Shown here: piece by piece, positions 1 through 34,881 of the stretch
How the letters are laid out: each line of letters opens with the position of its first letter
Position numbering within the stretch: position 1 is the stretch's first letter
Program-made: the position numbers and the translations under genes
Notes under the pieces: generated by a model
What the model was told of the DNA's origin: nothing
Seen by the model: only the letters and a program-made list of their open reading frames with translations
Databases searched by the model: none
Assembly (NCBI GenBank): GCA_013154225.1
Contig: JAADCW010000009.1
Coordinates: 1 to 34,881 of the forward strand
DNA from: Chloroflexota bacterium
GTDB lineage: Bacteria > Chloroflexota > Anaerolineae > Anaerolineales > DRMV01
Length of the DNA: 34,881 bases
Reading direction: 5' to 3'

Positions 1-670
<670 letters not shown>

Positions 671-706
671 GTGGTGGCGGGCGAAAGGGGGCACGCGTGG
701 AGCGAG

Positions 707-739
707 AAAAAACTGGCGCTGTCGTCACGACAGCGCCAG
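707..739 (-). terminator. rho-independent terminator of rpoC
   Basis: A perfect 12-bp stem, ctggcgctgtcg (713..724) with cgacagcgccag (728..739), has a 3-nt loop. On the minus strand it is followed by a T6 run (712..707), 26 nt after the rpoC stop. Confidence 0.8.
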
Positions 740-764
740 TGGGTTTCAGGTGAGGGGGTGTTCG

Positions 765-5105
<4,341 letters not shown>

Positions 5106-5290
5106 GCAACAGCCTCCTGAAAATAGCGGTCGGCAAAACGGATTGGCCCTTAGCCCCCTGGTGTGAATTATTGGGAGTGTTTTTCGCTTGCGAAGGTGTA
5201 TAGACACATAAAAGCAAGCGCTTTGAGAATTCCCGCTCTCAAGCGCTCGCTCAAGCGTTTTTGCTCCGCTATTCCTCGCATGTTGCCCAC

Positions 5291-5319
5291 ATTATAACAA
5301 AAGGGGCAGGGGGCGGCAA
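5291..5319 (-). promoter_or_regulatory. strong sigma-70 promoter for rpoC (extended -10)
   Basis: The minus strand reads TTGCCG (5319..5314), a 17-nt spacer, then TGT-TATAAT (5299..5291). It begins only about 15 nt after the stop of the upstream kinase gene and predicts a roughly 180-nt rpoC leader. Confidence 0.6.
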
Positions 5320-5333
5320 GGTTTTTGATAATA

Positions 5334-8300
5334 TCAGACGTCTTCTTTGGGTTGGCGCAAGGGTAGTTGGATGAAGAAGGTGCTCCCTTGGCGAAGTTGG
5401 CTTTCGACCCAAATGCGGCCATGATGACGCTCGACAATGGATTTGACAATGGAAAGCCCCAGGCCGGTGCCTTTTTCTTTGGGCTGGTCTCGGCGCACGA
5501 CGCGGAAGAATTTTTCAAACAGGCGGGGTTGGTCCAGCGGGGAGATGCCCACGCCGGTATCGCTCACGCCCAGGATGATGCCGGTGTCGCCCGCGGGTTT
5601 GGCAAAAATGGTGACCGTGCCACCTTCGGGGGTGTATTTGATGGCGTTGTCCACCAGGTTGTGGAGGGCGCGATCCAGCAAAACCGGGTCGGCTTCAACC
5701 AGGGGGGGCGCGTCGGGCGCGATGTCGGTGCGCAGGGTGATGTGTTTTTGCTGGGCGCGGGGTTGCCAGCGTTTGGTGATGTCTTCGATGACATCCAGCA
5801 CTGAGACGAGTTGCGGCTGCAAGCCTACCCCGGCTTCGATGCGTCCCAGGTCCAGCAGGTTGTTGACCAGTTGGGTCATGTCTTCCACGCCCTGCTGGAT
5901 TTGCTGGATGTAACGCTTTTGGCGTTCGTTGAGTTCGCCGACCATTTCCAGCATGGTGATGTAGCCCCGCATGAGGGTCAGCGGTGCGCGCAGGTCGTGG
6001 CTGACGGTGGCGACGAATTCAGATTTCAGCGCGTCCAGTTCTTTGAAGTGGGTGACGTCGCGGAGGATGCAAACGCGCCCGACTTCGTGATGGCTGGTGC
6101 GCACGCTGGCCACGGTGGCGAAATACACCCGGCCGTTGAGGGTGATTTCTGCGGAGTAGGGCGGCGGGTCTTTGCGGCGAAGCAGTTGGATGAGGTCTTC
6201 GGTTTGGATGGCTTCTTCCAGGGGGAGGTTGAGCTGCCGCTGGATGGGAAGTTGTTCAAACGCGGCCGCGTTGGCCAGGATGAGGCGTTCCTGGTTGTCG
6301 GTCACCAGGATGGGATCGGGCGAAGCATTGATGACCGCGGTGAGCCGTTGATGGCGCACTTCGGCCATGAAGTAGAGGCGGGCGGTGTAGGCGGCCATTG
6401 CCATTTGCATGGCCAGGGTGCTGATGTAGCGCACCTCTTCGTCGGTGAAGGTGTGCGGGGTGTTGTAGATCAGGTAGAGCACGCCCAGGAAGCGCTGTTC
6501 GTATTGAAGGGCAACGGCCAGAATGGCTTTGGGCGGCGTTATGCCCGAGGGCATTTGCAGGGTGGTGCTGTGTTCCAGGTTGGTCAGCCGCAGGGGCGAA
6601 CGGCTGCGCACCAGGGGCAGAATTTGCGGATCCAGGCTTTGGTAGCGATCTGCATCAAGCCCTTTGCCAAAGTGCAAGGGATAGTCGTCGTTCCAGTCGT
6701 CGGGCAGTGCCTCGGGGGAAAGGGCTACGCGCGCCACGGTCGCGCCGCTGGCAAGCGCGGCTTCCAGGACCGCTTGGGCGGCATCTTCAACCCGCAGAGA
6801 GGCGGCCACGCGCTGGCTGGTTTGCAGAAGGCGGTTGAGTTCGTCCATGCGTTTGCGCAACCGCTGACGCATGTTCTCAAAGGCCTGCCCCAACTGGCCT
6901 ACTTCGTCCATGCTGTTGATTTCCAGGGCATGATCTAACTGCCCGCTGGCCAGGGATTCTGTGGCCTGGGTGAGTTCCCGCAGGGAGCGGGTGAGGCGGC
7001 GCAGTAACAGCCCGGTGATGCCAACGCCTACCAACGAGAGCATCAACACCCATAAAGTGAGGGGCCAGGCGTTGTTGAGGGCGATTTCCTGCAGGTTGCG
7101 GGCTGGCGCGGCAACGACAATGAGCCACGATGAGCCTACGGCCTGGGTGGTGTAGGCGAGGTAGCGTTCACCAAGGGCGCTGTGAATGTCAGCAGGCCCC
7201 AGTTTGTCGTTGCTGATGGCGGTTTCCATCCACTGCATGTCAGGGGCCGTGGCGTAGAGGATCTGGTGTTCGTTGTCTAAGATGAGCGCGCCGCCGCCAA
7301 TGTTGGAGAGGGTGGCCAGCCCTTTGACGATGGGTTCGGCATAAGGGTTGTTGCCCAGGGAAGCACGCCCGATGAGGAAGCGCGGTTCTGGGGGCGCCTC
7401 TTGGTTTTGGCCTTGCAAGTTTTGATCTTGTGGAAGCGGTAAGGACGCCGCGAAGACCACCAGGGCCTTTTTGACGCCTGAACTGGTTTCGGAGGCGTCT
7501 GCAGGCGCGGGCGCGGTTACGGTCAGGTGTGTGGCAATGGGCGCGTCTTGCATCTCGTTCGATGCAAGGAAGTGGAGGACGTACATGCGCTCAGGGGCAA
7601 GCAGGGTTTCGTTGGGCGGGTAGGAGGCAATGGTATTCCCCTGTGCGTCCACCAACAACATTTCGTTGAAGAAGAAGCTTTCGGTAAGGAGTTGATGCAG
7701 GTATTCGTTGAGTTGGGGGGAGGGTTCCTGCCACAGCGCTTCATCGTGGGCTAATTTACGGATGAGCGAATCGCCGTTTTCGGTGAAAAACGGCATGCTT
7801 TTTGCCGCGATGTTGGCTGTGCTGGAAAGCCGCTCGGTGAGCATTTCCCTGGCCGACCGTTGGGCCATGACCCAGTTGCCGAGCAAAATCCCGATAACCA
7901 CAGCGCCCATGATGCCGGCCATGACCACCAGGAATTTGTAATGCAAGGAGCGGCTCCAGGAAGAAAGGCGGGCTGGGCCGTGATAGCCCCACAGGTGCTT
8001 TTGTTTGTCGTGGGCTATTTGAGCCACTACGCCCGCAATCAGGAGTTCGATGAATTTGTAAAGGGTGAAAATGCCAATGTGGCTGAAGGCGTAATCTACT
8101 CGGGCGGCCAAGGGAGAGTTGCCCAAGGTGAGCACGCCAAAGATAAAAAGGAAGGGGTAAATCGCGGTGAGGAGCACCGCGGCAATGAGCGGTTGGCGGA
8201 TTAAACGGTAGAAACGCTCTCGATATGGTTGCCAGATTGCCCAGCCAAACAGCAGGGCTAAAACGGCTTGCACAAAAGGCTCAAAGGTTAAATGGCTTCC

Positions 8301-8654
8301 CCAAATGCCGACCACGCTGCCGCTGATGAGCGCGAGGATGACCGCCGGCCCTGTGCCAAGGAAGCCCGCGGCCAGCATCCATGTCAGCGAGGCAAAGGGC
8401 ACCAAAACTGGGACGGCTTCACCCAAGGGCGCGATGGTAGAACTGGGGCGGAAAAAGCCCCCCAAGGCGGCCAGCAAGGGGGTTAGGGCGAGCAGGACCA
8501 CGAACGCGGCTGCATGCGGCGCACGCCAGCGAGGATGTTGTGCACGGGCTTGGTAGATCAGACCCCCTAAAATCAGTATCCAAACTAACAGGAGGAGCCC
8601 GTTACTGAACGGCAGGAAGTAAGCGGTGCGGGAGAAAAGCCATTGCATGGTCAT
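5334..8654 (-). CDS. multi-TM sensor histidine kinase (N-terminal polytopic region, extracytoplasmic Cache-like region, HAMP, GAF, PAS, HisKA, HATPase_c)
   Basis: The ORF is 5334..8705. It carries the H-box FVATVSHDLRAPL, the N-box LHNLVDNAIKYT, G1 DTGVGI and G2 GTGLGLSIV. The HAMP-like segment is RLTRSLRELTQATESLASGQLDHALEINSMDEVGQLGQAFENM. I moved the start to the ATG at 8654 (MTMQWLF; 8648 is also possible) because promoter-like elements occupy 8667..8704. No response regulator is adjacent. Confidence 0.85.
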   Translation of the reverse strand: MTMQWLFSRTAYFLPFSNGLLLLVWILILGGLIYQARAQHPRWRAPHAAAFVVLLALTPLLAALGGFFRPSSTIAPLGEAVPVLVPFASLTWMLAAGFLGTGPAVILALISGSVVGIWGSHLTFEPFVQAVLALLFGWAIWQPYRERFYRLIRQPLIAAVLLTAIYPFLFIFGVLTLGNSPLAARVDYAFSHIGIFTLYKFIELLIAGVVAQIAHDKQKHLWGYHGPARLSSWSRSLHYKFLVVMAGIMGAVVIGILLGNWVMAQRSAREMLTERLSSTANIAAKSMPFFTENGDSLIRKLAHDEALWQEPSPQLNEYLHQLLTESFFFNEMLLVDAQGNTIASYPPNETLLAPERMYVLHFLASNEMQDAPIATHLTVTAPAPADASETSSGVKKALVVFAASLPLPQDQNLQGQNQEAPPEPRFLIGRASLGNNPYAEPIVKGLATLSNIGGGALILDNEHQILYATAPDMQWMETAISNDKLGPADIHSALGERYLAYTTQAVGSSWLIVVAAPARNLQEIALNNAWPLTLWVLMLSLVGVGITGLLLRRLTRSLRELTQATESLASGQLDHALEINSMDEVGQLGQAFENMRQRLRKRMDELNRLLQTSQRVAASLRVEDAAQAVLEAALASGATVARVALSPEALPDDWNDDYPLHFGKGLDADRYQSLDPQILPLVRSRSPLRLTNLEHSTTLQMPSGITPPKAILAVALQYEQRFLGVLYLIYNTPHTFTDEEVRYISTLAMQMAMAAYTARLYFMAEVRHQRLTAVINASPDPILVTDNQERLILANAAAFEQLPIQRQLNLPLEEAIQTEDLIQLLRRKDPPPYSAEITLNGRVYFATVASVRTSHHEVGRVCILRDVTHFKELDALKSEFVATVSHDLRAPLTLMRGYITMLEMVGELNERQKRYIQQIQQGVEDMTQLVNNLLDLGRIEAGVGLQPQLVSVLDVIEDITKRWQPRAQQKHITLRTDIAPDAPPLVEADPVLLDRALHNLVDNAIKYTPEGGTVTIFAKPAGDTGIILGVSDTGVGISPLDQPRLFEKFFRVVRRDQPKEKGTGLGLSIVKSIVERHHGRIWVESQLRQGSTFFIQLPLRQPKEDV

Positions 8655-8666
8655 GTCGCCTAAGGG

Positions 8667-8682
8667 TGCAAGTCGCGTGCCA
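8667..8682 (-). promoter_or_regulatory. sigma-54-type -24/-12 element (TGGCAC-N5-TTGCA) at the 5' end of the kinase gene
   Basis: The minus strand reads TGGCACgcgacTTGCA, an exact match to all 11 specified consensus positions, ending 12 nt before the ATG at 8654. Confidence 0.3.
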
Positions 8683-8695
8683 AGTAAACATTCCC

Positions 8696-8704
8696 ATTTT
8701 AACA
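8696..8704 (-). promoter_or_regulatory. extended -10 element upstream of the kinase gene
   Basis: The minus strand reads TGTTAAAAT. It overlaps the ATG of the longest ORF (8705) and would give a roughly 35-nt leader to the ATG at 8654. Confidence 0.35.
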
Positions 8705-8876
8705 TACCTCTTCGGGTTATGGTGCTCGCGGGCGGATAAAAATGGGGAACGCAGTGCTCTAAAGGGGCTCGGAAGCACAGGGAAGAAGGGGGCGCGGAGG
8801 CGTGGGATAATTCTGGGGGTTGGGCATTTTCTCCGTGGCCTCGGAGGCGGTTTTCTGCGCGAGGTTGCCCAACGCA

Positions 8877-8915
8877 AACCCGCCGCGGTGGGTTTTAGCC
8901 AGCACGCGGCGGGTT
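8877..8915 (-). terminator. possible terminator hairpin after the acyltransferase gene
   Basis: An 11-bp stem, aacccgccgcg (8877..8887) with cgcggcgggtt (8905..8915), has a 17-nt loop. On the minus strand it is followed by TTGCGTT, a weak U-tract. Confidence 0.35.
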
Positions 8916-8983
8916 GAAAACAGGTCGTGGGGTATATTGGCTGTCGGGAATGTTCTCAGGTCAGAAGGTTTTGGGCAGGGGCG

Positions 8984-9715
8984 CTAAAGCCACACAATGG
9001 TTTCCTGCGTGGCTTTGCTGAGGTCGGCATAATAGCCCCGCCGATGGGGCGGGAGCATGGCCGCCAGGATATACATGGCCTCGTCGGTCATCTGTTGCAG
9101 AAGTTTGCGGTTGGGGTTGCGCTCGGTGACGTTGAAGCGGAAAGGGCGGCCAAAGGTAATGCGCGCGCCTGGCTGCCACCAGCGCCGCGCGGTGGGAAAC
9201 GTGGGATACCCTTCGGTGTTATCCAGAGCCACAGGCACGACTGGCGATTGCGTGCGCGCGGCCAAATAGGCCATGCCCAATTTGCCCCGGATGAGGGCAG
9301 GGCTGCGGGTGCCTTCGGGCGCGATGAGCATGATTTCGTCCGCGTTGAGCACGGCCAGGGATTGCCGGATGGCCAGGAGGTCCATTTCCCCGCGCCAAAT
9401 GGGCACCACGCCCCACCAACGGGGCAAGCGGCCGATGAAAAAGTAATCCAGGGCTTCGGCTTTCATCATCGGCACGGCATCGCGTGGGCAGGCGTGCAGG
9501 GCAACCAGAGGATCAATGAAAGCAATGTGGTTGAACATAAGGATGGCGCGGCCTTCTTTGGGAATATTTTCCACACCTTCGACCGCGTCCAGCCGAGCCA
9601 GTAGTGTAAACCCCACCGTGCGCAACACCCAGCGCAAAAAGCGGCGCTTGGCGCGCCACGGACGGGGATCGTAGTGGGTGGTCCAGGGAACGTAAGATTT
9701 GGGCGTGGTGCTCAT
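8984..9715 (-). CDS. plsC: 1-acyl-sn-glycerol-3-phosphate acyltransferase family protein (PlsC-like)
   Basis: The 243-aa ORF has the acyltransferase motif I NHIAFID (HX4D) and motif III APEGTRS. Confidence 0.75.
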   Translation of the reverse strand: MSTTPKSYVPWTTHYDPRPWRAKRRFLRWVLRTVGFTLLARLDAVEGVENIPKEGRAILMFNHIAFIDPLVALHACPRDAVPMMKAEALDYFFIGRLPRWWGVVPIWRGEMDLLAIRQSLAVLNADEIMLIAPEGTRSPALIRGKLGMAYLAARTQSPVVPVALDNTEGYPTFPTARRWWQPGARITFGRPFRFNVTERNPNRKLLQQMTDEAMYILAAMLPPHRRGYYADLSKATQETIVWL

Positions 9716-9809
9716 AGGGTTTCGTATAGCCAGTTGATAAAGCGTGGGCGTGGGGTGCCACGCTCAGGAGCGGGATGCAGGGGGACGTGATGCAAAAGTG
9801 AAAAAGGCA

Positions 9810-10505
9810 TTACTCGTGCTCCGCGTCGAATTGCGCGATCAACTCCATCGCGCGTTGAAAAACCTGGTCGGCATCCAGGCCGTCGGTGTTGATGATGATG
9901 GCGTCTTCAGCCGGGCGCAGGGGGGATGCCTGGCGGTTGCGGTCCAGTTCATCGCGGTAATACACTGCCCGCAAGATTTGTTCGTAAGATGCAGGCTCCC
10001 CGCGGGCCAGGCGTTCCTTATAGCGCCGACGCGCACGCTCTTCGGGCGAGGCGTCGAGATAAATCTTCAGGTCGGCATCGGGCATAACCACGGTGCCAAT
10101 ATCTCGCCCGACCATCACCACTTTACCCCGCTGGCCAATTTCCCGCTGTTTGGCCAGCAGCGCGTGCCGCACACCCGGATGTGCAGCCACGGTCGAGACT
10201 TTGACATCCACTTCGGGGCTGTGAAGCGCCCAAGTGACATCTTCGCCATTGACCAGCACTTCGTATTTGCGGCCATCGTCCACACTGGGCGGGCGCACAT
10301 CAATGGTCAGATGGGTTGCCAGATCGGTCATGGCGTCCGCGTCTTCCACCGCGCGCCCGCGTTGCAGGGCAGCCCAGGTCACCGCGCGGTAAAGCACACC
10401 AGTATCAAAATAAAGATAGCCTAACGCTTCGGCCAGGCGTTGCGCCAGAGTAGATTTGCCAGAGGCCGCTGGGCCGTCAATGGCAATACGCTGCGGAAGG
10501 GACAT
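9810..10505 (-). CDS. cmk: cytidylate kinase
   Basis: The 231-aa ORF begins IAIDGPAASGKSTLAQRLAEALGYLYFDTGVLYRAV (P-loop) and shows Cmk-type collinearity, including MVGRDIGTVV. Confidence 0.92.
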   Translation of the reverse strand: MSLPQRIAIDGPAASGKSTLAQRLAEALGYLYFDTGVLYRAVTWAALQRGRAVEDADAMTDLATHLTIDVRPPSVDDGRKYEVLVNGEDVTWALHSPEVDVKVSTVAAHPGVRHALLAKQREIGQRGKVVMVGRDIGTVVMPDADLKIYLDASPEERARRRYKERLARGEPASYEQILRAVYYRDELDRNRQASPLRPAEDAIIINTDGLDADQVFQRAMELIAQFDAEHE

Positions 10506-10517
10506 GTTGCCTCCAAG

Positions 10518-12200
10518 TCAAGGTTGAGCTTGGGCCTGGGGGAAGAGGTCTTCCCTCGCCCATAAGATAACACTCGAACCCCCAGAAGGATGCTGTCGGA
10601 AAGCCAGCCAGCGCATCACAGCCCGCGCGTCGCCCAGGGGCCACAAAGGCGCGGCTGTGAGGGTGAAGTCTTGTCCGTAATAAGCGGTTTCAGTCTGGGA
10701 GGGGGTAAAGCCTTCAGGGGTAAGGATGGCTTCGGGATGTTCATCAGGCAGGAGGGCCAAGGCTTGACGGGCGTTGCTCAAATTGTGGAAAGCCCACGCG
10801 GTGGCTTTACTGCCTGTCAGGTCCACGAGTTGCAGGGCATCTCGACGGCCGTGGTGCCACAACCCCAAATCACCCACGGTTTGCTGAAGCAGGCGCATCT
10901 GGGCTGTGGTGGCGTGGGGATACCAGAGTTCTGCCTCGCGCGGGCCGTTGACCACGCGCATCGTAGCGGCCCACAGCAAGGCAACGCCTGCCAGTGTCAG
11001 TCCCCACGTCAGCCCGCCCCAGGCTTCCCGCCACGAACGCCCGACATCGCGCCACGAAATGGCCATCAGGCCGCTGACCACCACAAGCAGACCCAGGCTG
11101 ACCAACCCCAAAATCAGATTGAGGCGTGCGGTGGGGATGTTGGGCGCCGCGTTCCCCCAGGCCAGGAAATTGAACCAGGCAAAGGAGAGAATAGCCAAGG
11201 CCACTGCGGTTTGCCAGCCCAAATCTTTGGGGTGGGAAGTGGGCAACTGAGCTAACGCCCACGCGGCCACGCCCCACAATGGTATCAGCACCCAGACCAG
11301 GTCTTGGGGGGAGCGGCCAGGGTAGAACATGATGAGCAGGGCCGCACTCAGCGCGAGCCAGCCCAGCAGGGCAGGGAACGCGGCGCGGCGGTGGCCGGCC
11401 AAAGCCGCGCCGATGAGCCCTGCGCCCACAGCCAAAGGCGCGTAGGCGACCAACGCCAGCCCCAACAGGGCCAGGGGCGCGGCCTGCAGGGCCAGCAGCC
11501 CTCGGCCAAAGGCCAGCAGGCTGTTGAAAACCGCGCCAAAGCCTTCAGGGGCCCAAAAAGCCAAACTGCCCCCGAAAACCAGCACGCTCAGCGCCAGCCC
11601 AGCGCCCTGGCGGGCTTCCGCGGCCGAAAAGGGAATCCGAATTTCGTGGCCTGCAACCCGATAAAGGGCCAGCCCAAGCCCCAGGCTCAACAGCCCCAGC
11701 CAGAACGTGGGCCCCAAGAGCATCCCTGCCGCGGCCAGGGGAAGCGCCCAGCGCCAGCGGTTATGGGCCGCGGCCAACACCGCGGCGGTGAGGGCCAATG
11801 CCGCGGGAATGGGGCTGTTGGCCACCCGGGAGAGGGCCACCAACCCGGGATCCAAAGCCAGGGCAAAAGCCAGAATCAGCGCGCCGCGGCGACCCAAATA
11901 GGGCCGCAGGGGCCAGGCCAGCAAGGGGAGCAATCCGCCCAGAAGGGCTGGCACCAGGCGGGCAATCGCGTCGGTGCTGCCGAGCAAGAAGAAAGCCAGG
12001 CCGGTCAGCGCGGTCAGCAAAGGCGCTGAACCTAACGTGGTGGGGTGCCGCGCGGCAACATCCAGCGCCTGCAGCGCCAGTTGGGCTTCCTCTTCGCTCA
12101 AAGGGGCTTGCCCCAAATGCCACAACCGCACCCCAAAAGCCAGGGCAACGGCCGCGCCGTAGAGCAAGTGTTCCGTCGAAATGTGAGATGAGGTTTTCAT
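10518..12200 (-). CDS. polytopic membrane protein, GT-C / TIGR03663-like (PMT/ArnT-like) with a C-terminal soluble domain
   Basis: The 560-aa ORF has at least 10 hydrophobic segments. The first loop reads LGQAPLSEEEAQLAL, followed by LGSTDAIARLVPALLGG. This resembles the DE...G-s-D..aRl.pal.G pattern of PMT_2/ArnT-type glycosyltransferases, but with EE in place of DE. The gene starts 51 nt after the upstream gene ends, and cmk starts 12 nt after this gene. Confidence 0.6.
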   Translation of the reverse strand: MKTSSHISTEHLLYGAAVALAFGVRLWHLGQAPLSEEEAQLALQALDVAARHPTTLGSAPLLTALTGLAFFLLGSTDAIARLVPALLGGLLPLLAWPLRPYLGRRGALILAFALALDPGLVALSRVANSPIPAALALTAAVLAAAHNRWRWALPLAAAGMLLGPTFWLGLLSLGLGLALYRVAGHEIRIPFSAAEARQGAGLALSVLVFGGSLAFWAPEGFGAVFNSLLAFGRGLLALQAAPLALLGLALVAYAPLAVGAGLIGAALAGHRRAAFPALLGWLALSAALLIMFYPGRSPQDLVWVLIPLWGVAAWALAQLPTSHPKDLGWQTAVALAILSFAWFNFLAWGNAAPNIPTARLNLILGLVSLGLLVVVSGLMAISWRDVGRSWREAWGGLTWGLTLAGVALLWAATMRVVNGPREAELWYPHATTAQMRLLQQTVGDLGLWHHGRRDALQLVDLTGSKATAWAFHNLSNARQALALLPDEHPEAILTPEGFTPSQTETAYYGQDFTLTAAPLWPLGDARAVMRWLAFRQHPSGGSSVILWAREDLFPQAQAQP

Positions 12201-12251
12201 AGCGTTTGTTCGCGTGCCAAACAGGCCTGAGCGGGCGTATGCTTCAGGGCG

Positions 12252-14792
12252 TTAGGGCACAAAGTAAATTGTAACCTCGCCCTGCTGAAAATACACGGGC
12301 AGATGTTGATGGAATTTGTCTTCGTTGACCGCGTAGGTGTTGCGTTCCAGGGGCGCGACCACAATGTAGCGAATATGGTATTGGTCAATGATTTGTCGGG
12401 TGGTTTCCCAATCGCGAGCGGTGTAAAGGGTGGCAATGTCGGTTTCCCGACCTGCAAACAAAGCCGCGCCCCCGCGCCATTGGCTTTCGTGGCCAGGCCA
12501 TCCGAGCACAGTGGGCAGGCCGGTGTAGGTGCTGATGCGGGCATACTGGGTATAACTTCCGCCAACTGCCTCGGCTACCGTGCCCAACGGCGCATGGGAA
12601 AGCACCTGAATGGCCGCCCATTCGTCAGGCAGCTGGCGTTCCAGGTGCGCCCCTGCGTTCAGCGTCCACCCAAATGTGGGGTGGAAATTGTTGGTGCGGG
12701 AAGGCAAAGCCATCGCGGGATAGACCATCCCCGCGGCCAGGGCCAGAAAGCACGCAGTGGTGAGCACGGGCTGCCAGCGTTCTGTGCGCCGCAGGAGCCA
12801 GATAACCGCGTAGGCCGCGGCCAGCCCCCACAAAAGCCAGCCCTGGTAATAAAACTTGAACACCGTGTTCATGCGGGTGCCAAACTGATCCCGCAGATAC
12901 ACAAAATTAGGCGCGAGCACCAAAAGCGCGCCAAAAACCACCAGCAAAAGGGGGAACCCCGCCTGTTTGGCTTGGCTTTGGCTGGGTGTTGTGGCTTTGG
13001 TGGAGGCCAGCAAGCCCCAGGCCATGCCCAGCAAGGCGACCAGAGTCAACGTGCCCCAAGGGCTGCCCAGATGGCGGCGGAAGGCTGCGATGAGCAAGAT
13101 TTGCCACGACGAGGTGCCATTGACGCCCAGAAAGGCTTGCGATGCCTGAAGTAGGGTCAGATTGTCGAACGAACTGCCCAGCACGGGCAACAGCACCACA
13201 ATGCCCCAGGCCAGGATGAGGGCCAGCCCAAACAGCGCCAGAGCGACCCCCAAGGCGGTCAGCAAACCCGTGGTGAGCCGCGCCCGCCGCCGCAAAGCCT
13301 CTGCCCCCAACCACAAAAACAGGGGCACCAACAGCGGGCCAAACATGACCCAGAGTTGCGCGCCTCGGGTGGGATTGATGAGGTTGGGCAAAATGCCGCC
13401 AGCCTGTGAAGAAAAGCCCACATAGAACGGCAAATAGAGCACGCCCCCGGCCAGCCCCAAAGCCACCCCCAGCACGAGGAAGGATTTGACCTGGGAGAGC
13501 CACCCTTGCCAGCGTGCCTGGCGGGCGGCATGGGCCGCGGCAAATAAACCGACGTAGATGGGGAAGTCCCATGTGTTGAGGAAAGCCATCCCGCCCAGCA
13601 CCACCGCGGCCAGGATAAACGCGCCGCGGTTGAGGAAGATGTCATGAGTGATCCAATGGTACAGTGCCCGCACTTGCTGGAAGGCCAGCTGAAGCTCGGC
13701 GCGGATTTTCTCTTCCCAATGGCGCACGTGCCACCACGGGTAAGCCTCAGCATGGGAAAGGGGCGATACCGCGACCCAAGTGTTGGCGCGGGCAACCCTG
13801 CGGCTGCCGCCCAAATACAGATTCAAAGCCAGCCCCACGGCCAGCAGCGCAAAGGGGTAGGCCAACACGTGGGGGTGCAAATCGCCTAAGAGGTAGGAGA
13901 AGAAGGGGAATTCGTCAATGACTTCTTGTATTCCGCCGGCCAAGTTGCGATCGGTGACCACCCGCGACGCGCGCCACCACCACCAAAAGCGCTGGGGCGT
14001 CCACGCGGGCGGGGGCTGGGGGGCTGTGGCCAAATCTTTGATGTCCAGCCACTGCCAAAACGAGGGCGAAAACCAGCCGCGGGCGTGGAAGATTTCCAAC
14101 AGCCCTTCCCAGTTGCCTGTGATGGCCACGAAAAGAGGCCCAAAAAGGGCTGGCGCTGGGTTGCGTGGGCGGGCTAAGTCATACACAATGCCAAAAGCGC
14201 CTACCACGGTGAGGGCAAACACCGTGCTCAGCCCCAAATTGAAGGCAATGGTGCCGCTGATGCCCAGCAAGCGGGCGAGCATGGCCACCATCACATAGCC
14301 AAAATAGTAGTAGGAAATGGCATAGCCCGAAAGCCAGGGGTCGTGGGGCGGAAAAGTGGGGGAGCGCAAAATCGCGTTGATGAATGCCAGTTCCATGGGC
14401 TTTTCTGTGCCCACGGCTTCGGGCACGCACCCGCGCACATACACCCACAGCGCAAAAGCGGCCAAAAAGACGAGTTCTTCCCACAAAATCAGGTTTTTGT
14501 GGTTTTGCACCCAGCGTTTGAGCGCATGGCGTCGGGGCCAGGCAAGCGCCAGGCTGAGGGTTGCCAACAGCGCGGCGCTCCAGAGGATGCCGCCCGGTGT
14601 GTTGAAGGTCAGGTGCAGTGATGCCAGAAGCCAGAAAAAGTACCCCCACAGCAACAGCCCCAACGCCCGGCTGAGGGCATAACCGCGGTCAGGCAGGGCT
14701 GGGAGCAGGCGGTATGCCAGGGGAAAGGCAATCCATCCGGTGAGCAGGAGTGCCAGATACCATGCAATGGCAGCAGAAACCGAGCCCATCAT
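12252..14792 (-). CDS. DUF2298 / TIGR03662 'Chlor_Arch_YYY' family polytopic membrane protein (846 aa)
   Basis: The protein is highly hydrophobic. The signature block is EKPMELAFINAILRSPTFPPHDPWLSGYAISYYYFGY, with YYY codons at 14304..14312. The C-terminal block is YTGLPTVLGWPGHESQWRG...IRYIVVAPLER...IYFVP. Confidence 0.75.
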   Translation of the reverse strand: MMGSVSAAIAWYLALLLTGWIAFPLAYRLLPALPDRGYALSRALGLLLWGYFFWLLASLHLTFNTPGGILWSAALLATLSLALAWPRRHALKRWVQNHKNLILWEELVFLAAFALWVYVRGCVPEAVGTEKPMELAFINAILRSPTFPPHDPWLSGYAISYYYFGYVMVAMLARLLGISGTIAFNLGLSTVFALTVVGAFGIVYDLARPRNPAPALFGPLFVAITGNWEGLLEIFHARGWFSPSFWQWLDIKDLATAPQPPPAWTPQRFWWWWRASRVVTDRNLAGGIQEVIDEFPFFSYLLGDLHPHVLAYPFALLAVGLALNLYLGGSRRVARANTWVAVSPLSHAEAYPWWHVRHWEEKIRAELQLAFQQVRALYHWITHDIFLNRGAFILAAVVLGGMAFLNTWDFPIYVGLFAAAHAARQARWQGWLSQVKSFLVLGVALGLAGGVLYLPFYVGFSSQAGGILPNLINPTRGAQLWVMFGPLLVPLFLWLGAEALRRRARLTTGLLTALGVALALFGLALILAWGIVVLLPVLGSSFDNLTLLQASQAFLGVNGTSSWQILLIAAFRRHLGSPWGTLTLVALLGMAWGLLASTKATTPSQSQAKQAGFPLLLVVFGALLVLAPNFVYLRDQFGTRMNTVFKFYYQGWLLWGLAAAYAVIWLLRRTERWQPVLTTACFLALAAGMVYPAMALPSRTNNFHPTFGWTLNAGAHLERQLPDEWAAIQVLSHAPLGTVAEAVGGSYTQYARISTYTGLPTVLGWPGHESQWRGGAALFAGRETDIATLYTARDWETTRQIIDQYHIRYIVVAPLERNTYAVNEDKFHQHLPVYFQQGEVTIYFVP

Positions 14793-14799
14793 TGCTCTC

Positions 14800-17700
14800 T
14801 CATGGGGTGAGGGGTGAAAGCGGCGGCACTTCGTAGATGACTGTGTCGCCTATGCGGAAAACTTCGAACCAGTAGCGCCCGTTGTATTGGCTGAATTTGT
14901 TCAGCCCTGGGCCGGGGTAATAAGCGCGTTCCAACTGCCCCACGATGATGTAGCGGACGTTGTACTTGCGCAGGAAATCCAAAGCATGTTGGATGTCGGT
15001 GGTCATGTAGAAATCGTGCACTTCAGAGACCCGCTGTTCGACCCACAAGGCATTGACGACCCCGCGCTGTTGCCGCTGATGCCAGTTCCAACCCACAACG
15101 CCGGGCAAGCCGGTGTAGATGGTGAAGCGGGTGCCCCAGCGGTATTCCACAGTGTTGCCTTCCACAATCACGGGCGTACCTTCCGCGTGTTCCTGCAGCC
15201 AGCGGATGGCCGCGTAGTCCTGGGCGAGGTCCATGTCCTTGTTTTGGTCAAAGTAGTGGGCGTATTGCATGTAGGCCATGCCGTCCAGGGTATGAGGCGC
15301 TTCTGGGGCCATGCGGTCTTGCATTTTGGCCGCGCCGCCGATGATGGGGAAAAGGGCCGCGCTCCAGGCCAGCACCATGAGGGTCACACCCCACCATTGC
15401 CGCACGCGCGGGCGGTGATAGCACGCGCTGGCCACCAGGTCGCCCAGGGCCACAGCCGCGGAAATGCTGAACAAAGTCCATACCTGGAAATAGAATTTGA
15501 ACACTGTGTTCATGCGGGCAATATCGCCCTGAAGCACCACCAGTTCGACCACCAGGGTGAGCACCAGGCCGGTGCCAAACATGACCAGCACGATTTGTTC
15601 GGCCAGAGGGCGGCGAGGGCGCAGGAGCAGGGCGGCATCCCACGCGAGCAGGGGCACCACCAGCCAGGCAATCCGTACATGGAATGCTGCCAGACCCGCG
15701 GTAAGGGCAAAGGTCAACAGCAGGGCGATGGGCACGGTGTTGCGCCCAACTTTGGCCCACCAGCGCAGGCCTTCTACCGCGGGCGTTTCAGCCAGCCAGC
15801 GGCGGGTTTGCCACCACAGCCACGACACCAGCACAAACAGGAACAATCCCCAATGCACCAAATACGCGCTAATGGGGGTATGCGTGCCGCGCCAAAGGCT
15901 AAATTTGGTGTAGCCTTGGGCATACCAGTGGGCATAAGGCTGGTAGAACAGCAGGGAAGCCAGCACCAGCCAGGCCGCGGCAGCCACGGCTGCCCCCGCG
16001 CGGCGTTCCCACCGGCGATCTTTACGCGCGTGCCAGGCTGCATAGGCCGCGGCCAACATGCCCAGGCCCAAATAGGTAGGAAAGTCCCACGTGTTGGTAG
16101 GGCGCAGGGCGCCGATGATCAACCCGCCCCAGGCCAGAGAGCCAGCCCACCAACGCCAGTCTGTGCGGTGATGCCGCACCCACAACAGCAGGCCTACGGC
16201 CCAAAGTAGGGCCAGCACAGTCAGGCCCAAAGCCATCAGATGGGCGTGTAAGTCTGCATAGAGGAAAGTGAAGAAGGGGAACTCGGTAATAGGCTCGATT
16301 TCGCCCGGCGCGGGGATGGCGCGGCTGGGGAACCAATACCAATCGCCGATGCCGTAGGGCAGGTGCGAGCCTTTGAGGGTGTCGAGGAAGCCCAGCACAG
16401 CCCAGCCGATGTGTTTGAGCAGGCCGCCCTGGCTGATGTCGCCGCCGGGCGCGACCAGTTTCTGGAAGCCTTGCCAAATCATTTTGACCGTGCCCAGGTT
16501 GCCCAAAAGCACCATGCCCACAGCGCCGGCCAGGCCGACCAGCCGAGGAGAAAGCTCCCGTTTTCCCAGAGCGGCATACAGCCCCCGGGCCAGGGCAAAG
16601 GCGGTCAGGGCCACGGTGGCAAACAGGGTAGGCAGTACCAGGTTGTAGGCAAACGTGGGAGCCAGCCCCAGCAGTTTGACCGGCATCCCCACCAGCACAA
16701 AGCCCCAGTAGTAGTAGTTGATGTAGCCGCCGGCGAACCAGGGGTCGTAGGGCGGGAACGTGGTGCTTTTCAGCACCGCGGTGAAATACGACAAATCCAT
16801 GGGCTTTTCCCCGCCCTTCCAGGGGTGCCAGAGGTCGGGGTTTTGCCAGCGGATGTACAGATCCAGCAGGAAGAAGGCCAGGAAGAAAGCCTCAGCCCAG
16901 AGAATTTCCCGCTTACGGCGGCGCAAATCGTGCCAGATGTCTGGCCACTGCCGCCACGCCGCCCAGGCCGAAGCCGCGGCCAGGGCAAGCAAGATGCTCA
17001 ACAGAGCGCCTCGGGTTACGGCCAGGCCTGCACTGCCCCACAGCCAGGCCAGGTAGGCAAAGAGCAGCATACCTGCCAGCCGCGCCGCGGGGTAGCCGCC
17101 ATCGGGAAAAGCGGAGAAAAAGGGGCGCAACAGCGGCCATGCTATCCAGCCCAACAACATGATGAGCAGATACCAAGCCACCACCCCCAGCCCATGCCAG
17201 CGGTTGAGCGGGTTCCCTGAGGAAAAGAGCCGATGGAAGGTGCCGCTGATTTGTTGCAAGCCCCACCGGGCTGGCGGCAGAAGCAGATTGGCCGGATGCG
17301 GCGGCGCTTCGCCAGGCAAGACGTGCACCACCATGTCCAGGTTGACTGCATCCAGCACCGCGTGCACGTAACTGCGGTCGTAGTTGCTCCAGTTTTTGCG
17401 GAAGACAAATACTTTGGGGTGGTCGTAAACGGTAAAGGCTTCTTCGGCAGGCTGATCGTTGACCCGCACAGGCCCCAGCGAGGGGTCGGATTCAAAGATC
17501 GCGACCAAATCGTAGCCCAAATCGCCCTGATAGGTGCCCACCTGGGCGACGTTGTAGCAGTGTTCTACCGTTTCCCAGGGCGGGCAACCCAGCAAATGGC
17601 GGTAGTAGGCGTTTACCAGGGGGTAGCGCTCGGGCAGGCGGGGCAGGCTTCCCCATTGGCGGCTGGAAGTGATGAGGATGTAGTCCGCGCTGTCGAGGAT

Positions 17701-19641
17701 GCTTTCCATGCGGTTGCGCTTATCCGCGTTGTCGTCGTAATACATTTCAAAGTTCAACCCCTGATAGATGCCGCCAAAGGGGTCGTAACCGTCCATGCGA
17801 AGGGGCAGACCGTCGTCCCATGAGGTTTCGTTGGCAATGGCAGGCCCAAGCACCCGCACCTGGCCGCGGTCAATGCTCAGGGTAAGGGTGTAGGTTTCGC
17901 CTTCGGTGAGGGCAATAGGGGTTTGGAAGGTCAGCGCGAGGTTTTGGGGCGCCGCGGCAGGGTCGGGCAGGGGGTAAACTTCCGCGCTGGAAGTGCCCAG
18001 CGCCGTGTCTTGCCCCAGCGCGTGCAGGGTGGCTTTGATGGTGAGGGGCACTGCGCTGGCGGGCGTGGGCGCGGCCAGGCGGTAGAGGCGGATTTCCGGC
18101 AAGGTGCCGCTGGCGCGGGCGCGGAACGTCAGGGTGAGGGGCGTATCAGGGGTGATGTCGGGCAGTGCAGGTTGATCAGCGCCCCCGCGCGGCGGCACGG
18201 GCAGAAGTTGTGAGGTAACCTGCCCGTCGGGCGTGTGGATGGGCAGGGTGACCGGCCCGGGGATGTTTTGGAAGATCCACTCGGTCGCGGCAATGCGGGT
18301 GTGGGGGCGGTGATAAATGCTGACAAACCCAAACGCCCAGGCCGCGGTCAGGGCAAGCACTGCCCCGCCCCCGAGCCAGGCCAGCCATCTGCGCTTGCGC
18401 AGGCGTTCGGCAAGATGCACCCACAACCACGCGGCCATGATAGCCATGCCGGGGTACACCGGCAAAAGGTAGCGCATGGTGGGGTTCCACAGGGTGGACT
18501 GCCAGGCAAAGTAAAGCGCGGTCCACCCCCACAGCATCGCCACCGCGGCGTTTTCTTCTTGGCGCGCCAGCCGCCACCCCAGCCACAGGAAGCCCGCCCA
18601 CGCGCTCAGCCCCAAAGGTAAACCCAGTCCCCAAAGGGTGAGGTTTTGCCCTGCAAACCAAATGGGGCGCCGTGCCCACTGCATCGCGGGGGGGAAGTCT
18701 GCACTTCCACTGGCCTGGGCTTTGAGCGCGCGCAGGTTGTCGAGCCATTGGGGGTTGATGCCGCTAAAAAAGCCCGGCCCGCTGAACGCATAAGGTTGGA
18801 AAATGCGGAAAGTAAGCAGGGCGGTAAAGCCGCTCAGCCCCAACAGGCCAAAGAGCCAGGGCGTTTCTTTGCGCTGGGTGTCTGCATCTTGCCGGGCAAA
18901 ACGCACAAGCGCGGCCACAGGAAGCAAAACAGCCACAGGCGCGGCGCTGATTTTGGATGCCATGGCCGCACCATAGGCGACACCAAAGGCCACAAAAAGC
19001 CATGTGTCAGCACGAAGCGGGCGCCGCGCGGGTTTGCGCACGATTTCGATGGCCAAAAGCAGGCTGAGGAAGGTGAAAAGATTGAAGAAATTGTCCACTG
19101 TGAAGAAGTGGGATTGCTGAATTTCCATCACAGTGAACGCGGAGAAGGCCGCGGCCAGCAAGCCGACGCGGCGGTCAAAGAGCCGCGCGGCCAAAACATA
19201 CACCAAAAAGACCAGCAGAAGATCGGCCAAGGCAGAAAGCGCCCGGCCAACCAGGTGGATTTGTCCGTAACCGGTTTTGTGGAGCAGTTCGCCCACGTAG
19301 CGGGTGATGAAGAGGGGAAGGGTGCCGTAAACGTAGAAGCCAAACCCTTGGTTCGCGGGGTTGAGGCTGGAATGGGCGGTGTCGAAGTATTCCCCCAGGC
19401 TGTGCACAGGCTGGATGGCGCTTGCGACCATGGTCAAGAAGCGCTCGTCAGGGTGCAGGTGCTGTTCGCCATCCCAGGCGATGCCTGTGGTGCGCAGGTA
19501 GAGCCCCAGGAGGAGGACCACCACCAGCGCGGCTTCGTATAGCCAGATGGGGAGCGCGCCGCGGCGCGGGCGCGTGGCCGTTTGCACCGTGGGGGCAGGC
19601 GCTTCGTCAGGGGATGGAGAAAGCGGGTTAGCGTTCGTCAT
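14800..19641 (-). CDS. 1613-aa fusion protein: N-terminal GT-C-like module, central extracytoplasmic domain and C-terminal DUF2298/YYY module
   Basis: Residues about 30-445 (nt 18307..19554) are polytopic, with first-loop HLHPDERF (19438..19455). Residues about 455-815 (nt 17197..18279) are non-hydrophobic. Residues about 817-1613 (nt 14803..17193) are collinear with the 846-aa neighbour. They carry EKPMDLSYFTAVLKSTTFPPYDPWFAGGYINYYYWGF (YYY codons 16708..16716), YTGLPGVVGWNWHQRQQRG and VRYIIVGQLER...VIYEVP. Confidence 0.8.
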   Translation of the reverse strand: MTNANPLSPSPDEAPAPTVQTATRPRRGALPIWLYEAALVVVLLLGLYLRTTGIAWDGEQHLHPDERFLTMVASAIQPVHSLGEYFDTAHSSLNPANQGFGFYVYGTLPLFITRYVGELLHKTGYGQIHLVGRALSALADLLLVFLVYVLAARLFDRRVGLLAAAFSAFTVMEIQQSHFFTVDNFFNLFTFLSLLLAIEIVRKPARRPLRADTWLFVAFGVAYGAAMASKISAAPVAVLLPVAALVRFARQDADTQRKETPWLFGLLGLSGFTALLTFRIFQPYAFSGPGFFSGINPQWLDNLRALKAQASGSADFPPAMQWARRPIWFAGQNLTLWGLGLPLGLSAWAGFLWLGWRLARQEENAAVAMLWGWTALYFAWQSTLWNPTMRYLLPVYPGMAIMAAWLWVHLAERLRKRRWLAWLGGGAVLALTAAWAFGFVSIYHRPHTRIAATEWIFQNIPGPVTLPIHTPDGQVTSQLLPVPPRGGADQPALPDITPDTPLTLTFRARASGTLPEIRLYRLAAPTPASAVPLTIKATLHALGQDTALGTSSAEVYPLPDPAAAPQNLALTFQTPIALTEGETYTLTLSIDRGQVRVLGPAIANETSWDDGLPLRMDGYDPFGGIYQGLNFEMYYDDNADKRNRMESILDSADYILITSSRQWGSLPRLPERYPLVNAYYRHLLGCPPWETVEHCYNVAQVGTYQGDLGYDLVAIFESDPSLGPVRVNDQPAEEAFTVYDHPKVFVFRKNWSNYDRSYVHAVLDAVNLDMVVHVLPGEAPPHPANLLLPPARWGLQQISGTFHRLFSSGNPLNRWHGLGVVAWYLLIMLLGWIAWPLLRPFFSAFPDGGYPAARLAGMLLFAYLAWLWGSAGLAVTRGALLSILLALAAASAWAAWRQWPDIWHDLRRRKREILWAEAFFLAFFLLDLYIRWQNPDLWHPWKGGEKPMDLSYFTAVLKSTTFPPYDPWFAGGYINYYYWGFVLVGMPVKLLGLAPTFAYNLVLPTLFATVALTAFALARGLYAALGKRELSPRLVGLAGAVGMVLLGNLGTVKMIWQGFQKLVAPGGDISQGGLLKHIGWAVLGFLDTLKGSHLPYGIGDWYWFPSRAIPAPGEIEPITEFPFFTFLYADLHAHLMALGLTVLALLWAVGLLLWVRHHRTDWRWWAGSLAWGGLIIGALRPTNTWDFPTYLGLGMLAAAYAAWHARKDRRWERRAGAAVAAAAWLVLASLLFYQPYAHWYAQGYTKFSLWRGTHTPISAYLVHWGLFLFVLVSWLWWQTRRWLAETPAVEGLRWWAKVGRNTVPIALLLTFALTAGLAAFHVRIAWLVVPLLAWDAALLLRPRRPLAEQIVLVMFGTGLVLTLVVELVVLQGDIARMNTVFKFYFQVWTLFSISAAVALGDLVASACYHRPRVRQWWGVTLMVLAWSAALFPIIGGAAKMQDRMAPEAPHTLDGMAYMQYAHYFDQNKDMDLAQDYAAIRWLQEHAEGTPVIVEGNTVEYRWGTRFTIYTGLPGVVGWNWHQRQQRGVVNALWVEQRVSEVHDFYMTTDIQHALDFLRKYNVRYIIVGQLERAYYPGPGLNKFSQYNGRYWFEVFRIGDTVIYEVPPLSPLTP

Positions 19642-19664
19642 AGGCTGTACCCATGGGGTGAGGC

Positions 19665-21872
19665 TTACGGCACGTAGAACATGAGGAAATCTTTCCCTGG
19701 CGTGGGGCTGTGGTAGAGCCGCACCACGCCGTTGGGGTAGAGGTGCTGGAGTTTGTCCAGGGTTTCGGCGTCTTCGGGTTTGACAATGAACAACTTGGGC
19801 GGTGGCACGTTGAGGGTGCTTTCCAGCTGTTCCCGCGGCAGTGCCAAATCGGTAATTTCAGGGAAGAGCCCCGCGTTGATGGCTACCAAACGGGTGTCCA
19901 CCCAATAGGGATAAGGCACAACCCAAACCGCGTGGGGATTGCCGCCTTCAGCCACAAATTCGTGGATCACCGCGCCAATTTCCGACGTGTTCCATGAGCC
20001 CAGACGGAATTCATCGGCATATTGATGGAAGACCAGGTCGTAATTTGCCCGGGCGGCCACCAGCGCGAGCACCGCGATCATGCCCACGCCCAGCCATTGC
20101 CCCAGCCGCGGCCGCCAGTCGCGTAAGGCCTGGCGCAGTGCATCCGCGCCCATCCCTACGATGACGAACACCGGAATGTAGGCCGCGCCCGTGCGGTTGA
20201 GAGAGGGGTTTTCGTTGGGAAAGGCCAGCGAGAGGATGGACGGCAGCATGAGCAGGGGGATGCTGATGACCAGGAACGCGTCTTCCCACGTTTTGCGGCG
20301 GCTGTAGCGCAGCACGGCCACAGTCAGCCCCAGGGCATACAGGGCCGCGGTCACCCAATCGAGCGCAGGCCGATGGGGCACGGAATGTACCCAGATTTCG
20401 CCGTTGTCCCAAAAGGGCATGAGCCAGGCTTTGAAGAGGTTGGAGAAGAAGATGACCACCGGGTTGCCGGGGTAGGGGCGTTCCAACTGCCCCAGGCGGG
20501 TGGCTCCCCGATAGAAGAACATATCCCAATGCCCCAGCATGTAGCGGAACAAGGGCAAAAAGACCATGAACGAGAGGAGCGCGGTCAAAGCCAGGCCGAT
20601 AAGGGCGCGTTTGCGGCGGTCGGTTTCCCGCTGGTGCAGCAGGAAGAGGGCCACGCCCGCCAGCAGGGTGATGGGGATCATCCGCGAGGGGGAGTAGCCG
20701 TGCACGCCAATGCCCAGGAAAATGCCTGCCCAGATGAAATCGTTGCGCCGTCCGTGGCGCAAGCCGCGCACAAAGAAATACAGGGTCGGCGCGGCAAAGG
20801 CAGGGTAGAGGGCAAAGCGCAAAGCCACCCGAGCGATGACGTTAGGCCAATAAGCAAACGAAGCAAACAACACCGCCCAGAAGCCTACCCATTTGCCGCC
20901 CAGTTCCTTGCCCAATAAGTAAACGAAGGGCAAAGTGAGCAACCCCATGGTGGTCATGCCGATTTTCAGGCTCAGGAAAGAGAAGCCAGTGCCCAGGCAT
21001 TTGATGATGCACGCGGTGAGGTACATCTGGATGGCTTCGCGGCCGGTGTTGCGGGGGAAGAAGATGCGGGTTTTGCCCGCGAGCACGTCCGCGATGTCGA
21101 GGAGTTTTTCCGCATGGTCGGAAAACATCTCCGCGGGCACGCTTGCAAGATGCAGGTAGCGGAAGTAGAGGGCAATCACGGCCACGCCCAGCAGCGCGGC
21201 GCACCACGCGGGCTGACAGCGCCACGGTTTTTGACGCCGAGGCGGGGCATAAAAGGCCGCGGCAGTGAAGCCCACACTGCTCAGCCAGAGCAAGGTGTTG
21301 AAAAGGATGAAGCGGTTGTTTCCAAAGGCGGCAAAAGCCCAAGCCCCCAAGATGATGCCCAGAGCCAATGGAATGACGCGCACCCGCACCGGGCCTTCGG
21401 CGTCGGCTTCCCATTGGGCGGGTGCCAGATCGGGAATGCGCCACGAGCCCCGCAGGGCTGCCCAGCCCCATGCGGCCAGGGCCAGGGCGTAGGCAATGAT
21501 GCCGAGTTGCCAGTTGCGCCCCGGCGGCTCCATGACCCGCTGGGCCAGCAAGGCCATGCCAAACCCCAACAGAAGCGCCAGAGGAAAGGCCGCACGCGGC
21601 GGCGTGGACGCGGGCTGTGGTGGGGTTTCTTCCACGGATGCGGTGGCTTCCTGCGCGGTGAGGGTTGCTTCGGTAGGCGGGGAAGGCGTTTCTGTGATGG
21701 GAAGGCGGGCTTCGTCGTTGGTTTGCGGGCTTTCCTGGTCGGCCAATGCGGCCTGCCACAGCTGGGCTGCGGCTTCGTCGGAAAGCGGCCGCCACCCCCT
21801 GGGGCGAAGTTCCCGAGGAAGATGGGCTGCCAGACGCCCTTTGATGTAATCCAAGAGGCTGAGGTCGGTCAT
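19665..21872 (-). CDS. GT-C family (PMT_2/ArnT-like, GT39-like) polytopic membrane glycosyltransferase candidate (735 aa)
   Basis: This lies within ORF 19665..22094. I trimmed it to the ATG at 21872 (MTDLSLLDYIKG), which sits 2 nt after the methyltransferase stop and has GAGG 6 nt upstream. The N-terminal ~95 aa form a Pro/Thr/Glu/Ala-rich tail, followed by at least 11 hydrophobic segments. The loop motif is VPAEMFSDHAEKLLDIADVLAG...NTGREAIQMYL. The C-terminal soluble domain ends FLMFYVP. Confidence 0.65.
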   Translation of the reverse strand: MTDLSLLDYIKGRLAAHLPRELRPRGWRPLSDEAAAQLWQAALADQESPQTNDEARLPITETPSPPTEATLTAQEATASVEETPPQPASTPPRAAFPLALLLGFGMALLAQRVMEPPGRNWQLGIIAYALALAAWGWAALRGSWRIPDLAPAQWEADAEGPVRVRVIPLALGIILGAWAFAAFGNNRFILFNTLLWLSSVGFTAAAFYAPPRRQKPWRCQPAWCAALLGVAVIALYFRYLHLASVPAEMFSDHAEKLLDIADVLAGKTRIFFPRNTGREAIQMYLTACIIKCLGTGFSFLSLKIGMTTMGLLTLPFVYLLGKELGGKWVGFWAVLFASFAYWPNVIARVALRFALYPAFAAPTLYFFVRGLRHGRRNDFIWAGIFLGIGVHGYSPSRMIPITLLAGVALFLLHQRETDRRKRALIGLALTALLSFMVFLPLFRYMLGHWDMFFYRGATRLGQLERPYPGNPVVIFFSNLFKAWLMPFWDNGEIWVHSVPHRPALDWVTAALYALGLTVAVLRYSRRKTWEDAFLVISIPLLMLPSILSLAFPNENPSLNRTGAAYIPVFVIVGMGADALRQALRDWRPRLGQWLGVGMIAVLALVAARANYDLVFHQYADEFRLGSWNTSEIGAVIHEFVAEGGNPHAVWVVPYPYWVDTRLVAINAGLFPEITDLALPREQLESTLNVPPPKLFIVKPEDAETLDKLQHLYPNGVVRLYHSPTPGKDFLMFYVP

Positions 21873-21874
21873 GG

Positions 21875-22675
21875 CTAACCTCGGCGGCGGGCAATGTAGA
21901 AGGTATAAGCACCTTCGGGGTGTTTGGGGTTTTCGTAGAGCGGTCGCAGGCGGCGTTCCAGCCAGCCGAGATTCCAGCGTGTGGGCGCGAGAATCCAACG
22001 CCCGGTGAGTTTTTTGGCAATCAGGCTGGGAAGGCCAAAATAGTGGCCCCATTCCAAAATGTGAAGGGCTTTGGGTGGGAAGTAATGCCACCATGTGACG
22101 ACTTCAAAGCCAGTCCGATCAAGGCGGGCTTCCCACGTGGCGGGGGCGTCGCAGTGATGGTGGCGGGAAATGCGGTTGAAGAAAGCGCGGTACGCGTCGC
22201 CCAAGGGGCGTAGGCCGATTTTGTCCAACGCGCGGCCGATGGAAAGGTTGGGCAGGAAGTTGTGATTGGGCACGCAAAAATAGAAAGGCGCGCCGGGCTG
22301 AAGCACGCGCGCGGTTTCGGCCAGGACGGCATCCAGATGGGGGATGTGTTCCAGCACCGAGTTGGAGACCGCGCTGGCAAACGTGGCATCGGGAAAGGGC
22401 ATGGCCGCACCGTCGGCCTGCACCAGCAGGCGGTAGGCCTGACCGTGCTTATGGCGGGCTTCGCGGAGCGGTGCCCACCACGGGTCCAAACCTACATCCA
22501 GAGGGCGCTCGAAGGTGCGCGCGGCAAAATGCCCGTCGCCACAGCCCAGGTCTAACGTGGGTTGTGGAAGCGGCAGGTCTTGATAGAATGAGGCTTCCAC
22601 CGCGCGCAGGAAGGCGCGGAAGTAGGGAAGTTCGCGAAGTTGGGGGAAAAGGTAATCTTTACGCTCAGTGGGCAT
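21875..22675 (-). CDS. class I SAM-dependent methyltransferase
   Basis: The 266-aa ORF has motif I LDLGCGDGHFAA and a post-I acidic residue (VGLDP). It has Methyltransf_11-like collinearity and is the first gene of the operon. Confidence 0.8.
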   Translation of the reverse strand: MPTERKDYLFPQLRELPYFRAFLRAVEASFYQDLPLPQPTLDLGCGDGHFAARTFERPLDVGLDPWWAPLREARHKHGQAYRLLVQADGAAMPFPDATFASAVSNSVLEHIPHLDAVLAETARVLQPGAPFYFCVPNHNFLPNLSIGRALDKIGLRPLGDAYRAFFNRISRHHHCDAPATWEARLDRTGFEVVTWWHYFPPKALHILEWGHYFGLPSLIAKKLTGRWILAPTRWNLGWLERRLRPLYENPKHPEGAYTFYIARRRG

Positions 22676-22682
22676 GGTGGCT

Positions 22683-22691
22683 ATTTTACCA
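22683..22691 (-). promoter_or_regulatory. extended -10 element only 7 nt upstream of the methyltransferase ATG (predicts a leaderless operon mRNA)
   Basis: The minus strand reads TGGTAAAAT AGCCACC ATG. The -10 hexamer ends at 22683 and the A of the ATG is at 22675. There is no correctly spaced SD; GAGGTGG lies 12 nt away. Confidence 0.35.
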
Positions 22692-22816
22692 CCTCAGGCA
22701 TTGGCTGATACCCGATACAAATGTGAGATAAAAGTGGGGGTGCATTCAAAGGTTGGAGAGATGGTCAGGGAGGCTTTTAGCGGGCGTCCTTCAACTTCGG
22801 CGCCTTACGGCGCTTC

Positions 22817-22904
22817 CGCTCAGGACGCGCGACTTCGGGTTTTGGCTACGCTCAGCCTTTCGCTCAGGGCGTGCGACTTCGGTGTTTTACAGCGCCTTTC
22901 GTTT
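22817..22904 (+). repeat. degenerate 44-nt tandem direct repeat in the aspS / methyltransferase intergenic region
   Basis: Unit 1 (22817..22860) is cgctcaggacgcgcgacttcgggttttggctacgctcagccttt. Unit 2 (22861..22904) is cgctcagggcgtgcgacttcggtgttttacagcgcctttcgttt. They match at 31/44 positions overall and 23/27 over the first 27 nt. A third cgctcag lies at 22850..22856. Confidence 0.6.
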
Positions 22905-22937
22905 GGCTTTTGCTTCGGCACGACTGCATAAACAACA

Positions 22938-22963
22938 AGCGGCACCGGAAACGGTGCCGCTTG
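22938..22963 (-). terminator. rho-independent terminator of aspS
   Basis: The stem aagcggcaccg (22938..22948) pairs with cggtgccgctt (22953..22963) around a gaaa loop. On the minus strand it is followed by GTTGTTTAT, 37 nt after the aspS stop. Confidence 0.6.
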
Positions 22964-22999
22964 GGCATCTTGCATCTTGCAATTGGGTGAGGCTTACGT

Positions 23000-24793
23000 T
23001 TAGCCTTGTTTTTCTGCCTTGGGGGGCAGGTCGAGTTTGATGTGCAGTTCTTTGAGTTGGGCCTCATCCACCGGCGAGGGCGCGTCGGCCATGACATCGC
23101 GGGCGGCCTGGTTCTTGGGGAAGGCAATCACTTCGCGGATGTTGGGCGCGTCGGCCAGGATCATGACCAGGCGGTCCAGGCCCGAGGCAATGCCGCCGTG
23201 GGGCGGCGCGCCGTATTCAAAGGCTTCCAGCAGGTGGCCGAAGCGCTCGCGAGCGGTTTCCATGTCCAACCCGATGAGTTGGAAGAGTTTTTCCTGAAGG
23301 CCGCGGTCGTGCACACGGATGGAGCCGCCAGCGACTTCGTAGTTGTTGAGCACCATGTCGTACTGCGCGCCCCGCATTTTGCCCGGATCGGTTTCCAACA
23401 GAGGAATGTCTTCGGGCATGGGCATGGTGAAGGGGTGCTGGCTGGGATCCCAGCGCTGTTCTTCTTCGTCCCAGAAGGCCCAGGGGAAGTCAATAATCCA
23501 GGCAAAGGCCAGGACGTTGGGATCGCGCAGGCCCAGCATGTCGGCAATATGGACGCGCAGGCGCCCCAGCGCGTCGTAAACCACGTCGGGGTTGCTGTCG
23601 GCCACGAAGAGCAGCAGGTCGCCGGGTTCGGCTTCCAGGCGGCGGCCGATTTCGTCCAGGGTTTCCTGGGCAAAGAACTTGGTAATGGGCGAGCGGAAGC
23701 CCTGGTCTTCCACATAGAGATAGGCCAGGCCTTTGGCGTCGTATTGTTTGACAAAGTCGGTGAGTGCATCCACCTCTTTGCGGGAAAGATGCCCCAGCCC
23801 TTTGGCGTTGATGCCGCGCACGTGGCCACCTTCGGCTACAGCCTGCTCAAAAACCCGGAAACCGCATCCCGGGGCCAGGTCGGAGATGTCTTTCAGTTCC
23901 AGGCCGAAGCGCAGGTCGGGGTGGTCGGTGCCAAAGCGGTCGAGCGCGTCCTGGTAGGAGATGCGCGGCCACGGTTCCTGCAAAATGCGTTTGTGCGGCA
24001 CCACGGTCTTGACCAGCGCGGTGAACATGTCTTCCATGAGGTCCATGACGTCTTCGCGGCGGTCCACAAAGGACATTTCCAGGTCAAGTTGGGTAAATTC
24101 GGGCTGGCGGTCGCCGCGCAGGTCTTCATCGCGGAAGCAGCGGGCAATTTGGAAGTAGCGCTCAATGCCTGCCACCATGAGGAGTTGTTTGAGCTGCTGA
24201 GGCGATTGGGGCAGGGCGTAAAATTCACCCGGATGGACGCGGGAAGGCACCAGATAGTCGCGCGCGCCTTCAGGGGTGGATTTGAAGAGAATGGGGGTTT
24301 CGATTTCCAGAAAGCCGTGTTGGTCCAGGTAATCGCGGATGAATTTGACCACGCGGTGGCGCAGTTCCAAATTGCGGCGCATGTTTTCGCGGCGCAGGTC
24401 GAGGTAACGGTATTTCAGACGGATGTGCTCGTCTACGCCATCGTCTTTGTTGATGGTAAAGGGCGTGGGTTTGGCCGGGTTGAGCACCTGTACTTGGAAG
24501 ACTTCGACCTCAATCTCGCCGGTAGGGAGGTTGGGGTTTTCGGCGCCTTGGGGGCGTCGGCGCACCTTGCCGCGGACTTGGAGCACCCATTCGTTGCGGG
24601 CGGCTTCCAGGGCTTGGTGGGCTTCGGGATGGGTGGCCTGATCGGCTACGATTTGCACGATGCCAAAGCGGTCACGTAGGTCAATGAACGTCACGCCGCC
24701 GTGATCACGTCGGCGGTGAACCCACCCGGCTAAGGTGACTTCCTGCCCGACGTGTTCGGCGCGTAGTTCGCCGCAGGTATGTGTTTTGTACAT
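23000..24793 (-). CDS. aspS: aspartate--tRNA ligase (bacterial type, 597 aa)
   Basis: This lies within ORF 23000..24811. The start is set at the ATG at 24793 ([11 protein letters not shown]), preceded by GGAGG. It has the OB-fold N-terminus [24 protein letters not shown], class II motifs ([18 protein letters not shown]; [12 protein letters not shown]) and the bacterial insertion domain. Confidence 0.95.
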
Positions 24794-24836
24794 GGGAAAA
24801 CCTCCAACCAAAAATCGCCGCCGCGCGGCGATGGTG

Positions 24837-24845
24837 ATTATAGCA
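24837..24845 (-). promoter_or_regulatory. extended -10 promoter element of aspS
   Basis: The minus strand reads TGCTATAAT, 43 nt upstream of the aspS ATG. Confidence 0.45.
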
Positions 24846-24938
24846 CGAGAGGGGGCGAATGCGTGAGCAAAGGCGCAAAGGTTATTTTATAATAGGCAGT
24901 GTTGTTTGCCCGCGCATTGTCATTTGAGGAGAGGAGCC

Positions 24939-26792
24939 ATGCCGTTGCGTCGCAGCGTTGTGCATTACCGGTTGCATTTGGCAATTTTGGCTATTTTACT
25001 GCTTGTGGCTCTGGGGGGAGAAACCATTGGCCGTTTTCCAGGGCATGCGACCCCGCTGGAAACCATGGACTACGCCACCCACGACTTTTTCATGCGTGTG
25101 CGGGGAACCCTCCCCGCGGAAGACGTGGTTGTGGTGGCCATTGACGACGCCTCTTTTGCATGGACGGGGTATCAATGGCCCTGGCCGCGGGCTTATTTGG
25201 CAAAAATCGTGAATGCTATCAACCAGGGCGATCCCGCGGTGGTGGGGCTGGACATCTTGCTGGCTGAGCGCAGTGACGACCCCGCGGGCGATCAGGCCCT
25301 GGCCGAGGCCGTCGCGGCTGCTCCCCATTCGGTGTTGTTGGTGCGGCATTTCCGCCAGGGCGATAGTGACACCTTGGCTCAGCCCTGGCCCGCGCTGCGC
25401 GACGCGGCGACCTATTTGGGCATTTCTGCGCTTTCCCTGGACGAAGACGCGGTGCTCCGTCGGGTGACGGCCTACACCACATTTGCCGATCAGGTGTATT
25501 ACAACTGGGCGTTTTATCTGGCCAGTTTGAAGATGGGCATTGACCCGCCCAGGGATCCTTCGCCTTCGGGGGTGACGTTCAACGGCCAGCGGGTGCCGCT
25601 GGAAAACGGGATGCTGTTGATCAATTACGCGGGCCCGCCGGGCACGTTTACCACTTATTCCGCGGTCAACGTGGCCGAGGGCGACGTACTCGCCCAAAAC
25701 CCCGATGCTTTTCGTGACAAGGTGGTGCTCATTGGGGTGACTTCCCCCACCCTGCAGGATATTTACCCCACGCCGTTTTCCGCCACTCAGCGGATGGCTG
25801 GGGTAGAGGTGGTTGCCAACGCGGTGGAGACGCTGATTCACGGCAATTATCTGCGTCGTGCGCCCCTGTGGGTGGATTGGCTTTTGACCCTACTGGCGGT
25901 CCTTTTTGCCTGGGGTGTGTTGCGCTGGCGCTCGCCTTGGCGTCAGGTTGTGGCCGTGGTGGGCGGCTTGGCCGCTTACATGCTGGTGGCTTATCTCTTG
26001 TTCCTCAAAGCCGGGCTTTATATCGCGGTCACCGGGCCTTCGTTGGTCATGCTGTTTGGGGTGCTCTTCCCCCTGGTGGAGCGCGCGGTCGCGGAAGAGA
26101 TGGAAAAGCGCCGAGTGCGTCAGTTGTTCTCGCGCTTCATTTCTCCCAAGATGGTGGAGCAACTGCTGGAAGTGGAAGACCTCAGTGCGCTCAACCGCCG
26201 TGCTGAATTGAGCATTTTGTTTTCCGACATTCGGAATTTCACCACCCTATCGGAGAAGCTGACGCCTGAAGAGGTGGTTTCGTTGCTCAACCCTTATTTG
26301 GAAGCCATGACCGCGGTCATCCATCGGCACGGCGGCACGGTGGATAAATACGAAGGCGACGCGATTTTGGCTTTCTTTGGCGCGCCGTTGGAACTCGCTG
26401 ACCACCCCAAGCGGGCGGTGCGCGCGGCCCTGGAGATGCGCGAGGCCCTCAAGGCCTTCAAAGAGGAATGGACAGGCCGCTCGCCCCTGCCAGAGGATTT
26501 TGACATTGGCATTGGCATCAGCACTGGGGAGGTTTTTGTGGGGCTGTTAGGGCCTGAAGATCGCCTCAATTACACTGTGATTGGCGACCATGTCAACCTG
26601 GCTGCGCGGTTGCAGGATGCAACCAAGCGGTATGGCTGGCCTATTCTCATCAGCGAAACGACGGCCGAGCGAGTGGCTGATGAGTTTGCGTTGGAGTTTG
26701 TGGAAGCCGCCCGCTTGAAAGGGAAGACCCAGGCCGTGGGCATTTACAAAGTGCTGGGGCTGAAAAAGAAAAATGCCGAGGATGAGCCATGA
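24939..26792 (+). CDS. CHASE2 sensor domain-containing class III adenylate/guanylate cyclase (617 aa)
   Basis: This lies within ORF 24906..26792. The start is set at the ATG at 24939 (MPLRRSVV) after GAGGAGAGGAG. An N-terminal TM segment is followed by an extracytoplasmic region (VVVAIDDASF...GLDILLAE) and three TM segments. The cyclase core reads LSILFSDIRNFTTLSE...DKYEGDAILAFFGAP...IGISTGEVFVGLLG...YTVIGDHVNLAARLQ. Confidence 0.85.
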   Translation: MPLRRSVVHYRLHLAILAILLLVALGGETIGRFPGHATPLETMDYATHDFFMRVRGTLPAEDVVVVAIDDASFAWTGYQWPWPRAYLAKIVNAINQGDPAVVGLDILLAERSDDPAGDQALAEAVAAAPHSVLLVRHFRQGDSDTLAQPWPALRDAATYLGISALSLDEDAVLRRVTAYTTFADQVYYNWAFYLASLKMGIDPPRDPSPSGVTFNGQRVPLENGMLLINYAGPPGTFTTYSAVNVAEGDVLAQNPDAFRDKVVLIGVTSPTLQDIYPTPFSATQRMAGVEVVANAVETLIHGNYLRRAPLWVDWLLTLLAVLFAWGVLRWRSPWRQVVAVVGGLAAYMLVAYLLFLKAGLYIAVTGPSLVMLFGVLFPLVERAVAEEMEKRRVRQLFSRFISPKMVEQLLEVEDLSALNRRAELSILFSDIRNFTTLSEKLTPEEVVSLLNPYLEAMTAVIHRHGGTVDKYEGDAILAFFGAPLELADHPKRAVRAALEMREALKAFKEEWTGRSPLPEDFDIGIGISTGEVFVGLLGPEDRLNYTVIGDHVNLAARLQDATKRYGWPILISETTAERVADEFALEFVEAARLKGKTQAVGIYKVLGLKKKNAEDEP

Positions 26793-26833
26793 GCCTTGGG
26801 CTGGCAGGGAATTTTGCAAACGATAGAAAAACA

Positions 26834-26862
26834 ATCACGCCCTCGATTGCCGAGGGCGTGAT
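26834..26862. terminator. bidirectional terminator between convergent genes
   Basis: A 12-bp stem, atcacgccctcg (26834..26845) with cgagggcgtgat (26851..26862), is flanked by gaaaaacaa upstream and gtttgtgg downstream. Confidence 0.6.
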
Positions 26863-26884
26863 GTTTGTGGGGCGTGGGCCGGCG

Positions 26885-27502
26885 TTATGCGTCAGCCCAT
26901 TGGATGGTTTTGTCGCGTAAGGAGCGGTTGAGCAGATCCGCGTGTTCCACGGTGACGGGGAAGGCCAGCAGTTCATCCAGCACGATGCTGTTGTCGTCGT
27001 TGATGATGGCGATGTTGTAGATGAAAAGGCCCTTGTCCAAATCCGCGGTATAGACGAACACTTCGTTGTCCAGCAGATATTCGCGGATGGCTTCGTCTTC
27101 CAGCGCGGCTTGCAGGCCGCCCACCGCGAAAATGCGCACATGCACCACCAGGTCAGCAAAGATTTCGGCTTCGGCCAAGGCTTTGAGGGTGCTGGTGAAC
27201 AGGGCTTTGGTTTCTTCAATGGGTGTTTCGCCGCCAAACATCAATACAATGGCTTCAGGTTGGAATGCGGCCACGGCCTCGGCCACAGCGGCTTCTTCCC
27301 CAGGGGTTACCACGAAGTGCGCGGCTTGCGCACCGGTTTCGCGGATGTAGGCGGCTTCAGCCGCTGCGCTGATGGCGCTGCAAATGATGTTTTTGGGCGC
27401 AATGAAAGCAACTTTGGCATAGTCGGAAACCATTTGCGCGCCAATGATTTTGCCTGTTAGCGCACGCAGGTAGATTTCTTCTCCAAAAGTGGTTTTCGCC
27501 AT
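26885..27502 (-). CDS. hypothetical acidic cytoplasmic protein (205 aa), family not recognised
   Basis: This lies within ORF 26885..27562. The start is set at the ATG at 27502 (MAKTTFGEEIYL) after AAGGAAGGAGAG. There is no TM segment or signal peptide. The gene has its own promoter and terminator. Confidence 0.7.
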   Translation of the reverse strand: MAKTTFGEEIYLRALTGKIIGAQMVSDYAKVAFIAPKNIICSAISAAAEAAYIRETGAQAAHFVVTPGEEAAVAEAVAAFQPEAIVLMFGGETPIEETKALFTSTLKALAEAEIFADLVVHVRIFAVGGLQAALEDEAIREYLLDNEVFVYTADLDKGLFIYNIAIINDDNSIVLDELLAFPVTVEHADLLNRSLRDKTIQWADA

Positions 27503-27543
27503 GATTTTCTCTCCTTCCTTGAGATTGGCGGGTAAGTGCAAGC

Positions 27544-27572
27544 ATTGTAAGGGATTTGCCATTGGGAAGCAA
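27544..27572 (-). promoter_or_regulatory. sigma-70 promoter of the 205-aa hypothetical gene
   Basis: The minus strand reads TTGCTT (27572..27567), a 17-nt spacer, then TACAAT (27549..27544). Confidence 0.5.
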
Positions 27573-27661
27573 GGGCAAAGGGTAATTTCTTAGAAAACCC
27601 TCATAAAAAACAGCAGAGAAAGTGGGCTTGCCAGATGAGCAAGCGGCTTGGGGCTGCATTG

Positions 27662-27670
27662 TGGTAAAAT
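27662..27670 (+). promoter_or_regulatory. extended -10 promoter element of the zinc-ribbon gene
   Basis: The element TGGTAAAAT is embedded in the inverted repeat TGCATT-N7-AATGCA (27655..27673), 43 nt upstream of the ATG at 27713. Confidence 0.4.
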
Positions 27671-27712
27671 GCACAAAGCAAGGCCAATTTGCACCCCAGA
27701 GGAGGCGCTCCC

Positions 27713-28018
27713 ATGCAGATTTGCAGCCAATGCCATGCTCAATCGCCCGATACAGCCACCCACTGCGTGCAGTGCGGTGCGGATTTGCGGGAGTTCAGCA
27801 CCCGCGCGGTGGCGCTCAAACGGTATCAGGAAAACCCGCGGGTGAAAGCCATTCGGGTGGTGGTGGCCGGAGATGCCTGCCCCGCCTGCCTGGCCATTGC
27901 CGGAACCTATGCCAAAGACGCCGTGCCCTCTCTGCCTGTGGAAGGCTGCTCGCATGAGGGCGGTTGCCGTTGCACTTATGAGCCGCTTTACGAATACCCG
28001 CTGTTTATGCCTGGGTAG
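27713..28018 (+). CDS. small zinc-ribbon protein (101 aa) with a second Cys/His cluster
   Basis: This lies within ORF 27689..28018. The start is set at the ATG at 27713 (MQICSQCHAQ) after AGAGGAGG. The N-terminal motif is CxxC-N11-CxxC. The C-terminal motif is GDACPACLAIAG...P...EGCSHEGGCRCTYEP. Confidence 0.65.
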   Translation: MQICSQCHAQSPDTATHCVQCGADLREFSTRAVALKRYQENPRVKAIRVVVAGDACPACLAIAGTYAKDAVPSLPVEGCSHEGGCRCTYEPLYEYPLFMPG

Positions 28019-28104
28019 GCCAAGGTCGCGAATTTTGGGCTGTGGCGCCTGCCCCCGTGGAAGGGCGCGCGGTCAAAAAGCCTCAAGCATCCCACAACAA
28101 AAAA

Positions 28105-28140
28105 CACCCCCTGGTTTGCGCCAGGGGGTGCTGTGTTTTT
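28105..28140. terminator. bidirectional terminator between the zinc-ribbon gene and citrate synthase
   Basis: A 10-bp stem, caccccctgg (28105..28114) with ccagggggtg (28121..28130), is preceded by an A-run and followed by ctgtgttttt. Confidence 0.75.
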
Positions 28141-28153
28141 GCTGAGTGAAGGT

Positions 28154-29458
28154 TTAGCCTTCTTCTTTGACGATTTCTTCCAGCATGGCCGTGGTGACCG
28201 ACTTCGGGCGTTCGATGGGGTGCCCGAGCGCGCGGGCCCACACGGTGTTGGCGGTCACGCCCAGGGAGCGGCCCACGCCAAACATCACGGTGTAGAAGTC
28301 GGATTCGGTCACGCCGTAGTGCTGTTGCAGGGTGCCGCTCAGCGCGTCCACGTTGGGCCACGGGTTCTTGGCCTTGCCGTGTTCCTTCAGCACATCGGGA
28401 ATGACCTCGTAGGCCACCTTCGCGGTCTGGAACAAGGGATCGTCGGGCATGTGTTCCAGCGCGAACTCGAACTGCGCTTTGTAGCGCGGGTCGGTGCGGC
28501 GCAGCACCGCGTGGCCGTAGCCGGGGATGACCTGGCCGCTGTTCAGGGTATCCCACGCGTATTTGCGCATTTGCTCGTGGGTGGGCACGCCGCCGAATTC
28601 GTCCATCACGCCCTTGAGCCAGTAGAGGCAGTTTTGGTTGGCCAGGCCGTGCAAGGGGCCAGCCAGGCCGTCCATGGCCGCGGAGAAGGCGTAATAGATG
28701 TCGGAAAGCGCAGACGACACCAGGTAGGTGGTGTGCGCGCTGACGTTGCCGCTCTCGTGGTCGGAGTGGAGGATGAAGTACAACCGGCTCAAGTTGCGGT
28801 AGTCTTCGGTGTCAATGCCCATCATGTACGCGAAGTTCGCGCCCCAGTCCAGGTCGGGGTTGGGGGCAATGAATTTGCCGTCTTTGTATTTCAGGCGGTA
28901 GATGTAGGCCGCGATGGCGGGCAGTTTGGCCGTCAAATTGAGGACGTCTTCCAGCATGGGGTCCCAGAAGTCGGCCTTCTTCAGCCCTTCCTTGTATTTC
29001 TTGGCGAAAATGGAAGTGGGCTGCAGGGCCAGCACCGCGGTCGCGAACATGGTCATGGGGTGCGCGTCTTTGGGCATCGCCTTCAGGACGTCGAAGACGT
29101 GCTGCGGAATTTCACTGCGCTTCTTCCATTCTTCTTCCACCGAGAGGGCTTCTTCTTTGGTGGGGAATTCGCCCACCAGGAGGAGCCAATACAGCCCGCC
29201 GACGTAGGGCATATCGCCCTCTTTGGGCTTGGGCAGTTTTTCCAGCACTTCGGGGATGGTGTGGCCGCGGAAGCGGATGCCTTCGTAGGGGTCCACGTAG
29301 GAAATGTCGGTCACCAGGGCTTTCACGCCCCGCATCCCGCCCAGGATCTGGCGCATATGCACCTGGTCCACGACGACATCGCCGTGTTCCTTTGCCAGTT
29401 TGCGCTGGCGTTCACGCCATTCAGGGATGATGGCGGCAAGACGTTCTTTGAGCAACAT
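28154..29458 (-). CDS. gltA: citrate synthase, eukaryotic/mitochondrial-like type (434 aa)
   Basis: The protein is collinear with pig-heart-type citrate synthase. Matching blocks are GGMRGVKALVTDISYVDPYEGIRFRGHTIPE, HSDHESGNVSAHT, GLAGPLHGLANQ, PGYGHAVLRRTDPRY and KNPWPNVDALSG. GAGGAGG precedes the ATG. Confidence 0.93.
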   Translation of the reverse strand: MLLKERLAAIIPEWRERQRKLAKEHGDVVVDQVHMRQILGGMRGVKALVTDISYVDPYEGIRFRGHTIPEVLEKLPKPKEGDMPYVGGLYWLLLVGEFPTKEEALSVEEEWKKRSEIPQHVFDVLKAMPKDAHPMTMFATAVLALQPTSIFAKKYKEGLKKADFWDPMLEDVLNLTAKLPAIAAYIYRLKYKDGKFIAPNPDLDWGANFAYMMGIDTEDYRNLSRLYFILHSDHESGNVSAHTTYLVSSALSDIYYAFSAAMDGLAGPLHGLANQNCLYWLKGVMDEFGGVPTHEQMRKYAWDTLNSGQVIPGYGHAVLRRTDPRYKAQFEFALEHMPDDPLFQTAKVAYEVIPDVLKEHGKAKNPWPNVDALSGTLQQHYGVTESDFYTVMFGVGRSLGVTANTVWARALGHPIERPKSVTTAMLEEIVKEEG

Positions 29459-29489
29459 AGGGGGAACCTCCTCAGGGTTGTGTTGAGCA

Positions 29490-29523
29490 AACAGGGAAGG
29501 GCAACGCAGGTCCCTTCCCTGTT
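29490..29523 (-). other. intercistronic stem-loop between mdh and citrate synthase
   Basis: A 12-bp stem, aacagggaaggg (29490..29501) with cccttccctgtt (29512..29523), has a 10-nt loop and no clear U-tract. It could be a partial terminator or an mRNA processing/stability element. Confidence 0.4.
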
Positions 29524-29530
29524 GTGGTGG

Positions 29531-30466
29531 TTAAATCAGGCCGAATTCGGTCAGTTTGGCTACATTGGATTTCACATGATCGGCCGATTTCTTGAACGCG
29601 GCCATTTCCTCTTCGTTGAGGTCGTATTCGATGACCTTTTCCACGCCCTTGCGGCCCAGCATGGTCGGCACGCCGATGAAGATGTCGTGCATGCCGTATT
29701 CGCCATCCAGGTAGGAAGTGGCGGGCACGATGAGGTGCTTGTCTTTGATGATGGCTTCGGCCATCTGCGCCAGGGCTGCCGCGGGCGCGTAGAAGGCGCT
29801 ACCTTTCTTGAGCAAGGAAACGATTTCGCCGCCGCCTTTGCGGGTGCGCTCAACAATGGCGTCCAGTTTCTCTTTGGGGAGGTATTTCTCCAAGGGAACG
29901 CCCGCGATGTTGGAGTGGCGGGTCAGGGGCACCATGTCGTCGCCGTGGCCGCCGAGCACGTAGCAGTGGATGTTTTCCACGCTCACGCCGGTTTCCATCG
30001 CGACGAAGGCGCGCATCCGCGCGGAGTCCAAAATGCCCGCCTGGCCAACAACACGGTAGGAAGGCAGACCGGTGACCTTCCAGGTCAGGTAGGTCATGAC
30101 GTCCAGGGGGTTGGTGAGCACAATGTAGATGGCGTCGGGGGATTGTTCCTGGGTTTTGCGCGCGACGTCGGCCACGATTTTGGCGTTGGTGACCAGCAGG
30201 TCGTCGCGGCTCATGCCGGGTTTGCGGGGCAGGCCCGCGGTGATGATGACAATGTCGGAATCTTTGGTGTCGGCGTAGTCGTTGGTGCCATAGATTTTGG
30301 CGTCTTTACCCACCACCGGCATGGCCTCGGTGAGGTCGAGGGCTTTGCCTTGGGGCATGCCTTCAACGATGTCCACCAACACGATGTCGGCAATCTCGCG
30401 TTCGGCCAACCAGTGCGCGGTGGTCGAGCCGGTCATGCCTGCGCCAATAATAGAAACCTTTGCCAT
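29531..30466 (-). CDS. mdh: malate dehydrogenase (LDH-like MDH family, 311 aa)
   Basis: The N-terminus is MAKVSIIGAGMTGSTTA (Rossmann fold). ITAGLPRKPGMSRDDL carries the Arg at the MDH/LDH specificity position. The catalytic region is VLGGHGDDMVP. GAGGAGG precedes the ATG. Confidence 0.93.
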   Translation of the reverse strand: MAKVSIIGAGMTGSTTAHWLAEREIADIVLVDIVEGMPQGKALDLTEAMPVVGKDAKIYGTNDYADTKDSDIVIITAGLPRKPGMSRDDLLVTNAKIVADVARKTQEQSPDAIYIVLTNPLDVMTYLTWKVTGLPSYRVVGQAGILDSARMRAFVAMETGVSVENIHCYVLGGHGDDMVPLTRHSNIAGVPLEKYLPKEKLDAIVERTRKGGGEIVSLLKKGSAFYAPAAALAQMAEAIIKDKHLIVPATSYLDGEYGMHDIFIGVPTMLGRKGVEKVIEYDLNEEEMAAFKKSADHVKSNVAKLTEFGLI

Positions 30467-30603
30467 GGGTTACCTCCTCGGAAAACATTGATGACACAGC
30501 CAGGCGGCTGTGGGGTGCGAACTTGACCTCTTTTGTACATCATAATCTAATTGACAGGGCAGAGGTAGTTACACTTGTCACTTCCGCTCTGCTTCTGCCA
30601 AAC

Positions 30604-30631
30604 AAAAAACTCCCCTGAAGGCTCAGGGAAG
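30604..30631 (-). terminator. rho-independent terminator overlapping the trxB stop codon
   Basis: The minus strand reads CUUCCCUGA-GCCU-UCAGGGGAG, a 9-bp stem with one G-U pair (30631..30610), followed by UUUUUUGUUUG. Confidence 0.7.
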
Positions 30632-31561
30632 TTTTTCTGTGTCTTCTAAAAAGTGAATGGCTTCCATCGCGGCGGCCGCGCCCATACCTGCCGATGTGAT
30701 CACCTGGCGGTAGCGGCTATCGGCAACTTCACCCGCGGCAAACACGCCCGGGATGTTGGTGTGCATGTGTTTGTCCACTGCGATATAGCCGCGTTCGTCC
30801 AGGGTGAGTTGGCCTTCAAAGAGGTCGGTGTTGGGATGGTAGCCAATGAAAATGAAGACGCCCGCGATGGGATGTTCCCGCTCTTCGCCCGTGGGCACGT
30901 GGCGCAAGCGCACGCCTTCGACCATGTCTTCGCCCAGGATTTCGGTGACCACGGTGTCCATGAGGAAGCGGATTTTGGGGTGTTCGCGGGCGCGTTTTTG
31001 CAGCAAGGGGCCAGCGCGCAGGCGGTTGCGGCGATGCACGATGGTCACGCTGTTGGCGTAGCGAGTGAGGAAGAGGGCTTCTTCCAGCGCGCTGTCGCCG
31101 CCGCCTACCACCATGATGTCCATGCCTTTGAAGAAATGGCCGTCGCACGTGGCACAGTAGGAAACGCCCATGCCAATGAGTTCATCTTCGCCGGGAATTT
31201 CCAGTTGTTTGGCTGTGGCGCCTGTGGCCACGATGACGGTGTCGGCGGTGTATTCGGTTTTGGTGGTGCGGATGCGGAAGGGGCGCTGGCTGAAATCCAC
31301 GGCTGTGGCCGTATCGAGCACCAGCCGCGCGCCGAATTTTTCGGCCTGCTCTTTGAAGCGGTTGACCAGGTTGGGCCCTTCAACGCCTTCGGGAAAACCC
31401 GGATAGTTTTCGACGATGTAGGTGATGGCGACCTGCCCTCCGAGTTCGGGCCCGGTGAGGATGATGGGCGCCAGATCCGCGCGCGCGGCGTAGAGCCCTG
31501 CGGCTAAACCCGCGGGGCCAGCGCCTAAAATCAGCAGTTGCGTGTGTTCGGGAGACGTCAT
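30623..31561 (-). CDS. trxB: thioredoxin-disulfide reductase (NADPH-dependent, canonical)
   Basis: The 312-aa ORF has the FAD motif ILGAGPAGLAAG, redox CATC, GGGDSALEEA and the NADPH 2'-phosphate motif HRRNRLR (31016..31036). Confidence 0.92.
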   Translation of the reverse strand: MTSPEHTQLLILGAGPAGLAAGLYAARADLAPIILTGPELGGQVAITYIVENYPGFPEGVEGPNLVNRFKEQAEKFGARLVLDTATAVDFSQRPFRIRTTKTEYTADTVIVATGATAKQLEIPGEDELIGMGVSYCATCDGHFFKGMDIMVVGGGDSALEEALFLTRYANSVTIVHRRNRLRAGPLLQKRAREHPKIRFLMDTVVTEILGEDMVEGVRLRHVPTGEEREHPIAGVFIFIGYHPNTDLFEGQLTLDERGYIAVDKHMHTNIPGVFAAGEVADSRYRQVITSAGMGAAAAMEAIHFLEDTEKLP

Positions 31562-31576
31562 CGTCCCTCGTCGAGG

Positions 31577-32551
31577 TTATTTGTTTTGGGCTTGGAGATA
31601 TTCCCGGACGCCGATCGCGGCTTTGGCGCCATCGCCCACGGCCACGGCCACCTGAGCCAGGTTGCCGGAGCGCACGTCACCGGCTGCAAACACGCCGTCA
31701 ACATTGGTGCGCATGTGGTTGTCGGTGATGATGTAGCCGCGCTCGTCCAGTTCGACAAAGCCCTTCACAAAGTCAGTGTAGGGTTGATAGCCCACGTAGA
31801 TGAAAACGCCCTTGGCCGGGATTTCTTTGATTTCGCCGCTTTCGCGGTCCTTGACCACCACGGTGTGGACGAAATCGTCGCCTTTGATTTCCACGGCCAT
31901 GTGCGAGAAGTAGCACTTGACCTTGGGATGGTTGACCACCCGGTCTTGGAGCACTTTCTCAGCAATGGAGTAGGGCAGAAATTCCACAAACGTGACCGAC
32001 TTGGCGTATTCCAGCAGAATTTGGGCTTCTTGCAGGCCGGAGTTGCCGCAGCCGATCACCACCACATCCTGGTCTTTGAAGAGGGGACCGTCGCACGTCG
32101 CGCAGTAAGAAACGCCCTTGTTGGCGAATTCTTCTTCGCCCGGGATGCCCAATTTCTTGGGGCGGCTGCCCGTGGCCAGGATGACGGTGCGGCCTTTGTA
32201 AACCGCGCCGCCGCTGGTGGCAATTTCAAAAATGCCGTCGTCGTTTTTCTTCAGGCTGGTGACTTCTTCAAATTCGACGATCTGCGCGCCAAAGCGTTTG
32301 GCCTGCTCGGCAAATTTTTCCATCAATTCCGAGCCGTCAATGCCTTCGGGAAAACCAGGGTAGTTTTCAATCAGATGGGTGGTGGCGGCCAAACCACCGC
32401 TGGCTTCCTTTTCCAGCACCAACGTGTCCCAGCCATCGCGCGAGGCGTAGATGGCCGAGGTCAAACCAGCGGCGCCGGCGCCAACCACAACCAGGTCGTA
32501 AATTTTGTTGGTATCGGCTTGAGCACCGCCGTCGATGTTGAGTTGGAACAT
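31577..32551 (-). CDS. thioredoxin-reductase-like flavoprotein lacking the NADPH-binding motif (324 aa)
   Basis: It has the FAD motif VVVGAGAAGLTSA and CATC (32093..32104), but GCGNSGLQEA replaces GGGxSAxEEA. VEFLPYSIAEK (31955..31987) replaces HRRxxxR. AGGAGG precedes the ATG. The gene ends 15 nt upstream of trxB. Confidence 0.8.
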   Translation of the reverse strand: MFQLNIDGGAQADTNKIYDLVVVGAGAAGLTSAIYASRDGWDTLVLEKEASGGLAATTHLIENYPGFPEGIDGSELMEKFAEQAKRFGAQIVEFEEVTSLKKNDDGIFEIATSGGAVYKGRTVILATGSRPKKLGIPGEEEFANKGVSYCATCDGPLFKDQDVVVIGCGNSGLQEAQILLEYAKSVTFVEFLPYSIAEKVLQDRVVNHPKVKCYFSHMAVEIKGDDFVHTVVVKDRESGEIKEIPAKGVFIYVGYQPYTDFVKGFVELDERGYIITDNHMRTNVDGVFAAGDVRSGNLAQVAVAVGDGAKAAIGVREYLQAQNK

Positions 32552-32618
32552 GTGTTACCTCCTGATGGCAGTCTTTCCCGCTGGGGGAGATGGGCTTGTT
32601 GTCACAGCGCCCGGGGGT

Positions 32619-32647
32619 ATTATAACTCCCGGGCGCTTGTGAACCAA
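32619..32647 (-). promoter_or_regulatory. putative sigma-70 promoter for the TrxR-like/trxB pair
   Basis: The minus strand reads TTGGTT (32647..32642), a 17-nt spacer, then TATAAT (32624..32619). The -10 sits in the loop of the inverted repeat agcgcccggg/cccgggcgct (32607..32636). Confidence 0.4.
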
Positions 32648-32666
32648 CAGTTGCCTTGGGGTGGAA

Positions 32667-32948
32667 TTACTCTTCCACGATGGCCAACAGGTCGCTGGCT
32701 TCCATGATGAGGTGTTCCACGCCGTCGATTTTGATTTCGGTGCCGGTGTATTTCGGGTAGAGCACCTTCTGCCCCACCTTCACGGGGATTTCTTCTTCCT
32801 CGTCGCCGATAGCAATGACTTCACCGATTTGGGGCTTTTCTTTCGCGGTTTCCGGCAGCAGAATGCCGCTGCTGGTGCGGGGTTCTTCGTCTTCAGGGCG
32901 AATCAAAACACGGCTACCCAGCGGTTGGATTTTGATCTTGTCTGCCAT
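32667..32948 (-). CDS. groES: co-chaperonin GroES (93 aa)
   Basis: The sequence is MADKIKIQPLGSRVLIRPEDEEPRTSSGILLPETAKEKPQIGEVIAIG...VKVGQKVLYPKYTGTEIKIDGVEHLIM. GGAGGT lies 7 nt upstream. No groEL follows. Confidence 0.93.
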   Translation of the reverse strand: MADKIKIQPLGSRVLIRPEDEEPRTSSGILLPETAKEKPQIGEVIAIGDEEEEIPVKVGQKVLYPKYTGTEIKIDGVEHLIMEASDLLAIVEE

Positions 32949-32996
32949 AACGCTACCTCCACATTAGGGTCTTCTGGCGTTAATTTGCGCGCCGAT

Positions 32997-33025
32997 TTGA
33001 CAGTTTTTTAGAGCACTCCTATTTT
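32997..33025 (+). promoter_or_regulatory. possible sigma-70 promoter facing the lipoprotein gene
   Basis: The plus strand reads TTGACA (32997..33002), a 17-nt spacer, then TATTTT (33020..33025). The -10 overlaps the opposite-strand groES -10. It would give a roughly 140-nt leader. Confidence 0.35.
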
Positions 33026-33029
33026 AGCA
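33021..33029 (-). promoter_or_regulatory. extended -10 promoter element of groES
   Basis: The minus strand reads TGCTAAAAT, 72 nt upstream of the groES ATG. Confidence 0.4.
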
Positions 33030-33089
33030 CAAGGGAAGGGCGGCGTAGCCCCCTTGGAGGATTTCTAACAAATCTCTAACAAGCCACGT

Positions 33090-33105
33090 TGGCAGGATTT
33101 TTGCA
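33090..33105 (+). promoter_or_regulatory. sigma-54-type -24/-12 element (distal copy)
   Basis: The sequence is TGGCAGgatttTTGCA. The GG and GC dinucleotides and the spacing are correct, with one mismatch to TGGCAC. Confidence 0.3.
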
Positions 33106-33131
33106 GTACAATGAAGACAACGGTGTGCTTT

Positions 33132-33147
33132 TGGCACACGGCTTGCA
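33132..33147 (+). promoter_or_regulatory. sigma-54-type -24/-12 element (proximal copy) with ideal geometry for the lipoprotein gene
   Basis: The sequence TGGCACacggcTTGCA is an exact consensus match. The predicted start site near 33157 lies just upstream of the SD AGGAGG (33161..33166) and the ATG at 33173. Confidence 0.45.
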
Positions 33148-33172
33148 GCCCCGAGGGGCGAGGAGGTAGATT

Positions 33173-34129
33173 ATGCGAAGTTTCAAGAAGCAATCGTTTG
33201 TGATTTTGGCCGCGGCGTTGTTGGCGCTGGTGGCTTGCCGCCTTCCTGGAGCCAGCGCGCCCACGCCGATTGTCTTCCCAACGCCGAATTTGACCATGAC
33301 CGCGCTCTACAACCCCGACCAGGGGATCCCGCCCACGGCCACGCCGGTGTTGCTGTTCCCCTCGGCAACGCCTGGCACGACGGTGCAGCAGCCTTCGCCC
33401 ACGGCCGCGCCGGTGCTGATCCCCACGGTCACGCCCACGCCCGAAGCCACGGCCACAGCCCGCCCTGCCACGCGGCCTGGCCCTGTGGTCAAGGCCCCCT
33501 TGATGTGGGTCGCGCCTAACAACATTGACGGCAATTTGGGCGATTGGCACAATGATGTGACTTACCCCATCAACAACGTGGTGTATGGTGCGGCCAATTA
33601 CACCGGTGCCAGCGATGTCAGTGGCGAGTTCCGCATTGGGTGGGATTATCGCGCCCTGTATATCGGTGTGCGGGTGATTGACGACCATGTGGTGCAGACC
33701 CAGCACGGGGCGTACATCTACAAAGGCGATGACGTGGAAGTGCAGTTGGATACGGATTTGTACGGCGACTTTTACGTCAACGCCATCACTGCCGACGATT
33801 ATCAGTTGGGCTTTTCGCCTGGTGTGCCGCCCGGCACCTCGCCTGAGGCCTATTTGTGGTATCCCTCGGGCAAGGCTGGCGTGCCTGCCGGCGTGCAGGT
33901 GGGCGTTGCCATGTTGAGCAATGGCTATGTGTTGGAAATTGCCATCCCCTGGTCGGTTTTGGGCATCAAGCCCAGGAAGGGCATGGAGATGGGCTTCGCC
34001 ATTTCCATCTCGGACAACGACAACGCCACCCTGGCCGTGCAGCAGACCATGGTTTCCAACGATCCGTACCGCAAGTTGACGGATCCTACGACTTGGGGCA
34101 CGCTGGTGTTTTACGATCCTGGCAAGTAA
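33173..34129 (+). CDS. secreted lipoprotein with Pro/Thr-rich linker and CBM9/DOMON-like carbohydrate-binding domain (318 aa)
   Basis: The signal peptide ends in the lipobox LVAC (Cys22). A roughly 90-aa P/T/A-rich linker follows. The domain then reads NIDGNLGDW...FRIGWDYRALYIGVRVIDD...GDDVEVQLD...YVLEIAIPW...GFAISISDND, a pattern typical of CBM9-like sugar-binding domains. Confidence 0.75.
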   Translation: MRSFKKQSFVILAAALLALVACRLPGASAPTPIVFPTPNLTMTALYNPDQGIPPTATPVLLFPSATPGTTVQQPSPTAAPVLIPTVTPTPEATATARPATRPGPVVKAPLMWVAPNNIDGNLGDWHNDVTYPINNVVYGAANYTGASDVSGEFRIGWDYRALYIGVRVIDDHVVQTQHGAYIYKGDDVEVQLDTDLYGDFYVNAITADDYQLGFSPGVPPGTSPEAYLWYPSGKAGVPAGVQVGVAMLSNGYVLEIAIPWSVLGIKPRKGMEMGFAISISDNDNATLAVQQTMVSNDPYRKLTDPTTWGTLVFYDPGK

Positions 34130-34152
34130 TGCTTCGACATTGGCGCAAAACC

Positions 34153-34190
34153 AACGGCGGCTCACCTTTAGGCGAGCCGCCGTTTTGTTT
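34153..34190. terminator. terminator between the convergent lipoprotein and CBS genes
   Basis: An 11-bp stem, aacggcggctc (34153..34163) with gagccgccgtt (34174..34184), is followed by ttgttt. Confidence 0.7.
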
Positions 34191-34204
34191 CGGAAGCGAG
34201 CGTT

Positions 34205-34654
34205 TTAGGTGGTGACGCCGTGGTCGCCGGTGATGTAGCCTTCCAGATGCGAGATGAGGTGTTCCTGGTTTTCGATCACGGCTTTGACCACGTCACCGAT
34301 GGAAATCACGCCCACGACTTTGCCGTTTTCCACCACCGGCAAATGGCGGATGCGGTAGCGGGTCATCAATTCCATTGCGTCGTCAATGGTGGCGCTGGGC
34401 TCGATGGTGACCACGTTGGTGGTCATCAGGTCTTTGACCAGGGTTTCCTTGGATTTGCGGTTGCGCAGAATACAGCGGCGGGCGTAATCCCGTTCAGAGA
34501 AAATGCCCACCAGTTTGTCGCCTTCCATGACCAGCACAGCGCCGATGTCTTTGTCGGCCATGAGTTCCAGGGCTTGATAAACGGTGGCATCAGGTGAGAT
34601 AGCCCACACCTGGTTTCCTTTTTTGTTGAGCAGTTGGCGGATGGTTTCGATCAT
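34205..34654 (-). CDS. CBS-pair domain protein (149 aa)
   Basis: This lies within ORF 34205..34705. The start is set at the ATG at 34654 (MIETIRQLL) after GAGGAGG. It has two CBS motifs (VWAISPDATVYQALELMADKDIGAVLVM; VVTIEPSATIDDAMELMTRYRIRHLPVV). Confidence 0.85.
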   Translation of the reverse strand: MIETIRQLLNKKGNQVWAISPDATVYQALELMADKDIGAVLVMEGDKLVGIFSERDYARRCILRNRKSKETLVKDLMTTNVVTIEPSATIDDAMELMTRYRIRHLPVVENGKVVGVISIGDVVKAVIENQEHLISHLEGYITGDHGVTT

Positions 34655-34705
34655 GGCTGTCCTCCTCAGAACGTGGTTGTTAGGGGCACAAGTGGTAACA
34701 CGCAA

Positions 34706-34881
34706 TCAGCCCGCGCGTTGCAGGAAGGCTGCGACGTCGGGCCAGAGGGCTTCCAGCGTGCCTTCGCCTGCGCGGTACCAGTGGATGCGCGGGTCGTCGG
34801 CTTTGAACCAGTTGGCCTGGCGGCGCACAAAGCGGCGGGTGCGGCGCTGGATTTGGCGCACGGCTTCTTCCAGGGGAATTT
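34706..34881 (-). CDS. miaA: tRNA dimethylallyltransferase, 3' end only (last 58 codons)
   Basis: The minus-strand frame is open from the right window edge to the TGA at 34706..34708. My translation is ...PLEEAVRQIQRRTRRFVRRQANWFKADDPRIHWYRAGEGTLEALWPDVAAFLQRAG. This matches the conserved MiaA C-terminal pattern TRxxAKRQxTWFR...I.W. Confidence 0.7.
   Translation of the reverse strand, partial: IPLEEAVRQIQRRTRRFVRRQANWFKADDPRIHWYRAGEGTLEALWPDVAAFLQRAG

Follow-up and report, generated by a model that had tools for sequence, protein, structure and literature searches.

The window, which is the whole stretch of 34,881 nucleotides that was analysed, carries a run of co-directional minus-strand genes downstream of aspS, encoding a methyltransferase (MT) and four membrane proteins (P2 to P5), beside genes for cytidylate kinase (cmk) and a plsC-type acyltransferase. 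The features are as follows.

22936..22963, minus strand: terminator-like hairpin 3' of aspS, from the terminator scan
22675-21875, minus strand: MT, open reading frame of 266 aa, which opens the run
21872-19665, minus strand: P2, open reading frame of 735 aa
21105..21122, minus strand: SDHAEK sequence motif, P2 residues 251-256
19641-14800, minus strand: P3, open reading frame of 1613 aa
18307..19641, minus strand: P3 N-terminal module (P3N), residues ~1-445, GT-C of PMT_2/PMT type
19438..19455, minus strand: HPDERF sequence motif, P3 residues 63-68
17200..18306, minus strand: P3 middle region, residues ~446-814, non-membrane domain
14800..17199, minus strand: P3 C-terminal module (P3C), residues ~815-1613, DUF2298/TIGR03662 'YYY'
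14792-12252, minus strand: P4, open reading frame of 846 aa
12200-10518, minus strand: P5, open reading frame of 560 aa
9810..10505, minus strand: cmk, cytidylate kinase (Cytidylate_kin, E = 4e-72)
8984..9715, minus strand: plsC-type acyltransferase (PF01553, E = 5e-19)

The five open reading frames from MT to P5 and the gaps between them (2, 23, 7 and 51 nt) were reproduced exactly as an earlier note on this DNA had given them, and the four membrane proteins P2-P5 amount to 3754 aa in total. The longest open reading frame at the P2 locus begins at 22094 (809 aa); the start at 21872 is favoured by an N-terminus conserved in 26 homologues, and the JGI gene call for P2 is likewise 735 aa. The note had ended the run at P5, but the co-directional genes extend past this point, since cmk begins after a gap of only 12 nt, within which the terminator scan listed no terminator-like site. 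A further 94 nt separate cmk from plsC, which is a syntenic neighbour of the cluster. The only strong terminator in the scan lies on the upstream side, 3' of aspS, and no strong one was returned inside the MT-P5 run; this hairpin, the strongest site in the scan (12-bp stem in which 9 pairs are G-C, with a T-rich tail), sits inside the 324-nt aspS-MT gap and is likely the upstream limit of the transcription unit. A promoter scan performed at chance level (4 found, as compared with 3.9 expected). With gene spacing as the only basis, MT to P5 appear to be co-transcribed as one operon, and cmk is probably co-transcribed with P5 and the upstream genes, so that the transcription unit would extend into cmk.

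The first gene, described in the earlier note as a SAM methyltransferase, matched Methyltransf_11 in Pfam (E = 8e-15), along with Methyltransf_23/25/12/31, and no NCBIfam equivalog at or above its cut-off. No hydrophobic segment was found in the hydropathy profile, and the sequence identifies MT as a cytoplasmic class-I SAM-dependent methyltransferase. MT lies upstream of P2 in 24 of the 31 cluster-bearing loci. In one relative (L055), an FkbM/RfbT-like methyltransferase occupies the position of the Methyltransf_11 gene, a replacement that fits a role for MT as a sugar O-methylase.

P2 matched PMT_2 (PF13231) at 39.3 bits, above the gathering score of 26.1. It is polytopic and belongs to the PMT_2 type of GT-C proteins, with a conserved, predicted cytoplasmic segment at the N-terminus and a soluble tail at the C-terminus. 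P3N likewise exceeded the PMT_2 threshold (45-46 bits against 26.1), and it matched PF02366 PMT at 35.1 bits (cut-off 22.7) only when the N-terminal 810 aa were scanned alone; TIGR04154 gave only 29.6 bits against a cut-off of 450. P2 and P3N are homologous at the sequence level, as hhalign aligned the two with a probability of 90% (E = 1.5e-6), placing SDHAEK on HPDERF. The GT-C membership of both is assigned from the PMT_2 match only. In SDHAEK, D252 does not vary among 27 homologues and E255 reaches at least 90% conservation, and this motif is a candidate for the catalytic acid in the first external loop; its location outside the membrane is suggested by the hydrophobic segment that precedes it, whose upstream loop is rich in K/R. 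H63, P64 and D65 of HPDERF are invariant in 28 homologues. None of the proteins had a Pfam match to the MIR domain of protein O-mannosyltransferases (GT39), and in databases P3-like proteins already carry the label "phospholipid carrier-dependent glycosyltransferase" or GT39. The P3 middle region, for which no sequence match was found in Pfam or PDB, falls in a stretch of 371 residues without hydrophobic segments, has many invariant residues, including C686, C695 and the AEEAFTVYDHPK block, and is probably extracytoplasmic.

The hmm scan bore out the placement of two modules in DUF2298/TIGR03662. P3C scored 383 bits and P4 375 bits against DUF2298 (PF10060; cut-off 27.8), with E-values of 3e-114 and 1e-111 that lie far beyond chance, and 513 and 498 bits, respectively, against TIGR03662 (cut-off 300). 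Profile alignment of P3C with the P4 family by hhalign (E = 1e-97) indicates from sequence that the two are paralogues. The EKPM[DE]L, PPxDPW and YYY motifs were found exactly where the earlier note had placed them: EKPM at residue 945, DPW at 966 and YYY at 976 of P3C, which also carries DLHAH (1130), RMNT (1376) and GWNWHQRQQR (1517), and EKPM[DE]L at 130, PPxDPW at 151 and YYY at 161 of P4. The YYY codons occupy 16708-16716 in P3 and 14304-14312 in P4, and the YYYxG motif reads INYYYWG in P3 (residue 976) and ISYYYFG in P4 (residue 161). All of Y976-Y978 are invariant in the P3 family; the P4 family shows no variation at Y161 and Y162, but Y163 is conserved at less than 90%. As to the family itself, the two-copy and TPR-bearing architectures that belong to its description were observed here again. 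It is no longer small and has far outgrown its description, as DUF2298 now comprises 9,290 representatives of 50%-identity clusters. The family contains no characterised enzyme, and no assigned function for DUF2298 or for the gene set was found in the literature searched, so that membership gives no mechanism.

The earlier note had proposed a comparison of predicted structures by Foldseek, and the confident models of P4 and P5 obtained here both show the GT-C fold. In the AlphaFold2 model of P4 (pLDDT 88.4, pTM 0.91), this fold is joined by a small globular domain at the C-terminus. GT-C enzymes made up six of the seven best matches of the model in the PDB (probability 0.97-1.0), namely three DPY19 entries (best E = 1e-4), two AftA chains (best 9e-4) and PglB (1.4e-2), and the seventh was an unrelated pyrophosphatase (probability 0.16). 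The superposition on solved GT-C structures is a distant one (TM 0.26-0.46, best E = 1e-4). The C-terminal globular domain was matched to that of AglB with probability 1.0 and a TMt of ~0.5, at E = 0.1-0.3. Profile comparison gave no sequence link of DUF2298 to the PMT_2-type or P5 families, no cluster protein matched STT3 in Pfam, and the WWDxG motif is absent from all four membrane proteins P2-P5.

For P5, the TIGR03663 match was 55.8 bits, below the cut-off of 126.25, and covered residues 16-158 only; however, all 53 members of the P5 family matched this model at E <= 1e-3 (best E = 3e-39). P5 had no Pfam match, including to PMT_2 and to the Agl23_C domain PF26681. The 32 best Foldseek matches of its AlphaFold2 model (pLDDT 92.4, pTM 0.92) all have the GT-C fold, and their TM reached 0.63. 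ArnT was the top match (E = 8e-8, TM 0.55-0.57), and the enzymes among the matches were ArnT, ALG12, ALG9, STT3, PglB, Pmt4, Emb, PimE and AftB/D; PIG-U, a non-catalytic subunit, was also present (8imx_U, 7w72_U). Thus, P5 is a GT-C-fold protein that is related to the TIGR03663/Agl23 family but divergent from it, the TIGR03663 model being now named after Agl23. Agl23 shows flippase activity in vitro, moving lipid-linked oligosaccharide across liposome membranes (PMC11182771). From its sequence match and model, P5 would act on lipid-linked sugars, whether as a transferase or as a flippase. The earlier statement that the window holds no flippase is consequently doubtful, because the sole characterised relative of P5, to whose model all 53 family members match, has such activity on lipid-linked sugars.

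The acidic motifs SDHAEK, HPDERF and SEEEA (P5 residues 35-39) were all at the places claimed for them. Across 27-54 homologues, the invariant acidic residues are D252 of P2, D65, E945, D949 and D966 of P3, E130 and D151 of P4, and E38 of P5, which falls within SEEEA. The loops bearing them follow helices whose opposite end faces a K/R-rich loop, as judged by crude hydropathy and a charge count, and from this charge distribution we infer that these residues lie outside, in the first long extracytoplasmic loop.

The comparison of gene neighbourhoods proposed in the earlier note showed that the block is syntenic across Anaerolineales; the cluster is real and conserved in this order. Of 42 informative Anaerolineae loci, 31 carry P2 and P3 upstream of the P4 homologue, and downstream of it a P5 homologue was detectable in 32 of 55 informative loci and cmk in 41 of 55. 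The cluster stands beside housekeeping genes (cmk, plsC, rpoC), and its conserved order could in part be due to lineage inertia and not to function. The PMT_2 + DUF2298 fusion seen in P3 is shared by 27 homologues, and elsewhere PMT_2 + DUF2298 + DUF2298 form a single protein of 2,400 aa, i.e., P3 fused to P4. Other arrangements include a lone DUF2298 gene in Brevefilum-like genomes, three DUF2298 modules ahead of P4 in L078, and a DUF2298 protein ending in TPR repeats (P0436, 2713 aa). The absence of a nucleotide-sugar glycosyltransferase, as noted earlier, holds for the source window but not for its relatives: a GT4 glycosyltransferase lies directly upstream of the block in 14 of the 16 loci with enough upstream sequence, preceded in some by an SDR sugar epimerase/dehydratase, and the source window and its closest relative have neither gene. 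No polyprenyl-phosphate sugar synthase (GT2), initiating phosphoglycosyltransferase, Wzx/ABC exporter or chain-length regulator was found in the window or the related loci, and the pathway as seen is therefore incomplete.

Taken together, we think it reasonably probable that the cluster encodes GT-C enzymes which work outside the cytoplasm as an assembly line, making a glycoconjugate of the envelope; the donor type and the cooperation of the modules are what we infer. The five GT-C modules, namely two of PMT_2 type (P2 and P3N), two DUF2298 modules (P3C and P4) and one Agl23-like module (P5), would take sugars off polyprenyl-phosphate carriers at the outer face of the membrane and add successive or differently linked sugars onto a single glycoconjugate of the Anaerolineales envelope. 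In each module, an invariant acidic residue may act as the base in catalysis or bind a metal, in the manner of ArnT, PMT and PglB, and the conserved set of DUF2298 (EKPM, PPxDPW, YYY, DEFPFF..DLHxH, RMNTxFKFY and the C-terminal GWxxHxxQxR) may form putative donor-phosphate and acceptor binding sites. In a cytoplasmic phase, MT, with GT4 in most relatives and the epimerase/dehydratase in some, would prime the glycan or its lipid-linked precursor or modify it, probably by O-methylation, and P5 may supply a flipped lipid-linked sugar, like Agl23, instead of or besides transferring a sugar. Joint action of the modules is suggested by the recurrent covalent PMT_2-DUF2298 fusion and the strictly conserved gene set and order.

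A more specific version, which we put forward only tentatively, is that DUF2298 is a GT-C family of new function with a PMT_2-type module as its obligate partner, that GT4-MT-P2-P3-P4-P5 makes the major envelope polymer of Anaerolineales other than peptidoglycan, and that P5 is a bacterial flippase of the Agl23 type, acting on the lipid-linked donor. By analogy with mycobacterial LM/LAM or arabinogalactan, this polymer might be a methylated lipoglycan or wall glycan. In mycobacteria, embCAB and Aft/Mpt/PimE are GT-C arabinosyl- and mannosyl-transferases building arabinogalactan and LM/LAM. They resemble the present cluster in having several very large GT-C genes in tandem, polytopic cores with extracytoplasmic soluble domains, and a cytoplasmic GT4 (PimA/PimB) that primes the lipid anchor ahead of GT-C extension; AftA, EmbB, EmbC, PimE, AftB and AftD are also among the P4/P5 fold matches. 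However, the cluster proteins have no Pfam match to Arabinose_trans or GT87, the motif sets differ, and the cluster belongs to Chloroflexota, in which we know of no arabinogalactan or LAM.

One alternative is protein glycosylation, in which P2/P3N would place O-linked sugars on Ser/Thr of proteins that are secreted or at the surface and DUF2298 would be a new protein oligosaccharyl- or glycosyl-transferase, its small C-terminal domain binding the acceptor like that of AglB/PglB. We consider this rather unlikely, although P3N scores above the threshold of PF02366, the protein O-mannosyltransferase family, and two of the enzymes that match the P4 fold best, DPY19 and PglB, modify proteins. The P4 domain may resemble the minimal C-terminal domain of AglB (probability 1.0, TMt ~0.5), but the E-value of this match is only 0.1-0.3. 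Among GT-C enzymes, TPR repeats accompany the TMTC-type protein O-mannosyltransferases, and some DUF2298 proteins such as P0436 end in these repeats. The cluster shares the GT-C fold with STT3/AglB/PglB (GT66), STT3 and PglB being among the P5 matches; it differs from them in its low global TM, the missing STT3 Pfam match and the lack of WWDxG in P3 and P4, and P2/P3 have no MIR domain. Furthermore, AftA, which acts on a glycan acceptor, matches P4 no less well than the protein-modifying enzymes, ArnT, the best match of P5, has a lipid acceptor, and the GT4 and epimerase genes upstream in relatives fit glycan or glycolipid synthesis at least equally.

The modules could also be independent decorating enzymes, each adding one side-branch sugar to a polymer made elsewhere, after the model of the three-component glycosylation systems (GtrABC, CsbB/YfhO, ArnT), and standing side by side by duplication only. 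The characterised bacterial PMT_2-type proteins are mostly single-sugar decorators, P2 and P3N are members of PMT_2, ArnT is the closest solved structure to P5, and the acidic motif in the first external loop is common to the ArnT/PMT_2/GT39-GT83 proteins and the cluster. Paralogous module pairs fit duplication and divergence, and the module number varies, with the lone DUF2298 gene and the three modules ahead of P4 as examples. Nevertheless, this explanation seems improbable, as PMT_2 is here clustered with and recurrently fused to one or two DUF2298 modules, and the whole set is strictly conserved in the same order across a bacterial order. In three-component systems the GT2/GtrA partners are usually adjacent, whereas a scan of the neighbouring genes gave no GT2 or GtrA-type partner here. 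It is highly unlikely that the proteins have the GT-C fold but are largely non-catalytic, acting as lipid-linked-sugar scramblases or scaffolds, for which Agl23 and the GPI-transamidase subunit PIG-U are precedents. The liposome activity of Agl23 (PMC11182771) and the non-catalytic PIG-U among the P5 fold matches speak for such a role, but every module has an invariant acidic residue in the loop of the GT-C catalytic residues, and the DUF2298 loops hold unusually many invariant polar residues, typical of an active site. In addition, P5 resembles Agl23 of Haloarcula hispanica ('flippase activity-associated protein') in its N-terminal ~150 residues and yet stays under the TIGR03663 cut-off (55.8 against 126 bits) and has no Agl23_C domain. 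TIGR03663 and TIGR03662 families are encoded side by side according to TIGRFAMs, and the P5 gene adjoins DUF2298 genes; in contrast, haloarchaeal Agl23 had no DUF2298 neighbour in three distinct gene neighbourhoods (four loci).

The envelopes of Chloroflexota are atypical and multilayered. In the literature consulted, their outer layers are described only as "polysaccharides or proteins" (PMC13319060). The cluster, syntenic in most Anaerolineales genomes inspected and bringing together five GT-C modules, joined in relatives by the GT4 and a sugar-modifying enzyme, is a concrete genetic handle on this question, and if the tentative polymer reading is true, the polymer would account for the chemically undefined outer layers of these envelopes. 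The link between P5 and Agl23 offers a bacterial test system for GT-C-fold proteins as lipid-linked-sugar flippases. An activity for DUF2298, once assigned, would give an annotation to thousands of genes in bacteria and archaea and would probably add a new family to the GT-C catalogue.

The region 22675-10518 carries five minus-strand open reading frames, all present where an earlier note on this DNA had placed them. They encode a SAM methyltransferase (MT) followed by four membrane proteins (P2 to P5):

22675-21875, minus strand: MT, methyltransferase, 266 aa
21872-19665, minus strand: P2, membrane protein, 735 aa
19641-14800, minus strand: P3, membrane protein, 1613 aa
14792-12252, minus strand: P4, membrane protein, 846 aa
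12200-10518, minus strand: P5, membrane protein, 560 aa

The genes are separated, in turn, by 2, 23, 7 and 51 nt, the same values as claimed, and P2 to P5 sum to 3754 aa (about 3750 aa had been claimed); each motif quoted in that note was located at its codons. The longest open reading frame for P2 starts at 22094 and encodes 809 aa. We discarded this start in favor of 21872, because the N-terminus of the 735-aa form, MTDLSLLDYIKGRL, aligns with the N-terminus conserved in 26 homologues; the JGI gene call for P2 is also 735 aa. The window derives from a JGI metagenome contig (sample 3300005095, Ga0072504_122501). Its G+C content is ~60%, and spurious long antisense open reading frames are common in it, for example 750-5069 (plus strand) opposite rpoC.

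MT was assigned to the class-I SAM methyltransferases (Methyltransf_11, E = 8e-15), with no equivalog-level assignment in the NCBIfam scan and no hydrophobic segment. P2 and the N-terminal part of P3 (P3N) both exceeded the PMT_2 gathering score, and the N-terminal half of P3, when scanned alone, also passed the PF02366 PMT cut-off. Profile comparison showed that P2 and P3N are homologous (probability 90%, E = 1.5e-6), with SDHAEK aligned to HPDERF. The C-terminal part of P3 (P3C) and P4 scored 383 and 375 bits, respectively, with the Pfam DUF2298 profile, and 513 and 498 bits with TIGR03662 (cut-off 300). By these sequence profiles, P3C and P4 are unambiguous members of DUF2298/TIGR03662; the profile check proposed earlier placed P3C/P4 in this family and P2/P3N in PMT_2, all over the cut-offs. 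P3C and P4 are paralogous (hhalign E = 1e-97, ~30% identity). The hhalign comparisons revealed no link of DUF2298 with the PMT_2-type P2 or with P5, nor of P5 with P3, and P5 showed a weak match to P2 (probability 29%). Single-sequence PDB searches with P2, P3, P4 and P5 returned no match, and profile searches of the PDB gave none for DUF2298 and for P5 only a weak match to PIG-M (E = 0.003). The middle of P3 (residues ~446-814), a 370-residue non-membrane domain with many invariant residues including two cysteines, likewise matched no family and no PDB sequence. Existing database labels on P3-like proteins read "phospholipid carrier-dependent glycosyltransferase", "GT39" and "ArnT family".

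The fold comparison by Foldseek proposed in the earlier note matched the P4 and P5 models to structures of GT-C, the fold of lipid-linked-sugar glycosyltransferases. The AlphaFold2 model of P4, built from an alignment of 54 homologues, was confident (pLDDT 88.4, pTM 0.91). Six of its seven best PDB matches were GT-C enzymes, namely three entries of the C-mannosyltransferase DPY19 (best E = 1e-4), two chains of the arabinosyltransferase AftA (best E = 9e-4) and PglB (E = 1.4e-2); an unrelated pyrophosphatase ranked seventh (probability 0.16). Foldseek separately paired the ~140-residue C-terminal domain of P4 with the minimal C-terminal globular domain of an archaeal AglB (probability 1.0, E = 0.1-0.3, TMt ~0.5); in a viral structure library, the P4 model had no significant match. 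Since the global TM scores of P4 were low (0.26-0.46), the model places DUF2298 on a distant, separate GT-C branch, predicted to lie outside every solved family. The model of P5 was also confident (pLDDT 92.4, pTM 0.92), and 32 of its 32 best structural matches were GT-C-fold proteins, headed by ArnT (E = 8e-8, TM 0.55-0.57) and followed by ALG12 (TMt 0.63), ALG9, STT3, PglB, Pmt4, Emb, PimE, AftB/D and PIG-U. All five membrane modules are thus GT-C; the assignment comes from the models for P4 and P5, from membership in PMT_2 for P2 and P3N, and for P3C from its homology to P4.

Each family has an invariant acidic residue in the loop following a transmembrane helix, namely P2 D252, P3 D65, P5 E38, P4 E130 and D151, and P3 E945, D949 and D966. 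Further invariant blocks of DUF2298, in P4 numbering, are T129-E-K-P-M, P148-P-x-D-x-W, S160-Y-Y, D293-E-x-P-x-F-S...D304-L-H-P-H and R640-x-N-T-x-F-K-x-Y, with W765...H768...Q771-W in the C-terminal domain; P3C has the same DUF2298 motifs. In a simple hydropathy and charge count, whose crude and overlapping segments allow qualitative use only, the K/R-rich loops lie on the membrane side opposite the motif loops, an arrangement that would fit an active site facing outward.

P5 itself had no Pfam match. TIGR03663, an Agl23-related family, matched its first ~150 residues, and was matched by 53 of the 53 aligned members of the P5 family. This family is small (75 database proteins, mainly metagenome-contig sequences); its named close homologues are hypothetical proteins of Anaerolineales or Anaerolineae, and its distant tail is annotated as TIGR03663. 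TIGR03663 now carries the name of Agl23 of Haloarcula hispanica, a putative flippase of hexose-phosphodolichol, which when purified moved Man5GlcNAc2-PP-dolichol across liposome membranes and which rescued a yeast rft1 deletion (PMC11182771). We rejected P5 as an Agl23 orthologue, as its score of 55.8 bits is below the cut-off of 126, it lacks the Agl23_C domain, and the haloarchaeal Agl23 loci examined have no DUF2298 neighbor. On sequence grounds, P5 is only a divergent Agl23/TIGR03663 relative. The earlier statement that the window contains no flippase is nevertheless weakened, as P5, below the cut-off, is a distant relative of a protein with flippase activity; a flippase in the cluster is possible.

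The neighboring genes are as follows:

ending at 23000: aspS, upstream of MT, 324-nt gap
9810-10505, minus strand: cmk, starting 12 nt past the P5 stop codon
8984-9715, minus strand: plsC-type acyltransferase, 94 nt after cmk
5334-8705, minus strand: large HAMP-GAF-PAS histidine kinase, 1123 aa
765-5207, minus strand: rpoC, 1480 aa
24906-26792, plus strand: CHASE2-adenylate/guanylate cyclase, divergent from aspS
30623-31561 and 31577-32551, minus strand: tandem thioredoxin-reductase-like flavoproteins (Pyr_redox_2), 15 nt apart
28133-30526 (plus), 33065-34165 (minus) and 26885-27562 (minus): candidate open reading frames of 797, 366 and 225 aa

The strongest terminator-like hairpin of the region (22963-22936) follows aspS, and the rest of the aspS-MT gap is an untranslated stretch. 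Past P5, the order on the same strand is cmk, plsC, the histidine kinase and rpoC. The cluster had been described as extending from MT to P5; its five genes hold, but its end at P5 probably does not. Because of the 12-nt P5-cmk gap, the transcription unit likely comprises MT to P5 and at least cmk; a promoter scan of the region gave predictions at chance level. Across Anaerolineales, cmk and plsC likewise follow the glycosyltransferase block, and a functional link, such as supply of a lipid anchor or a CDP-activated precursor, is conceivable. Two large sensor proteins, the cyclase and the kinase, flank the region, and many relatives keep the kinase gene in synteny with the cluster. The rpoC product has an insertion (residues ~1150-1270) scoring as Peptidase_M23/biotin-lipoyl-like hybrid motifs, probably a lineage-specific beta-prime insertion. 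The three candidate open reading frames had no Pfam/NCBIfam match at the thresholds used.

We inspected 80 genome loci with a P4 homologue, all from Chloroflexota MAGs, whose labels were in nearly every case Anaerolineae or just Chloroflexota. The neighborhood check showed that the block is kept in relatives: P2 and P3 were also present at 31 of the 42 loci having at least 9 kb upstream, and MT at 24 of those 31. Where at least 4.5 kb of downstream sequence was available (55 loci), we found cmk at 41 loci, a detectable P5 homologue at 32 and plsC at 32. MAGs assigned to Anaerolinea and Leptolinea are among those with the block (loci L027, L039, L053 and L061). Most exceptions were Brevefilum-like genomes, which have just one DUF2298 gene, and the closest relative (L001) was collinear from aspS to rpoC. 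Variants of the block occur at these loci:

L061:1343-3579, L021:138-2007, L064:126-1283: GT4 region (about 30 further loci alike)
L012:8873-9840, L010:9025-10004: genes inserted between P3 and P4 (many other loci alike)
L055:1159-1977: FkbM/RfbT-like methyltransferase in the position of the Methyltransf_11 gene
L078:4151-11380: P3-P4-type fusion, 2,409 aa

A GT4 gene lies directly upstream of the methyltransferase gene at 14 of the 16 loci with enough sequence (~34 loci overall), preceded at five loci, where the upstream sequence is long enough, by an RmlB/GalE-like SDR epimerase/dehydratase. Neither GT4 nor epimerase occurs anywhere in the window; it and L001 have aspS and the terminator where most relatives have GT4. 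The absence of a nucleotide-sugar glycosyltransferase asserted earlier is therefore correct for the window and its lineage but not for most relatives, in which the unit (epimerase)-GT4-MT-P2-P3-P4-P5 looks ancestral from gene order. Many relatives carry a DUF952-like gene (~120 aa), often followed by a GNAT acetyltransferase (~200 aa), between P3 and P4, in contrast to the 7-nt gap of the window; from their identities, these inserted genes were ruled out as a donor synthase. The methyltransferase swap in L055 looks like a non-orthologous replacement and may hint at sugar O-methylation.

The PMT_2-DUF2298 fusion of P3 was kept in 27 of 27 full-length homologues. Our representative library also contained proteins of ~2,430-2,450 aa with PMT_2 and two DUF2298 modules, that is, P3 fused to P4, and a 2,713-aa protein in which two DUF2298 modules are accompanied by TPR repeats at the C-terminus (giant fusions of 2,400-2,700 aa: P0399, P0420, P0436 and L078). 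These recurrent fusions are good evidence, at the level of gene architecture, that the PMT_2-type and DUF2298 modules would work together. At E ≤ 1e-3 the DUF2298 profile matched 9,290 representatives of 50%-identity clusters, of which 4,452 still matched at E ≤ 1e-30. The searched literature yielded no functional study of DUF2298, TIGR03662/3 or Chloroflexi GT-C; DUF2298 came up in passing in two papers, one of which shows a DUF2298-PMT2 neighborhood in another Chloroflexi genome. Papers on a "YYY domain" were set aside, as their subject is the unrelated Y_Y_Y domain found in hybrid two-component sensors.

We consider it fairly probable that the cluster encodes a GT-C assembly line facing outward, which draws on polyprenyl-phosphate sugars to extend or branch a single envelope glycoconjugate. 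Steps in the cytoplasm would come first, involving the methyltransferase everywhere and, in most relatives, GT4, sometimes with the sugar epimerase; the outside-facing GT-C modules would then extend or branch the product, with P5 acting either as a further transferase or as an Agl23-like supplier of flipped donor. The closest functional analogy to the proposed system is the mycobacterial logic of GT4 (PimA/B) plus GT-C (PimE, Mpt, Emb, Aft), and the embCAB operon is the nearest case of tandem giant GT-C genes.

A protein-glycosylation system would agree with the PMT match of P3N, the resemblances to DPY19, PglB and the AglB domain, and the TPR-bearing relatives; however, MIR, STT3 and WWDxG features are absent, and we regard this alternative as unlikely. 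That the modules are independent decorators, each adding a single sugar, seems quite doubtful in view of the fusions and the strict synteny, and mostly non-catalytic scramblases or scaffolds are highly improbable given the acidic and polar residues that are invariant in the loops. The cluster is known in kind, being a GT-C glycosylation cluster; it centers on a large GT-C family without a characterized member, which has a motif set, an architecture and a partner of its own. Both the function of DUF2298 and the undefined envelope polymers of Chloroflexota (PMC13319060) could be approached through this cluster, a good and testable lead.

Follow-up and report, generated by a model that had tools for sequence, protein, structure and literature searches.

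A thioredoxin reductase-type flavoenzyme with an NADH-type nucleotide site, encoded beside trxB and groES in an Anaerolineae bacterium

AhpF is an NADH-preferring enzyme, and a Glu residue at the end of strand β2 normally repels the 2'-phosphate of NADPH. In 2010 Yang and Ma reportedly found that the thioredoxin reductase (TrxR) of Thermotoga maritima reduces a PDO-like Grx-like protein. The T. maritima enzyme and TR3 of D. vulgaris have no HRR element and prefer NADH, and T. maritima TR accepts NADH and NADPH both (PMC5627308). The TrxR of T. acidophilum (TaTR) was first taken to be independent of NAD(P)H, but subsequent work established NADH, and not NADPH, as its donor (PMC6262447, citing Susanti 2017). 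[quoted passage not shown] In DvTRi the motifs GGGxxAxE and HRRD are replaced by GEGxxAxN and TQ/NGK (PMC5627308). PDOs are described in a review as exclusive to thermophiles (PMC7465337).

The window discussed here is a stretch of 34,881 nucleotides from the assembly of a Chloroflexota bacterium of the class Anaerolineae, and it contains two TrxR-type genes in tandem, gene A and gene B. A first-pass annotation of this DNA proposed that gene A lacks the NADPH signature, that it resembles the pyridine nucleotide-independent enzymes FFTR, DTR, DDOR and DFTR, and that the organism runs two thioredoxin-reducing systems with different electron donors from one locus. The analysis presented here suggests that A is probably an NADH-type TrxR that reduces PDO and/or thioredoxin, forming a split AhpF together with PDO, and that it is co-transcribed with the NADPH-dependent TrxB encoded by gene B and with the sole groES detected. 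The donors of A and B are most likely NADH and NADPH, and A would then extend a known kind of enzyme to a lineage new for it.

Layout of the locus and its conservation

On the minus strand groES is followed by gene A, gene B, mdh (30466..29531) and a citrate synthase (CS) gene (29458..28154). The features of the locus are given in Table 1. The coordinates of the two TrxR-type genes and the motifs that the first-pass annotation had located in them were all confirmed.

Table 1. Features of the groES-A-B region, with the basis of each assignment
Feature	Position	Strand	Basis
groES (Cpn10, 93 aa)	32667..32948	-	Pfam Cpn10 E = 1.8e-28; first gene of cluster
Perfect 10-bp inverted repeat, GC-rich (AGCGCCCGGG / CCCGGGCGCT), in the groES-A spacer	32606..32637	-	sequence
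Gene A, 324 aa, low-Mr TrxR-family flavoenzyme with NADH-type nucleotide site	31577..32551	-	motifs, TIGR01292, model
CATC of gene A, residues C150-C153	32093..32104	-	sequence
VEFLPYSIAEK of gene A, residues 189-199	31955..31987	-	sequence
A-B spacer, 15 nt, containing GAGGG (ribosome-binding site of B)	31562..31576	-	sequence
Gene B, 312 aa, canonical NADPH-dependent TrxB	30623..31561	-	GGGDSALEEA, HRRNRLR, CATC; TIGR01292 394.5 bits
HRRNRLR of gene B	31016..31036	-	sequence
Terminator-like hairpin CCCTGA-GCCT-TCAGGG, then GAGTTTTTTGTTT (T-run)	30601..30628	-	sequence; overlaps stop codon of B

Gene A has AGGAGG 8 nt ahead of its ATG. The short spacer between A and B, with the ribosome-binding site of B inside it, implies that the two genes would be co-transcribed and their translation coupled. 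With its T-run, the hairpin across the B stop codon is the probable end point of transcription from groES through A and B, and this unit is then probably separate from mdh and CS. The inverted repeat between groES and A has TATAAT inside its loop and no U-tract 3' of it. It is possible that this element acts as an attenuator, a processing site or an internal promoter. No CIRCE element (TTAGCACTC-N9-GAGTGCTAA) was seen upstream of groES when that region was read by eye.

A profile search of the window's assembly (G000), which is 77% complete, gave a single PF00166 (Cpn10) match, the groES of this cluster, and no Cpn60 match. Cpn10 is also linked to A and B in loci L009-L012 and L014, so the association is kept while the gene order is rearranged. 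The order in L009 and L010 (72% identity) is Cpn10-A-B-mdh-CS, and in L011, L012 and L014 (61-67% identity) it is A-Cpn10-B. The genomes of L011 and L014 have no groES other than this linked Cpn10, and their one groEL gene is located on a different contig. In this Anaerolineae lineage the sole co-chaperonin gene, located away from groEL, may be tied in one operon to two disulfide reductases, one fed by NADH and one by NADPH, which would form a combined proteostasis and redox unit. As a novelty this is weaker than a new electron donor for A would be, but it is the more likely of the two.

The nucleotide site of gene A and its electron donor

It is proposed that the product of gene A is a functional low-Mr TrxR-type flavoenzyme. 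A scores 356.1 bits against TIGR01292, where the curated cut-off of 343.45 is passed by B as well, and it has both the FAD GxGxxG motif (GAGAAG, residues 24-29) and a CxxC pair, CATC, in its second domain. Gene B has GGGDSALEEA and HRRNRLR, the GxGxxA and HRRxxxR elements of NADPH-dependent TrxRs, and its best PDB matches are NADPH-type TrxRs. Neither element is found in A, which has GCGNSGLQEA (residues 167-176, with GCGNSG at 167-172) and VEFLPYSIAEK. When A is aligned with E. coli TrxB, its residues E190, F191, L192 and I196 are placed at H175, R176, R177 and R181, so all three arginines for the 2'-phosphate are gone and the loss of the NADPH signature noted in the first-pass annotation holds. 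The annotation had also considered that compensating Arg residues might rebuild the pocket; the alignment has none in residues 186-199 of A. Among 120 homologues of A with 59-100% identity, both Cys residues of the CxxC pair are present in all 120, while G172 is conserved in 117 and E190 likewise in 117. The motif state of A is thus not the result of chance degeneration.

The site of A has the features of the NADH/AhpF type, with G167, G169 and G172 forming GxGxxG and Glu190 ending β2. The strand that AlphaFold2 models at residues 185-190 stops exactly at Glu190 (mean pLDDT of the model 86.9). The nucleotide domain is full length and aligns gap-free to M. tuberculosis TrxR over 113 of 113 residues. 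E. coli AhpF has GGGNSG…VTLLEFAPEMKADQVLQD where A has GCGNSG…VTFVEFLPYSIAEKVLQD, and T. acidophilum TrxR (3CTY), with GGGNSG…VTIIEYMPKYM, has Glu at the end of β2 as in A. Co-variation at the site was followed in 174 TrxR-family sequences, consisting of 150 representatives of 50%-identity clusters, minus those outside 250-700 aa, plus references. GxGxxA occurs together with His in 106 of the 174 and GxGxxG together with Glu in 32. Gly is found at the last position of the glycine motif in 33 sequences, all but one of which (32/33) have Glu at the end of β2. The exceptions within the A clade (3/120) have all positions switched together to GYGDSA, Y190 and K192, and residues that determine cofactor specificity would be expected to switch jointly in this way.

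The closest solved structure to A is 7JYP, the TrxR of Thermosipho africanus (E = 2e-86, 48% identity, TM 0.89/0.95, rmsd 1.4 Å). Its site reads GGGDSA with Gln in place of GxGxxG with Glu, and a literature search found no cofactor data for this enzyme. The second match is 3CTY (E = 3e-75, 47% identity). Below it are the NADPH TrxRs and AhpF (~1e-59), DTR 5J60 (4e-59), DvTRi 5NII (3e-38) and FFTR 6GNA (about 5e-33). FastTree placed A among GxGxxG/Glu sequences, with support of 0.85-0.97 in the inner clades, and all members of the A clade are of this type except for a switch variant like that of L012. B falls into the clade of E. coli TrxB (support 0.995). The GxGxxG/Glu state is found in at least five separate clades, and the deep nodes are weak (0.74-0.85). 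With FFTR, DTR, DDOR, DFTR, DvTRi and T. maritima TR, A was compared outside the tree, through E-values against the PDB, scores for the fold and tests of the motifs. The identity between A and B, 45% over 258 aa, and their separate clades rule out that A is a recent duplicate of B.

Close homologues of A (59-100% identity, at least 120 clusters) are metagenomic, and the named ones are assigned to 'Anaerolineae' or 'Chloroflexi bacterium'. An orthologue with at least 59% identity was found in 6 of 201 sampled genomes of the class. Many other genomes of the 201 have a different TrxR of the GGGNSG/VEF type with an N-terminal extension. Five genomes with a completeness of 92-97% gave no TrxR-family match besides the A type, which indicates a competent primary reductase.

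From its motifs and from characterized homologues that are 45-48% identical, the most likely donor of A is NADH. Since T. maritima TR uses both nucleotides, dual specificity is possible for A. It is unlikely, although worth weighing, that A is fed mainly by NADPH, or by both nucleotides equally, through residues outside the classical motif, as a redundant or stress isozyme of TrxB with another substrate. Such a role would fit the TIGR01292 equivalog score of A and the Lys or Arg residues that some orthologues have at the position of E. coli R181 (EFLPTSK, EFLPYSR). However, NADH-specific AhpF also has Lys at this position, and the Glu at the end of β2 together with Phe, Leu and Ile in place of the three arginines argues against it.

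A second alternative is that A is independent of pyridine nucleotides and is fed by ferredoxin or flavodoxin, by F420H2 or by an unnamed donor as in DvTRi. This is improbable. The absence of HRRxxxR is consistent with it, as are the DTR-type enzymes described in some Chloroflexi by Buey and co-workers (PMC8154056), and the T. acidophilum enzyme, which has the same type of motif, was itself once described in this way, before its dependence on NADH was shown (PMC6262447). FFTR, DTR, DDOR, DFTR and DvTRi share with A the fold, the FAD, the CxxC pair and the lack of HRRxxxR. They differ from A in that their pocket is degenerate or remodelled, that an aromatic tail is present at the C-terminus (DTR, DDOR) or that they depend on F420. 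Clostridial FFTR has a degenerate or shortened nucleotide domain with no glycine motif, and 6GNA can be aligned over only the first 46 of the 113 residues of the domain of A. In contrast, A has no domain deletions and its glycine motif, invariant apart from the three switched homologues, co-varies with Glu190 as expected of an NAD site. DTR 5J60 gives a TM of 0.54 with A. The C-terminal tail had been singled out for an aromatic residue as in DDOR and DTR. In A only 6 residues follow the conserved Tyr318; among the 120 homologues the tail has a Trp in none and any aromatic residue in three. A therefore does not have the defining tail of DTR, cyanobacterial FFTR and DDOR. DFTR is expected in organisms that make coenzyme F420. 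CofH (TIGR03551), the one F420 gene searched for, was not found in the five carrier genomes, which are G000 (77% complete) and four others that are 92-97% complete. The GEGxxAxN and TQ/NGK motifs of DvTRi (PMC5627308) are absent from A, which has GCGNSGLQEA and VEFLPY in their places. FFTR, DTR and DvTRi also rank far below the NADH-type enzymes among the PDB matches.

The complete domain, the NADH fingerprint, the PDB ranking, the lack of a Trp tail and the failure to find CofH indicate that the second donor is most likely NADH and not ferredoxin or F420. Two thioredoxin-reducing systems with different donors remain very probable, as the first-pass annotation had it, while its kinship of A with FFTR, DTR, DDOR or DFTR is not supported. 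It is very improbable that neither nucleotide feeds A and that electrons reach it from some other donor through the kept Rossmann cleft, which would make the A clade a new donor class of TrxR. The clade is widespread in Anaerolineae metagenomes and, if this were true, several families would have a new donor class as their only TrxR. Most improbable of all is that in vivo A reduces no redoxin and works as an NADH oxidase, as a diaphorase or on a low-molecular-weight disulfide, as suggested by the NADH oxidases among TrxR-fold enzymes and by the direct reduction of DTNB and benzyl viologen by T. maritima TR (PMC5627308), since the CATC pair is invariant, PDO adjacency is conserved, and five near-complete genomes with A as sole TrxR need a reductase for Trx or PDO.

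PDO as a candidate partner of A

In the window itself no PDO gene is adjacent to A. The window's genome does have one (G000, contig C210, 5028-5675), on another contig than A and followed by a YruB-type Grx gene. A canonical Trx (contig C24) and Bcp/Prx homologues are also encoded in G000. Its product scores 281 bits against TIGR02187, for which the cut-off is 185, and its best PDB match is P. furiosus PDO 1A8L (3.5e-44). It is also homologous to the N-terminal domain of AhpF, with matches to 1ZYN and 1HYU and partial matches to TIGR03140 and TIGR03143. In seven loci (L013 and L020-L025) the orthologue of A lies directly beside a PDO gene on the same strand. The PDOs of the A-linked loci have ~215 aa and two thioredoxin folds. 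In L012 PDO and Grx genes flank the A-Cpn10-B cluster. The genetic linkage that characterizes a TrxR/PDO system is thus found in orthologous loci rather than in the window. PDO is present in 134 of the 201 genomes of the class. The linkage is not specific to the NADH-type enzyme, since in a genome from another Anaerolineae family (G015) PDO is found beside an HRR-type TrxR. The CDGPLFK loop common to A and AhpF was considered as evidence for a PDO partner and was dropped; PLF is also found in 18 of the 106 HRR-type TrxRs and the loop is not diagnostic. Taken together, there is a slightly better than even chance that PDO is the partner of A, and thioredoxin is possibly a partner also.

The proposed pathway has three steps. 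NADH would reduce the FAD bound to A, the FAD would then reduce the CATC disulfide, and the resulting dithiol of A would reduce a partner redoxin, most likely PDO. The homology of PDO to the N-terminal domain of AhpF and the pairing of A with PDO make the two together resemble a split AhpF. It would be of the TrxR/PDO (Grx-like protein) type of Thermotoga and the thermophilic archaea, and the Grx-like partner of Yang and Ma matches the pairing of A and PDO genes. From A and PDO electrons could pass on to peroxiredoxins and oxidized proteins. The cell would in this way draw disulfide-reducing power from the NADH pool through A and from the NADPH pool through B, with one operon encoding both. 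The motifs with their conservation and co-variation, the ranking of homologues, the neighbouring genes and the place of A as sole TrxR of some relatives are shown directly, and from them we infer that A actually uses NADH, that PDO is its substrate and that groES, A and B are co-transcribed.

Implications and comparison with known systems

Anaerolineae are abundant in digesters and sediments. The locus suggests that an NADH-fed TrxR/PDO system, hitherto studied in thermophiles, may be a widespread and sometimes the sole disulfide-reducing system in this class. In surveys and in automated annotation, TrxRs without GxGxxA and HRRxxxR are often classed as 'non-NTR, probably FFTR' (a criterion used for example in PMC10880999). 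Many such Chloroflexota proteins have a clean NADH signature and should be annotated as likely NADH-dependent. The tandem NADH/NADPH pair provides a natural system for studying the determinants of cofactor specificity. It also raises a question: how do cells keep thiols from passing electrons between the NADH and NADPH pools in a futile transhydrogenase cycle? Such a cycle would arise if A and B shared one redoxin, and separate partners, PDO for A and Trx for B, would avoid it. Three points of modest interest are specific to this lineage: A stands in tandem with trxB, the pair is linked to the sole groES, and PDO is widespread in a class that is mostly not hyperthermophilic.

To our knowledge no PDO partner is known for the T. 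acidophilum enzyme. Like A, it is a low-Mr TrxR with CxxC and GGGNSG, with a Glu (IIEYMPKYM) replacing HRRxxxR and with no C-terminal tail. It differs from A in being archaeal, in belonging to another clade of the tree and in being the only TrxR of its organism, whereas A adjoins a canonical TrxB. The Thermotogae enzymes include the best match to A in both sequence and fold, 7JYP, which has 'LPY' where others have 'RRD'. However, 7JYP falls among HRR-type sequences in the tree and differs from A at the nucleotide site.

AhpF of E. coli and Salmonella has a TrxR-like half with GGGNSG, the β2 segment given above and the CDGPLFK loop, all of which resemble A. Its N-terminal double-Trx domain is fused to this half, whereas A starts at the FAD fold and PDO is encoded by a separate gene. 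Against the AhpF profile TIGR03140 A scores 261.4 bits, the cut-off being 502.9, and it matches profile positions 206-512 only. No ahpC gene is adjacent to A. Reynolds, Meyer and Poole are said to have described in 2002 an NADH-preferring enzyme of Clostridium pasteurianum, Cp34, that functions with Cp9 and Cp20 alongside a canonical NADPH TrxR. DvTR3 is likewise an NADH-preferring low-Mr TrxR paralogue beside a canonical NADPH TrxR, with a dedicated redoxin partner (PMC5627308). DvTR3 is encoded beside its own Trx3 and A beside trxB and groES; A is likened to DvTR3 and Cp34 by their descriptions only.

The TrxR/PDO systems of Sulfolobus solfataricus and Pyrococcus have the chain envisaged for A and PDO, from nicotinamide nucleotide to TrxR, to PDO and on to Bcp peroxiredoxins, but unlike A they are fed by NADPH (PMC7465337). 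The spread of PDO through the Anaerolineae-class genomes is at odds with the statement in the same review that PDOs are restricted to thermophiles. NADH-preferring low-Mr TrxRs and TrxR/PDO systems are thus already known, and A is most likely such an enzyme in the Anaerolineae.

Separation of groES from groEL

The groES (Cpn10) gene of this lineage is uncoupled from groEL and is linked to disulfide reductases, because the sole Cpn10 gene lies at the thioredoxin reductase (TrxR) genes while groEL is found on a different contig. This is seen in both of the related 3.2-Mb genomes searched (G201 and G202), where the copy at the TrxR pair is the sole Cpn10 gene and the one groEL of each genome is on another contig. 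The window's own assembly, which is 77% complete, has one Cpn10 gene and no Cpn60 was found in it. The spacer between groES and A, the upstream TrxR-family gene with an NADH-type nucleotide site, contains a GC inverted repeat whose stem is lengthened by imperfect arms (…TTGGTTCACAAGCGC / GCGCTGTGACAACAA…) and which is not followed by a U-tract. The repeat could act as an operator or attenuator, or serve as a processing site.

Variation among NADH-type reductases

Most of the A clade, the close homologues of A, keep MF[SQK]LN[LIV] at the N-terminus (residues 1-6 of A), which B, the neighboring canonical NADPH-type trxB, does not have. Residues 1-9 of A are unstructured in the structure model (pLDDT <50). 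In 3 of 120 A-clade homologues all nucleotide-site positions are changed jointly, to GYGDSA, Y190 and K192; this small subgroup may have turned back towards NADPH or taken on another specificity. The A-type gene is the only TrxR-family gene in five genomes that are 92-97% complete (G160, G089, G046, G199 and G062; loci L020-L025), and no NADPH-type TrxB was detected in them. At these loci the gene for the protein disulfide oxidoreductase (PDO), the proposed redox partner of A, adjoins the A-type gene, and OsmC is also nearby in L024 and L025.

The class commonly carries a second NADH-signature TrxR group, GGGNSG[FL][QE]EG … VEF.P. Its open frames are ~400 aa or more, and therefore an N-terminal extension of ~90 aa is indicated; in representative clusters of 390-440 aa the alignment begins at about residue 85. 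The extension is possibly a fused redoxin domain.

Coordinates of the features discussed
Feature	Location	Remarks
Inverted repeat, groES-A spacer	window 32606-32637	perfect 10 bp; TATAAT in loop
groES (Cpn10)	window 32667-32948; L011 7118-7399; L014 6127-6408	beside or between two TrxR genes
N-terminal motif of A	window 32534-32551	
GYGDSA/Y190/K192 member	L012 5001-5981	also Arg at 196 position
GGGNSG[FL][QE]EG … VEF.P group	L026-L033, L036, L039	G071, G017, G064, G012, G085, G112, G042, G161, G036, G187
PDO (TIGR02187)	G000:C210:5028-5675 (L016 1489-2160)	minus strand; window's genome
NifX/MrpORP-like protein	L016 739-1152 (G000:C210)	137 aa; downstream of PDO and Grx
ResA/TlpA-like membrane thiol-disulfide oxidoreductase	L016 169-732 (G000:C210)	WCPPC; downstream of PDO and Grx

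Spread of PDO

In the window's genome the PDO, glutaredoxin (Grx), NifX/MrpORP-like and ResA/TlpA-like genes form a small thiol-redox cluster. Among the PDO matches listed, about 50 have a single in-frame TGA each, which suggests that there are selenocysteine-containing PDO variants. The review literature describes PDO as exclusive to thermophiles (PMC7465337); here, by contrast, it is present above the TIGR02187 family cut-off in 134 of 201 genomes of the Anaerolineae class.

Follow-up and report, generated by a model that had tools for sequence, protein, structure and literature searches.

A conserved sigma-54-type promoter motif upstream of a CBM9-like lipoprotein gene in an uncultured Anaerolineales bacterium

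A sigma-54-type (-24/-12) motif lying just upstream of a CBM9-like lipoprotein gene in an uncultured member of the Anaerolineales is very probably a genuine sigma-54 promoter. The motif is conserved across the genus, recurs before orthologues of the gene in other genera and is found in genomes that encode RpoN. With a probability of roughly 0.8, we read the region as a whole as follows: the motif at 33132-33147 would be a sigma-54 promoter served by an activator that works from solution, a second sigma-54-like string upstream of it would be a look-alike, and a nearby direct repeat would belong to the promoter of the divergent groES gene.

The locus

The window, by which we mean the whole stretch of DNA analysed (34,881 nt), is one contig (C211) of an uncultured Anaerolineales MAG of 1.86 Mb, 77% complete and with 59% G+C, the host of the sigma-54-type site. 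The intergenic region of interest, 32949-33172, separates groES, on the minus strand, from the lipoprotein gene, on the plus strand (table 1). The lipoprotein, whose N-terminus reads MRSFKKQSFVILAAALLALVAC, consists of a signal peptide with the lipobox LVAC, a Pro/Thr linker and a CBM9_1 domain (Pfam PF06452, E 1.4e-22), and its orthologues are found across the Anaerolineales. When the sequence was re-read, all the strings quoted in an earlier sequence-only reading of this DNA, as well as the Shine-Dalgarno sequence and the ATG, were at the positions given there. An Rfam scan of 32850-33300 returned a single match, to an S15 leader inside the coding sequence, at 15.7 bits against a gathering score of 39.5. 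This match being sub-threshold, no known RNA element accounts for the scanned region.

Table 1. Features of the window and related sites in the host and other genomes. G000 is the host genome; positions without a contig name are those of the window.
Feature	Position	Strand	Remark
groES, divergent neighbour	32667..32948	-	ORF; 91-100% identical in syntenic congeners
groES extended -10 TGCTAAAAT	33021..33029	-	conserved as CTATTTTAGCA in 7/7 congeners
Chaperone-promoter upstream element TGTTAGAGATTTGTTAGAAAT	33061..33081	-	TCTAACA repeat read on the groES strand
Distal sigma-54-like string TGGCAGgatttTTGCA	33090..33105	+	one mismatch to consensus
Conserved block TTTGCAGTACAATG	33100..33113	+	with likely sigma-70 -10 hexamer TACAAT, 33107-33112
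Sigma-54 (-24/-12) promoter, very probable, TGGCACacggcTTGCA	33132..33147	+	GG 33133-33134, GC 33145-33146
Predicted sigma-54 transcription start	33157..33159	+	about 12 nt past the C of the -12 GC; standard geometry
Shine-Dalgarno AGGAGG	33161..33166	+	direct sequence reading
CBM9-like lipoprotein gene, 318 aa	33173..34129	+	ATG at 33173
Second exact sigma-54 match	8667..8682	-	12 nt before ATG 8654 of a 1106-aa HAMP-GAF-PAS histidine kinase
Extended -10-like TGTTAAAAT	8696-8704	-	just upstream of the kinase-gene sigma-54 element
Motif TGGCACAAAACTTGCA facing rpoN	G000:C196:3132-3181		
Other copies of the chaperone element	G000:C187:10850-10870; groEL loci L075, L077, L079, L081-L084; dnaJ-like loci L067, L080		
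Motif before lipoprotein orthologue, TGGCACgggaaTTGCT	G013		
Motif before lipoprotein orthologue, TGGCATcctccTTGCA	G011		
Motif before lipoprotein orthologue, GGGCACaagatTTGCA	G021		
Motif before lipoprotein orthologue, AGGCATaggaaTTGCA	G022		

The proximal element and its conservation

The string at 33132-33147 of the plus strand, TGGCACACGGCTTGCA, is an exact match to TGGCAC-N5-TTGCW, with its GG and GC exactly 10 nt apart. It is non-coding, faces the lipoprotein gene and has its 3' end 25 nt ahead of the ATG. In an alignment of the groES/lipoprotein intergenic region from seven species of the genus, all seven share TGGC and TTGCA without change and at an exact spacing, and the five bases between them vary freely (acggc, ggcct, agcca, agccg, tggct, gttta). 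Two blocks held at a fixed spacing around a free spacer form the pattern typical of sigma-54 sites. The -24 half reads TGGCCT in one congener (G001), the leader of which is unlike that of the others, and AGGAGG follows TTGCA after 11-13 nt in six of the seven species of the same alignment.

The motif is not tied to this neighbourhood. It also precedes the orthologous gene in different surroundings in four rpoN-positive genomes of genera g3, g4 and g6 (sequences in table 1), and some more distant homologues carry a -24/-12-like string, TGGCTTatttgTTGCA. Upstream of the majority of distant homologues, those of Anaerolinea thermophila and A. thermolimosa among them, the motif was not found; these motif-less genes may be paralogues.

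By the standard geometry of sigma-54 promoters, the start of transcription is predicted near 33158, and the leader would be some 15 nt long and contain the Shine-Dalgarno sequence and nothing else. The predicted start would then lie 1-4 nt from the Shine-Dalgarno sequence, a short distance that counts against the model. A terminator-like palindrome, GTGTGC-N5-GCACAC (33123-33139), overlaps the proximal -24 block in the host and its closest relative (G002) only.

Exact matches to the motif are in clear excess. The window holds two, against 0.11 expected, and none of 100 dinucleotide shuffles reached that number; the sequence-only reading had put the chance expectation at 0.02, an underestimate by a factor of about five, yet the excess to which it drew attention is real. 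One-mismatch matches, on the other hand, number three against 2.4 expected, a count reached by 44 of 100 shuffles, so that the near match at 33090 is not significant alone. The scan of the whole genome for enrichment upstream of genes that had been proposed earlier was carried out by exact and one-mismatch matching, with 150 permuted motifs of the same composition as controls, and an excess was found. The exact motif occurs 11 times against a control mean of 1.6 (one of the 150 reached 11); at promoter-compatible positions, exact sites number three (0.1 in the controls) and one-mismatch sites 13 (2.7 in the controls), and none of the 150 controls reached either number. By eye, eight of the 11 exact sites are intergenic or at the 3' end of a gene, facing a start codon. 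The gene calls come from a simple caller that misplaced some starts and missed some genes: the exact sites on contigs C191, C222 and C233 were classed as coding, yet by eye they face gene starts, and the enrichment figures are thus conservative.

RpoN and a single activator

The host encodes RpoN (G000:C196:3336-4817), recognized by its DNA-binding domain (Sigma54_DBD, PF04552, E 6e-35), its core-binding domain (Sigma54_CBD, PF04963, E 3e-24) and the RpoN box ARRTVAKYR. Two further features of the protein were observed: a zinc-ribbon-like insert, CPRC-N10-CPKC, at residues ~52-79, at the junction of region I and the core-binding domain (Pfam DZR, E 7e-4), and an activator-interacting domain that matches Pfam weakly (E 0.007).

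The order of genes on contig C196, read directly, is rpoN, a PAS histidine kinase and an activator. The activator is made up of a REC domain, a Sigma54_activat domain (PF00158, E 2e-70) and an AAA lid (AAA_lid_14) that extends to residue 394 of 398, so the protein ends straight after the lid; its loop GAFTGA lies in the context ...GYEAGAFTGA.... A genome devoid of rpoN and of enhancer-binding proteins had been named as grounds for giving up the sigma-54 reading, and the host has both rpoN and one GAFTGA activator. Each of five relatives, their genomes 93-100% complete, likewise yields a single strong PF00158 match, in a frame of 391-417 aa. In the five genomes in which both genes were located (G001, G003, G005, G011 and G013), the activator is on the rpoN contig, ~2.4 kb from rpoN.

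By its domain content, with the features of type Ic, this activator is of the type lacking a DNA-binding domain, as are CtcC and FlgR. No HTH_8 match above the cut-off was obtained in six-frame searches of five genomes. The host genome being only 77% complete, it may have left out a further activator, one equipped with a DNA-binding domain; the near-complete relatives also show a single one. The enhancer-dependent control that the sequence-only reading had proposed for the lipoprotein gene fits poorly with a sole activator of this kind, and control is probably activator-dependent and enhancer-independent.

The motif tracks rpoN, and a putative sigma-70 promoter stands in where rpoN is absent

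rpoN is present in all 11 genomes that carry the motif before the lipoprotein orthologue, and within the family 14 rpoN-positive genomes hold 98 exact motifs against 20 matches to the reversed control pattern, nine genomes without detected rpoN holding 12 of each; since related genomes are not independent, fewer independent events lie behind this co-occurrence than the counts suggest. Genus g3 provides the clearest independent contrast between genomes with and without rpoN. There, five species keep the lipoprotein gene beside the same divergent neighbour and behind the same conserved leader (loci L017-L020 and L023). The sigma-54 motif is present in the two rpoN-positive species; at the same place, the syntenic orthologues of the three rpoN-negative ones (G010, G015 and G020) carry TTTGCTATAAT and not the sigma-54 motif. 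In the rpoN-negative syntenic congeners, TGCTATAAT, a putative sigma-70 promoter, stands in place of the sigma-54 motif, and promoter replacement in genus g3, read in this way, tracks the loss of the sigma factor.

The proposal that the proximal element is a sigma-54 promoter is in line with every computational test made. We therefore regard the element as very probably the genuine sigma-54 promoter of the lipoprotein gene, the activity of which would depend on RpoN.

Other candidate targets

The other exact match of the window had been correctly placed at 8667..8682; it is on the minus strand and faces the ATG of a histidine kinase gene at 8654. It is conserved in eight of nine genomes of the genus, 11-12 nt before the start codon (9 nt in G008), and the 12-nt gap seen in the window implies a near-leaderless sigma-54 transcript, as a prediction. 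The rpoN operon itself is preceded by a sigma-54 motif, TGGCACAAAWCTTGCW, ~1.0-1.2 kb before the region coding for the DNA-binding domain. Nine genomes of the genus share this motif, as does G013, and its presence suggests that the operon may be autoregulated by positive feedback. In the host and G002, a second copy, TGGCACGTTTATTGCT, stands head-on to the motif upstream of rpoN, 34 nt away.

Beyond these, the list of targets is drawn from motif position only, conservation having been checked for the lipoprotein, kinase and rpoN sites. Sites with no or one mismatch occur at G000:C191:10580 and 11836, C50:4552, C14:5438, C212:4227 and C76:2838; the genes behind such sites include ftsZ and the gene preceding it, an LCP-family ligase, a PD40-repeat membrane protein and a GH113/CBM20 lipoprotein, and one site precedes what appears from its sequence to be an ATP synthase c subunit gene. 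Several membrane proteins without a Pfam match are further candidates.

A likely sigma-70 -10 beneath the distal string

About 20 nt upstream of the proximal element in the window lies a block, TTTGCwGTACAAT, that is conserved in six of the seven congeners, at a distance of 11-23 nt from the sigma-54 element and at a distance from the direct repeat that varies too. By its conservation and by resemblance, TACAAT (33107-33112) is probably a sigma-70 -10. The tandem at the lipoprotein gene would thus most likely consist of a sigma-70 promoter followed by a sigma-54 promoter, and not of two sigma-54 promoters. A comparable nesting is seen at the kinase gene, where an extended -10 (TGCTAAAAT, or TGTTAAAAT in the window) lies 8-25 nt upstream of the sigma-54 element in six congeners.

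Such nesting raises the possibility that sigma-54 polymerase parked as a closed complex acts as a roadblock to, or a competitor for, the upstream sigma-70 promoter, the site then serving repression as much as activation. In keeping with it, the gap of 11-23 nt at the lipoprotein gene would place the predicted sigma-70 start in or just before the -24 block, and the layout is shared by the kinase gene. The idea is, however, purely architectural, and it is compatible with activation, to which it would add a layer rather than offer a replacement; as the account of this site we find it unlikely.

The string at 33090-33105 of the plus strand, TGGCAGGATTTTTGCA, had been put forward as the first of two tandem sigma-54 promoters. 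If both elements worked in this way, with the TCTAACA repeat as their activator or IHF site, the correct spacing of GG and GC in the distal string and its single mismatch would be explained. Its ten core letters are, moreover, kept between the host and G002 despite three other changes inside the string, and the additional sigma-54-like string upstream of rpoN in the same two genomes indicates a clade that may tend to duplicate such sites. The comparison with the other congeners points the other way. In the intergenic alignment, the distal GG half is present in two of the seven, namely the host and G002 (TGGCAG and TGGCAA), and is absent or deleted in the other five. Position 6 of the distal string is a purine, against C or T in every orthologous lipoprotein- or kinase-gene site examined, and one-mismatch matches are at chance level in the window. 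The conservation of the distal TTGCA has another reason, as these letters belong to TTTGCwGTACAAT. We also considered whether the distal TTTGCw could be the -12 half of an ancestral sigma-54 promoter and rejected this, there being no GG 10 nt upstream of its GC in five of the seven congeners. The distal string is probably a lineage-specific look-alike that overlaps the TACAAT block, rather than a conserved promoter; in the lineage of the host and G002, it may be a young second sigma-54 promoter.

The direct repeat belongs to chaperone promoters

The direct repeat was found as quoted, TCTAACAA-N3-TCTAACAA at 33064-33082. Its assignment to an activator or IHF-type site does not stand up to comparison. 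A 19-nt core, TTTCTAACAAATCTCTAAC (33062-33080), is identical in all seven congeners, and in all seven exactly 27 unconserved nt separate it from the extended -10 block of groES, CTTGTGCTAAAATAG, whereas its distance to the sigma-54 element, proximal or distal, changes by tens of nt. The pattern TTAGAGNTTTGTTAGAAA, with one mismatch allowed, occurs in two to three copies per genome in three genera, and a reversed control pattern gave no match in the genomes of these genera.

The other copies of the element lie before groEL and before a dnaJ/cbpA-like gene (table 1), and the consensus is T[TC]AGAG[AT]TTTGTTAGAAA. The groEL copy is accompanied by TTGACT-17-TAAGAT and a canonical CIRCE, TTAGCACTC-N9-GAGTGCTAA, and at groES, groEL and the dnaJ-like gene alike 35-37 nt separate the end of the element from the -10 hexamer. 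In G013, where groES and the lipoprotein gene have come apart, the intact element and its spacing have moved with groES, and a decayed copy, TTCTGACAATCTCAACAAC, alone remains beside the lipoprotein gene. The fixed spacing to groES, the recurrence at groEL and dnaJ-like genes and the separation in G013 together identify the repeat, on comparative grounds, as a chaperone-promoter upstream element, at some -48 to -66, and not as a sigma-54 enhancer or IHF site. Its layout, a 7-bp repeat with a 4-bp spacer, is reminiscent of the sites of tandem winged-helix regulators.

The string TTAGAGCACT was also considered as an enhancer shared by the two sigma-54 sites of the window and was rejected: the copy at 33009 sits in the groES leader, and upstream of the kinase site the string is not conserved in relatives. 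The groES leader itself (32949-33012, minus strand) contains short stems, GUGCY/GGCRY and GGCG/CGCC, that change together between congeners, and of CIRCE only a half-like string, GAGTGCTCTAA; RNAalifold gave no clear consensus structure for this leader.

With the repeat assigned to groES and the sole activator lacking a DNA-binding domain, two working sigma-54 promoters under an upstream enhancer become quite improbable. Least probable of all, to the point that we attach little weight to it, is that the proximal motif is another protein's operator or a chance match and that transcription is by sigma-70 only, from the conserved TACAAT or from TTGACA-17-TATTTT (32997-33025, 10 of 12 positions), for the motif follows rpoN across genomes and gives way to a sigma-70 -10 where rpoN is absent, recurs before orthologues in differing genomic contexts and has the two-block pattern described above. 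As a main promoter, TTGACA-17-TATTTT was rejected in its own right, TTGACA being present in the host and G002 only and TATTTT corresponding to the conserved groES TGCTAAAAT read from the opposite strand.

Discussion

Under the reading that we prefer, RpoN polymerase would bind the GG (-24) and GC (-12) of 33132-33147 and wait as a closed complex. The PAS kinase would sense a signal and phosphorylate the REC and AAA+ activator, which would then assemble and open the closed complex from solution, without an upstream enhancer, in the manner described for CtcC and FlgR (PMC3162934, PMC7482065). Transcription would proceed from the predicted start through the short leader. The TACAAT hexamer upstream would supply a sigma-70 -10, making the pair a sigma-70/sigma-54 tandem, and the TCTAACA repeat would serve the divergent groES promoter and take no part in sigma-54 control.

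Canonical sigma-54 promoters are exemplified by glnAp2 of E. coli, which has a sigma-70 promoter, glnAp1, upstream. The present site resembles this pair in its TGGCAC-N5-TTGCW core, in the placing of GG and GC one helical turn apart and in the likely sigma-70 promoter just upstream, and it shares with canonical systems an AAA+ activator with a GAFTGA loop. [quoted passage not shown]

Closer parallels exist for the activator. In Chlamydia trachomatis, the CtcB/CtcC/sigma-54 system combines a single REC and ATPase activator lacking a DNA-binding domain with a histidine kinase partner (PMC7482065). The activator described here is likewise a single REC and ATPase protein with a kinase partner, and the candidate targets are likewise rich in membrane and envelope proteins, the circuit here being a prediction from sequence. 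It differs in that the organism is a free-living member of the Anaerolineales and in that rpoN, kinase and activator form one operon with its own conserved sigma-54 motif, a putative promoter. In the FlgS-FlgR system of Helicobacter and Campylobacter, FlgR is a type Ic enhancer-binding protein (Francke et al. 2011, PMC3162934). [quoted passage not shown] The same survey put forward the theme that sigma-54 controls the bacterial exterior (PMC3162934), and the candidates listed here by motif position (lipoproteins, an LCP ligase, PD40 and other membrane proteins, ftsZ) would fit it.

A more general proposal can be made, tentatively and at somewhat less than even odds for all of its parts taken jointly. 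Many Anaerolineales may possess a minimal, self-activating sigma-54 circuit in which one operon (rpoN, PAS kinase and activator), under its own sigma-54 promoter, would supply a solution-acting activator for some 10-25 envelope and division promoters. The targets would be lipoproteins, an LCP ligase, ftsZ and sensor kinases; the promoters would often be nested behind a sigma-70 extended -10, with at least one near-leaderless transcript; and the circuit would have been lost in some congeners, a sigma-70 promoter then taking over at each target.

The kind of control is ordinary and the lineage unusual; what modest interest the case has comes from the lineage and from the minimal circuit around the promoter. 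Sigma-54 is recorded only 'in some' members of the Chloroflexota (PMC3162934), and our literature search for sigma-54 in Chloroflexota and Anaerolineae found that survey alone; such control is hardly described in the phylum. For annotation, the region carries the lesson that a look-alike motif and a nearby repeat need comparative evidence before they are read as one switch. The apparent swap in genus g3 offers a clear natural example of promoter turnover after the loss of a sigma factor. For the uncultured Anaerolineae, what is gained is one promoter with good support, a few candidate targets and a simple scheme of regulation, in which a single kinase and a single activator lacking a DNA-binding domain share an operon with rpoN.
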